From: Azolla caroliniana
Lineage: Eukaryota; Plantae; Polypodiophyta
Length of the DNA: 64,000 nucleotides
Direction of reading: 5' to 3'
Assembly: GCA_043228905.1 (NCBI GenBank)
Contig: JBHGNT010000007.1
Coordinates: 14,570,001 to 14,634,000, forward strand
Shown here: positions 1 through 64,000 of the stretch, piece by piece
Layout of the letters: the number at the start of each line of letters is the position of its first letter
Position numbering within the stretch: the stretch's first letter is position 1
The notes under the pieces: generated by a model
What the model was told of the DNA's origin: nothing
Database searches by the model: none
The model's input: only the letters and a program-made list of their open reading frames with translations
Made by a program: the position numbers and the translations under genes

Positions 1-148
1 AGATCATCAAGGAGGATAACGAAAGGTCATGAAAACCCGATGTAACGGTCATCCCTTCTGATATAAATGGGGCAGCCCCAAACAGTTTTAGGGATCCAGG
101 TTCTAGGAGAAGGAAACTATGTCATTCAGAGTACCGAAGCTCTCTCTC

Positions 149-182
<34 letters not shown>

Positions 183-821
183 GTTGCGGCCATTGGGTGT
201 AACGGCTCTCTCTGTCGTTGTTGTTGCCGTTGCCGTCGTCTACAACCACTATCTATTGCCCGTCTGCCATCGTGGTCTTCGTCTACCGTCATTGGTTCTT
301 GGCCATTGTCATCTCCGTTGCCACCGCTATCGTGTGTAGTCGTTGACATTGTCGTCGTTGTCGGTTGTCGCTATCACCTACGATTCTGACGACGTCATCG
401 GTTGAGTAAACGAGAGAGCATACATGTGCTTCTACACTCGTACCTAGCACGTAAGGCATCGATGCTCGGCTAAGTTTTTCTGTCCTTTTTGTCTTTTCTT
501 TCTTCTATCTTTTGAATTACAACATGACTTCTAGACGAAACCATAAGGAAACACACAAAGAAATTATAAGTAAGGAGGAATATTTAGATGTCCTTAACCG
601 TTTAGTTGAAATAGAAAAATGGCCGAAAGAGATTGAAGCCGAAAAATAGAAAGATAAGGAAGAAAGAGAACTGCTTATTGCTGAAGTAGCGAAAATTAAA
701 GTAGACACCGTGAACCTTCAAAAAAAATTTCCTTGAGACATCTAGGTAAGATGGTGAAATATCTTCCCTAGAGGATATTAAGGATGAGATAAAAAAGGTT
801 AAGGATGAGGTTTAAAGCGAT

Positions 822-1283
822 ATGGAATCAGCAAAAACTGGGTGGGTTGATGTAGTAAAATATAATATTAAAAAAGAACTAAAGGATGAAAACATTGTAA
901 ACACTACCCTTGAGGAGGAACAAATGTGTCAAGCTCGACGCCTAAATGAACTACTTATTGGGCTCAAGGAAGGGGCGTCTCCCGACGAAGATGCACAAAC
1001 ATTAGGGAAAATGTTGGGGTACGAAGCCCTACCAATCACTAAAACTTGGAGGGTAGGACGTGACTCCGCTAGGAAAAGAGCTTTAGTCCTTCAGTTTAAG
1101 GACTCAGAATCTAGAATTGCCTTTTTTAAAAAGAGACCCATTCTTCGAGGACTGGGCGGGGACCCTATCTCCCTCGATGACAACCTGACCAAGATGCAAA
1201 TTGAGCATCGTAAAACTTGTATGCAACGAGTCATACAAGCTCGTAAAGAGGGGCATCGTTGGTTATCTAATAAGACGCCTTGA
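822..1283 (+). pseudogene. LINE-a ORF1 fragment (coiled-coil plus RRM-like type)
   Basis: Motif order as in L2/CR1-type ORF1p; upstream part 460-820 frameshifted. Confidence 0.7.
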
Positions 1284-1459
1284 AGCTACCCACATGGTTA
1301 ACTCCTTCTGGGTGGCCCCATGCCCCATTGGTGCAAACCATAGCTTCCTATACTTTGAGCTAAAATATGGTAATTCCCACGCCACCAACTCCAGTCAACC
1401 AAACTATCACACCATAATACACTTCACGCATTAGCTCGCTGACATCTACTCTCAACATG

Positions 1460-4084
1460 TGTAGAGAATATGCGGAATAATCTTCCGCCACAACCGAGAC
1501 TTACATCACTTAATGATAAATAAACACAGTAAAAATGGAGAAATGGAAGTACACAAACAGAAGAGAATGCACAGGATGTTAGCGTGGAAAACACTAAACG
1601 GAAAAAACCACGGGAGCCCACAGACTCCGAACTATCACTATGTAAGGAGAATACAATAGGGGAACATAGAGGCAACGACCTCGTGCTCACAATCTTCGCC
1701 TGGTGGCGGTTACAACAAACACTCGCTCTGTCTCTCTCTTTGTTTCCCTCTACTACGCTCTATACAACAGTTACACCAATAACTCTATACAACAAATAAT
1801 GACAACAACAACCAAGAGTTTGCCCTAGGTCATATTTATACTAATATGACTTTCGGGCTATTTACAAATATAGCCCCAATGGGCTCTCTGGAACATATTT
1901 ACATATATGTCCCTTCATCTGGTTCTCACCAGGCCTTCATCATCCAGTTCTCATCGGGCCTTCATCATCCCATACGGAGGGACCGAGATCCTAACAAACT
2001 CCTCCTTCACTCCGGCATGGGATGCCTCGTCAGTCTGATCCGCTTCCGACATGCGTCCAACTTGCCGGGTGTCAGCACCTTGGTAAGCATATCTGACCCA
2101 TTGTCCTCCATGTGGATCTTCGTCAACCTGAACTCTCAATCTTTCACTCGCTCCCGAATCCAGTGGTACCTCCGTTGGATGTGCTTCGTCCTGGAATGAT
2201 ACGCTACGTTCTTCGCAAGGTGGATGGCACTTTGATTGTCCCAGTAGAGCCAGTATTCCTCATGCCGGATCCCTAGCTCTCCGATGAAGTCCTTCATCGA
2301 CAGTATTTCCTTCTCGCTCATGTGATACAATCTCTTGTGCCACAACTCATTGGCAGTGTCGGATGCCACGTTCACTTCTTCCCAGCATCTCCGGGCATTC
2401 ATCAAGTAAAGTGTGTTGAATTTTTAGGCTTGAGCCACTATTAAGCTCCCTTTGTAGAACTTCATGACACCGTTCCGGATGCTACCTGTGTAGCCTTCAT
2501 TATCTAGCCGACCGGCTGATATAAGGTTCAGTCGAACCTCCGGAATGTGTCGTACATCCTTCAACAGCAACTTGCATCTAGTTGATGTCGTCAACAACAC
2601 ATCTCCTATGCGGATAATTCGGCATGTCCCTTCATTCCCCATCCAGACACAGTCGTGCTCACCGGTTGTGTAGGATGAGAAGCATTTTTGGTCCAAGGTA
2701 AGGTGGAACAACGCTCCAGAATCGACAACCCACATTGTCTCGTCGCCGGCAAGGTTCAACTCACTCTCCTTGGTGATGAGCATCACCTCCTCTTCACTTG
2801 CCGCGATTGCCGTCGTTCCCTTCTGGTCTGGTCCTCTCCGGTCTTTGTCGTTCCTATCCGGTGACCACTTCGAATCGGTACTATCGGTTTCCTTGTCTTT
2901 CAGGAATAGCCAACAGTTCTTCTGGAAGTGCCCTGGCTTCCCACAGTAGAAGCAAGTGGGCCTTCCCCTTGACTTTGACCATGTCCCCGACTTTTCCCGG
3001 TTCTGGGGAGTCCGGTTCCTTTGTCTTCCGCGTTCTGATTCGGTAAGGAGCGCTTTGGAGTCAGAGATCGTATCCTTGTCTTTCTGACGTGCCTCCTTAT
3101 CTAGCAAGCTTGACTTAACTCTTGCTAGGGATAGTTGTTTTCCTTCCGGCCCGGCGTTGCCTAACGTGACAACTGATGTATTGCAGCTATCTGGGAGGGA
3201 ACCAAGCAGGAGTAGTGCTACTACCTCATCGGAGAGAGGTACTTCCAACGAGGTTGCCTGGTGTATTAGCCCCTGGAAGGCATTCATGTGCTCCGCCATA
3301 TTAGAGCCATCTTGGTACCGGAGTCTCACTAGCTTCCGAAATACCGAGACCCGATTAACAACATTTTTGTTCTGAAACACAATGTTGATCTTGTCCCAGA
3401 GCTCATGAGCCTTGCTCTCTTCATTGAATTTGTTGTACACGCTCATGTCAATGAAGCACCGGATGTACGCCGTTGTCTTTATGTGCATCACCTCCCACAC
3501 TGTGGCATCGATCTTGTCCGGTCTCTTGTCTCTGAACTAAACCGGCAACCAAAGATCTTTGACCACGAGCATGTCCCTCATCTTCGACTTCACACTGAGT
3601 AGTTGGAGCCGGTGAGCTTGAACATCCCGCCGAACGATTCTTCCATTTTCTGTTTTGTTCGCTCTGATACCAGTTTGTAGAGAATATGCGGACTAATGCT
3701 CGGCCACAACCAAGTCTTCGATTACTTCGTTGAGAATTATAACCACAAAAATGGGAATGTGGAGATAGATGCAAGTACACACAGAAAAACACTGAAAGAG
3801 AGTACACAATATGTTTACGTGGAAAACCCTAACCTGGAAAAAACCACAGGAGCCCACAGACTCCGAACTATGACTATGTAAGGAGAATACAACAGGGGAA
3901 CACAGAGGCAACGACCTCGTGCTCACAATCTTCGTCTGGCGGTGGTTACAACAGAGACTCCCTCTGTCTCTGTCTCTCTCTCTCGCTCTCACCAGGTCTG
4001 CATTATCCGGTTCTCATCGAGCCTTCATCATCCGGTTCTCACTGGACCTTCATCATCCCATCTGGAGGGACCGAGATCCTAACA
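1460..4084 (-). mobile_element. Ty1/Copia B (Tnt1/Tork-like), internally deleted (INT and RT lost)
   Basis: LTRs 1460-1996 and 3676-4084; TSD ACATG (1455-1459/4085-4089); PBS TGGTATCAGAGC (rc 3661-3672); PPT rc at ~1997-2010; gag-PR ORF 2424-3500 (CFYCGKPGHFQKNC, WVVDSGA) joined to RNase H end (HSRTKHI). Confidence 0.92.
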
Positions 4085-4321
4085 ACATGTTCAAGCCCAT
4101 CTCTCCTCTTTTGATTCTTTCTTTCCCTTAGAGAACCTCACTATAGAACTCACACACATCCTTCAGTCAACAACAATTAGTAGCTTCCCATACACGAAAG
4201 ACTCTGATCATAGTAGAATAGGATCTATGTCACAGAACAAGTGGTGTGATGAGGATTGTTGAGAGTTGTATAGACAACTTATAGTGTCGCAACTTAGTGG
4301 CACTATTTCCTCAGTAAAGAG

Positions 4322-6595
4322 ATGCACAAGATGACACGTCATAAAAGACGAGCTTGGGAAGCATCTCAATATTGGGAACTCTACCATATGATCATGAGTA
4401 GGGACCGCTCCCTTGCATGGAAGAGACTATGGGAACCGAGACCACAAACACCCAACGAGGACCCCAATATTTGGCACACATATATCGAGAGACTCTACCA
4501 TGTCCCGGACCAACCATGCATTCCAATGCCTTCCACACCTCGACCTACCATGGGGACACTTTTCACGACCTCTAGGGTCACGAAGGTCATAAAGAAATTA
4601 CAACATAGGAAATTCATTGACCACACAGTATTGCGAGGCAAGCACATCATATATGCTCGAGAACGCCTAGCCCCCCTTCAAATTCTAATCTTCAACCGTG
4701 CCCTCGCCGAGGGTTTTCCACCACAATGAGCCATGAACACAGTTGCCCCTATACATAAAGGAGGGGACCCAATGGACCCAAATACATATAGGACTATTAT
4801 GATAGGTCATACGCTCGCTAAACTATATGGTGTAGTAATGGAAGCGGAGCTCAGTGATTATATGAAAACATTAAGTCTTCGAGCACCTAAGCAGGCTGGC
4901 TTTAGATGAGCCTTCTCCACTATTGACCATATCTTCACACTTCAGTGCTTAATTGACTAGACGAAGGCTCATAAGAAGAAACTATATTGTTGCTTTGTGG
5001 ACTTCCGCAAAGCCTTTGACACAGTTCCTAGGGAGAGGTTGTTTGATAGACTTAAGAGCTTGGAGATACCAAATGACATGATCTGGTTCATTTATGCCCT
5101 ATATGAGCAAGTCTCTGGGTGCATAAGATGCCCATGTGGCCTATCCGATTGTTTCACTAGCACCATTGGTGTGAAACAGGTTTGCCCCCTATCATCGCTT
5201 CTTTTTGGGATCTACATTGATGAGATCACTGATTTTATTGCTCTTAAGGGAGGCAAGGGAGTAGCTATTGGGGATACGCAAGTTAGTCTCTTACTCTATG
5301 CATACGACATTGTCTTGCTCTTGGAGTCGGAACACGACCTACAAAAGCATCTTAATGCCCTAAATGACTTTTGTACACAACGAGGACTAGTAGTGAATCT
5401 AGTGAAAACTAAAGTCCTTATCTTTCATACATCGTCCCGAGTTAGGAGTAAATGTCACCTAATCATCTCTCATAATTTAGTTGAGGTCATGGGACCATAT
5501 GTATACTTGGGAGTCACTTTTAGTGCTCACTCAGGTAAATTCTCGATGACCCAGGCAGCCAAAGATAGGCTAACAAGAGGGTATGCATCCCTCTCACTCT
5601 TAGAGAGACAATGTCACCAGGCATACTTTCAAGAGCCATGGACTAAGGGATGGCTCTTCGACTCATTAGTGACCCCTTCACTCATGTATGCATTAGTAGT
5701 ATGGACTCCAGGTCTACCATCTTTCATGTGGACGCAATTAGAGAGACCTTTGGTGACGATGTTATCACGTCAACTTTGAAGCAAATCGACAGTACCACAT
5801 GACATTATTAGAGCAAAGTTCAGTCTACCCCCGATGTTAGTAGAAGCACTCTTTCAAGTGGTAGTTTCTAGTCATCAGATACATAGTCAACCACAAGATA
5901 GGATATCCCGTCGAGCCTTTGAAGCCTCCCGATCTCTACATGCATCTGGAGACACTAGCTCTTGGTATAGAATTGTAGTGAGTTGGCTACTTGCAAACGG
6001 CATAGACATTAATAACCTACCTCCCCTTAAGTACAACCATGGGACCGTTCAAACTCTAATCTCTCATGAAGGACATAATAAAGTGATATGCCAAGAAATA
6101 TGGCAAAATTACACTCGATATAAATGGATCACCCCACGAGAATCATTCCCATCGAAAATGTTGTACTATTAGGAACACTTCTTGCACTTCTCTAAGTTAG
6201 GTTTTATTACACAACCAAGATATCTAGTTACATTCTTATCAAATGCACTAAGGGTGGCCATTGGACAACTTAGGATATCATCTCACCAACTTGAGATTGA
6301 GAATGGTCGGGCTAATAGAGTCCCTAGAGAGGAAAGGCTATGTAGGTTATGCCACATAGAGATAGAGGATGAGTATCACTTCACATGCAAGAGCCCAACT
6401 TATGCCAAGATACGGGTAGAATACCAAGACATATTAGGACCCCCTCCCACCCTCTCCAAACTATTAGATACCCCGAGTGTAAAGAGACTAGGTAGGTATA
6501 TCTTAGAACTAAAACAAGTAAGGGAGAATAAATTACAAAGTGTTAACCATAACCCTTTTACTATTCATCAACATGTAACTAGTGTAATTTTTTAG
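4322..6595 (+). pseudogene. LINE-a ORF2 reverse transcriptase plus C-terminal Cys/His domain, multiple stops
   Basis: ORFs 4322-4729, 4997-5779, 5834-6172, 6182-6595 carry consecutive RT and C-terminal motifs. Confidence 0.85.
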
Positions 6596-7369
6596 GAACA
6601 AGGGGAGATGATGAATGTGGATACACTTACGCCGCTTGGCCTCTCCCTTGGGGAAGCAGAAATGCAAATAACAACCAAACGCCCTTGGATGTTGGGCTTC
6701 AAAACAAGTCGACGTGGAGTAGAAAGATTAAGAAGATAAGGGAACGTGAGCTACGTCGACTAGAAGCTATGGTTGGGGTATATCTTACATTGGGACCACG
6801 GGCCACATCCACATCACAACCCTTTGACCTCCCGCGTCTCTTCGACAGACTTGGATGGAAATGAAATTAGGTCTGGTTTAATATTTTTTTCATTGTAGAA
6901 CATGTTTTTTATATAGAACAGGTTTGTTATTTTCTAAGAACTATTTAGCTTTAACTCTATTTTTATCTTATTTTTATTTTTACTTTCGATGAATGGGTAA
7001 ATATCCCATTTTGTTTGTAAACCATTTGTCTCATGGGCCAAATTTGGCCTTAGAAGACATTAATATATCTTTCTTTCTTCTTTCTTTCTCTCTCTCTCTC
7101 TCTCTCCGATTACGACTGACGACCATACTCCGGAAGATTGGTTGTACTCCCTGCGCATCACACGCACATTCTCACTAATACTGTTAATCTATTCTGTTGT
7201 CTTGTGTTGCAATTCTGTCATATCACGCTATAACGGTGACCTACGGCCGTCTCACTCATGTCCCTCTCTATTATGTCTACGGTCTGCGTGTACGCAATGC
7301 GTGGGATATTCCTCTCCTTTGCTTGATTCCTTAATGTCTACACATCCATGCGGAATTCCATGACATCTT

Positions 7370-7385
7370 TGGTTAACCCGACGTG
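7370..7385 (+). promoter_or_regulatory. Primer binding site complementary to tRNA-Trp 3' end
   Basis: TGGTTAACCCGACGTG vs plant tRNA-Trp complement TGGTGAACCCGACGTGA (1 mismatch), 4 nt after LTR end. Confidence 0.8.
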
Positions 7386-7438
7386 GAAAGGGCTCGCAAA
7401 GGAATCTGAAGATACGAGGAAGCGAACTCGCCGAAGCA

Positions 7439-8634
7439 ATGGTGGTGGCGAGAGACCACCTGGTTATCGCTCGCGAGGGCACGAGTGCCCTTGACAGGGT
7501 CATAGGAACGACGGTCGACAAGATGGGCCGGTTTAATGGGAAAAACACCACGAGTTACTTGGAGGCCTACAAGGCTGAGATGCAGATGAGGAATATTCTA
7601 GAAGATAGACGGTTGACCGAGTTTCCTCAGGTCATAACGCCAAGCATCCATGTGGAAGTGCTTGAGGTACAAGTGAACTATCGTAATTGGGCAAACTTTG
7701 AGGGACGGATCTTTGAATGGTACAACTTCGAGGACTCGCTCCGGTTGTCAAAGGAAGATTTCATGGATTGGGTTGACAGCCCTGGCAAAGGTCAAAACGC
7801 ATCGATGCTCCTTCAGGAGTTCAAGTCGTGGTTTGCACAACTCTCCACATTGGACCATACCGTGCTTGACACGAATAAGGTTCTGTTGTTTGTTAAGTCG
7901 TTCGACTTGTTCAACCGCGATAATGTGGGTCTCCTCTTCGAGACGAATGAAGGGCTCACGGTTGACTGGGTTGTGGTCAAAGGAGTATGTGGCACGATCG
8001 ACAAACGGCGAGACTAGAAAGAGGAGGGTTCCTCGACAATCGGTTTGACGCCAAAGACAAGGGTCAAAGCTAACGCCGACCCGAACAAAAGAAATGAGGA
8101 AGTTGCCCAAGTTGGGCCAAACTCCGACCAATGTAGCCGTGGGACAATCCGGGGATGCGCCTCTGGTGGAGCTGACGAAGATGGTGCGTGATCTCCAGAT
8201 TGCTTAGGCCCGAAGGAGCGACGGAGACCAACTGCGCGATCGACATCAGACAATCAACCAACAGTGCTTATGGTGTGATGTCATCGGCCACGCCCAGAGA
8301 GACTATGCCGACTTTGGGGAAGCACTCAAAAATGACGTGGTGTACCTTTGGAATGGCACACTGCACGCAAGTAACATGCGCAAAATGCTCGAAGTAAACA
8401 CCGGACGAGGCAGCATGAAGAGGTTGATGGAGGAGGTTGCGGCGTGGCACATCGAGGCTATCCACCACTCGGCCTCAGCCGGCATCCGCGTGGGTACAAA
8501 GGCCATTAGCACTGATGCAAACCCCGGATTTTACCCGGTGGTACTAGAGACCTTCTCCAAAGTGAAGTTGAAGAAGGGAGAAGCAGACCGCACCGAAAGA
8601 CGTGTACACGATGTCATCGGATGGAGCGATCCGG
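7439..8634 (+). pseudogene. Gypsy A gag region (resumes at 15831)
   Basis: ORFs 7439-8017 and 8337-8634; homologous to gag at 34480-35150. Confidence 0.75.
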
Positions 8635-11600
8635 TGTTGTGTGATTCTTCACACACTATGTAAAAATATAATGAATTTATTATTTTAGATTAGATTAGTG
8701 GCTTGGTATTAAAAGATAGACATCTTCAATACCTTCAAAACACATTTTACTACATATAAAATGGACAACTGCATATCAAGTTATGTGAATATGAAGTTTG
8801 AGAAGATAGGAAAAATAGAATTGTGAAATACCTCACACAGATAGGAAATTTTAGAATCCAACTATATAAGAAGATTGAGAACCATTAGTTCTCATCTATG
8901 TGTTTGGAGCATAAAAGGAATGGTTGGACTTGGGTCACTTTGTTTAGATGGACATATGTGGCTAAGTCACCGGATGTGGCTAAGTTGTCCAAACCTGTCG
9001 GTGATGGAACTTGAACCGACTGGCGAAGGAACAAGAACTGGTCTGCGATAGAGCCGGCAACCGGCAACTGGACAGAACCGGCAACCGACCGAACCGGTAA
9101 CGGAACGGAACCAGAAACGGTTGGCGACAAAACCGGCGACAAAGCCAGGAACCAACGATGGAACCAATCGGGCGGAGACCGAACGGATTGAGATGGAAGG
9201 ATGATAGGATCATGCGGTGAATTAAAGTAAAGTAAAGTAAAGTAAAGGCCATGTGGACGCATGCAACTGAAGTTGGAGGGCATTCATAAAGTAAAGGTCA
9301 TGTGGAAGGCATGCAAAGAAAAGGTGGAGGCCATGGAACTACAATAAACGCCATGTGAGACGCATGCAATGGAAATTGAGATGCAAACTGAAGTTCCTTC
9401 ATGCAAGTGTATTGGTGGGGACAACACTAGGAATCCTAGTTTTTTTAGGAGTTCTATCCCCTCAAGGAGACTAAAACCCTAATTTTTGGGATCAAAGCCA
9501 TATCACTCGTATAACCCTAATTTTCCTTATGAATGCCATATCTCATTGTTGAGAATCAAGCTCAACTTGGTCTAGTGTGTGAACTCACCTTGAGAGTGAA
9601 TAGACACTCCAACGGTCAAGAGTCACCATTCTGTCACCTCTTTGTATTTTAGCATTTAGTATGAGTCATAGAATCATATTCTATGACACATAACTTATGA
9701 GCTTTCACATTCCCCATGCTCCATGAGTCTTTTAATTAATGAAGAGAGAGGGTGACTATATAAGGAACCCTCCTCCCACCTATATAAGGACAAGGCGGAC
9801 GAGGTCTGACCTACGATAATAACTCCCAATTTCGGCCGCAAAACGGAAGCCAATGAGGAACCTTCGCAAGAAGGGGGAGCTTCCACTCCGGCCCGAGCCG
9901 TCAAAACGCAACCGAATGCGGATATTGCGGAAAGCTCGGCAACCACAAAGAAGAGTGCCGAAAGAAGATGCGTGAATCGGCTTCCACAAGCCGACAACTC
10001 ACGAATTACGTGCACAATTCTGACTACGAAGAGTATAGCGGATTGTATAGGCACAGCTCCGACTACGAGGATCGTGGCGGAATGTTCATAATGAAACATA
10101 GAGCAAACTCTATGTCGGCCTCTACCTCAACTAGTTCCCTCAATCCGGAGGACGTATGGTTTGTGGACTCCGGAGCCTCAAACCATATGACATCTCATAA
10201 AGAATGGTTTCTCGAACTTCGAGAGCCGGAGCGACCCGGTTATGTCGAAACCAGAGATGACACTACGCACCCGATTCGGCACATCGGCATTGTTCCATTC
10301 GGAAAAGAAGGTAAGAAAAATTACATTAAAAATGTCCTGCATGTATCGACCATTACGAAGAATTTGGTCTCCGTCGGCCAAATTGTAGAGCAAGGGATGC
10401 AAGTTCGATTTAATCAAGGCGGTTGCTTCATCGAAAAAGAGGGCCAACTCATCACACACGGACGAAGAGAGGGCTGAATGTTCATTTCGACTCACACGAG
10501 ATGAAATCCGCCATGTTCGCAAAGGGCATGAAAGCCGACTCCGACATAGAGTTGTGGCACAAGCGAATTGGCCACATCAATCTCAACAAACTCAAAGCAA
10601 TGAAATCGAAAGGAGTCGTCATCGGACTCCCGACATTCAAAGAGAAGGAGATTGAAGGTGTATGCAAAGCATGCCAATTCGGCAAGCAACACAGACACCC
10701 ATTCCCGAAAGAGCAGAATGTGAGCAAAGGTCTACTCAACATAGTCCATTCCGACGTATGGGGACCGGCGCAGACGGCTACATTCGGCGGATGCCCATAT
10801 TACATGCTCTTCATCGACGACTTTTCTAGGCACACTTGGATCTATCCGATGCGGCAAAAGAGCGAAGTGTTGGGACACTTCCAAAAATTCAAGAATGAAG
10901 TCGATAAAGCCACGGGCCGACATGTACGATGTCTCCAATTGGATGGCAACAAGGAGTACTTCTCGGACGATTTCACGGCGTATCTCCGAAAGGAAGGAAT
11001 TCGGCGAGAATTCACTTGCCGACACACTCTGCAACAAAACGGAGTAGCCGAGCGCAAAAATCGGCACATCCTCGAAGTAGCGCGGGCCATGATGAACGAG
11101 AAGCATATGCCCAAGTCATATTGGGCTGAAGTTGCAAATACGGTCGTCTACCTAATGAACCGGTCACTACGCATGAAAAATACTTCTGAAAGAAGCAAGA
11201 CTAATCACACACTCGGATATTCGGCGCAATAGCGTACGTGTACATCCCCGACGAGAAGTGTCAAAAGCTTGACCCGAAGTCGGAGAAATGTATCCTCGTA
11301 GGATACTCATTGGAGCAAAAGGGGTACAAGTGCTACAACCCCTCAACTCGAAAATCTCGAGTAAGTCGAGACATCGTTTTTGACAAGTCTGCATCCTGGT
11401 ACACACTAGAGACAACTTCGACTCCGACTCCGCTCGACCCGGAATCCACCGAACAAGAGATCGAGGATGAAGATTGCCCTATGCGCATGATGGAAGAAAG
11501 GCCGATCACGACCCGACTGAGCGGACCACAAGAGCCTTTGAGCGATCAAAGCACATCACGACCTAGCCCGAAGATGGACAAAGGCAAGGCGAAAATGGCG

Positions 11601-12208
11601 GAATACGCAGACGATCGCGTCGACGACGATGAGTCGACTCACTCACTCCACAGTGAGTTCAGCGACTTCGATGTTCCAATCAGAGCTAATAAAGCCCTCA
11701 TCTCTGCAAATGAAAAGCTCCGCCGATCCACTCGTGAAAACAACCCCATAAGCCGATTCGGCTACAACGATTATATGGCGTACCATTACGCCTTTATGAT
11801 GAAGGTAGTGACAATACAGGAGCCGCAAACCTTTTCCGAAGCCGCGAAAGATCCGCGATGGATCGAGGCAATGAATGAGGAGATGCAGGCCCTACGGAAG
11901 AACGAGACGTGGGATCTCGTTCCCACCTCCCCACACAAAAAGGCGATCGGATGCAGATGGATTTACAAAGTGAAGTACAACGCTAACGGTTCTGTCAACC
12001 GCTACAAAGCGCGACTCGTAACGTTTCACTACGCACAAATGCACGGAGTTGACTACGAAGAGACCTTTGCCCCGGTGGCAAAGATGACGACGGTACGAAC
12101 CGTAATTGCGTTTGCCGCGGCGAAACGGTGGCACCTCCATCAAATGGACGTCAAGAATGCCTTTTTACAAGGCGAATTAGAAGAGGTGTACATGATACAA
12201 CCACCCGG

Positions 12209-12986
12209 TGTCGTGAAGAATTTCGGCTAGAGGCGGAAACCGGGAAACATTGGCTACATCGGCGGGGTGCAGCGTGTGTGCTCACCCATGTACATTTAGT
12301 GTGAATAACGAGGGCGCCTTTATGGCGCCGAAGAGTAGTCAAGTCGGGACAGACGATCCCATGTAAGTCAGGATTTATCCCACATTGTAACGCATCCCTC
12401 TCCTTGTTCTATAAAAGGAAGGGAGCGCCCTTTGTGAAGGGGTTGCCCATTTTGCGTTAGAGGGTATACCGTTAGATTTAGAGTTAGTAACATTTCTTCT
12501 TCTTCTTCTTCTTCTTCTTCTTCTTCCCCCTTCGTGTTCGCTTAGGGTTTGCTTCAGCTCGTCTCCTGCGCAAGACCCTGCTCGGCGGGACAAGCCCGTG
12601 AGCTCCCCGACCGGCGGCTTGGCAGCTGACGACTACTGTAACCTACCTCGGTCCGGCTCGAAGCCGGGAATGTATTCTTCCTTTTATATATATACATTTG
12701 CGTCTGTCTGTGTATATTCGCTTCTCCGTTGGTGTCGGGTGCTTCCCCTTTCCTGCGTTTCCTGTACATAAGGGCGTGAGTCGGGTCGGCATGTGTGTGT
12801 ATGTGTGTGCGCGAGTCGATGTTAAGCGTGTGCTCCCTCTCTTTCTCTCTCTCCCTTCGGTCGCTTCCGATGTGCTTCTGGGATGCCCCGGAAACGGTGA
12901 AGCACAACTTCCTACATTCCGTCACTCCCTAGTCCAAGACCCCCGTGGTCCCGCCTTTCTCCACGCACGCGCGTAACAACGCGACA
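12209..12986. mobile_element. Gypsy-type solo LTR (778 bp) inserted in Copia C RT
   Basis: TGTCG...CGACA; TSD CCGG (12205-12208/12987-12990); removal restores QPPGF; contains (CTT)n at ~12496-12525. Confidence 0.88.
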
Positions 12987-13806
12987 CCGGCTTCAACTCA
13001 AGCACCCATCTGAAAGCTATATGCCGACCCAAGAAGCCACTCTACGGCCTCAAGCAAGCACTGCGTGCTTGGCATTCGAAGATAACGCAATATCTTCATC
13101 AAATCGGCTTCCGTATGTCAAAATCGGACAACTCCCTCTACATACGAAGAGATTCCGCAAGTCTTCTCGTCATCATCTTATATGTGGATGACCTAGTCGT
13201 TGGAGGTGAGCATCTCGTCGAAATCAATAAGGTCAAATCCCTCCTTTCCGACAAGTTCGAGATGACGGACATAAAGGAGCTCTACTACTTCCTTGGCATC
13301 GAGGTAATTCGGACTCCGGCCGGAATCATGATCTCTCAACGGCACTACATTCTCAACTTGTTATACAAGTTCGGTATGGCTGAGTGCAAATCCGTCGCAA
13401 CCCCACTCGATTGCAATCTCAAACTGGATGCGAACTCTGACACCAAAGCGTGTGAGCCGACTCAGTATCGGCAACTCATCGGGAATCTCATCTACCTCAC
13501 GATCACTCGACCCGATCTTAGTTATCCGGTCGGTCTCCTTAGTCAATTCATGCAAACACCACGTGATATTCACTTGGATTGCGCTAAGCAAGTTCTACGA
13601 TACGTGAGCGTCACAATGGATTGCGGCATCCTCTACAAGACCGCGATGCCAATACGCCTGAAGGGGTACACAGACGCCGATTGGGCCGGCTACAAAGCTG
13701 ATAGAAAATCAACCTCCGGATTTGTTTTCTCCCTCGGCAGTAGAGAAATATCCTGGAGCAGCAAAAATCAACCAACCGTCACTCTTTCGAGCACAGAGGC
13801 GGAATA

Positions 13807-14558
13807 TGACGGGAACTCAAGGCTCCTTATGTCCAACGCTTGGCCACAACCGAGATTCTTTTCATACACAGTAAACGGGAAACAAATGCATAACACAAAG
13901 GAGAGAAAACAAAGGTAGACAGGATGTTTATGTGGAAAACCCCAAACTAGGGGAAAAACCACGGCAGCCCACAGGCTGCAAACTGTCACTATGTAAGAAT
14001 GTACAAAACAGTGAGTTCACGGAGGCAACGACCTCGAACTCACGATCTTCGCCACAGGCGGCGGTTACATCAGAGGCAGCGATCTCTTTCTCTCTTTCTC
14101 TCTCTCTCTCTCTACAACGTTACATACTCTCTCTTCTTCTTGCACCAGCAAGAAAATGACAACAACTCATACTATTAGTTTGCCCTAACTCATATTTATA
14201 CTAATATGACTTTTCGGCTATTTACAAATATAGCCTCGATGGACTATCAAAAAACATATTTACGAATATGTCTCTTCATCCGGTTCTCCGTAGCCGGGTA
14301 CTCCTCATCCGGTCTTCACCGGGTCTGCATCATCCAGCCCTCCGTAGACGGGTACTCCTCATCCGGTCTTCATACCGGGTCTGCATCATCCGGCTCTCCG
14401 TAGCCGGGTACTCCTCATCCGGTCGTCATACCGGGTCTGCATCATCCGGCTCTCAGTAGCCGGGTCCACCTCATACGGTTTCGGCCTCGGCCTTGGCCGA
14501 GTTTGTTCATCGGCACTGTTCTTCTCCCTTCCCATCCGGAGGGACCTGTCTCCCAACA
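13807..14558 (-). mobile_element. Copia-type solo LTR with 54-bp tandem repeats, inserted in Copia C RNase H
   Basis: TGACGGG...CCCAACA; TSD GAATA (13802-13806/14559-14563); removal restores EAEYRGAA; homologous to LTRs of Copia B and to 41373-43085. Confidence 0.9.
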
Positions 14559-17500
14559 GAATATAGGGGCGCGGCAGTGGCCGCATGTGAAGCCATATGG
14601 CTCAAAAGGATACTCAAGGATCTGGGTGTACCCATCAAGGATCTGACTTCCCTTTACTACGACAACATGAGCAGTATCTATCTGGCTCGGAACCCGGTGT
14701 TCCACACGCGGACAAAGCACATCGAAGTGCACTATCACTTCATCCGAGAGCGCTTTCTAGCTGGCGATGTCGACCTACAACACATTAGCACCAATCTTCA
14801 AATGGCCGACATCTTCACTAAAGCCTTAGGAGCCGACAAGCTATGGCAATTCATGACTGATCTCGGATTGACGATCCCTGACCTGCCAAGCTTGAGGGGG
14901 AGCACTGAAGACATTATGCAATAACGTGTGGATTCCGCAAATCATGCACACTACGCAAAGCCATGAAGAGCCAATCTACCGCGCAAAGCCGCGAAGAAAG
15001 ACGCAAGCCGAAGCACAGACTTCGCAACTACGCACAACGCAAGCTGGAGCACGGATTCCACAACTCCGCATAAACGTGAGTCGATGCGGACTCCGGAACG
15101 CGAGTTGAAGCGGATTTCGGATACCATCTGAAACTGACCCGACTTGCGCTTGAGGGGGCGTGTTGAGAATCAAGCTCAACTTGGTCTAGTGTGTGAACTC
15201 ATCTTGAGAATGAATAGACACTCCAACAGTCAGGAGTCACCATTATGTCACCTGTTTATATTCTAGCATTTAGTATGAGTCATAGAATCATATTCTATGA
15301 CACATAACTTATGAGCTTTCACATTCCCCATGCTCCATGAGTCTTGTAGTTAATGAAGAGAGAGGGTGACTATATAAAGCACCCTCCTCCCACCTTGTAT
15401 TGTGTTGAGTCTTTCTCCTTTGTTAATATACTTTTACTTTGTGTATTCTGTGTGTAGTATTCCTTGCCTCTCTCACTCTCGAGCTCTCTCTCTCATACAC
15501 ACACAAAACTCACATCTCTTCTACTTCACAAGAATCATATCTGATTCTTTACACTCATGTATAACCCTAATTTTCCATACGGAAGCTATATCTCGCAAAA
15601 ACCCTAACCCTATGTTTTTTCTTTTCGAAGCCTCATAATTCCTAAACTTTTATAATCCGAATCTCGGGATAGATTGTAATTTTTCTCTTTCTTTACTAAT
15701 AAAATTTATCAAACTTTGTCATATCAGTTAATTCTTAATACAAAAACACACGAATTTGATATCCTCTACTCGGAGGCCACGGGGTCCTGCCTCAAGTTCA
15801 CATGTCTTCGTCGTATTTTCACGACACCGGTTGAGGAAAAAACCGGCTTTGTAGAAGCCGGGTGCCAGAACTACAAGGTTCTGGTCGACAACAAGCGGGT
15901 CAGAAAGACCAGAGGAGTGGGCCCTTCGAGGAGGTATGACACCTAGAGCAAACCTAAGAAGAGCGATGTTACTCCGGTTGGATCTCAAGAAAGAGAAAGG
16001 GGAAAGGTTCCAAGCTTCCGGTTAAGCTCGAAAATCGAGAAAACGACGGACCTACGAAAGGTCTTGGAGGAGCGAATCCTTGATAGTCGCGTAGAACTCA
16101 CAATGAGAGAAGTGCTAGGCATAACAAGGAAAGAGTTACACAACGGCATCTTGGATCTCGTAAAAAGGAAACGGCTCGCGACAGAGTCAGAACCGGTGCA
16201 ACACTGCTCGACGAGCTGGTCGCACAGGTGGAAGATACGCGCGACTACACGAGTCAGGGAGGAGTTACACGGGGCTTGCCCGAATGTTTGAGTAAGGCTT
16301 GGTGATTTCAAGATAGACCAGTACTTTTTCGTGTTAGAGACATCCTCCCATCCGGTAATCCTCGGAGAACCATACATCACAGCATCGCGAATGGAAACCA
16401 AAGTGTTGGACAATGGTTCGGCCTATGCGAGGGTGAAGAGTCAGGACGGCCATCACTCCATTTTGTTCCTGGTAGTACGACATAACCATGAGTGTAATAG
16501 GGACACTCTCGACAATGTAGCTTGAGAGGATTTTTAAAATGGCTATCAAGGCATGGGGCCACGATAGTTCGAACGACCGGAGCAAACCCCACAACTGTAC
16601 TATAGGTAGGAAAATTTTGTTCTCCGACAACGGAGGTTGTACATAACCGATATTAATGGCCGGAACAAGAAACAAGTCGAAGGGCGCTTGAAAGCGTGCG
16701 GAGCCTTTGGCCACGATGATGAGATTGGCAACGTCGTGGAGGCGGTCTCATTCGATGACACCCTTGGGGAGATCGAGAGGGTAGTAGAAAGGGTTCTAAG
16801 TGAAGACCATGCCATATCGGTTAATTCAGTTGAGATGTATGAAGTCATCGTGAACTTCGAGAGGGAAATTGGGGCGCATCGACCACCCGCATGGACACAA
16901 AGTACAAGACTGTGGACCGGGAGGTGAAGCCAGTGTGGCTCCCTTGCCAGAGGGCAACTGGGAACGAATAAAGGGGGTCTCTACCGACCCAAGCTTGCGA
17001 GATCCGGCCGGCATAAGACACCGGTTCACCGACAAGACGCTATGAGAGGTGAAGATCGGTGGGGGTGGCTTCCTTCTACCAGCCGAAGAGGACTGCTTTA
17101 TGAGGGTGCTCGAGAGGCACAGGAAAGCCTTCGCATTCTCGATGGTAATCTTCACGGGACCGCACGTGACGTGGAGTCTCTAGCGGAGGCCAGAAGATGT
17201 GGACCAAGCAACGGTGAGAATGGAAGAAGCGCAAACCAGGAACAAAGCCCGGTTCGACAAGACGCACCAACTCCGACCGAGGAAGGCGATTGGGTGCTAG
17301 TCTACAACAACAGTCTCAACAACCAGCATCGGTCCATGCGTAAGTTTGCAAAGCGTTGGTTCGGGCCATACGTACTCACCAGTGCGAACAACAACGTAAC
17401 ATACTACCTCGCGGAGCTCGACAGGACCAGAATAGCGACGCCAGTAGCAGAGGAGCGGATAAAGGCCTTCAAGAAGCAGCACGAAGCGGAACCAGACCCG

Positions 17501-17943
17501 GCGTTGGGGATTGAAGGCCACATTTCGAACGAGGAGGACGAGTAAACGCTAGCCCGAAAATCTTCCACTAAACTCACTACCTGTCACATGCCAAAGGATG
17601 TGCAGTTTGATGGAGATGGATGTCGTCAAGATTTCAGGCCATAAGGGGAAACATAGCCAAATGCGTGTGAACGCGGTTGTGCACAAGTGCACCCCCTTTT
17701 GTACTAACATGTGTAAATACTAAGTAATGATAGGGTTTTGGTGATTACTAGGAAATGAGGCTTTAATAGGTGCTCTAATATGACGCAGGTGGAGGAGAAA
17801 ATCAAGAAGAGCATCAAGCAGGATAACAAAAGGTCATTAAAACCTGATGTAACGGTCGTCCCTTGCGATATAAATGGGGCGGCCCCAAATTGTTTTAGGG
17901 ATTCAGATTTTAGGAGAAGGAAACTCTGTCGTTCAGAGTACCG

Positions 17944-17946
<3 letters not shown>

Positions 17947-18007
<61 letters not shown>
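17947..18007 (+). repeat. (CT)30 microsatellite, LINE-b insertion site
   Basis: Perfect dinucleotide run directly 5' of the LINE-b ORF1 remnant. Confidence 0.95.
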
Positions 18008-18009
<2 letters not shown>

Positions 18010-21000
18010 AGGAGAAGAATATAGAAAGCATAGATGTCTGAGAATTGAAAGAACGTGAACGACGATCAAAGAACATTGTCGTCCGTGGGATTAAAGAAGA
18101 GAGTATGGAAACACTCGCATCCCTTGGAAAGGCCATTGGTGAATTTTTTAGCATGCATTATGGGATGTCAGATGTGAATGTATATGGGGCACACCGAGTT
18201 GGGAAACATGGTGTTACTCGCTCCGGAGAAAGGCCTATTGTATGCACAATGACAGATGATACAAAGCGGTGGATCATACTCGAAAATAGTTGGGTATACC
18301 TCAAAGGTACACAATGCTTTGTGAGTGAAGATCATACTATCTCACAACAAAATGCTCGTCGTAAAGCATATGAAGAAAGATTGAAAAACAAGGTTAAGAA
18401 TATGCCTAAAGATGGAAATGTAGGCAAATAGGGACACGTGATCTATGAGACTAACCCACGCCTTTTACGACTATGCTTTTGGAATTGCAATGGATACCCA
18501 TGGAATGCGGGATTTGGCATAGAGGAGTTCACCGATGACTCGGATATCACACTTCTTGTTGAAACATGGGAGCATGATACTCAAAGGATTCAAGGTTTAG
18601 GAAACTATAATGTACACTCTTTGATATGGAAGAAAAATCCAAGACAAAGAAGAGGACAAGGAGGGGTGGCATGTTTGATTAAGAAGGAAATAGAGAAATA
18701 TGTGTCAATCATAAAAAATGATGAAAATAAAGGCTACATATGGCTCAAAATAGAAACACCTAATGATATGCCCACTTTTGTAATTGGATGTTACATTCCT
18801 CATCAAGATTCTAACTTTTATGCTTGTTTGGATAAAGATCAACCGTTTGCCAATCTAGAAGATGATATTGCTTATTTCAAATCCAAAGGGGAAGTTATTA
18901 TCTTTGGTGACATGAATGCTCGTACAAGAAGTTTCCAACTTGATTCACAAGAATCTTTCATGCCACATATCTCAAGGATGCAAGAGGATAGGAAAATGTA
19001 TAACCACTCTTCTAGCGATGAAAAAGATCCAGACCAATTTGGGAAGTTACTCCTACAAATGTGCAATAGTACCGGATTGCTTTTTGCAAATGGTATTTCC
19101 TTATGGCCCAACACTAATGGTTTTACATGTAGAAAACACAACGGAAATAGTGTGATGGACTATGTGCTACTTTACGAAGGCATTTTGGATCGTATACATA
19201 AATTCTCACTTGGTGAATGGACACCGGAATCCGATCATATGCCCTTATGTATTGATCTCAAATGTATGCATAGGTTTGATTGTGAGAAGGCTATTGAAGA
19301 TAATAAACAGCCGCACTTGAGCATGAACCTTAAGCGAGCACCCATGTATTCCAAGATGGTTGAGGATATGTTACAAATGACAAAGATACAACATGGTGCC
19401 ACACTAGAATGCAAATGGGAAGCTTTCAAGGAAGTCATTCTCTCATGTACAAACAAATGTTTTTCGACCAACCGCACATCTTGGAAATGCACCAAGAAAC
19501 TTAGGAAAAAATGGTTTGATAAAGAATGTCGTGAAGCTCGAAAGTGCCTTATGGTTTTGGATGTAGTTAAGGATAAAGAGAATTACCAAAAGCATTTGCA
19601 TGAGTATAAAAGGCTTATTCAAAGAAAGAGAAGAATATGGGAAGTTACACAACAATTTATCCAAACGCAAGAGAAAGCACATGCATGTGCTAAATTTTGG
19701 GGAAATCTAAAGGGAAAACGTGTTAAGAGTTATGGTGACTTAACTCTTCATGACTTGTCTATGCATTGTAAGAATTTATATGTTGCAGGAAAGATGATGT
19801 GTTATGGTTCTCTTTCACATATGCCTCCCTTCTTTACAATTGAAGATATATGCATAGGACTTAAGAAATTGGCCTCTCGAAAGGCAAGCGATCTTCAATG
19901 TATAAAGGCTGAAATGCTCAAATGGATGGGAAAGGAAGCACATATATGGATAAGAGATATGTTTAATGATGCATTGCAACATGGTATGCCGTACGATTGG
20001 ACTACAAATTGGATCAAACCTTTACATAAAGGTGGAGATATAAATAATGTAAACAACTATCGAACCATTATGGTTGGCTCATTAATGGCAAACCTATTTG
20101 GATGTATAATGGAATCAAAGATAAGTGTATGGGCTGAAAAAAGTGGTAAGAGAGCTTATGGACAAGCTGGCTTTCGGAATCACCATAGCACCATTGATCA
20201 CCTTATCACCCTTCGAGTATTAATGGAGGAAAGTCGCCTTAGAGGTAAAGGTTTATATTGTTGCTTTGTAGAATTCAAGAAAGCTTTCGATATGGTACCT
20301 TGTGAGCATCTTTGGAGGCGAATGGAAGAACTTGAGGTGCCAAGTGAATATATGCTTGCAATTTCCTAAATTTATGAGAAGGTTATATTTTTTGTGCGCA
20401 TGAGAGATAAACTTTTAGATTTTTTCAAAAGCACTATTGGTGTTAAGCAAGGATGCCCACTCTCACCAACACTATTTGGTCTATGCATTGATGATTTGGA
20501 AGAAATGGTTACCAAGTTTGCAAAGGAAGAATGTGTTGAAGAAGTTGCCATTGGGAATGTTGTGATTATGCTTTTGCTATATGCAGATGATGTAGTGCTT
20601 TTTGCAAATACTTTAGGAGATGCACAAAAGCTTATGAAGGCATTGGAAAAAATTTGCATGCATACTAAATTAAGTGTCAATAGCTCTAAAACAAAGATTA
20701 TGCTTGTGAAGAGCCAAAAAGGAGATAAACCATGCATTATGTACAACAATGAGCCACTTGAATGTGTGGAAAGCTTCAAATATCTTGGCCTTGAAGTTCC
20801 TTCAAATCATAGATGGAATGAATGTGCTACACGCCGCTTAGAGGTGGGCAAGCGAGCATACTATGCATTTGAGAACACATGCAATCTTGGAGATATTAAG
20901 TGTTGGGTCCTCAAGAAATATCTTTTCGACACTTTGGTGACATCGGTTCTTCTCTATGGAGTGGAAGTATGGGGCGGTAGCATCCCTAAATCTATGTGGA

Positions 21001-21866
21001 AAGAGTTTGAAAATGTCCAAAAGCATTTTCTTACCAAGTTAAGAAACAAACGCCCTCCTCCTTGAGACGGGATCGCTTCCCATTGAGATCATGGCCATTC
21101 AAAGGGTTGTTGAATACATGCTTAAGGTTCAAAAAAGTCCCTCACATCGACTTCCTAGAATTGCGTGGGAAGCAATCAAAAAGATCCAAAAGACGCATCA
21201 AAGCAAAATTTTGTGTTCCGGTTGGATACAAGATATAGAAAAATGGTTTGGTAGATGGGATGCAAGACACTTGCTTCATGATGCATCATTAGATTCCTTT
21301 GTAAATGAGCCATTTTTGCAACGCCAATGTATCATGACATGGGACAAATGTGGAGGCTCACGCTTCACGCATTATACTACACATGTTGCACCTAACTACA
21401 AAACCATATTCTTTGCGGAACGGGGAAATCGTACACATCCATACATGTTAGAGCCCATACTATTATCTACCATTCGAACCATTGCTTCCATGCGACTTAG
21501 CTCACATGCATTGCGATGTGAAACAGGGCGTTGGGGTACAAGTGATGAGAGTGGTCGGGTATGCACACTTTGCCCTAAACAAGTTCGCGAGTCTCAGTAT
21601 CACACTTTGATACAATGCTCTGGCTTTGATCATATTCGACCATGCTTTCCACATCTCTTCAATCGAGCCCAATCTTTGCATGAATTCCTCTCACAACCAC
21701 AATGTGCACTCTCGATTGCAACATTCATTAGTAAAGTTCTTGAACATCAAGAGTCACTACTCACTTTCACACGTATCACGTGAAATGTAATATTTTTGGT
21801 CTCATAGGTCATATTTGACCTCTGAAGACGATAATATAATCTATCTATCTATCTATCTATCTATCT
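18008..21866 (+). mobile_element. Non-LTR retrotransposon LINE-b (RTE-X/L2-group-like), 5'-truncated within ORF1, ORF2 nearly intact
   Basis: ORF1 C-terminus 18045-18431 (RRSKNIVVRG, HRVG, RPIV, VSED); ORF2 APE motifs (WNCNG, ETW, GGVA, GDMNA, DY, SDH); RT (QAGFR, GVKQGCPLSP, LLYADD); C-terminal RLSSH.L..ETGR..CTLC; (TATC)n tail ~21839-21866. Confidence 0.92.
18438..21783 (+). pseudogene. LINE-b ORF2 (APE-RT-Cys/His domain), one stop at ~20367 and a frameshift near 21050
   Basis: ORFs 18438-20369, 20394-21065, 21091-21783. Confidence 0.9.
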
Positions 21867-22251
21867 CCGATTACAACCGACGACCGAACTCCGGAAGGTG
21901 CATCCTCTGCTCACGTCAGACGCCCACTTGCTCCCGACTAGAGGATCATCACTCTGTGTGTGTTTACAGTAGATCTCGAAGCTCTATTCCCGGCTCAGAC
22001 CAGTTGTACTCCCTACGCATCACGTGCATGTTAACTACTATTGTTAATCTATTCTGTTTTCTTGTGTTGCAATTCCGTCATATCGCCCTGTAACGGTGAC
22101 CTACGACCGTCTCACTCCTGTCCCTCTCTATTATTTCTACGGTCTACGTGTACGCAACGCGAGGGATATTCCTCCCTTTTGCTTGATTCCTTGGTTCAAG
22201 ACACCTGTGGTCCTACCCCATTTCTACGCATCCGCACGGAATTCCGCGACA

Positions 22252-23409
22252 GTGTATTGTACTTTCATAACATGAAAGTCAAGCTTCTCCATATATAATC
22301 ACTTACGTTTAAATGGAGTTGCATTTGCTGCACAAAATGATCATTAAGAAAATTGTGAGAACTACAGGAATCAAACAAGAAATGTGTTTGTGCTCCATTG
22401 ATATACCCGACTGCTCGGAGTAAATCATTAGGTCCAAGTAAATGTGAAGGAAAAGTGCATTCACATGAACTTCAGTGGTTGCTAGGAACTTCAATAACAT
22501 CAAAAGACTTACTTGTGTGACTCGTATATTTGTCTTGAGGAGGGGTATTCATTGATTTCCTCTCAAGACAACGACAAGTATCCTTTGTGTGGCCCCGCTT
22601 CTTGCAATATGCACAGAAGAGGTTCGGTTTCTTGGAGCCGCGGTCAAGAGTGTCACTGGATTGCTTACATTTCCCAATGAACTTGACATTTGGACTTTGG
22701 GTGAACTCAGGTTTATTGTTGTCATTCTTGGAAGTCCTATGGTACCAAAGTACAATATCATGGGCTCCTTGTCGTGGAAAATCCAATGGTAATCCCCATT
22801 GGGAATACCATTCAAAAAACAAGCAAACAAACATTTCTCACCCGTAAGTCCCGATTTTTGGATCTGGGTCCAACCATGATGCACATAATCCTCGAGAGTA
22901 AATGGCTTACTCGACAACATGAGCAAGTGTTGCGCTTGTTCAGTTTGAGAAGGTGGTTGCAAGAATTGTTTCTTAAAAACATCCACAATACCTTCCCAAG
23001 TTGTGGGTAACGTCTTTGCAATCCTTACGCCACACCACCAAGTAGCAGCTCGGCCACCTAACTCACGACCGACATAATCAATTTTTACAGCATCGGGCTT
23101 GGGGTGGAGCTCAAAGTGAGACTCCCAACGACCAAGCCAAGTGCTAATGGCCTCCTCGGTTCTTTCTTTCTTATCTCCCTTGAATGGTGTTACTACGAAA
23201 GAAGGTTCACCTTCTTTCGTGGACTCAATAGTCAATTCTTGGAGTTTCTTTTCCAATGCCGTATTGGCCTGCCACATTTCAGCCAATTGATTCAAGGTAG
23301 TAGTGAGCAATTGCTCAATAGTGATCTCAGCTTGTGTGCAAGATGCAGATTGGAGTTGAGAGGTCTCAGTTGGAGAGATCACTCCAACAACGTTCAAAAC
23401 TTGTTCCAT
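22252..23409 (-). pseudogene. Gypsy gag-protease fragment (host of Gypsy A)
   Basis: ORF 22549-23409 (W..RWE..F, L.G.AATWW, TWE..F...F) and zinc knuckle CAYCKKRGHTKDTC (22472-22834); VNALF protease remnant. Confidence 0.75.
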
Positions 23410-24339
23410 GATGCAAGATGTGGGTATGCAATATAAATAAGGAGGTTCAGAAAATACACAAGCAAAATGAATGCTTGAAATTTGATTGTAAGAACTTTAC
23501 CAAGAAAGCATCTTACGTCTTTACCCCTCTAGACATATGAGATGTGATTCGAGAGTTGATAACTATGGTAACACTATGGTGTTTTAAAAACCATTGGGAA
23601 AACATAGCTAAGATGTCTTTCTCAGATCTCTATCTTGAATAATCATGGCGGCTCCCCGAGGCTCAACCATGGTTCTAACATCAATGTAGTTTCCTAGTTA
23701 GCCTTATATTAGAATGCCAACTCAACATGTATTGATATGGTTGAGAAAGTGTATTATGTGAAAAAACAAGTGCACCGCAAGCAATATTCTAGTCTTGCAA
23801 GTAACAAGCAAATGTTATGATAAAAACGATAAAATAAGGCACTACCCATAAGAATCAAGTAGTGACGAAAACAAGGGTCAAAAACCCCATGTGCTACCTA
23901 CTCAAAAAATGTCACAAATAATTGGATGGTGGGAGGTATGCACATATACACCCCAATATTGTGGTTGTAATTTGCACAATTGTGACATAAGCCACAAATT
24001 GATACAAATGGTGGTGGTGTTGTACGCAAAGATGTAGTACTCAAATTTATGAGTAAAACATCAATAGGGGAACTCATGTGTTTTTAATCAAGTTCTAAGG
24101 CTCGATTACATGAGTCAAACCTAGAGAACACTTTGGAAAAAATGTTAAAAATGCGGCATGATGCCCACTCAATATTAAAAAATAGTCTACATGAATTGTT
24201 ACACCATTAAACCTACATAAATAGTGCAGATGAACTTAAAAAAAGGGCAAGAAAGAGAGTAGAGTGGCATAGGTAGGCGACATACACATCGTCAAGACCA
24301 CAACATCCCATAGAATCAGCCAAGTGATGGCTCAATAAA

Positions 24340-24795
24340 GGGAAGAGTGACATACTCAACATCATATGCAAAAGGGACATGAGGTGAGCATGTGTGTTAG
24401 GGCAAACACGCTCGACCCGATGCACAAGAATAATTATTATCGTAAGAGATGGCTCAAGAGAGGGGAGAGTGGGAGATACATCGCAATATGCAAAAGGGCC
24501 ATGAGTTGAGTGTGTGCGATTAGTGCAAACACGCTAGACCCAATGCATAAGTAGATTAACATTGTATCATGGTAGAAAGAAGAAAGAAAGAAAAGAAAAC
24601 GTAATACAAATTTGATTCGACCAAGAAGAACGCATCATAGAATAGGAGAGAGAGATCGAGGAAGAAGAATACCGGGTTAAGAATGTTGTTTTGATCCTAT
24701 GAAGAGCATGACGAGCCTTGTTAGATCCCCATCGCTCACACACAAAAAACATCAAAACAAAACAAAGAAATTGTTAGTAAATGCTTTGATACCAC
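24340..24795 (-). mobile_element. Probable old LTR-element remnant with ~120-bp tandem duplication and tRNA-iMet PBS
   Basis: rc PBS GCTTTGATACCA 24783-24794; two diverged copies at ~24340-24440 and ~24461-24560. Confidence 0.4.
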
Positions 24796-27700
24796 TATTA
24801 AGAGTCTATTACTAATCAATAAACCAAACTAAAGTAAAAGAAGGAAAATATATTGGATAGAAGAACCCGTTCCACTCGACCACCCCCGAGCTATGATCTA
24901 GACATAGCCATACCACTGACGTCCCATACCGTCGGATATTAGGATGAATCATACCTTGGAAGAGATAAACATGATCGTCAAGACAAAAACGTAGCCCGCA
25001 CCACCGGTGTCTAAGACAGCAGCAGCCTTTCGACATAATGTCCTTATGAGGGTAACTAAGCCTCATATTTATATCTTTTCCTAGGCCCCTTGAATAGTCG
25101 TGCCTTTCTAAACGGCACTCCATTCATTGGCTGTCCAAATCATGACAGTGCATGCACCTATCATTCCTTCTATTCAATCACATTAGTCCCCTTTTTAACA
25201 TTAGTGAACATACCCTTCACTTATGTAAATATTAGTGACCTACCCTCACATACGTTATATGTACATAACACCACTGTGACACCCCCGGAAGATAATGGAA
25301 ATAAAGAGACTCCTCGAGAATGTCGCAACAACATAACTCGTGCAACAACCCAAGATGACACACAACGATTGGGACCTATTACGGGTAGCCATGATTCGGA
25401 ATTTCACACATCAAGACTCTCGTGAGACGGCCCTACAACAACTCGAGGCAATCACCCAATAGCTACACAAACCCATCACCCAGTTCGCAGTTTGGTTTGT
25501 GCAGATCCTATGGCAGGCTGACCCAAACATGTCGAAAGACATGAAGTTGTTCTTCTTCTGGCTGCGCATCAGGCACGACCTCCGCTGTTGGGTACGCGAT
25601 CAAGGCCCAAAGACACTACATGAAGCCATCCTCACTGCCCAATGTATCGAAGCTGTAGACGCCCACAACCTGCACACAGCAAGTAATCTCAGTCACGATC
25701 ATACAGACACCACGCCAACTGCCACTCCCATGGACATTGACGTCCAAAATGTGTAGTTATGTGCCACGCATACCTTGCCCGAATGAGATAGCCAGGGACA
25801 CCCCAAATGTTTCTACTGCAACAACTACGGCCACATCCGGCATCACTACAAGAAGTGGCAAAACCAACAACAGAAGTAGAACGTCCAATTAGCCGCCGCT
25901 GCCTCCTTCTCTAAGCTGCCGGAAAACTAATCTACGGGATGCCGCAAGGAGAGCCACCCCTGCACGTCCACGCTCCACGTCATCAACTTCTCCCATCTAT
26001 ACCACGCTCGCCCGCCTCCAGCAAACGACCCGAGAAATCTCGAGTACAACAGCAACATCTCTTCCATCAATGCAGATTTCGTAGCGTAGCAACAAATTCC
26101 CACAAGCCACGCACCGCCCATTAAAATCCTCTTCGGCGACCAGTAGCGGTTTTACCACTCACATACACAAGTCACCTACACACGCACCATCAGTTCCGCC
26201 CAGATCCAACATCGTTTCTACGTCCTCCCATGACAATTGTTCCCAAGCACTCTAGGCTACGATTGGTTCCTCAGTAGCCAGGCCCGCCTCGATTTCTCCT
26301 CGCCGCATCTGATTCTCTCCGATCACGCTCTTCACCAACTTGGGACATACCACCCACATCAGCAACGCATAGTGCCTAGTATCACCGATAGAGCGCATCC
26401 ACGATATTCGACAACTCCTATCTACCTTTCCCTCGTTGTCTGCATCACCTGCACAGCCTCCCTCGGTCCGCTTTCCAATCCACCACCCGATCCCTATAGG
26501 AAACGCCCACCCCATGAGCGTAGCCCCCTGATGACGCTCCCCTCTCAACCACAAGCGCATCGACAACGTCATCAATACTATGCTACAACAAGGAATCATC
26601 ACACCCTCCAAGAGCAAGTGGATCTCCGAACCACACATGGTAAAAAAAGGGGACGGATCTTATTGTTTCTACATGTAGACTTCCGAAAACTGAACCACAT
26701 CACCACCCATGATCGATATCCTCGCCCTCATATTGACGACCTCCTCGACCAGCTTGGCAAATCAATGTACTTATCCTCCCTCGATCTAGCCTCGGGATAC
26801 TGGTAGATCCCCATGAAACTTGAAGACGTCCACAAAACTGTATTCTACACCAGGAAAGGCAATATTCAGTTCACACGGATGCCCTTTGGCCTATCCGACG
26901 CTAGGAGCACATTCCAATGAATGGCTAACGCCATCTTCAATGACCTCATCACCCGTTGCATCATCATCGTCTATCTAAACAATATTCGGATACATACAAG
27001 CACTTGGGCGGAACACCTCCAAGTCCTGCAGGAGGTTCTAAGTCGTGTTCAGCGCTATCAATTGTAGCTACAATGGAAGAAGTTCCACCGGGGTAGTACG
27101 TGTCTCCGCTTCCTCAGGTACGTCATCTCCTCTGACTTCCCCAGCCTCCTCAGATTCTCTCTCTACTTCATTCCACGGCTAGCCGACCTGTCAACCCCAT
27201 TGGGAGCGCTCCTGCAAAAAGACGCACCTTTTCTATGGACCAACGCTTGTGAATCCAGCTTCCTGCAGTTGAACTGAACACTCCAAGCCTCCGACCTATT
27301 GGCACACCCCAATTTCACGAAGCCTTTCCCTCTGCAAACAGATGCTTCCCATGTCGGCCTCAGCCTGGTCCTACTACAATCCGACAGCAACGACCAACTA
27401 CGCCTGATTTCCTACATAATTCGGTCACTTACCAAAGCCGAACGGAAAAAGTGTTTCTCGCCATCGTCTCAACATTCCACCATTTCCACCTGTACCTGCA
27501 CGAATCAAACACATTAGTCAAAACCAACCATTAGCTATTGCTCTCCCTCATACGAAGGCTCACCCAACTATTGCTTACTCCGCTAGGCTTTGGCGCTTCA
27601 AGATTACACGTTCTCTCTATAGTATCGCCGCAGTCCCTAGAACATCGTCATCGATGGATTATCTCGCATATCACTTCAGACAAACCAGGGCGCCTCCTGC

Positions 27701-30700
27701 ACAACTGATTTCCCCGTATCCTCATCCCAGATGGCCAGCATGCAGCAGTATGACAAAAAGATCCAAGACAGCTGCCACCGCCTACGAGCCAAGCCCACAT
27801 CATCCCTCACCAAGCAATTCATGATCTAAGATAATGTCCTGCTTTTTTGCCAGGAAAGCAAGGAACCCCGGGTCTATGTGCCTAAGCAACTACACATGTC
27901 TTACCTTCATTTCTTCCCCGACCACCCGTTGTCTGGTCACCTAGGTTTCCACAAGTTGCTAGACAAAATCCATTGTAGATTCTACTGATCAGGGCTACGC
28001 CACGTGCATGCAATTCATGTCAAGCCATCAAATCACCTCAAGTGGCTCAACGCCGCTTACATCCGATACAGGTTCAGGCTCCATTTGAAATCATCAGATG
28101 GGACATTTTGGGTCCCTTCCCCGAATCACAAGAAGGAAACAAGTTCATCCTTGTAATAACCGGGTACTTGACGCGTTGGGCTAAGACGACCGTTATCCCA
28201 TATACGAAAGCTATGAGCATCGCCACCAAATTGCTAGAGAAAATTATATTTCCCCACAGCTGCCCACTCCAAATCTTGTCCAATCGGGGACCCCAGTTCA
28301 AAAGCGAGCTCCTATGTCTCGTTTCTACACAATTAGGAATCTAGCAATTATTTACGTCACCCCACCATTCATAGACAAATGGATTGACAGAGCACCTTAA
28401 CCGAACCTTAAAGCAACAAATCTCGCCTACATCGATCCTCTGCACTGGACTTGGGACGAGATCTTGCCCTTCATTACACACACCTACAACACAACTGTGC
28501 AAACCTCCACCTGCGGTAGCCCTTTCCAGACCCTCTCCGGCAGAGACACGCGCGTACCCCTTCAAGTTGCAATCCCCCAACCTATTGAGAAGCAAGCTCA
28601 ACAAAGGTATGTGATTCTTATTGAGAAATAAGCTATAGTGGCTATTAGCTAATTAGCTAATAGTGAACATAAAGGTGGAACAACTATTTAGCTATGCACA
28701 GCTATTTAGTTACTGACAGCTATTTAGCTACAGACAACAAATTAGCTACTGGCACCTAATTACCTGCATATATAAGTCACTTCTGTACTTAGGTAAAAAG
28801 TAAGTGTAGTAAGTATAAAAGAAAAGTAAGTAAGAGAGAGAGTTGTAAGGATAGAAAACAGAAAACTGACAACAGCGAGTTGAGCTCTACAGGTAATGCA
28901 ATAGAAGCTTTTGGACTGTGCAGAGCTAAGCCTCCTTCCCTTTCCTTTCTGTCTTGAGCACTAAACGATCCAGCACATCACGATCTGTTGTGCGCACAAA
29001 GAGCCGTAGTGCCTTCGTAACATGGTATCAAAGCAGAGTTGCCCGTAAATAAGATTGGAATAGTACAAATCTGAGAAGTTTGGTTCTGGTTGCTGATCTG
29101 AATCAGAGAGTTGTCTGTGAAGTTAATCATAACAAAAGCCCTAATTGAAAGAGAGAATGACTGCTGAGAATGGAAGCCAAATAGTCACAGAAAAATTAGA
29201 TAAAAACAATTTCCCGGCGTGGAAATTCGGAATGACAAATTTCCTGATGGGTACAGGATATTGGGATTACATTGAAGGAGACCTAGAAGAGGCTTTAGAG
29301 ATCCCTAGAGAAAATGCAGCTACTACATAGATTAAAGCATTTAAGGAATGGAATCAAGGGGCAAGGAAAGTATTGCATTGGCTCTCACTTAGCATCTCGG
29401 ATTCGATGCTTGGACACATACAGAATGCTATGCTTCCAAAAGAAGCTTGGGACAATTTGGTAAAACTGTTTGCAGTGAACACAAAGGCTAGAAAGCTTCA
29501 GTTGAAGATTGAGCTAAATACCTTGGAAAAAGGTACGATGTCAATGAATGAGTATGCTCTGAAAATAAAGAGTATATGTGAATCACTTGCTTCTATCAAT
29601 GTGAAGGTAGAAGATGATGATAAGGTGGAAATATTCTTAAGAGGTTTAGGACCTCAATATAAAAGCTTCAAAACATCTATCCTCACAAGGGATAGCATCC
29701 CAAGTTATCCAGATCTAGTTTCAATGCTTGTAATGTAAGTTGAAAGACTGCGAGATGAGCGAAATATGTGAAGCATGCCAATATGGAAAGCAAAACAAGT
29801 TGCCTTTCCCTCATGAAAGACATGTAAGCAAAAATTTGTTGGATTTGGTACATACAGATGTATGGGAACCAACAAAAAATGCATCAATTAGTGGATGTAA
29901 GTTTTATGTAACATTTATTGATGATTGTTGAAGGAAAACATGGGTTTATTTCATGAAAGAGAAAAGTGAAATATTTGATTGATTACGTAAGTTTAAATGC
30001 ATGGTAGAAGAGCAGGCTGGAACTAGAATAAAATGCTTAAGATCTAATGGAGGAGGAGAGTACTTCTCAAATGAATTTTCTGATTTTCTATGTAATCAAG
30101 GAATAAGGAGACAGTTTACATGTAGATATATTGCATAGCAAAATGGAGTTGCTGAGAGAGAAAAAAGAACTCTAGTTAACATAGCAAGAGCCATGATGAC
30201 TGAAAAAAATATGCCATTATATTACTGGACAGATGTTGTAAACACAACAAACTTTATTCTAAATAGATGTATAACATCTGGAGTACATGAAGTAACTCCT
30301 GAAGAACTCCGGAAGGAAACCTAGCTTAGGACACTTAAAAGTGATTGGATGCCTTGCCTATGTTCATGTACCTGCTGAAGTAAGAAGTAAGCTTGATCCA
30401 AAAGCTGAAAAATGTGTTCTTGTTGGATATTCAGAGGAGCAAAAAGGGTATAGATGCTACAACCCAAAACAAAATGTAGAAACTGATGAAGAATGTGAAA
30501 ATGAAGACAGAGAAAAATCTGAAAATGGAAGAGATATCCATGGAAATGGAAGCAATGTTGGACAGCAAAGTTCAACATCAATGGAAAGTATTGAACCATC
30601 TGGAAGCTCAGGCAGTAAATCTGAATCTAATGCATGGAGTGGAAATAATGCAAGACAGAAAATATGATGATAAAAAGGGAAAACAGAAGATGCCAGGATT

Positions 30701-33381
30701 TGAAATGCTTGATGATAGGTCTAGAAACATGGCAGATGTAGATTCAGACACATCATTGGATGATGAGCTTGGTATACGAGCCTTGAAAATCCCTGGTATG
30801 GAAAAGGCAATGAAAGATGCAAATCAGAAACTGAGAAGATCATATAGAGAGAAAAAGATTGTTGAAAGATTTGGCTATGACACATATATGGCTATGCATT
30901 ATGCATACATGTCTAAAGTGTTACAAATTCTTGATCCATGGAATTGATTATTGTTAATGTAAACGTGCAGAAGCATTAGATAGATCCGGGTCAACCAGAT
31001 AGCAACAGAGAATAAGATGAAGGTTTAATGGAGAAGCTTAATACGCAGAGAGTATACGCGGGAGAGAGAGAGAGAGAGAAAGCAGAACATAAACTCAATT
31101 CAAAATATCAATTGAAAACTCTGTACATACAATGTGCTAAACATCACTATTTATACAAGTCCATAAAGGACTTACAGAAGTATTGACAGGTACTTCAATA
31201 TTCCTACGTGAAACTAACACTAACTACAAGACAATGATTACCTAGTAGTATAGGCTACTACTAGGCTTCCAGTTCCCACTCGAATCCGGTTGTCTGATCC
31301 GTCTCCCCGATCCGGCCAGTTGTTTCCGGATACTGATCCGGCTCATCCTTCCCAATTCCGATCCGGCTCAGGCTTCTTAAGCCGATCCAAATCCGGTTGA
31401 GCTTGCTCGCTCAACACTCCCCCTCAAGCTCAACTTGAGGTCGGATCGTGGTGTTAGTGTCCGTGGTAGCCAGTTCTTCTACGCGGCAGCTTCTGGCGAT
31501 TGCTCCGCCTTGCTTGCGCTCCTCGTCCGGTCCGGTCCTGTTTGCCGCGACCCTTCTGGTTCTGCACACCTCGACCTCCTCGGTTGGCTTGTCTGCTCAA
31601 CAAGCCCATTTCAGCTCCCTCGTTGTTGCGACTCCGGCACTTGTCGACCCATCGGTTCCTTCGTGTTGGCATTGACTTCCGTTGTGACCGTGTCCGTTTG
31701 GCCTTTAGTTGATCCGGCTTCTCCGAATCTTGACCGAATCGGTTTCCTTTGATTCGTTCCAGCTCTTGTCCAAATCGGTTGCTCCCGATTCGTTCCGGCT
31801 CTTGTTTGAGTCGGTGTTCTCCAACTCGTCTTCCGGTTTCAGGCCCTTCACCGTATCAGACCATGTCCTTCCTGACTCTACCGTCGTTGCCGCTCGTTCC
31901 AACTTGTTCAGATGTGCCGACTTCCTTCGTCGACTCGGCTTCCTTTTTCCCTTTGTCTCCCCCTTTGTTGGTTCTTTCTTCCTCTCTGGTTCTTTGTTTG
32001 GTGCCATCCATTCCCTTTCCTTTTCTCCCCCTCAAGTGCGGCACGTCAAGGTGTTGAACACCAAGCATTTTGGTGAAGTGATGCAAATTGTCTTATCTGA
32101 GCGGTTTGGTGAAGATATCGGCAACTTGTCGATCCGTCTGAACATACCGAAGTTCAACTTCACCGCTCAAAACCCGCTCACGCACAAAGTGACAGTGGAC
32201 TTCTATGTGCTTTGTCTGAGCATGGAACATGGGGTTCTTGGTGAGCTGAAAACAACTCATGTTGTCACAGTAGATCAAGATCGGGGTCGGTACCTCAATT
32301 CGCAGGTCTTGCAGCAGTCACCAAAGCTAGATGGCTTCACAGGTGGCATTGGTAGCACCCCTATATTCAGCCTCAGTGCTCGACAAAGACATTGTTGGAT
32401 GCTTCTTGCTGCTCCACACAATAGCAGCGCTACCTAGAGAAAACATGTAACCAGAGGTGGATCGGCGATCCGATGCATCACCAGCCCAATCGGCATCGGT
32501 ATATCCTACTAGCTTCCCAGCTATATCGTGTCGGTATAACAGTCCCTGATCCTTCGTGCCGCTAACATACCGGAGTATCCGGTCTGCGCATTGAAGGTGC
32601 TCCACGATCGGCTTCTGCATGAACTGGCTGATCACTCCAACCGGGTAACTGAGGTCCGGTCGAGTGATTGTCAAGTATATGAGGCTTCCGACAATTTGTT
32701 GGAACTGTTTCTCATCACAGGCCCTTGGACGGAGCTTCTGGTTCCAGTCCAAGGGTGTGGACACATGTCGACATTCCGTCATGCTGAACTTGTACAGCAT
32801 ATTCCGCACATAGTGTCATTGTGAGAGCAATATGCCTTCGGGGGTTTGGATCACCTCGATCCCTAGAAAATAATGAAGGTCCCCCATGTCCTTCATTTCA
32901 AATGCGTCCGACAGCTGGACTTTACTCGGCCAATTTCATTGAGTTCGGGTCCAATGATAACTAAATCATCAACATAAAGTAGGATGCAAACTGGACCTTC
33001 ACGACCTTGCCAGATGAACAACCATGAGTCGGATTTAGAGGTCACAAACCCCATCTTACACAATCGGTGCATAATCTTTGCATTCCAAGCTCGGGTGGCT
33101 TGTTTCAGACCGTAAAGCAACTTCCTAAGCCAACACACAGCCGACTTGTTCATCTCCGACTGAAAACCAGGAGGTTGGATCATATAGAGGCATTCTTCAA
33201 GGTTAGCTTAAAGAAATGCATTCTTCACGTCCATCTGGTGAAGATGCCACCCCCTTGCCGCAACAACCGCCATGAGTTAGATTTAGAGGTCACAAACCCC
33301 ATCTTATGCAACCGGTGCGTAATCTTCGCATTCCAAGATCGCGGGTCTTGTTTCAGACCGTAAAGCGACTTCCTAAGACGG

Positions 33382-35723
33382 TGTCATGAAGATTTTCGGC
33401 AATGGTGTGAAAATCAAATAAATCGTACGAAATCGAGTGTGATTCATATAAAACAATAATATTGAAGATATTAATTTAAATATGTTTAATATCTTCGTAC
33501 AAAAACATGGAGGTCTTCAAGAGCTTTCAAATGTGCTTTACCACATAAAAAACGGACATCTAAGTGACAAGTTATGTGGGATTGAAGTATTAAAAGGAAG
33601 AAGAGAAAAATAAAATTGTCAGATATCCCACATAGACAGGAAATAAGGGTCTCACCATATATAAGGTAGAGCAAAAGCTATTATCTTTGTGTCTATGTGT
33701 GGAGCATAGAGAGTTCAAGGTGACTTGAACTAAGCTATTGGATGAATGGGTATGGCCTGGCTACTTGCAAAGGTTTTGCCCAACCAAAACCGGACCGGCA
33801 ACGTAACCGGGACCCGGTCACCGGCATCCGGCATCCGGCAACCGACGGTAACCGTTGACATCCAGCATCTGGCGACCGGATAGATATATAAATAAATAAA
33901 TAAATATATGCATACACAAGGAGTGCAAGTGTAGATATGAACCTTGCACCTCCAGGTTGAGAAGTCTATAGGCTTACCACTACGCCAAGACAATTTCTTG
34001 AAATAATATTTTTATCAACATGTAAATTCTCATACATGAGAGCTAAAATGAGTGACGTGGTTATCATGCACCACATGTAATACATGAGTGCCAAATGGCA
34101 AACATGCATTTTATGCATGTCTTAAACCCTCAAATGCATTAGGGCATCTATAAAAGAGGGGATGAAAAAGATCAAAGGGGGATTTTGTAATGTAAAACTA
34201 TTATGAAGAGCTTTGTACTTTATATCAAAATTAAAATTAAAAGTAAGAAATTTGTTATCCAATTGATGATATATCTTGTCTCTCAAAAACTCTCTCTGAA
34301 TCTAAAAGTCAAGAGTTTTATCTTATCTCAATCTCTCTCTCTTTCAATCTATCTTAAATCCTTTCTCGCTAAAGCTAGCGCCAACTTCGTGTCCTTCCGG
34401 TCCAAAACCCCGGCGGTTCCGCTTCACGATCAGCGCATAGTGACGGATCTTCACGACATAATTAAGTGGTGAACCCGACGTGAAAGAGGCGGCAGGAAGG
34501 ATCAAATCGAGGATCAACCGATACTTGGAGATGACATCCTCAAGCAATCAAGCGGGAGAGTTCGAGAGGTTGATGTTGATCGTCGAACAAATGATGAGAT
34601 CTCGACACAACGATGCGAGCATGGGAAAGGCCGTCGACCGTGTCGTTGAGCTCGAGGGTCAATTTGACGGAAGGAACATTACGGAGTTACTTGATGCATA
34701 CATAAGGGAGATGAATCAAAGGGACGTGTCCAAAGCACGTCAAATCGTAAGTTTCAAGAAGTGGTCGCCAACAACGTCCAAAGGCGCGTCGTCGAGCTTC
34801 AAGAAGGGAAGACAACATGGTCTGGGTTCGAGAAAGCGATACTAGCGGAGTTCACAACGGAAGATTTGTCGAGGATGACTCGACATGCTTTGATGAAGTG
34901 GATAGAAAAGAAAAATAAGAAGATGAGTGCCTCGAGGGTGTACAACGAGTTCAACCAAATGTTTAGTCGTCTCCCCAACACAGCCCAAGTGTTGCTTGAG
35001 CAGGACAAGACTTTGTACTTCTTGAAAGCCGTGGACATGAAGGATAGACGAGAGTTAGGGACTCTCCTCGAAGATGATACCCAAGCGAAGGGGCTTGTGG
35101 CGGACTAGGTTGCGGTGAAGCAAGCATGCAACAAGATTGACAGACGTCATCAATGGCTTGATGACATTGACTTGATAAGGCCGAGCGTGGGGAAAGAAAA
35201 ACCATCTAAAGAAGTCGAGATGCCTAAACAACGCATCCAACATGAAAAGAAGATTGATGATGACTCGAGGACGATGACGGCCATTTCAAAGGAGGTCGAA
35301 TGTTTCGGAGCATGTGTCGTGTTCGAAACAATGGATGATGGAACAAGCCAAATCGAAGCTTGCATCAATGGAGATAAAGAGAGCGAGGCTAGTATAATTG
35401 AGGATCTAAACGCTAAAGACGACATTAAGGAGGTGACTATAAAAAGGATAACAAGCATCGACAATGACCATGGTCGGATTTTCTCCACACATGCTCCAGA
35501 GACTTGGGCAGTTGCGTCAAAGAACCAACGTGAGACCCAAGAGACAGAAGGTGTCGGCGAGGAGCCGAAGGTCGAAAAGAATACATGCGACAAAGAGAGA
35601 AGGATAATCGAAGTTTGCTCGATGAAGAAGGTCAATGGGTGCGAAGCCCATGAGATTGAAGAGATAGCCACGAAAAATGACATCGAGTCGGAGATGGCTA
35701 TGAACAAGTCAATGGCGGATGGT
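33382..35723 (+). mobile_element. Truncated Gypsy G: 5' LTR (33382-34458), tRNA-Trp PBS, gag; related to Gypsy A
   Basis: TGTCA...CGACA LTR; PBS TGGTGAACCCGACGTGAA 34467-34484; gag ORFs 34480-35768 similar to 7439-8017 (FDGRNIT..L.AY; L..DW..VK..C..ID.R). Confidence 0.85.
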
Positions 35724-36840
35724 TGTAAACAATTGCTTGCAGAAGCGTTAGAAAAACAGACAAATTAGGGAAAACACAAAGTACATGGGAGAGATAGAGA
35801 GAGCAGAACGTAAAAGCTATATTCAAAAATGATATATGCCTCTGTCATTTACAATTGTGCTCAGTAGCACTATTTATACAAGTCCTCATGGGACTGACAG
35901 AAGTACCGCGTACTTCAATGCTCACACGAGCTTCTGACACTTACTACGAGACTATAATTGCCTAGTAGTCTAAACTAATACTAGGCTTCCCGGTCGATTG
36001 GACCCGACTAACCGGCTCCCCAGCTCACCAGCTCTGTTGCTTGCCGGCTTACCGATCCGTCTTGCTTGTCGGCTCAGGCTTATTCAGCCGATCTGGCTCC
36101 AGTTGACCTTGCCGCTTCAACACTGCCCCTCAAACTCAACTTGAGGTTGGATCCTAGTGTCAATCTCTGTGGCAGTCGGTTCTTCCAACCGACTTCTCCT
36201 AGCGTCGCTCCGCCTTGCTCGCGCTCCTCGTCCGGTCCGGTTCAGTTTGCCACAACCCCTCTTGTTCTGCGCGCCTCGACTTTCTCTATCGGTATGTCTG
36301 CTCAATAGGCCCCTCTCAGCTCCTTCGCTGCTATGACTCCGGCGCTTATCGATCCGTCGCTTCCTCCGTGATGGCATCGACTTCCGCTGCATCCGTGTCT
36401 GCTTGGCCTTGAATTGATCCGGTTCTTCCGAATCTATCTTTTGAACCAAATCAACTGTCTCCGATTCGTTCCAGCTCTTGTCCGAATCGGTTGCTCCCGA
36501 TTCCGGTTCTTCCGAATCTATCTTTTGAACCGAATCGACTGTCTTCGATTCGTTCCAGCTCTTGTCCGAATCTGTTGCTCCCGATTCGTCTTCTGGTTCC
36601 AAGCCCTTCACCACATCAGACCATGTCCGGGTCTTGGCCTTCTTCCTTCGGTTGGCTCTGTCCTTCTTGACTTTGCCGCCTTCTGTTCTTCACTCACCGG
36701 CGCAATCGGCAGTCTCTTTGCCTTTGCCCGTTCTCCCCCTCAAGTGTGGCACGTCGAGATGTTGAACACCAAGCATTTCGGTGAAGTGCTGCAACTTGTC
36801 TGATCCGAGCGGCTTGGTGAAGATGTCGGCTACTTGCCGG
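35724..36840 (-). mobile_element. Copia H 3' end (3' LTR ~35724-36122, PPT, 3' extension, RNase H tail), relative of Copia F
   Basis: LTR diverged but alignable to 30952-31416; rc PPT 36123-36134; ADIFTKPL..LDVPHLRG motif; fused by deletion at ~36840 to integrase sequence. Confidence 0.8.
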
Positions 36841-39800
36841 TTCTTCATCTGACTCAGCCACTCATTCGGTCCACTGAGCCGGAATGAGATCGGACTCTCT
36901 TCTAGAGTGCTAAAGTCTTCATCTTCTACCTGAGCTCCTCGGGCTCACTAGCCTCATCTTCTAGAATCAGGTCTTCATCGGGAGTTGGAGTCGGTAAGGA
37001 GTACCATGATACCGTCTCATCAAACTCGACATCTCGGCTTACTGGGACCTACTTAGTCCGAGGGTTATAGCACTTATACCCCTTCTGCTCATGCGAGTAG
37101 CCAACTAGGATGCATTACTCCGACTTCGGATTTAGCTTCTTCCGCTTCTTATCTGGTACATGCACATATGCTATGCTACCGAATATCCGAAGGTGTCTCA
37201 AATTCGGCTTCTGCCCAAAATACATCTCATGTGATGTTACCTTGTCTCCGATCCGGTTTTGATGTAGACGGCCATCCGGACCGCCTCAGCCCAGTAGAAT
37301 TGGGGCATGCTCTTCTCCTCTAGCATTGCCTTTGCCGCGTCAACAATCAACCGGTTCTTCCTTTCGGCCACACTGTTTTGCTCTGGTGTGTATTTGCAGC
37401 TGAATTCTCACCGAATTTCGTTCTGCTACAAATAATTGTTGAATTGACCGAAAAAGTATTCTTTTCCGCCATCCGAGCGCAGGCACTTGATCTTCCTCTC
37501 CATTTCCCGTTCAACTAATCTTTAAAGGTTTCGGAAACATTCGAAGACTTCACACTTCCTCTCAATGAAGTAGATCCATGTGTGCCGGCTGTAGTTGTCG
37601 ATGAAGGAGACGAAGTATTGACTCCCGTCAAGATTAACATTTTGTGTCGGTCCACATACATCCGAATGGATTAGATCGAGCTTGTTACGGCTCCGGTTTC
37701 ATTCGGTGGGGAATGGAAGCCGGTGTTGCTTCCCGAGTTGGCAGGCTTCACAAATTTCGGCCTTCCGGCCGCTAAATTTTGGCTAACCGAAGACAACTTG
37801 TTTCGATTGCAGGTCCTGAAGCCTCCGGTAGTTGACATCGTCGATCCGCTTGTGCCACAGGTCGATGTCCGACTCGACCTTCTGCCCTTTGGCAAACATG
37901 GCGGTGCCAACGTCATTGGTGTTGAGGATGAACATCCTCCCTTCTCTGCACCCTTGCGCAATTATCCAGCATTCTTCCTCGATGAAACACCCTAGGTGTG
38001 TAAACCACACCTACATCCCCTGGTCGACGATTTGTCCAACCGACACCAAGTTCTTTGTGATAGTCAAAACGCGTAGTACGTTCATCAGCTTCCCCTTTTG
38101 TCTTACATGGCTTAAAGGGACTTCTCCGACATGCACAATCGGGTGAGAGGTGTCGTCTCTGGTTTCGACAATCCCCGGTTGTTCCGGCTTCTCCAAAAAA
38201 GAGAACCACTCTTCATGGCTCGTCATGTGGTTGGACGCTCCGGAATCAACATACCATACTTCCTTCAATTTGGAAGTAGTCTTCTTCATCGAGTTAACCT
38301 TGTGCTTCATCACGAAGGCTAGCCTTTCCTTTCCTTTCCTTTCCGGTTCCCGGCGCTGCTTTGACTCCCCCTGCTTGTGGAGATTCCAGAACTGCTGTCA
38401 GCACCACCTCTGTGCCTCCGGTGCTGCTCTTGTCGACAGTCTCCACTGAATGCTGACCCACCTCATCCACCACGTCCATGGGGCCGATCTATCTCCGTGT
38501 ACAGCATCCGGTTTTCCTATTGAGTGGTCCTTGACCCACTCGCATGGTTTTCTTTGACCATAAGCATCGATTGCAAGTTGAAGAAAGAAGGTGGTTTCTC
38601 CCGGGTGCAGATCGTTGTCCGGATTGGCCCGTACCTTTGCGCTAGACCACCGAGGCAGATTTGTACCATCTCATCTTCGTCCACCATCACATTGATGAAC
38701 CCGAGTGCATCGCAAATCTCCTTTATCTTGGTGGTGTAATCTGTAACCGACATGTCTCCTTGCCGAATGTTGTTCAACTCTCGCTGGAACTACAACTTAC
38801 AAGTTGTGGTACTCGCGGCGAAAAGCTTCCTCAGATTTCCCCAGGCATCCTTTAGCGTCTTTGCATCCTTGATGTAGCCGAGCATCTGATCGTGCACACA
38901 AGACGCGAGGCAATAGAATACTGGGCTCGCTCCTTGCTTCCATACCGGGAAGTCATTGTGTGTCGGCTCCGGCGCTACCTCGTTCGTTCCTTCCATGAAG
39001 CTCCAATATCCATGCCCCAGTAGGTATTGGTGCATCTTGTATGACCAGGACGCGTAGTTGCTCCAGTCGAGCTTCTCTGTTGGAAGTGAACTCGTCATTC
39101 CTCTATCTATATCTTCTCTCTATCTCTTGTTACCGGGTTCTAGGGTTCGTCTACGGAAGCAAGTGTCGGTTGCAAAGGTTCTCAACCCTCGCGCTCTGAT
39201 ACCATGTTAATGTAAACGTGTGGAAGCGTTAGATAGAACTAGCTCGGCCAGATAGCAACAGAGAATACGATGAAGGTTTAATGGAGAAGCTTAATACACA
39301 GAGAGTATACGCGGGAGAGAGAGAGAGAGAGCAAAACATAAACTCAATTCAAAATATCACTCTAAAACTCTGTACATACAACGTGCTAAACATCAATATT
39401 TATACCAGTCCATAAAGGACTGACAGGTACTTCAATATTCCTACGTGCGACTGACACTAACTACGAGACAATGATTACCTAGTAGTCTAGGCTACTACTA
39501 GGCTTCCAGTTCCCGCTCGAATCTGGCTCTATGATTCGTCTCCTCGATCCGGCCGGTTGTTTCTGGATACCGATCCGACTCATCCTTATGGATGCCAATC
39601 GGCTCAGGCTTCTTCAGCCGATCTGGATCCGGTTGAGCTTGCTCGCTCAACAATTATGATGAAACATTTGCACCAATTGCAAAAATGGCAACCTTGAGAA
39701 CAGTACTTGCTATGAGTGCAGCCAAAAGATGGGTTCTACACCATATGGATGTAAAAACTGTTTTTCTACATGGTAACTTAGGAGAAGAAGTGTATATGTG

Positions 39801-41563
39801 TCAACCACCAGGTTTTGAAGATAAGAAGCATCAAGAATATGTATGTAGGCTGAAAAAGGCTCTCTATGGACTGAAACAAGCACCAAGGGCATGGCATAAA
39901 GAACTTTCAGAATCCCTAAAAAAATTTGCTTTCAAAATTTCAAGGGTTGATCCATCATTATATGTAAAGAAGATAAATGATTGCATTGTTGTTATCTTGA
40001 TATATGTTGATGACTTAATCATTAGAGATGATTCCACGGATGAAATAAGAAAGCTGGAAAAAAATCTAGAAACGAAATTTCATATGAAAGATTTGGGAGA
40101 GCTGAGATACGTTCTTGGCATTGAGATGATCAGATCTGAAAGTGGTATATATATGTTGAAAAAACAGTATGCAATAACTATGTTGAAGAAGTATGGTATG
40201 CTTGGATGCAAACCTATCGGTATACCACTAGATAAGAACTACAAATTGAGGGTTGATTTGGGAGCCAAAATACAATATGTAAACATGTACATGTCTATGG
40301 TGGGCAGCCTCATATATTTGACCATAACAAGACCTTATTTGAGTTATGTTGTTGGATTAGTCAACCAGTTTATGCAACAGCCAACAAAGCCACACTTGGA
40401 CTACATAAGAAGAATTTTGAGGTATGTAAAAGCTACTCAAAATTATGGGCTGTTTTACAAAGCTGATTTGGACATAAAGTTGGAAGGATATACAGATGTT
40501 GATTGGGCTGGAAACCAAACTGACAAAAGATCCACAAGTGGATATATGTTTACATTGGGAAGTGCAGTTATTTCATGGAGTAGCAAGAAACAAGCTATTG
40601 TTGCACTATCAAGTACTGAAGTTGAATAGAGAGGAGTTGCAATAGCCACCTGTGAAGACATATGGATCAAAAGATTGCTTTCTGATTTGGGAGAGTATAT
40701 AGATGGTGCAGTCACAATTTGGTGTGACAATATGAGCAACATTCAGCTGGCAAAAAACCCAGTGTTCCATGCAAGAACTAAGCACATTGAAGTGCATTAT
40801 CACTTTGTTAGAGAAAAATTGATTGATGGAGAAGTGGATCTGTTCTATGTAAGTACAAATCAGCAAGTTGTTGATATTCTTACAAAGGGATTGAGCATGG
40901 AAAAACATACACAGTTTAGAGACATGATGGGAGTTATAACCATCGGCATTGTAGCTGAAAAGCATGAAGAAAAGAAGATTGAACATGATCCCAAGAAACG
41001 ATAAGTTGAGCTTGAGGGAGAGTGTTGCGAAGCAAGCTCAACAAAGGTATGTGATGCTTATTGAGAAATAAGCTATAGTAGTTATTAGCTAATTAGCTAC
41101 TAGTGGACATAAAGGTGAGACAGTTATTTAGCTACAGACAACTAATTAATTAGTTGCATATATAAGTCACTTATGTACTTAGGTAAAAAGTAAGTGTAGT
41201 AAGTATAAAAGAAAAGTGAGTAAGAGAGAGAGTTGTAAGAATAGAAAACAGAAAACTAACGAGAGCGAGTTGAGCTCTGCGGATAATGCAATAGAAGCTT
41301 TTGGACTGTGCAGAGGTAAGCCTCCTTCCCCTTTCTTTCTGTCTTGAGCACTAAACAATCCAACACATCATGTGACGGGAACTCAAGGCTCCTTTTACGC
41401 AACGCTCAGCCACAACCAAGCTTAGAATCATACACAGAAAACGGGAAATAAAGCACGATATGAAGAAGAGAAGAGTACGCAGGATGTTTACGTGGAAAAC
41501 CCAAACTGAGGGAAAAACCACGGCAACCCACAGGCTGCAAACTAACACTATGTTAGAATGTAC

Positions 41564-42425
41564 TGTTGGGAGACAGGTCCCTCCGGATGGGAAGGAAGAA
41601 GAACGGAGAGCCGGATGGTGCAGGCCCGGTATGAACCGGATGAGGAGTACCCGGCTACGGAGAGCCGGATGATACAGGCCCGGTGTGAACCGGATGAGGA
41701 GTACCCGGCTACGGAGAGCCGGATGATACAGGCCCGGTGTGAACCGGATGAGTAGTACCCGGCTACGGAGAGCCGGATGGTGCAGGCCCGGTGTGAACCG
41801 GATGAGGAGTACCCGGCTACGGAGAGCCGGATGATACAGGCCCGGTGTGAACCGGATGAGGAATACCCGGCTACGGAGAGCCGGATGATACAGGCCCGGT
41901 GTGAACCGAATGAGTAGTACCCGGCTACGGAGAGCCGGATGGTGCAGAACCGGTATGAACCGGAGGAAGAGACATATTCGTAAATATGTTTCTGAGAGCC
42001 CATTGTGGCTACATTTGTAAATAGCCGAAAAGTCATATTAGTATAAATATGACTTAGGGCAAACTAATATTATGTTGTTGTCATTTTTCCCTTGTTGGTG
42101 CAAGAAGTAGAGAAAGTGCATAACCGTACAGAGAGAGCGAGAGAGAGACGAGATCATTGCCTCTGTTGTAACCGCCGCCTGTGGCGAAGATCGTGAGTCC
42201 GAGGTTGTTGCCTCCGTGAACTCACTATTTTGTACATTCATACATAGTGACAGTTTGCAGCCTGTGGGCTGCCGTGGTTTTTCCCCTAGTTTGGGGTTTT
42301 CCACGTAAACCTCCTGTGTACCATTTCTCCTCTTTGTGTCGCGTTTCATTACCTGTTTTTCTGTGTATGAAAAGAATCTCGGTTGTGGCCGAGCGTTGCG
42401 CATAAGGAACGACAAGTTCCCGTCA
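41564..42425 (+). mobile_element. Same-family solo LTR nested in opposite orientation
   Basis: TGTTGGG...CCCGTCA; TSD TGTAC (41559-41563/42426-42430). Confidence 0.9.
41603..41965 (+). repeat. 54-bp CCGG-rich minisatellite, ~6.5 units (reverse-complement copies at ~42700-43015 and ~14275-14465)
   Basis: Unit CCCGGCTACGGAGAGCCGGATGATACAGGCCCGGTGTGAACCGGATGAGGAGTA recurring at 41650, 41704, 41758, 41812, 41866, 41920. Confidence 0.93.
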
Positions 42426-43364
42426 TGTACAACAATGAGTTCACGGAGGCAACGACCTCGTGCTCACGATCCTCGCCACAGGCGGCGGTTACAACAGAGG
42501 CAACGACCTCTTTCTCTCTCTCTCTCTCTCTGTACACAGTTACGCGCTCTCTTTTCTTGCACCAACAAAAATGACAACCAACAACAAAAAAGGTTTGCCC
42601 TAAGTCATATTTATACTAGTATGAATTTTCGGCTATTTACTAATATAGCCTCGATGGACTCTCAGAAACTTATTTACGAATATGTCTCTTCATCCGGTGA
42701 GCATTCCTCACCGGGTCTGCACCATCCGGCTCTCCGTAGCTGGGTACTCCTCATCCGGTCCTCACTGGGTCTGCACCATCTGGCTCTCCGTAGCCGGGTA
42801 CTCCTCATCTGGTTCACACCGGGCCTGCACCATCCGGCTCTCCGTAGCCGGGTACTACTCATCCGGTTCACATCGGGTCTGCACCATCTGGCTCTCCGTA
42901 GCCGGGTACTCCTCATTCGGTTCTCACCGGGTCTGCACCATCCGGCTCTCCGTAGCCGAGTACTCCTCATCCAGTTCTCACCGGGTCTGCACCATCCGGC
43001 TCTCTGTAGCCGGGTACAACGTGATCCGGTTTCGGCCGAGGCTCTGTTCTTCTCTCTTCCATTCAGAGGGACCTGTCTCCCAACATCATGACCTATTGTG
43101 CACACAGAAGAGCTGTAGTGCCTTCGTAACACAACCGACCACAACACTCCAGTCCGACACAGTGTCCTCATAGTCCCACCTGCAACAACTCCAGCCCCTC
43201 CTTCGCAAAGCCATCGCGAGCAACCTGCATCAAGCACAACTACGCCAACACGATGCAGGTTGCGCCGACTATCAAAACCATGCCGGCAATAAAGTCCTTG
43301 TCTATTTCCCCATGCGTCATCGCGGCTTGAGCAAGTCGCTCATGCACCGATGGTTCTATCCCTT

Positions 43365-46300
43365 TGTTGCCCGCCGAAATCGTAACCGATGGACAAAAGC
43401 GCAGAAATATTATAATTCCCTAAAAGCGTTAAGAAGCGAATGTAACGGTTCACGCAGGAAGTGTGAACGGCTAAACGCCCTGTGTATATAAAGGGCAGAA
43501 ATCCACTGTAAGAGGTAGTGTATAATTTCGGAGTATAGGGCGTTTTTCTAATAGAATACTATCTTCTCTGATCTCTATGCATATTTGTGGCTTTCTCTGT
43601 TGCGTTCTTTGTTTCTCTGTTGCGTACTGTTTAATCGTAAGTGTGTAGGCGTAACTGTGAATACTAGTGCACTTCCTAAGGAGTTCGTTTGTAGTCGTCT
43701 CCCTTATACGCTACTAGGATACGAGGGAGTATCCCATTACGATTTACGATACGAAAGTTCTATTCCTTGCAGCATGATCACCTTGAGGTCTACCTCGAAG
43801 AACTGAGCGTAGACAGTGTTCCTAATCCGTAACACGTTTGGCACGCCTGGTGATTTGTGATTTCTCGTAGATGAACAGCAAGGGATGGATGTCTAGCCGT
43901 AGAAGGCCCAGAGAACTGACTCGACAAGTCCGATCACTCACGAGGTCCATCACACGCCAGACAGAGGAGCGCGCAAGGAAAAAACCTCGCCTAAGTGATA
44001 TCTGTCTGGACCACAAAGTTGACTCCACGCTCACCCAACATCACGACGTCAAGCAGGAAGTTCTATCACCACACAAGTACCGTAATCTTCCCCTGCCCAC
44101 CATAGCGTCCGGAATGGCCTTCTCCTACCCACATTTTAATGGCGAAACAGGCGCCGCAAGCCACATCCGGCTGTTCCTGAACATTTGGAATGCGAATCAC
44201 ATGGCGCAGCAACTTCCAGAAGAGGAAGTGCACCAGTCAAAGATGATAGAGTTCGGTTTAACTCTGGATGGTAGAGCTGCGTTTTGGCATTCGTAGATGG
44301 ATCTACCAGCAATCAACACCTTCGACCAGTTACAGTCAGCATTTCTATGATTTTTTCATTGGAGGGTACCTCAACGCGAAATCATCGGGCAGATCTACAC
44401 AATCAAGCAGCTGCCAAGAGAATCGGTCGTGGACTTTAGCTTACGTTTCCAAAATCTAAGGCGGAAATTAGAACGGGCCCCGATAGATGACGAGGCTAGG
44501 GAGACGTTTTTGACAACCCTGCGGCGACCTATCAGGACTACGCTTATCACACGTAGCATGAAAGGGGAAACAGCCGACATGGTCATCGAGCGAGCGTTAC
44601 AGCTTGAGTTAGATGAAGAGGAGGAAGGATTTTCTATGTCTTGGTTATGATAGGCGTTGCCTCAGGACAAGGTACGCCACTTTTGTCAAGCTATTTAGTG
44701 CACGATTTGCCTCACTTCCGGGCATTCCGCGGTGGAATGCAATATGCAAATTCACAGCCCAATTTGTCACTCAAAGGCACACACGATCAAGCAGTGTGAA
44801 TACAATATGCGGAACAGACCTACACCCACAATACGACACATAGAACCACAACGACCACCTCGCCGAAATGAGCAAAGGCACCAAGAGGAACGACCTCAAT
44901 ATACGGATCGAAATCCACGCGACAACCGTCACTACCATAATCGTCGGAATAACAATGATTCCGATGAAGAGGAGCCGGAGGACGAAGAATATCGGGGCAA
45001 CCACCAGTATAATAAAGGAGGGCGTTGTTACGACAACCACCGTTCGATGAACAAGCGTGGTGGATTCAATGGGCCTTGCTCACAAGAAAAGCATCGACAT
45101 TATAGGGACCAACGGTGTTACGACGAAAGTTCGAAGGATGACCGATGGCGGGAGTCACGTAGGGACCAACCGCAAACACCCCAGAATTCCAGGAGAATGC
45201 AGCAAGACTAGGAGGAGCAAGTGACACTTGGGGATAGGAATACGCCACCAGCTGCAGAAAAAGGAGAGTCTAGTGTACATTGTTTTGTCTACCAATAGCC
45301 CGGACATTACGCAACTCAATGTCCACTGCGCAAGGGCAAAGGACCAACCATAAATACGATTACGGCGGAAGTTCAGCAAGTCACGACACGGCAACAAACA
45401 AAGAATGCGGACTGGGCTGCACAAGATGAGGTACGCAAAGCGGCCCAAGCATGGGTAGAAAAAGCAAATGCGGCGAATACGACACGACACGTATGCGACA
45501 GGAGTCCGCAAACAATGATGGGCCGATAGAAGAAAATATAATATCCCCGGACCCCATATGGCAAGCATTGGTAGGCTGCAAAATAACAATGACCATGGAA
45601 AAACTCCTTCAACTAGTTCCACAATTTCGACAGGCCGTAGAAGATCGAATAATAGGCAAGCCTGGTATAAACGTCTCAGCAAATTTTGTCGAAACGAGCA
45701 TCGGACCAACAGTGGTGGATCACCACAATCCAGCCATTAAGCCGGTACTACACAGGCAGGAAATAACCGGTTCTATAATCGATGGGGGCTTTGGCATTAA
45801 TGTGATTAGTGCCAAGACATGTGAACAGTTAGGAATTTCGGAATGGGAAGTTTGCCCCTTTTGGCTTCGCATGGCGGATACTCGATTTGTCAGGCCCTTA
45901 GGGTTAATCCGGAAACGAGGCATCGTCATTGGCAGTCACCGATTTGACATCTCGGCGGTAGTACTCGCACTCGACGCTCCGGGAGTGTACCCAATACTAT
46001 TTGGCAGACCTTGGCTTCGTTCAGCTAACATCAAACAGAGCTGGCAACATAATTGTATCAGTTTCTGACGAGGATGCAGCAAAGTTCGCATACCCACAGA
46101 AGAAATGACGGCGCAACCCAAAGGAATGACACCATTGTACGTGGAAGACATAAATATGCTGGAAGGAGTGGATGATACAGAGCTAGAACCATACCTGGAT
46201 GAGCACCCACGAATAATCCCGCTATTCGAAATTGATGTAATAGAAACCATTGCGGATTACGCAACTCCCACTACACTTCACGGAGAGGCTTATGAACCAG

Positions 46301-49300
46301 ACCCAAAGTCGATAATCGAATTAAGCCGAGTACGGGCTACGTTCTAGAAAGAAATGGAAATTTCACGACGAGTCATTGCCTCAGCGTTGGAAGAGGTTAA
46401 CGTAGGAACAACAGTGGATCCCCGATTACTCTCCATCGCAAAAGACTTGCTACCGGATTAGAAAAGAGGCGATGTTAGCTCTACTCAAGGAATATAAAGA
46501 TGTGTTCGTTTGGTCTCACGAAGACATGAAGGGATTGAATCCAAAATTCTACCAACATAAGATCAACTTAGCTACCGACACGAAACCTGTTCATCAGCGT
46601 CGATACCGAATGAATCCGAATTACACGGCTCACGTAAAAGAGGAAATTGACAAGCTTCTCAAGGCTAGATTCATCCGACCAATCAAGCAAGCTACGTGGT
46701 TGAGCCCGATAGTCGTAGTCCCGAAGAAAATTGGAAAAATCCGCGTTTGCGTAGACTATCGGAAATTGAACGTCGTAACTATTACAGATGCGTTCCCTTT
46801 ACCTTGCACCGACAGCGTACTGGACGCAGTCGCAGGGCATGACATGTACAGTTTTCTAGACGGCTTTAGTGGATACAATCAAGTACGCATGCATCCTGCC
46901 GACCAAGAGAAGATGGCGTTTGTCACCAACTGGGGAGTTTATGTCGCGATAGTCATGATGTTCGGGTTAAAAACGGCGCCTGCGACATTCCAATGGACAA
47001 TTACCGAAATTTTTGGGGAATACATACCCGCCTTCATGCAAGTCTTTTAGGACGATTTTGCGGTGTATGGGACAACATCCGACCATCTAAGTCATTTACG
47101 ACTGTGTCTGGAGCGCTGCCAGGCTTCACGCTTAAGCCTGAATCCAACCAAATGCGCGTTCGGCATCACAAGCGGAGCCCTCCTTGGCCACATCGTCAGC
47201 AAGGAGGGGATAGCGGTGGATCCTAATAAAATTTCCGCCATCATTCAAGCAAAAACGCCGACAATTGCCAAAGCACTCTGCCGTTTCCTGGGACAAATAC
47301 ATTGGCATAGTCGTATGTTACGATATTTGGCAGATTTCGCCATACTTTTACATGCTGCAGTTCACCTTACACCTTTCAAATGGACAGCAACTAAAGAAAT
47401 AGCGTTCGATGCGCTTAAAACAATGTTGACTCAAGCACCAGTCGTACAACCACCAGATTGGGGGAAACCATTTCACATTTTTGTGGACGCCTCAGATATA
47501 GCAATAGGTAGTGCGTTGATGCGGCTCACAATGCCAAATTGGTACAGACTAATGTACTATACCAGTAGGAAGCTATCAAAGGTTAAGCATAACTACTCCA
47601 CAACGGAACGGGAAGCGTTGGGTATGATATACAACATCAATAAATTCTGACATTATCTATTGGAGCGGAAATTTACATTTCACGTGGACCATACGGCATT
47701 GTTATACATGGTGGGGAAGCAGGAATTGATAGGAAAATTGGCTAGATGGATGTTGTTGCTCCAAGAGTTCAACTTTGTTATACAACATCGACCTAGTACG
47801 AGGATAGATAATGGAGAGATGGTGCGAAAGGATGATGACGACTTTCCTGATGCGGACATCCTGGGGATCGCAACTATAGCGACACGTACAGAAAAATCTT
47901 TTCCAAATCGGTGGTTAATGGAGATGACATACTTTCTTACCACAAGATTACCACCACCACAATTAAGGACGAATGAGAAAAAACGACAGGCCATCCGAAG
48001 TCGTAACTTCAGTTTTGTCGAAGGGGTCCTGTATCACAAAGGCAACGATGGAATCTGGCAATGCGGAATACGCAAGGATGAGAAGGAAACGGTTTTACGC
48101 GAAGCTCACTGTGGTATGGCAAGAGGACACGACACGGGCAATGTTACGGCTCGTAAAGTCTGGCAAGGAGGCCTATGGTGGCCGACTACACAAAAGAATG
48201 CGTATGAATATTGCAAACAATGCGATCTGTGTCAACGGATGGGCCAGCCCACGGAGGTCACAAGGATGCCACATCAACTAGTGTTGTCGTTGGATCCATT
48301 CCAGAAATGGGGACTCGACTTCGTGGGGCCGTTTACACCGGCGGCGGCGGCACGGACTGGCAATAAATATATACTCGTGCTACCAGCCCGTGTCGCCGCC
48401 GGTGTAAACGGTTGCACCAAGTGGGTGGAAGCGAAAGCACTACGAGAAAATACGGCGGCAGTAATGGCGAAATTTCTGTACAAGAACATCTGGCGTCGTT
48501 TTGGTTGCCCTATCGAGCTCATCAGCGACCAAGGAAGCCAGTTTCTGAATTCAGTCATCCGGGAACTGACACAACATTATGCCGTGGTCCACAAGAAGAG
48601 CACATCGTATTATCCATAGGCGAATGGTTTAGCAGAATCCACGAACAAAACATTACAAACCATACTAAAAAAGATCGTCAATGAGAACAGAACAAATTGG
48701 GATACCAAATTACACAACGCGTTATGGGCATACCGAACTAGCTATAAGACTAGCATACAATCCACACCTTTCCGGTTAGCATTTGGGCTGGAGGCCGTAA
48801 TGCCAGTCGAATTTCAGGTACCCAATCTGCGGATTCAGGTATGAGACCGGCTATCAGAAGACAAGTCCGAACAAATACGGCTACAACAGCTGCTCGGACT
48901 AGGCGAGACACGGTTACGCAGCATGGCCATACTGGAACAAGAGCAACGTCGGCGTAAAGCATTTGTGGACCGGCATCGAAATGTGCGTGAAAAAGATTTT
49001 GCAGTCGGCAAAGCGGTCTTGGTATTTCAAACCCAAATGGGGCAGATGCCCGGTAAATTAAGATTTCGCTGGACAGGGCCGTACTGGATAGTTGGCGCGG
49101 AAAACGACACGTTTCAATTAGGCACCCTGGCCGGAGAAGTGTTATGACAAAAGATGAATGGGTTTCGATTGAAACCCTACCTAGGACCTATGCCACCAAA
49201 CCCGTTCCCCGTCGTAAAAGACACGGCCGAAGAATCCGTAGCTTAATTAAAGGGACCCACCTGTATTATAATGTAACAGTAATATTGTATTTAACCGTTA

Positions 49301-52300
49301 CAAGAAGGGAAAAAAAAAGAGAGAGAGAGAAGATAGTGACGTTATTAAAAGGACTTGATGCATGCGCAAACCTCTAGAGCAAGAACACGCGGCACCATGA
49401 TGGCTCATAGACCAATGAACCCTAGGCCACAAAAAGAAGAAAATAGAAGGTTTTCTGCACAATACAGAAACCAATCTTCAGCCTTTAACCCTCCTCGCTC
49501 TCGTCGCTCTCCTCACTCACCATACTCCCCATCATACCACAGAGCCCACGTCTGCCATAGCCAACAAACCTCACCCACTACCCACGAGTCTCATCCACCT
49601 ACGATGCTGATCACTATTTCCGCCGCCTTGCGTAGATGGCTCCTCAAAAAGAGACTAGATGGATACATCAAAGTCGTCGAGGCACTTGCTCACCCTAAAG
49701 CCCTGGAAATTGCCAGGAAGCTCAATATAGACACGGTCACCAACGCTACCATCCGGAAGAAGCTTGACCTATCATCGCTTGGAGAGAAACATTTCGACAT
49801 CCCTCCTGCGGAAACCTTGCAGAAATATTTCGGGGCATATTCGGTGTCTGCCAAAGCATACAGGACGAAGGAAATCCCTGACCCCTTCTTTCGAGAAATA
49901 GCCAAGTTCTTGCTGGAGGTAGGATGCGTGCATGTAAATGCCTATGGGATGCCAAAGTAGAAGGCAGGCATCATCATTGATACCTTCGAAGGGCGCGCAG
50001 TCGATTGGGGGGTAATTACGGGACCAACTTTATGGGAAGGCCTACACACGTATCAGGGCGGCAAAAAGCTAAAGCCAATCATACAATAGTATCTAACGAT
50101 ACTATTTTCACCCCGAGGTCTGCCCGCGCCACAGCCCAGCAAACCGACGCCGTCGTCACATTCCGCAAAACGGCGGTTAGCAGAGTTGGCTACCATGGAA
50201 TGGGAAGATGAACCACAATCTTCCCATCCCAGCACGCGGACAACACAAGGAGAACGGCCCGGAATGCAAGGAGGAAGCTCTGCATGAGCAGGAAGCCAAG
50301 CAACGCCAGGAAAGCCCGAGGCCGAAACGGCGTAGGCTGGACAGGAAAGATGGGCACGGACTGGTCAAAGACACAACCGTAGACAAAGACACAACCGCAG
50401 ACACAGACACGACCGCCTTAGTCAATAGTCCCGCGACTACGAAGCCCAACACCACTTTAGAAATAATTCGGGAACCACGGCCGATCATTACGCCCCAGTC
50501 GCAACGTGGGAAAGGCGTACTTACGGCGGAAAGCAAAGTCCTAAAGTACTCAGACATCTCGGATACAGCCCATGAGTTCGGTGCACTACTACAATTTGGA
50601 ACAACTTACGAACTCATGGAATTTTTGGCAACGGAGCAAATTAAGGTATCGCAGAGAATGGTGGAGGAGCACGCACAATAACAGATGATTGAGTGTGCGC
50701 TCACACAAACAGTAGAAAGTGAGGATGAAGGGCCTCCAGCCAAGGTAGGCAGACAATGGAATGTGGGGATTCAGCGTATGGGCATTGAACTACCTCCATT
50801 GAATGCGGCCCTGGTCGAGGTACATTGGGAATTGGCTAGAGTTAGTGTGGGGGCCAAGGATATGGCTAGTAAAACGTGTGGAAAACATTCAAGTTGACTC
50901 ATGCCCAACTACAGAAGGCCCAAGAGCACATTACGGAGCTCGAACACAGCATCACTAGAGCACCGCAAAACCTCGACCCAGCAGTAGGTGAAGACCCATC
51001 GATAACCCTACAAGAGGAGATTGCAGCACAATAGGCCATCGCTGCTAAAGCAAAAAGGGCTACGCAACTTGCAGAGTCCGAGATTGACTGCCTCCGCTCT
51101 GAACTCCACCAATCCTCCAACAGAGAAAAGGACATCCGGGCCAAAGGCAGAAGGATAGTGAAGGCACTCGAAGAGAAACTCGAAGCGGAGGCAGCAACAC
51201 ACACCCGCACGAAAGAAGAAAACACCAAGCTACGGGAGAAGCCCAAAAGTCAGAAGTGGCAATCTCAGGACTCCGGGCATTGTTGGAAAAGAAGAAAGCC
51301 TGGTACGATGAGCAGCTCGCATGAGAACAGGAGGTGAGGCATCAAGTTGAAGTTCGTCTGAACAATGAAATGGGCCGGCTGGAGGAATTACACTTGAAAG
51401 AATCCCAGATATGGGCAGAGATGAAGAAACATTATGAGGGAGCGGTTGCGGGTAATAAGCAAGAAATCGAAAACCTCAAAAAAACCCTAGAAGAAGGCAA
51501 AACCGTTGCCGAGTGATAACCGATAACATACGCATACTTCTGCAAACAAATCGGGAGAAGTTTACGACACAATTAAAAACGGCGCTAGACAAAGGCTGGA
51601 TGGTGAGGGCAACACAAGTGGCGGAGTTGCATACCTACCAGGCGGACTGGGAGAACCGTAGGAAAGAAGGCCAAGGTTTCTACAAACTCAATGAGGAAGG
51701 CATTGCGGCAGTACGCGAGGACCTAGCACAGGATTATCGCACGCTAACGGACCAGCATTCCGAAGAACTCGCACAACTACTGGAAGATTTCAGCGAAAGT
51801 CAGGAGGATATGTTTCACCAAATCAAGGAGGCAGGCAGCACGCGGCAAAGAGCGGAGCCCATCGCGATACCAGATAGCGATACCACCGAACAGGAGGAAC
51901 CTTAGCCCAATGCACTGGAGATGACAACTACGGCCAGCAACACTGAGGACAATACAAACAAGACAGAGCCTCAGCCTACCGAGAGCCCGCAGATGGAAGA
52001 GCCTGCCACAGTAGAACGGAATGAGCTAACAGAGCCGGGTCAGAACACGCAGGGAGAAGTTGACGTCGTGGAAACCCCCACGATGACAGAGCAAGTACAA
52101 GACGTGCCACCAAGCAACGACGCGCCTACGGGCACTACGCCGTCCCCGGACGAGTACGTAGGAGCGGAACCAAACATCCGGGGTATTTTGGAGGATGAAT
52201 AGAGGGATGGGTCCGACGTGCCATGGCACTGTCCCACAAGTGTGCTAGGTGTTGTCCGTCGGAATCGTAACCGACAGACAGAAGCGCAGAAATATTATAA

Positions 52301-52719
52301 TTCCCTAAAAGTGTTAAGAAGCGAATGTAACGGTTCACACATGAAGCGTGAAGGGCTAAACGCCCTGTGTATATAAAGGGCAGAAATCCTTTGTAAGAGG
52401 TAGCGTGTAATTTTGGAGTATAGGGCATTTTTCTAATAGAATACTATCTTCTCTAATCTCTGTGCATATATGTGGCTTTCTCTGTTGCGTTCTTTGTTTC
52501 TCTGTTGTGTACTGTTTAATCGTAAGTGTGTAGGCGTAAGTGCGGATACTAGTGCACTTCCTAAGGAGTTCGGTTGTAGCCATCTCCCCTAAACGCTACT
52601 AGGATACGAGGGAGTATCCCATTACGATTTACGATACGGTGGTTCTATTCCTTGTAGCACGATCACCTTGAGGTCTACCTCGAAGGACTGAGCATAGATA
52701 GTGTTCCTAATCGGTAACA
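43365..52719 (+). mobile_element. Structurally full-length Ty3/Gypsy I (non-chromovirus, Athila/Tat-related), degenerate, with extra 3' ORF
   Basis: LTRs 43365-43834 and 52250-52719; TSD CCCTT (43360-43364/52720-52724); PBS-like TGGCACGCCTGGTG (~43839, tRNA-Arg-like); gag 43871-45500, PR (IIDGG), RT (CVDYRKLN, LDGFSGYNQ), RH (VDAS), INT (WGLDFVGP, SDQG, WTGPY). Confidence 0.93.
49355..52202 (+). pseudogene. Additional sense ORF downstream of integrase in Gypsy I (~900 codons, broken); globular N-part, coiled-coil and acidic tail
   Basis: Chain of ORFs 49355-49960, 50208-50681, 50685-50897, 51334-51516, 51513-51905, 51921-52202 between INT and 3' LTR. Confidence 0.7.
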
Positions 52720-53339
52720 CCCTTCGAATTTCAAAAACAAATATGCATCACTACATACCTGCTCCACTACGCCACCAACAACCACTCTACTTTCGCTCAC
52801 CAATCCCACATGAAGCCCTTCCATCAACTACCACCGCCCACGCCCACGCCCGTGCCATCCCTCCATCCACGCCCTGCCTCGCTCCAACTGCACAATAACT
52901 TTTTTTACAAGGGGGAATTGTGGTATTACCATGAACCTTAACCAAGGCACCCAAATTAGGGCTCGGGCAACTCCCCACTATTAGTGTAACTCCCCACAAT
53001 TCGTGCAACTCCCCATAACCAATTGGAGCGGGAAAGCATGCGCCAAGCTAAGAGTAGTGCCTATAAGATGTAACTTGAACTTAATGGAAAGCAAGCTATT
53101 TTTGGAGCACTTCACAATATATAGGAAAAGAAATGGATAATTGTTACGTCTTTGTAGCTATTATTTTGTCTTTTCTATTGTTATATCCTTATCATTGTTG
53201 TCTTTGTCCTCCTTAGTTTGTTGTAGTGCTAGCAAGTAATCTTAACAATATAAAGGAGTGTGCCCAAAGCTGTGGAACCGAAGTGTATGGTGGCATAATG
53301 CACGAGGAGCGGACCCCAATCGTCACTAAATGATCTTCA

Positions 53340-55310
53340 AATTTACACATAATTACATAAATACAAACCCACATAAGACGAATATTATACCATACTTGTA
53401 ACATTCAACTTCACACATAATTATAGATATACACCCGCACATCAAACAAATAATATATGTATGTTCTTGCCATTACACGTAATTAAAAAACTAACACATG
53501 GATTGACACACATAAACACGAAATACAGATACATAAATTCACATACAAATTACATAAAGGCGCATCCACACACAAACATATACATACATCCTTATTTACT
53601 TACACACATACTCATAAGCATAAACTTGCACATTTACAAGCACTATACTCATACACATTACATGCATACTCAAATCCATAGCATACTCCTATACGCTAAT
53701 ACATACATAGTTAAACAAAATCATATATATTGTGAAATGCACATAAGAGATCAAAACCAGCCTACTTAGCTTTTTACTTCTTGCTCAATTTATAGTTGAT
53801 ACAAAGGTACCCAATTGGGTTGGCTTAGCTAAAAAGGGTGTGTTAAAAGGATGGGTCAGCTTAGGTACATGCATCCTAAAAAGGGTGTGCTAAAATGGTG
53901 ACACAAAGGAACACATGCACACCACATTTCCCCCCTAAGAGAAATAATGAGGTTTACGACATGGGGAAAGGACGGGGGTCAAAAAATAGGCCTAGGGTTG
54001 TATAGGGCTTGATGTAGGCAATGTGGGCGGAGGCAAATCGGTCGTTGGTATCATGTCGGAGCAAGTACGTAGTGGATCTAATCGCACGAACTACGGTGAA
54101 CAAGTTGAATCCCTCGATGCTTATGGCGTTGTTGTGCGAGTTGTAGGTTTCGGGAGTTGGCTGTTAGAACCAAGAATTCATGACATTGGCTTGTCGAAGG
54201 GCTGATTCGTGCGGCAACCTCCTACTTGAGGGTCTTGTTGAGGCGTTCTGTGAGGCCATTGGTTTGACGATGGTATGGGGACATAAACACCTGCTAGACA
54301 CCTAGTTGAGCTGCAACGACGTTGAGGACATCCTCGTGGAACTAGCGGCCTTGATCAAATAATAGTTGGATGGGGTTAGTGACTGAAAACGAACTAGCAA
54401 TTGGCGGATAGAGATCAATCCCTCATGTGGACTGAGGGCCACCTGGACTTGGTTGAGGTGGGGCACAAGAGGGCTATAGGCGGATAGAGATCAATCGCTC
54501 CTGTGGAATGAGGGTTGCCTGGACTTGGTTGAGGTGGGGGACAAGAGGGCTATCATGTCGGAAAGGGGATCGGGAAAGATCAATCCCTCCTGTGGACTGA
54601 GGACCACCTAGGCTTAGCTGAGGTGGGGGACAGGAGGGATATCGTGTAGGAAGGTAATCGGGGAAACTCGTGGGACAAGAAGTTAGTGGGCAACCTAACG
54701 TGAGGGGGAAGAGGTGGATGCTTGGACGTGGGGGACTGGTACCCCACTTCTCCACCAATATGTGAAATGCACATAAGAGATCAAAACCAGCCTAGCTTTT
54801 TACTTCTTGCTCAATTTATAGTTGATACAAAGGCACCCACTTGGGGTGGCTTAGCTAAAAGGGGTGTGCTAAAAGGGTGGGTTAGCTTATGTACATGCAT
54901 CCTAAAGAGGGTGTGCTAAAAGGGTGACACAAAGGAACACATGCACACCACAATACATACCCATATATGTAATTCTTATATACAAGAATACATATGCATT
55001 TGTATATACAAAGATACATATGTATACACTCATACCCGTTTATATACTCAATACAAAAATATAAGTCAACGCGCGTACTCCAATACATTAACTATCCAAA
55101 TTCATATACATAAAAAACACACATGCATGTATGCACATGTGCATGTTCATACTTTTATGTTAACATAGAGACACATGTGTATGCACACATAAATACTAAC
55201 ACATAATGCACACACAAGTACATGTATACGTACTTCTACATATTGCCACGCACATAACCGTATCATATAAATATACATAATTACACACTTGCACACTCAC
55301 AATTAATTCT
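53340..55310. repeat. Degenerate (ACAT/AC/AT)-rich low-complexity tract split by the short-LTR element
   Basis: Strong A/C strand skew with recurrent ACAT/ATAC words on both sides of 53731-54952. Confidence 0.7.
53731..54952 (-). mobile_element. 1.2-kb short-LTR (TRIM-like) Gypsy derivative
   Basis: Direct repeats 53731-53926 and 54761-54952 (TG...CA); rc PPT TTTCCCCCC 53927-53935; rc PBS TGGTGGAGAAGTGGGGTAC (tRNA-Ala-like) 54739-54757; integrase remnant ~54215-54380; flanks ATAT/ATAC. Confidence 0.85.
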
Positions 55311-56800
55311 ATTCGTGTACACAGCTTTTGGTGGCTTGGTTTCTATTTATGTGGTTTCACTTAAGCAATTGTTGCCTACTCTTATAAACTTGAATATATG
55401 TGGCTTCTACTTTATAGAAACATTTCAATTGTTATAGATAACAACAAACAAAAAATGTTTTCATGTAGTAATGCTTGCATTTATATAGTTGTTAATTGAA
55501 TTAACGCTAACTCATATACGTAATTATTAAATTCCATGAGGTGTGAACGATTCCATTCCAAACTCCCAAATTTTGTGACAGTTTGGGAATTACCATATTG
55601 TTAAGTAGTAATTTGATCATTGAATTCTTTAAACGAGTTGGTTAATATGAGAGCACAACTAACTCCATTGTGCTTCAACTAGTTTAATTATGTGCTTCAA
55701 ATAAATGATGCTCTGAATTTTAACTTGCCAAATATACTCTTAGAATATATTTGGTGGTTAGCCATTACATGGTCTGTGATAGTATGTTTAAGCATTTAAA
55801 AATGGAAAATAAGGAACACGAGCATATACATGTATGCTATTCTAAATTGGTCCCTATTTGAAATTAGGCCCTAAAAACAAGGGGTGACGCTTGAAGTGAG
55901 GTCTATTGTACAAGGAAGACCCTACAAGCGTTTTGAGACTGAATTCTGAGGAATCACGTCCGTTGACTAAAATCGGCAAGTGACAATCTATGGTCACCAA
56001 TGGATCATGCCTACGGATGCAATGATGTGTTCGCACTTTACGCACATGAAACATTATGGAATATTCGAATTGGAACTTGTGTGGACTGTGATATTATTTA
56101 TTGATATACTTTTTGTAAAGGGCGGTGCCTAAAATTTTAGGGATCTACGAAGACATTACCAAAACCATTGGAAATATCTTTGGCACAACATTGTACATGA
56201 ATAATTATATTAAGGACGGCTCAATATGTTATGGAAAGTTATGACCATTCCTCTAAAAAGTGAACTTCATGATTGTCACACACGTTTAAAAAGCCAAGAA
56301 TCATCAATGATGTTTAGTGTCATCACACTACATAATCAAGAGTCATGTCAAATGGAATCGATAAGGGTGCGATGAAGCTATAACGTGGGCGGCAGCAAGA
56401 TTCATTACGTGTTAAGCACTTTGAAACTGAGAAGATTTTTTTCTTGATTATAAGTCATAATAAGAACCATCATAACACAATTCACAGAGATATTCATTCA
56501 TTCATTCATTCAAATTCCAAGAACATATATATCGATATAACAATTTTAGAGTGGTGATTGCGAATAGTAATTATGAGATTTGCGTCAAGAGGTATAATAA
56601 TACATATACTAATTACAAAAATGGTTGTGCCCCATTAAAACACCATGAGGATATAATGCATCATAGTTCACAAATTTGGGTTTGCATATTAAGAAGTGTT
56701 TAGATATATTTCCGACATCATGTCGCACCGGAATTCCCCTTAAATTTCCTTTACAATGTGCTTAGGACTTGTTTCCCATTATTCATGATGTCATCATCTT

Positions 56801-58021
56801 TTGGTTATAAGTGTCTTAATCGTCTCTCTTCTCCTTTTATCTTTTATAGCTTTACCCATACTACTTTATGTCACATTGAGTCGTTCATTCCTAGTGGATG
56901 TGTCCACTACGACCACGACCACGACCACGGTGGGTGTGAACTATGGCCAATTGGCCAACGACTTGCCGGCACCAGAGGAAGTGGCTCGTCTCATTAGCTC
57001 CATTTCGGTAACCAAGTCGAAGCTCTATGACACAAACACGACCGTGTTGTCAGCCTTCAAGAACACAGGGATCTCGTTCGTGGTCGGGACACTCAACAGT
57101 GACCTCATTCCTCTCGGGCAACAATCGGGTTATGCGGACTCGTGGGTCCAGACCCACATCCTCCCTTTTTACCCGGACACAAACATCATCGGGATCGTAG
57201 TGGGAAACGAGATCTTCACATCCTCTACCGATGAAGCCAGCGTGGCATCGATGGCCTCAGTGCTCCCCGCCATGCTTAATGTGTACGCGGCCCTCCGTAG
57301 CCTCGGGCTCGAGCACCAGATCTTCGTATCGACCGCCCACGCCTTCTCGACGCTGTCTGCCTCGTACCCTCCGTCCACGGGGGCCTTCTACCCTTCCATT
57401 GCCAATGCCTACATGAAGCCCGTGCTCCAATTTTTGTCCCAAACGGGTGCACCTTTCATGGTCAATGTCTACCCTTTCTTCGCCTACAAGGCCGACCCCA
57501 CCACCGTGTCCCTCGAATATGTCCTCTTCCAGACCAATGCCGGGGTCCTAGACCCCACCACAGGCCTCCGCTACTACAACATGTTCGATGCCCAGATGGA
57601 CGCCGTCTACTCGGCCATCTCGGCCCTCGGGTTTAACGACATAACATTGTTGGTGTCTGAGACCGGATGGCCCTCCAATGGCGGTGGCGATGAGCCGGGC
57701 GCCACACTCGCAAATGCCCGGACATACCATGCCAATCTCATCCAACACATCACTTCCAAATCGGGCACCCCGTTGCGCCCGGACGAGACCCCTGAGATCT
57801 ACTTGTTCGCCCTCTTCAACGAGAATCAGAAGCCCGGCCCCGTGTCGGAGCGCAATTATGGCCTCTTCTGGCCCAATGGTACCAAGGTCTATAACTTCGA
57901 CTTCACCACGCAAGCCTCGTCCTCTTGGGTTTCGGCCTCGACCCCTCGTCTCTTTACCGTCACATTGTTGATGCTTTTGGTACAACTATTGGTCCTTCCT
58001 TTCTATAACTCGTGTTTATAA
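56801..58021 (+). CDS. Glucan endo-1,3-beta-glucosidase (GH17), probably GPI-anchored, no X8 domain; true start uncertain
   Basis: VGVNYG..ANDLP, KLYD, VVGNE (acid/base Glu), PFMVNVYPFF, FDAQMDA, VSETGWPS (nucleophile), LFALFNENQKPG..SERNYGLF; Ser-rich then hydrophobic C-terminus; GC-rich codons unlike the flanks. Confidence 0.92.
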   Translation: MVISVLIVSLLLLSFIALPILLYVTLSRSFLVDVSTTTTTTTTVGVNYGQLANDLPAPEEVARLISSISVTKSKLYDTNTTVLSAFKNTGISFVVGTLNSDLIPLGQQSGYADSWVQTHILPFYPDTNIIGIVVGNEIFTSSTDEASVASMASVLPAMLNVYAALRSLGLEHQIFVSTAHAFSTLSASYPPSTGAFYPSIANAYMKPVLQFLSQTGAPFMVNVYPFFAYKADPTTVSLEYVLFQTNAGVLDPTTGLRYYNMFDAQMDAVYSAISALGFNDITLLVSETGWPSNGGGDEPGATLANARTYHANLIQHITSKSGTPLRPDETPEIYLFALFNENQKPGPVSERNYGLFWPNGTKVYNFDFTTQASSSWVSASTPRLFTVTLLMLLVQLLVLPFYNSCL

Positions 58022-58849
58022 ATGCTTGGGTTTTGCCCCCCCCCCCTACCATTTTAGCCAACGTCGTCAATTGGTTACCAAGTCCGAACATTTTCGATCG
58101 TGGACATGTCATGAGCTCCATGAATTCCGATTGTTGGTATTCGCCACATACTTCAAAAATTTATGTTGACTAGGCATTGGAGCACATTACATCCAACATA
58201 TTATTTCACATGGCCTCCCCAGCGACTCACAATGGCGATGAAGAGAAACATTATAGGTTGATGGTTCGACAAACTTTACATGGAATGTTTTTCGGAACAT
58301 CGACCATTTCCTCCCATCTTTTGCGATTCTATCAACCTCCTTCACATTGGAACGGAAACTCTTAACTACCACTCATGCCTAACAACACCCTGGTATTGAA
58401 TTATCTAGTACTCGCAGTTCTCATCGGAACATACTTGGTACTTGTTCTTGGAGTAAAGAAAATATGCATAGAAATGAGGGTACCATGAACATCCTACATA
58501 TTCACGTCCTCATTACCTCCCAAGCTACTAATTACATTCCGAGGGTGATAATTTATCCCCAAACTTCCCATTCTTTTTACAACTTATTTTTTGCAACATT
58601 CTTTTGCCTATTCCATGTTTGATGCATTATTCAAACAAGAATTTAACAATTCGGACTTTTTATATTATCACCACTAGATCCTCTCATGATTAAGGAAGTT
58701 TCATTAAGTATCTACACGTCTTTTTACCTAAAATTTATTTGTTTGGAGGATTGTAAATCATTGTCATCATTCATCTCTCTTTATTTGATTTGGGTGTATC
58801 ACAAAAGTCAAGAATATGCATGATCATTGATCGCCCAAACAAGCTTGGA

Positions 58850-59300
58850 ACACAAGATGCAAAGTACAAAAAACTAATAAGAGCAAAGTCCTCGACATTA
58901 TGCAATGGTTTAAGAGATGGGTAGTAGAAAATCTATTGGACCTCTGGGGTGATGTTATGAAGTATGTGATCATTGAGGATAGGTTACTAAGGGCACTAAG
59001 TATGAAGTGGCAAGATGTTAAAATATCAAAATTCGAATATTACAATGCAAATATTAACAATATTGGACCCAATACAAGCAAAAAATGTTAGGATGTATAT
59101 CCAATCGCATCTCACTACCCACATGAGCCTTTAACATGTCGTCAAACTTGTTCATACAAGTTAGGTGTGTTGTGGTAGCATAATGGCATCATCACACAAA
59201 CATGAGGATAAGCAAGTTGTTCAATGAAAACCTAGTGGAGGTTGAATATCACTTGCTTATCACATGCTCAACTCAACGTATAAGGTAATTGGTGAAAAAT
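58850..59300 (+). mobile_element. Possible decayed CACTA transposase remnant
   Basis: WFKRWV...LRALS...V.KF.YY.AN resembles the TnpD C-terminal WF..V/L..LA/Y.VNG pattern; weak. Confidence 0.25.
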
Positions 59301-60182
59301 ATGATGGCTTGTTAAACAAACATGATAATGCGAACTAGTAACCCCCCTTCTTAAGAAAGAGTCATATACAAGATGGGAAGTTGACCTCATAATAGACTAT
59401 AAAATTTCTATTCTATTCTCTCTCTCATTGGCAACAAATCACACCTAAGAATCTTTAGCCATTTGCAGACCTAATACACACTAATAATAGGTAGAGTACC
59501 TTTTCTTGGGCCATTTATGCCATCTTACAAGGCAGTTAGAGGGAGGGTAATCTCTTTCTCTATATGTCAATGACAACGTTTGCCAGAAGAAAATCTTGAA
59601 TGTGGAGAATCTCTTGTCAATTGTACACACTTGATGGTTTCTTTTGAATTGTATATAAACGGATTTAACCTAGGAAAGAAAATGGTTTCAAATTTCTAAA
59701 ATGGTGAATTGGATTAAAATCATGAATTAAGAGTTCATATAAACAATTACTGATGAGGTATAGACATGTAAGAGTGTAACACGCGTCACGTTTTATGCTC
59801 GATTATAATGAAAAAAGAAACACAAGAAACACACACAATGGCACAACAAAGATTACACAAGATTTAACGTGGAAAAACCCTCAATGAGGGAAACAACCAC
59901 GGGACAAAAGTCCAAAACCAATCCACTATCAAGAAAGAGATACAACACAAAGTACAAGTTCTACTTCTAGATATACTAGAAATATGTAGAGATATGTAGC
60001 ATAATACTACCGACAAAAATGGTACAATAATCCAAAGGGATAAGACTATCTCTCAAGCATATAGTAGAAAAGAAGAGAGAAGAAAACCCGGATAAGAATG
60101 TCCACAAGTCGAAGTAGTAGCCGTGTAGATCTCACGTTGAGTAGCGGAGATGGAAAGAAGATTAAGAGTAGATGAGTCGAGC

Positions 60183-60262
60183 ACCAAGCTTCACCAAGCT
60201 CCACCAAGCTTCACCAAGCTCCACCAAGCTCCACCAAGCTTCACCAAGCTTCACTAAGCTTC
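60183..60262 (+). repeat. 10-bp tandem repeat (ACCAAGCTYC) x8 inside the Copia J LTR
   Basis: Directly visible. Confidence 0.9.
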
Positions 60263-60641
60263 TCTATGCTTCACAATGCTTCACTCTCCTTCACGCTCTC
60301 ATACTTTGTTCTCATCTCTTCCCATATATATATATCTCCTTTCCACCTTCTCTTTGTCTCTCTCAAAACAAAAACGGTCGTTTTGTTTTATTTTACTCTT
60401 TATTATTATTATTACTATTATTATTTTCTTTCTTTACTCACTAAAAAACGTAACTTACATTTACCCTTTTAAAGAATAAAGTAAGGGTAATAATTACTAA
60501 AGAAACAAAACTTTTGTTTTGTTTCATATTACTATCTAATAATAATAATAATAAATGTTATTAAAAAAAACAAAACAAAATAGTGACCGGATAATTAACA
60601 ATCTCCCCCTCCGGTCACACAAGGAGAGAATTGCTTGTGTC

Positions 60642-63600
60642 TCAATTCATCTCCATTCCGGCAAGCTTGGCACATAGCTCAAGCTTCTCCCTTGGAACCA
60701 CCTTTGTTAGCATGTCAGCAATGTTGTCATCAGTGTGAACTTTCTCTAGTTGCAACTTTTGCTCCTCGATAGCTAATCGTAACCAATGATACCTCACATC
60801 AATATGTTTTGTTCGTGAGTGATACATTGAGTTCTTGCTTAGGTCCATTGCACTTTGACTGTCACAAAAAACCACATAAGTTAATTGGCTCAAACCCAAT
60901 TCTAAAAGAAACCTTTTCATCCAAAGCATTTCTTTGCCAGCCTCAGTTGCCGCAATGTATTCAGCTTCCGTAGTGGACAAGGCAACACACTTTTGCAATT
61001 TGGATTGCCATGATATAGCTCCCCCTGCAAAAGTAAATAAGAAACCGGATGTAGATTTTCTACCATCAAGATCTCCAGCCATGTCCGCATCTGTAAAGCC
61101 TTCAAGAATTGGTTTAGAACCTCCAAAACAAATGCACAACTTAGATGTACCTCTCAAATACCGTAAAATCCATTTTACGGCATTCCAATGAGATTTACCA
61201 GGGTTAGAGAGATACCTACTCACTGTACCAACTGCATGTGCAATATCTGGTCGTGTGCTAACCATAGCATACATTAAAGATCCAACCGCCGAGGCATAGG
61301 GAATCGATGACATCTCATCTCTTTCCTCCTCGGTAATTGGACAACATTTCCTACTCAATTTAAAGTGAGTGGCAAGAGGAGTACTTACTGGTTTCGAATA
61401 TTGCATGTTGAACCTTTCGAGGATTCTTTCTATGTACGTTTCTTGTGAAAGCCACAATTTCTTTGATTCTCTATCACGAGTTATTTGCATACCTAAAATG
61501 TGCTTAGAAGGCCCTAAATCTTTCATGTCAAAAGTTTTAGATAACTCCACTTTTAACCTATTAATCATATTTAGGTCTTGCCCAACAATTAGCATATCAT
61601 CAACATACAAAAGAAGTATAATAAAATTACCATCCTCAAATTGTTTAACATACACACAATGGTCCGCATTAGTTCTTTTATAACCTTGATTCACCATAAA
61701 AGAATAAAACTTTTTATACCATTGGCGCGGTGCTTGTTTTAGGCCATAGAGACTCTTTTTCAACCTACATACCAAATGTTCTTTCCCTTTCTCTTTAAAA
61801 CCCTCTGGTTGTTCCATGTATATTTCCTCATCTAGGTCACCATGTAAAAAAGCAGTTTTCACATCTAATTGTTCAAGTTCAAGGTTTAAACTAGCTACCA
61901 AACCTAACACAATTCGTATTGAACTTAATTTCACAACTGGTGAGAAAATTTCATCAAAGTCAATTCCTTTCTTTTGACCATATCCTTTTACTACCAAACG
62001 AGCTTTATATTTTATAAAGTTATCATCACCCCTTTTCAACTTAAACACCCATTTATTTTTCAAAGCTTTCCTACCCTTAGGAAGTCCAACTAGCTCAAAT
62101 GTGTTATTCTTTTTCAAAGAATTAATTTCTTCATGCATGGCCTCTACCCAACTATCTTTGTCTTTAAGAGTTTGCACATCATGAAAACTTTCCGGTTCAC
62201 CGTCATTAGTGAGTAAAACATATTCAGAGCTAGGATACCTCATGGATGGTCGTCGTTCTCTAGTAGATCTCCTTAAAGGTTGATTTGCCACCTCTTGTAA
62301 TGGGAGTTCCTCCCCCCGCTCAAGACCTGTCTCTCGCAAAACAACATCATTACTAGCATCATCTATAATCAACGGCTCAACAACATCCTCATGTTGCTCT
62401 TCTTGTTGTGAGGCACTCTCTTGTGTATCATCATCCATCATAGGAATTGGTTCAATATCTACTAGGTCACCATCTGAAGGGGTATTTGACCTTTCCGCCT
62501 TGTCAATGTCCTCAATGGTTTGGTCTTCGATGAACACTACGTCACGACTCCTAATAAGCTTCTTTCCCACAGGATCGTAACATCATCTTGACCATATCCA
62601 ATAAAAATGCATTGTTTAGATTTAGCATCTAACTTTGATCTTTCATCCTTGGGTATATGCACAAAACACTTACACCCAAACACACGTAAATAATCATAAG
62701 AGACATCTTTACCATACCATACTCTATTTGGTACATCACCTTGCAATGCGGTAGTAGGAGATAAATTAATGATATGTGCAACAGTATTCAAAGCCTCACC
62801 CCAAAATGATTTAGGTAACCTTGCATTTGAGAGTAAGCACCTAACTCTTTCAACTAAGGTTCTATTCATTCTTTCGGCCAAACCATTTAATTGGGGAGTC
62901 TTAGGAGGGGTTCTTTGATGTTTGATACCTTGCTCTCGACAATACGCATCGAAAGATCCACAGTATTCGCCACCATTATCGCTACGAATACACTTCAGTT
63001 TCTTCCCTGTTTCTCTCTCAACAAAAACATGAAACTCTTTAAAAACATCAAAAACTTGATCTTTTGATTTCAACATTCGAACCCAAAGCTTCCTAGAATG
63101 ATCATCAATGAAAGTAACGAAATAAAGTGCTCCACCCATTGACCTTACCTTCAAGGGTCCACACACATCAGAATGCACTAGATCGAGTATACCTTTTCGT
63201 CGAAGAGAAGAATGCTTAAAGGAAACCCTCTTAGCCTTCCCTGCCAAACAGTGATCACATGTATCTAACTTCACATCTTTTAAACCTGGTAGGACGTTCT
63301 TTTTTGCTAGAAAGTCAAGTCCCTTTTCACTAATATGGGACAATCTCTTATGCCACAATTTTGAAACATCTTGATTTTCAACTGCATTGACAAAGTCAGT
63401 AGAGACAGAAGCTTGCAAAAGATATAGACCATTATGACAACATTTATTAGCTTTCGCAATAATCATAGAACCCTTACAAATTTTCCACTTACCATTTTGA
63501 GACGCATGACTATAACCCTCGTCATCTAATGTACCTGTGGAGATTAGATCCAATCTAATATCGGGCACGTGTCGTACTTGATGTAGAATCAGCTTGAATC

Positions 63601-63886
63601 CCGTGTTGGTTTGCAAGCAAATGGTTCCTATGCCGACTACCTTTGCAAATCCATCATTCCCCATCTTCACAACACCATAGTCACCTGGAGTGTAAGATGA
63701 GAAAAAATCCCTTCTGGACGTAACATGGTGGGAGGCACCACTATCAAGAACCCAAGTGGTTTCATGGCTACTTATGTTAACTTCATTGTAACTTGTACAT
63801 ACAACAAGTAAATCATTAGAGGAAGCAACATTAACAGAATCGATATTGTCATTCACATTTTTCTTATCTTTCATGTAGTTCGACAC
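60642..63886 (-). pseudogene. Copia J pol (PR-INT-RT-RH) with a single frameshifting deletion at ~62580
   Basis: ORFs 62537-63886 (LDSGAS, HSDVCGP, QLNGLAERMNR) and 60642-62570 (YKARLV, LYVDDML, HSRTKHIDVRYHW); expected GYR-type residues missing between GYGQDD and YDPV. Confidence 0.9.
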
Positions 63887-64000
63887 CTTATTTTCCTTCT
63901 TCCATTTGAAACAATATTTCTTTATGTGACCTGTCTTACCACAAAAATGACAAACTAAATCTTTATATTTAGACTTTGACTTACTTCTACTTCTACCTTT

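Follow-up and report, generated by a model that had tools for sequence, protein, structure and literature searches.

Two very different, high-copy LINE families, whose host is probably a fern, show an oriented bias towards CT repeats, a habit that is known in fish and, as far as the literature found goes, is new for the plant group concerned. Copies of the two families, F1 and F2, lie in (CT)n about a hundred times above background, with the LINE sense strand on the CT strand. The bias is loose, and it is general rather than peculiar to the Gypsy LTR that holds a member of each family in the DNA analysed here. It is likely, with a probability of about 0.6, that F1 and F2 reach (CT)n through an endonuclease nick of the GA strand, followed by pairing of the RNA tail that primes reverse transcription.

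LINEs in the CT tracts of two Gypsy LTRs

The features of the window, that is, the whole 64-kb stretch of DNA that was analysed, are the following:

1–139, + strand: first LTR of a decayed Gypsy element, portion 5′ of the CT tract (88.5% identical to 17808–17946); the LTR begins outside the window
140–181, + strand: CT tract at the LINE1 5′ junction, made of (CT)10, a short (TCTG) stretch and (CT)6
182–7087, + strand: LINE1 (family F1, TTTC tail), with a GC-rich leader and several stops; exact 5′ end uncertain
1460–4084, − strand: deleted Copia nested in LINE1, with Pfam gag/Pol matches, an LTR pair and an ACATG duplication on both flanks
7029–7058, + strand: LINE1 3′ stem-loop motif (fold z −2.49), common to LINE2; the motif served as scan pattern
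7088–7105, + strand: (CT)9 located 3′ of the LINE1 tail
7106–7365, + strand: remainder of the first LTR, then a PBS-like site and gag-like ORFs
9547–15540, + strand: Copia inserted in the Gypsy interior and interrupted in its turn; right end approximate
17621–17946, + strand: second LTR, portion 5′ of the CT tract; a purine tract lies upstream of this LTR
17947–18007, + strand: (CT)30 at the LINE2 5′ junction
18008–21866, + strand: LINE2 (family F2, TATC tail), 5′-truncated inside ORF1
21800–21829, + strand: LINE2 3′ stem-loop motif; compensatory change relative to LINE1
21867–22251, + strand: remainder of the second LTR
~58780–59426, + strand: third LINE, decayed, 5′-truncated and of another family; left end approximate

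In the first LTR, GAGTACCGAAG at position 129 is followed by the CT-rich tract (140–181), LINE1 (182–7087), (CT)9 and CCGATTAC at position 7106. The order in the second LTR is GAGTACCGAAG at 17936, (CT)30 (17947–18007), LINE2 (18008–21866) and CCGATTAC at 21867. Both LINEs thus lie in equal orientation, each inside the CT tract of its LTR, and these junctions confirm what an earlier note on this DNA had described. Its wording of a "same site" holds for the tract but not for the base, as 9 CT units follow LINE1 and a single one follows LINE2. Divergence between the LTR portions is 11.5% over 139 nt and 13.3% over 256 nt, i.e., they are 87–88% identical (K2P 0.126–0.148). The two LTRs are likely to be a true pair, since the PBS-like site and gag come after the first and the purine tract before the second, although this is unproven because the window does not include the beginning of the first LTR.

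LINE1 carries ORF1 at ~524–1283 and an RT with a C-terminal CxxC..H..C region at ~4300–6540, and has lost ~815 nt of its endonuclease (most of the domain). Its intact relative, L076, has two ORFs and a complete endonuclease. ORF2 of LINE2 (18432–21783) codes for APE, RT and a C-terminal zinc-finger-like motif, and is interrupted by one stop and one frameshift. The depth of the LINE2 family in metagenome contigs climbs ~19-fold from 5′ to 3′. The 3′ ends of LINE1 and LINE2 are 73–78% alike over ~60–110 nt, and their ORF2 products are 33% identical over 485 amino acids. One ancestral insertion copied to both LTRs is ruled out by this ORF2 identity, set against LTRs that differ by so little, and by the RT tree. 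We conclude from the sequences that LINE1 and LINE2 are separate, deeply separated families. The earlier note had held that LTR copying does not suffice to explain two distinct LINEs, unless these had diverged about as much as the LTRs, and the identities (33% vs 87–88%) bear it out; its argument from differing 5′ ends fails, because LINE2 is cut off inside ORF1 and the difference is uninformative on family.

Only two LINEs had been recognised in the 64 kb, but a third, decayed one is present at ~58780–59416 (tblastn E values down to 1.7e-11; 3′-end alignment above 500 of 500 shuffles). It ends in a (CTATT)2 tail followed by (CT)5, and has a short CT run close to its 5′ end. We counted this CT end in favour of tail pairing. 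The LTR of the Copia at 9547–15540 holds an empty CT tract (15484–15494), and the homologous site is occupied in locus L043. The LTRs of the Copia nested in LINE1 (K2P 0.143, with many gaps) are no closer to each other than the Gypsy LTRs, and therefore no order of dates is claimed.

CT bias across copies of both families

Copies of F1 and F2 were collected by an exact-motif scan of metagenome assemblies. At least 121 loci were obtained, from few assemblies (nine names among the 80 rows listed), and the counts below are among the matches listed. On the 3′ side we scored a CT run of at least 8 nt within 60 nt downstream of the 3′ motif, and on the 5′ side the 40 nt upstream of the junction. A CT run followed the tail in 52 of the 109 listed copies (F1, 28/59; F2, 24/50), relative to 34 of 4212 background windows, and was contiguous with the tail in 50 of these 52; AG runs followed it in 0 of the 109. 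At the 5′ junction the figures were 16/52 listed copies and 10/1854 background windows, and an older LINE 3′ end lay immediately upstream in only one of the 16. That the 3′ side is richer in CT is as expected if the tail supplies part of the CT. Of the 54 parsed listed copies that had two TC units or more, 33 had five or more (background 6.3%), so that long tracts are in excess over short ones. With an intact or mutated linker as proxy for age, the CT share of the listed copies did not change (34/70 vs 18/39, p 0.84).

Many listed copies had just 1–3 TC units. In 57 of 109 the tail was not followed by a CT run of at least 8 nt, in 32 of 101 parsed no TC unit stood directly at the tail end, and in 23 of the 43 listed copies having both junctions neither had a long run. 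The position of the insertion within the tract also varied between copies. Strict site specificity, which would place almost every copy at a single target base, was hence not found. A search of 43 copies for ordinary target duplications yielded none that was convincing (19 without any, 11 CT-only, 13 short chance-like matches). The flank tabulation therefore shows, on both sides, the CT enrichment that the earlier note had proposed to test, and its proposal of a plant APE-LINE lineage that targets (CT)n stands as a strong oriented bias (52/109 vs 34/4212) but not as a strict rule (57/109 without a long run).

Neighbouring LINE pieces downstream of the copies were on the same strand in 14 cases and on the opposite strand in one, an observation that we counted for tail pairing. 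Loci L084 and L108 are possibly a second case of two families at one repeat site. L049 and L055, considered as another, were left out of the count because at least part of the downstream sequence that they share comes from a LINE.

Paralogs of the Gypsy LTR that span the LINE2 junction show GAAG followed by a run of CT in X1 (9 contigs), X3 (6) and X4 (9), as loose ends of a consensus with an agreement of 0.55–0.68, X1 and X3 being one sample; no such row was present among those listed for X2. About 12 CT units are read in these empty paralogs and ~30 are found at both filled sites. Since LINE-free LTR copies already carry CT, the tract appears to be older than the LINE insertions. The earlier note had proposed a count of occupied and empty CT sites in this LTR family; the paralogs listed at the site read as LINE-free. 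The junction pattern of the LTR gave 0 matches in viral contigs.

Endonuclease, reverse transcriptase and 3′ ends

The APE endonuclease matches Pfam PF03372 and retains the invariant E, Y, GDxN, D and DH residues. In the structural model (pLDDT 92.5), which superimposes on the L1 endonuclease with Z 23.8 and an rmsd of 2.6–2.7 over ~220 residues, the predicted APE fold is intact. The F1 and F2 endonucleases are ~31% identical, and the loop before the second catalytic Asp reads FPHGGGE in one and RKHNGN in the other. If this loop has the role that we assume for it, the difference argues weakly against one common sequence-reading endonuclease. The RT is of the non-LTR type (PF00078; PDB matches to R2 and L1 ORF2), and the match to human L1 ORF2 (E 6e-22) is no better than that to R2. 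RT, 5′ truncation and a 3′ tail, the hallmarks of non-LTR elements, are all present. ORF1 has no Pfam family above the cut-off, and the LINE C-terminus falls only in unnamed, mostly animal clusters of the Atlas.

A C-terminal SSH.L..E.GR plus CxxC..H..C motif, a candidate mark of RTEX, is found in all six aligned full-length relatives and in both window LINEs. In a tree with midpoint root only, the two LINEs grouped (100/98) with proteins of Riccia and Adiantum, beside Chlorella and Coleochaete, these four being the named relatives. Judged by sequence, both belong to a land-plant APE+RT group with algal relatives. They are probably members of the RTEX clade, a placement made by elimination and by candidate motifs. 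Plant RTE, described with a single ORF and a (GTT)n tail (PMC9033089), is ruled out by the two ORFs of L076 and the TTTC/TATC tails. Plant L1, described in the same source with a poly(A) tail, is ruled out as such a tail is absent among the copies listed. Both families carry instead a short tandem-repeat tail, which is not diagnostic of RTEX, because RTE and algal L1, as well as algal RTEX, are listed with such tails (PMC3747384).

The tails are family-wide, TTTC in F1 and TATC in F2, with 0–9 units per copy (zero in 20 of 101 parsed among the matches listed). The 5′ arm of the 3′ motif is complementary also to the ORF1/ORF2 junction, and 9 of 52 listed truncation points fall exactly at the TCTC that opens the motif. 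Both (TTTC)n and (TATC)n are able to pair in register with (GA)n, and in an RNA-RNA proxy both units pair better with GA than with CA, UA, UG or GAA repeats. The TATC tail pairs weakly (−6.6 vs −19.9 kcal/mol); the bias is equal nonetheless. The pairing of 3′ tail and target suggested by the earlier note is therefore plausible, as a mechanism that we infer.

Ways of reaching (CT)n

Because in-register pairing with (GA)n is possible for both tails, we consider tail-target pairing the likeliest mechanism. ORF2 would bind the 3′ hairpin of its own RNA, and the (GA)n strand would be nicked. In-register annealing of the tail, (UUUC)n or (UAUC)n, would follow, with three bases in every four paired and, for UUUC, an additional G-U pair. 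Priming would start at varying tail positions, leaving 0–9 units, the 5′ end may be joined via short CT matches, and the CT tract would often be lengthened during insertion. The Gypsy LTR may have been struck twice because it carries a CT tract and the LINE families are very abundant. As observations against tail pairing we noted the half of the copies outside long tracts, the greater CT richness of the 3′ side, and the weak pairing of TATC with equal bias.

The same equality of bias despite different tails would fit an endonuclease that itself reads and nicks (GA)n, in the manner believed of Kibi, the tails merely echoing the target. The over-represented long tracts, the intact catalytic residues and predicted fold, and the belief that cleavage is the main factor in known cases (as given in PMC3812793) point the same way. 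We nevertheless regard this reading as rather unlikely, given endonucleases that share so little identity, half of the copies outside long tracts, and neither a fixed insertion base nor an ordinary duplication. It is less probable still that most of the CT tracts arose through insertion at short TC sites, by decay of TTTC/TATC to TC, copied read-through tails or RT slippage. The excess of 3′ over 5′ runs (48% vs 31% of listed copies), the longer tracts at filled LTR sites and the many copies with few TC units would be accounted for, but the tail-free 5′ junctions have CT runs in 16/52 listed copies, the tract is present in LINE-free paralogs, 30 units precede LINE2 and one follows it, and L043 fills a site matching the empty CT tract of the Copia LTR in the window. 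CT production at insertion is likely to add length without explaining siting.

An indirect bias, in which fragile, open or protein-bound CT/GA tracts have breaks that LINEs repair, or are places where LINEs survive, would agree with the lack of ordinary duplications, and passive accumulation has been proposed for Drosophila Waldo-A/B (cited in PMC3812793). Neither survival nor open chromatin would by itself be expected to give strict orientation (CT 52, AG 0) and tail contact (50/52), and we find this account very improbable. We give almost no credence to this Gypsy LTR as a specific recurrent landing pad, as the earlier note had it. Two insertions in the two LTRs of one element speak for it, but 0 of the 121 listed loci match the LTR, the paralogs at the site read as empty, and the summed contig depth of the LINE2 3′ end (not a copy number) exceeds that of the LTR by a factor of several hundred. 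The Gypsy LTR is one CT site among many.

Returning to tail pairing, a wider reading is offered with considerable reserve. A land-plant LINE lineage that predates the liverwort-fern split and stands outside Tx1/R1 might find its targets through RNA-DNA pairing between its tail and (GA)n, lengthen the tract at each insertion and help to build the CT microsatellites of ferns, with the pairing of the 3′ RNA element and the ORF1/ORF2 junction linking translation control to targeting. If so, an altered tail would redirect insertion. In practice, many CT microsatellite markers of ferns may adjoin a high-copy LINE. Target choice of APE LINEs is documented mainly in two animal groups, and according to a review its mechanism is poorly understood. 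The plant lineage adds a third group, in which divergent enzymes and different tails of two families meet one target; together with the intact L076, it makes pairing and endonuclease reading testable against each other.

Kibi and Koshi of fish belong to the Tx1 clade. They are described as APE-type non-LTR elements inserting into TC (Kibi) and TTC (Koshi) microsatellites (PMC3812793), and Tx1 and R1 as the two target-specific APE groups (PMC4640811). A search of the literature, with Repbase, Dfam and subscription journals outside it, found no report of CT-biased fern or RTEX LINEs. RTEX with short-repeat tails is listed for green algae (PMC3747384), RTE-X occurs in Chlorella (PMC11005252), and Ceratopteris has 8733 RTE-X hits (PMC6890710). 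F1 and F2 share APE+RT, two ORFs and short-repeat tails with these elements, but show a target bias, of which the relevant passages of the three sources make no mention. The Penelope-like Naiad/Chlamys elements of the green lineage (as outlined in PMC8557442) resemble F1 and F2 in a loose microsatellite bias, target duplications that are hard to see and head-to-tail insertions; they differ in using GIY-YIG and a telomerase-like RT on (CA)n, (C)n and (TA)n, where F1 and F2 have APE and a LINE RT. As a stringent-type feature, one monocot L1 lineage is reported to have a 3′ hairpin that is conserved and shows compensatory change (PMC3747384). The hairpin of F1 and F2 is likewise conserved with a compensatory change, but theirs is alike at 73–78% between families with ORF2s at 33%, and the ORF1/ORF2 junction is complementary to the 5′ arm of the motif. 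With Kibi and Koshi, compared by description only, they share insertion into TC microsatellites, as a bias (52/109 listed copies) and not a rule, and differ in plant hosts, looseness, short-repeat tails with a 3′ hairpin, and green-lineage relatives. F1 and F2 look like elements that work as fish Kibi does, with a separate origin.

Two LINEs at one CT tract

The window holds a decayed, nested Gypsy-type element in which each LTR carries one LINE at the CT tract after GAGTACCGAAG, both on the same strand. Inspection of the junction sequences confirmed the earlier note's claim that the tract and the LINE orientation are the same in both LTRs. The accompanying claim that these are the only LINEs in 64 kb does not hold, since a third was found.

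LINEs in the window
~182-7087: LINE1 (family F1, TTTC tail), in the first LTR
18008-21866: LINE2 (family F2, TATC tail), in the second LTR
near 58780-59416: third, older LINE of another family, ending in (CTATT)2(CT)5

Relative to its intact relative L076, a metagenome locus, LINE1 lacks ~815 nt of the endonuclease, and a Copia element is nested inside it. LINE2 is cut at its 5′ end within ORF1, and carries one stop and one frameshift. The two ORF2s share 33% identity over 485 aa, whereas the Gypsy LTRs differ by 11.5% and 13.3% in the two parts compared. In an RT tree of 37 rows, chosen from the 180 with enough RT out of 198 examined, LINE1 and LINE2 fell in separate branches, the two deepest of one group (midpoint root), and 0 of 200 bootstrap trees united them. 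From these sequence comparisons it is deduced that LINE1 and LINE2 inserted independently, as the earlier note had proposed, as members of distinct families and not as copies of one insertion. Most LTR paralogs in public run contigs are <95% alike to the second LTR, hence the 12-15% distance between the window LTRs is no proof that they are a true pair.

Public run contigs (sets X1, X3 and X4) were aligned to the stretch that begins with the final tail bases and continues into the second LTR. Their loose ends show GAAG followed by a CT run in 9, 6 and 9 contigs, respectively, among the matches listed (consensus agreement 0.55-0.68; X1 and X3 are one sample). We take these ends to be probable LINE-free LTR paralogs, their tract being some 12 units long. 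At the two filled sites there are ~30 CT units, which suggests that the tract lengthened at or after LINE insertion. At L043, a LINE fills another site, one that corresponds to an unoccupied CT tract in the Copia LTR of the window.

The 3′ ends of the third LINE and LINE2 align with a score above those of all 500 shuffles. The sole host gene recognised was an intronless family 17 glucanase ORF (56789-58018); among named proteins, those of Adiantum and Ceratopteris match it most closely (62-66%), with seed plants behind them. A fern is the probable host. At 41373-43085, Copia-type LTR sequence forms a large inverted structure, each arm of which bears 54-bp tandem arrays; the LTR pieces found at 13804-14559 and 1460-4084 are its relatives. 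At the window end (60182-60284 and 60642-64000), a Copia element with long open frames adjoins a (CACCAAGCTT)n array.

An oriented, loose (CT)n bias

A degenerate 3′-motif pattern scanned over metagenome contigs gave at least 121 loci, from a few assemblies, whose LINE parts are ~69-100% identical to the window copies. Removal of 2 duplicates and 10 loci with <70 nt downstream left 109. Within 60 nt past the motif, and among the matches listed, a CT run of ≥8 nt was present in 52/109 copies and one of ≥16 nt in 31/109, against 34/4212 and 9/4212 background windows from both strands of the same contigs; an AG run of 8 nt was present in 0/109. The CT runs were contiguous with the tail in 50 of the 52. 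Upstream, 56 loci had ≥40 nt unaligned, and 4 with LINE sequence just upstream were removed; a CT run of ≥8 nt was observed at 16 of the remaining 52 5′ junctions (background, 10/1854), with an older LINE tail just upstream in only 1 of the 16. Long CT tracts are favoured over short ones: 33 of 54 copies with ≥2 TC units had ≥5, where 6.3% was expected from background (8/109 copies were unparsed).

The enrichment that the earlier note had set as a check was thus obtained at both ends, as a strong oriented preference. Strict specificity was not: no long tract followed the tail in 57/109 copies (among the matches listed), and 23 of the 43 copies having both junctions lacked one on either side. 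No ordinary target duplication was found in these 43. The view of the Gypsy LTR as a recurrent landing pad is rejected, the preference being spread over many sites, with 0/121 listed loci in this LTR family. Given the high family abundance that contig depth suggests, no additional cause has to be invoked for both LTRs of one pair having been hit. We conclude that an oriented, loose (CT)n bias is real in at least two, and probably three, fern LINE families.

A second same-strand copy lay across the CT run, ≤80 nt downstream, in 5/109 copies (among the matches listed); further LINE pieces downstream were 9 same-strand and 1 opposite. At L030, L069, L016 and L117, very short 3′-end copies are stacked over CT runs. 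Among them are F1-F2 mixes and, at one 5′ junction, a 3′ motif that starts anew; these would reflect either repeated hits or template jumps. (CA)n runs, possibly added at insertion, separate the CT tract from the truncated 5′ end at L016, L038 and L028. F2 and F1 copies (L084 and L108) lie at nearly matching positions of a small hairpin-like repeat; the end of contig L095 holds a further copy, which opens with a short CT-rich stretch.

Proposed priming and the 3′ motif

Target-primed reverse transcription is established for LINEs. Since the LINE sense strand is the CT strand, the primer under this scheme is the GA strand, which would be nicked in the target. The tail units TTTC and TATC are each one base off TCTC, and could pair in register with GA repeats, aiding priming. 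In an RNA-RNA proxy on GA repeats, four UUUC units gave -19.9 kcal/mol and four UAUC units -6.6 kcal/mol, and both paired less with the other repeats tried. Tails have 0-9 units, the CT run being joined without any in 20/101 copies, which fits priming that would begin at varying tail points. The TCTC at the motif start is where 9/52 truncations map, which fits either 5′ joining via short CT matches or a pause at the hairpin. The predicted endonuclease structure is a normal APE fold, closest to the L1 endonuclease. Alternatively, a sequence-reading endonuclease may pick (CT)n/(GA)n; the points listed here also fit this account, but they favour pairing-assisted priming at (CT)n, in which both nick and pairing are inferred.

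Common to F1 and F2 is a 30-nt 3′ motif with a hairpin fold. Within it, the families are told apart by a C-G to T-A change, seen at 65/67 F1 and 54/54 F2 loci among the matches listed, in a scan that permitted only Y and R at those positions. The last 60 nt (7029-7069 and 21800-21840) are 73-78% alike across families, a likeness far above that of the ORF2s, which would mean that the 3′ ends either are under strong constraint or were exchanged long ago. In both families ORF2 shares its frame with the ORF1 stop. Directly past this stop lies sequence complementary to the hairpin's 5′ arm, with 9-nt perfect cores that differ in sequence between families.

Complementarity of the ORF1/ORF2 junction and the 3′ motif
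LINE2: 18432-18460 with 21775-21811
F1: L076 junction with its own motif

This suggests a predicted switch between the 3′ hairpin and long-range pairing with the junction. The F1-family contig L076:1-5115 has high coverage, and both of its reading frames, ORF1 (272 aa frame) and ORF2 (1249 aa frame), are intact; it is a ready model element, though likely an assembler blend of several copies.

Relatives and known systems

Named relatives occur in Adiantum, Riccia, Coleochaete and Chlorella. Riccia proteins are nearer LINE2 than LINE1 in the RT tree, so that, under vertical inheritance, F1 and F2 may have parted very long ago. The presence of two ORFs, together with tails other than poly(A), rules out the ordinary RTE and L1 elements of plants that PMC9033089 describes. 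The clade is likely RTEX, an assignment by elimination (PMC3747384, PMC11005252, PMC6890710). The accessible parts of PMC5753468, PMC12477816 and PMC5786205 added nothing on targets. We found no published report, supplements aside, of a CT bias in fern or RTEX LINEs; Repbase entries could exist. The target-specific APE groups named in PMC4640811 are Tx1 and R1. The fern F1 and F2 LINEs resemble fish Kibi, known for TC targeting, in their use of TC/CT repeats (PMC3812793, in part), and Naiad and Chlamys in that their microsatellite bias is loose, not strict (PMC8557442, in part).

Follow-up and report, generated by a model that had tools for sequence, protein, structure and literature searches.

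LINE copies and their 3' ends in the window

The window, a stretch of 64 000 nt from a contig of Azolla caroliniana, contains two LINE copies of different families, both on the forward strand, in which the following features were located.

182..7070, + strand: decayed family A LINE, with an approximate 5' boundary after a CT tract
about 656-1259, + strand: ORF1 remnant of the family A LINE
about 1461-4084, + strand: Copia-type insertion in the family A LINE
4085-6864, + strand: ORF2 remnant of the family A LINE
6865..7027, + strand: family A 3' UTR 5' of the hairpin, following the real ORF2 stop TGA (6862-6864)
7028..7058, + strand: family A 3' element (outer arm 7028-7031, CAT bulge, inner stem 7035-7040/7045-7050, 4-nt loop, outer arm 7055-7058)
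7028-7040, + strand: part of the family A element corresponding to the arm that pairs with the junction in intact copies (predicted)
7059..7107, + strand: family A linker, (CTTT)n tail and (CT)n tract
18012..21841, + strand: 5'-truncated family B LINE, with the 3' part of ORF1 and an ORF2 encoding an APE endonuclease and RT (ORF2 stop 21781-21783)
18429..18439, + strand: family B ORF1 stop TAG (18429-18431) and 8-nt spacer, in frame with ORF2 (context AAA-UAG-GGA)
18440..18451, + strand: family B junction arm, complementary to 21799-21810
21799..21829, + strand: family B 3' element, with the architecture of family A (inner stem 21806-21811/21816-21821)
21830..21866, + strand: family B linker and (ATCT)7 tail

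The family A copy has lost ~810 nt through an internal deletion, and the ORF1/ORF2 junction was lost with it. Because intact family A ORF2s stop 162-164 nt 5' of the motif, we placed the real ORF2 stop of this copy at 6862-6864, leaving a 3' UTR of ~206 nt. The original prediction had given ~470 nt by counting from the TAG at 6593-6595, which is a premature stop of this decayed copy; its length of ~60 nt for family B was right. The family B copy shows 97% identity to an intact copy, and its ORF2 carries one stop and one frameshift. The protein domains of these LINEs are APE endonuclease and RVT_1, and ORF1 had no Pfam match above the cut-off. A C-terminal Cys/His motif hints that these LINEs may belong to the RTEX clade; the RT tree includes no named clade references.

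The two terminal strings reported earlier were present where they had been placed, including the C-G versus U-A and G.U versus A-U differences between their stems. The outer GUCU/AGAC helix, which had been proposed as a possibility, was recovered by folding, as both LINE ends formed the inner stem together with the outer helix (z = -3.3 and -4.3). A pattern common to both ends occurred twice in the window versus 0 times in 100 shuffles, and 1,275 times in the genome versus 0 for the reversed control.

Conservation and covariation of the hairpin across families

The hairpin ends four LINE families of this genome, with ORF2 identities of about 30-47% among them, and a fifth family from a metagenome (A, B, C, E and F in all). 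The claim of a conserved, covarying 3' stem-loop in otherwise divergent LINEs, which had been made from two copies, was borne out across the five families, all inner and outer pairs being kept. Double changes were found at three pairs, with the C and F rows added by hand: U-A/C-G at pair 4, G.U/A-U/G-C at pair 8 and C-G/U.G/U-A at pair 11. In an alignment of eight rows, 80/80 cells were paired, a value reached in 3 of 500 shuffles, and slid controls gave 30-54%; these shuffle controls ignore relatedness, and five families represent few independent changes. Among copies chosen by protein alone, the hairpin was present at no more than three mismatches in 16/16 (B), 18/18 (A) and 27/30 (E). Its design, two stems with a hinge, is kept by compensatory change, and in all five families it lies directly 5' of a short tandem-repeat tail, namely (CTTT)n, (ATCT)n, (TTCTAA)n or (CAAAT)n. 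Taken by itself, the hairpin would add one more ordinary member to the stringent class; by analogy with UnaL2/ZfL2, it is likely the docking site for the ORF2 enzyme.

A search of Rfam returned one sub-threshold chance match, and no relatives were found in viral and prokaryotic collections. It had also been proposed that the element could define partner SINEs, which frequently but not invariably accompany stringent-type LINEs. No shared non-LINE head was found in 46 short copies among 115 sampled ends (a few percent of >2,800 ends), and no tRNA was found in 30 loci. The 5' truncations did not pile up at the base of the stem, with 4 ends within 0-10 nt versus 17 within 11-50 nt (n = 115).

A second partner of the 5' arm at the ORF1/ORF2 junction

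The 5' arm of the hairpin matches a 12-nt site that begins 8 nt 3' of the lone in-frame stop between ORF1 and ORF2, ~3.4-4 kb 5' of the tail hairpin. The arrangement of stop, 8 nt and 12-nt complement was found in all five families, the in-frame stretch 5' of the stop being short in families F and E (9 and up to 78 codons, respectively). For 8/8 elements, the junction was the top duplex site among 3,396-5,088 windows per element; the junction/tail duplexes had energies of -23.6 to -27.2 kcal/mol, compared with -13.0 to -18.7 kcal/mol for runner-up sites, except in element L298, which has a local junction duplicate. In the family B copy the pairing extends to 17 bp (18438-18454 with 21796-21812). 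The original reading of the hairpin as a cis-acting recognition element is accordingly incomplete: the conserved stem-loop stands, and its 5' arm, of which the invariant unpaired CAU is part, also matches a second partner that covaries with it.

Cognate matching of junctions and tails was the best among 120 permutations, with Watson-Crick pairs at 61/65 positions. In family A, pair 4 of the long-range helix is a U.U mismatch, and relatives of B have C at 18442, so that G.U becomes G-C. Between A1 and A2, identity was 23/23 at the junction and 30/31 in the motif, versus 76/120 at four-fold sites and 111/142 at UTR positions. The G8 tails of an old E-like subfamily imply a C opposite in the junction, and this prediction was borne out, as 5 of 12 pattern matches were such E-like junctions; G8 junctions and G8 tails were not found together in one copy. 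We fetched 20 places that match the junction pattern and read 19 of them: a LINE ORF2-like start follows in 11, one further place (L357) is doubtful and the rest look like chance. No tail lay within the fetched stretches of these 19 places, and no junction was found in twenty old variant tails.

Both predicted pairings draw on the same arm. When whole ORF2s were folded from junction to tail, the long-range helix was predicted in 6/7 elements, the hairpin formed in 7/7 once the junction was blocked, and the fold switched upon blocking in 6/7, although MFE folding of RNAs of 3.5-4 kb is unreliable. The exception was family C, whose unconstrained fold retained the hairpin instead of the long-range helix. 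The comparison of local folds covered the first 30 nt after the stop, which gave 0 to -4.5 kcal/mol when folded alone. The models predict that full-length RNA mostly adopts the long-range helix and that the hairpin forms if the junction is blocked.

A predicted switch from translation to copying and its relatives

We lean towards the view that the conserved 3' element is a two-state RNA switch from translation to copying. Its 5' arm would pair either with the 12-nt junction site or with its own 3' arm. The long-range pairing likely stimulates stop-codon readthrough from ORF1 into ORF2 in the style of viruses, so that only full-length RNAs would make the enzyme and 3'-truncated RNAs would be kept from making reverse transcriptase. 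A ribosome reading through would melt the helix and free the tail beside the newly made protein; the tail would refold into the hairpin, to which the new ORF2 protein likely binds to start reverse transcription. Melting beside the nascent protein would give cis preference.

It has long been asked how LINE ORF2 is translated and how its protein chooses the RNA that encodes it, usually as two separate problems, and a 12-bp helix appears to link them here. If this is true, readthrough joins the known routes of LINE ORF2 expression, the active enzyme is an ORF1-ORF2 fusion, and these elements have converged with plant RNA viruses. A wider proposition, to which we give even chances, is that a deep and widespread land-plant LINE lineage makes its RT as an ORF1-ORF2 readthrough fusion, licensed when the RT-recognition hairpin at its 3' end pairs with a site 3.5 kb upstream. 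Such a system would be for retrotransposons what the translation/replication switch is for tombusviruses, and would build a mechanism for cis preference into the RNA itself. We found no description of LINE readthrough or junction-tail pairing in the searchable literature (Repbase entries, most subscription papers and supplements being outside its scope), and none of RTEX hairpins or of RTEX in seed-free plants in the literature searched, where part of the results were mostly noise.

The stop contexts are UGA-CGG (A, F), UGA-CGA (C), UAG-CAA (E) and UAG-GGA (B); together with the 12-bp stem after an 8-nt spacer, they match plant-virus readthrough signals as given in the available part of PMC3159437. 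The same switch could instead govern termination-reinitiation, with ribosomes stopping at ORF1 and restarting at an AUG/GUG codon 6 nt downstream, in the manner of SART1 or L1 coupling; the long-range helix would cover or present that codon. We regard this as unlikely, although the third codon after the stop would allow it, reading AUG in families C and E and in the old E-like subfamily and GUG in families A and B, with neither present only in F (one contig) and single older copies, and although known LINEs express ORF2 in this way, SART1 with a downstream structure (PMC5972666, available part). Family F has GAG at codon 3 and its first in-frame AUG at codon 64; the corresponding AUG is at codon 161 in B and 103 in A1, and these first AUGs lie beyond the conserved WN motif of the endonuclease domain (codons 15-17). 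Moreover, the UG of codon 3 is forced by pairing with C12-A13, five of five stops are in known leaky contexts with the frame always kept, and an invariant out-of-frame AUG lies within the helix. A search for longer relatives of family A ORF1 with ORF1 and ORF2 fused, a weak test, returned three gene models, none of them informative and none a clean fusion. The element is covered by contigs from four runs, which do not allow transcription to be shown.

It is less probable still, and we think improbable, that the hairpin is a plain stringent-type RT signal and that the junction pairing serves RNA packaging, circularization or tail protection without acting on translation. Its position before a repeat tail, its two hinged stems as in UnaL2 (PMC1636434) and its family-specific loop as in ZfL2 (PMC4176376), both as described in the accessible text, agree with such a signal, which however leaves unexplained the exact 8-nt distance from stop to partner in all families and the leaky stop contexts. 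A recent tail swap between families, with the junction match a functionless copying artefact, was rejected as highly improbable: these LINEs do nest in one another's tails, and parts of two families are joined in some copies, but tail states track the RT tree, (A,C) versus (B,B2,E,F), in a quick tree that kept 59/63 rows and no clade references. In addition, the families show no relatedness just 5' of the motif (3-15 of 31), they carry different tail repeats, and their junctions co-vary with their tails.

The proposed readthrough switch combines features of several known systems, compared here as far as the available portions of the cited papers describe them. It shares with the stringent-type LINEs UnaL2 of eel and ZfL2-1/2 of zebrafish a two-stem hinged hairpin that immediately precedes a tandem-repeat tail and whose stem is conserved while its loop varies by family (PMC1636434, PMC4176376). 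Unlike in those LINEs, the ORF1/ORF2 junction offers the 5' arm a second, covarying partner, a partner SINE was not found among the short copies sampled, and enzyme binding is proposed by analogy. The monocot L1/ZmSINE hairpin is likewise a covarying ~50-nt 3' hairpin of a plant LINE read as a stringent recognition signal, but it belongs to the L1 clade, is common to SINEs and has other conserved bases (CGAG flank, UCU loop); junction pairing is not described in the available text (PMC3472496, PMC3747384). SART1 resembles these elements in its bicistronic LINE RNA with an RNA structure 3' of the ORF1 stop, whereas SART1 and L1 reinitiate, through an overlapping stop-start and a 63-nt spacer, respectively, and pairing with the tail is not described in the part available (PMC5972666).

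Among viruses, the Type I/II/III readthrough signals of tobra-, furo-, alpha-, tobamo- and gammaretroviruses likewise have UGA-CGx, UAG-CAA or UAG-GGR and a ~12-bp stem after an 8-nt spacer; the viral stem closes over ~100-150 nt or is a local pseudoknot, whereas here it would close over 3.4-4.0 kb with the tail of the element (PMC3159437). As in our elements, the tombusvirus PRTE-DRTE signal and RIV switch involve a stop 5' of the polymerase, a 3' replication element that pairs across ~3.5 kb and 3' structures that exclude one another (here predicted), and the same benefits, quality control and cis preference, have been proposed (PMC3234231). A tombusvirus is a plus-strand RNA virus that has an RdRp and whose stop is followed by a large local stem-loop (PMC3234231), whereas in this retrotransposon the long-range helix itself begins 8 nt behind the stop. 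The elements described here have one in-frame stop, in a leaky context, 5' of the polymerase and a predicted, covarying kilobase-range pairing between the stop region and the 3' element. As LINEs with APE endonuclease and RVT_1 domains, they are predicted by analogy to work like a tombusvirus-type switch and are not members of that group.

Covarying hairpin at the 3΄ ends of several LINE families

The 3΄ ends that LINE-a and LINE-b had been proposed to share are present at the positions claimed, and each terminates a LINE with APE endonuclease and RT domains. The features of the window considered here are as follows.

7028–7058: 3΄ element (hairpin before the tandem-repeat tail) of LINE-a, a family A copy
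21799–21829: 3΄ element of LINE-b, a family B copy
18429–18431: family B in-frame stop between ORF1 and ORF2
18440–18451: family B junction arm
1–181 / 7141–7332 and 17808–17988 / 22003–22192: flanks of the two LINEs, two copies of one repeat
56789–58021 (+): glycosyl hydrolase family 17 gene, among retrotransposons

The flanking repeat copies are 88–90% identical to each other and are likely LTRs of a Copia-type element; each LINE is inserted in the (CT)n tract of its copy. The 3΄ UTR of LINE-a is ~206 nt, not the ~470 nt originally reported, which had been counted from a premature stop. Each end was predicted to fold into a 6-bp inner stem, a CAU bulge and a 4-bp outer helix, the last corresponding to the GTCT/AGAC helix previously suggested as possible. 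RT regions of LINE-a and LINE-b are 37% identical (intact ORF2s of families A and B, 31%). An exact search of the 523-Mb genome with the pattern common to both ends gave 1,275 matches (control, 0).

A looser tail pattern recovered family C (1,117 genome matches, mostly C; control, 5), and a divergent protein query recovered family E, whose tail pattern gave 466 matches (control, 10). A metagenome scan yielded B2 and F (70% and 38% identical to B, respectively), which come from a different source. Allowing up to 3 mismatches, the motif was present in all 16 B, all 18 A and 27 of 30 E copies picked by protein alone. These LINEs may belong to the RTEX clade. Their closest named protein relatives are from Adiantum, with others in Taxus and Riccia, which points to a fern as the likely host; family B is 77% identical to an Adiantum protein across half of the query, 69–78% identical to proteins from other samples, and ~30% identical to A and C of the same genome.

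In an alignment of eight hairpin rows (A, B, B2 and E), 80/80 cells were paired and two pairs had changes on both sides; this pairing level was matched by 3 of 500 shuffles, a type of count inflated by the relatedness of the rows. Families C and F were omitted because their 3-nt loop misaligns, and were added by hand afterwards, giving U-A or C-G at pair 4, G·U, A-U or G-C at pair 8, and C-G, U·G or U-A at pair 11. The covarying stem-loop of the original prediction therefore extends, with pairing kept and double-sided changes, to families beyond LINE-a and LINE-b. A quick RT tree placed (A,C) apart from (B,B2,E,F). Because tail states are consistent with this split and the sequence immediately 5΄ of the motif is unrelated between families, the 3΄ element is old and maintained by selection, rather than acquired through a recent swap of 3΄ ends.

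No candidate for the suggested partner SINEs emerged from the 115 sampled ends (a few percent of more than 2,800), whose 46 short copies had no common SINE head; 5΄ truncations did not pile up at the stem in the sampled ends. Behind the tail, 56/115 sampled ends (G000 loci) carry a (CT)n run, compared with 41/2,280 background windows; a preference for such targets or slippage of the tail could account for this. The families are frequently nested in one another's tails (L032, L056, L128, L129). A minimal insertion (L002, near 1480–1531, minus strand) comprises hairpin and tail alone; its target duplication spans at least 14 nt, the last of which share microhomology with the base of the stem.

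The ORF1–ORF2 junction as a predicted second pairing partner

A single in-frame stop divides ORF1 from ORF2 in families A, B, C, E and F (for F and E, the comparison covered only short sequence 5΄ of the stop), and in all five, bases +9 to +20 from the stop are complementary to positions 1–12 of the 3΄ element, its 5΄ arm. This junction site was the best duplex partner within the whole element in 8/8 elements, the sole close runner-up being a local duplicate of the junction. (The end of ORF1 and the junction are locally duplicated in a single family E copy, L298, near 1825–1913.) Positions 4, 8 and 11 covary between junction and tail, and the cognate matching of the five families ranked first of 120 permutations (P floor, 1/120). 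Between A1 and A2, subfamilies of A, the junction is identical at 23/23 positions, compared with 76/120 four-fold sites. The CAU left single-stranded in the hairpin has partners for all three bases in the junction–tail helix, which explains its near-invariance. Genome-wide, the junction pattern had 864 matches, a few being antisense tails (control, 2).

From the G at position 8 of old E-like tails, an opposing C was expected in the junction. Five of 12 pattern matches were such junctions, which precede E-like ORF2 starts, none in the same copy as a G8 tail. Position 18442 is C in three other samples, changing the family B G·U to G-C. In family B (L031–L046, L114, window 18442), the partners of G10 seem to have been weakened successively, by C to U in the junction and then in the hairpin (the latter in 13/16 intact copies), which could represent a rebalancing of two conformers. 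An out-of-frame AUG (window 18445–18447) lies inside the junction helix, invariant in all families and immediately followed by UGA in family A. The N-termini MAHET, MTYET and MAHGT of proteins from other samples are compatible with the junction motif.

Since both structures require the same 5΄ arm, the hairpin and the junction–tail helix are mutually exclusive. The duplex is the stronger of the two, at –24 to –28 kcal/mol (before any penalty for loop closure over the long range) against –10 to –14 for the hairpin. In predicted junction-to-tail folds, which involve long RNAs, the long-range helix formed in 6/7 elements, C being the exception that retained the hairpin; once the junction was prevented from pairing, 7/7 folded into the hairpin. 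We conclude that the 3΄ element and its complementarity to the junction are real, and that the proposed switch between the two structures is directly testable. Covarying 3΄ hairpins in plant LINEs are already described (PMC3472496, PMC3747384); added here are the covariation over five families and the mutual exclusivity with the hairpin. Outside Repbase and most subscription papers, our literature search found no LINE with readthrough or junction–tail pairing.

ORF2 expression and comparison with known systems

The stop context is UGA-CGG in A and F, UGA-CGA in C, UAG-CAA in E and UAG-GGA in B, all of them plant-virus readthrough contexts according to PMC3159437, which also describes stems of at least 12 bp behind an 8-nt spacer. 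Because contexts, spacer and stem match these signals, and the first in-frame AUG of B, A1 and F lies beyond the endonuclease-domain start, we infer that ORF2 is likely made by stop-codon readthrough. The main rival is reinitiation at an AUG/GUG of codon 3, which is present in four of five families; we retain it because SART1 and L1 use reinitiation (PMC5972666).

With readthrough, polymerase would be made only from RNAs with an intact tail, and the translating ribosome would release that tail for copying in cis. The hairpin resembles, in position and hinge, those of UnaL2 and ZfL2 as described in parts of PMC1636434 and PMC4176376, respectively, and this likeness suggests that the ORF2 protein may bind it. 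The combined model of readthrough and hairpin mirrors the tombusvirus switch (PMC3234231).
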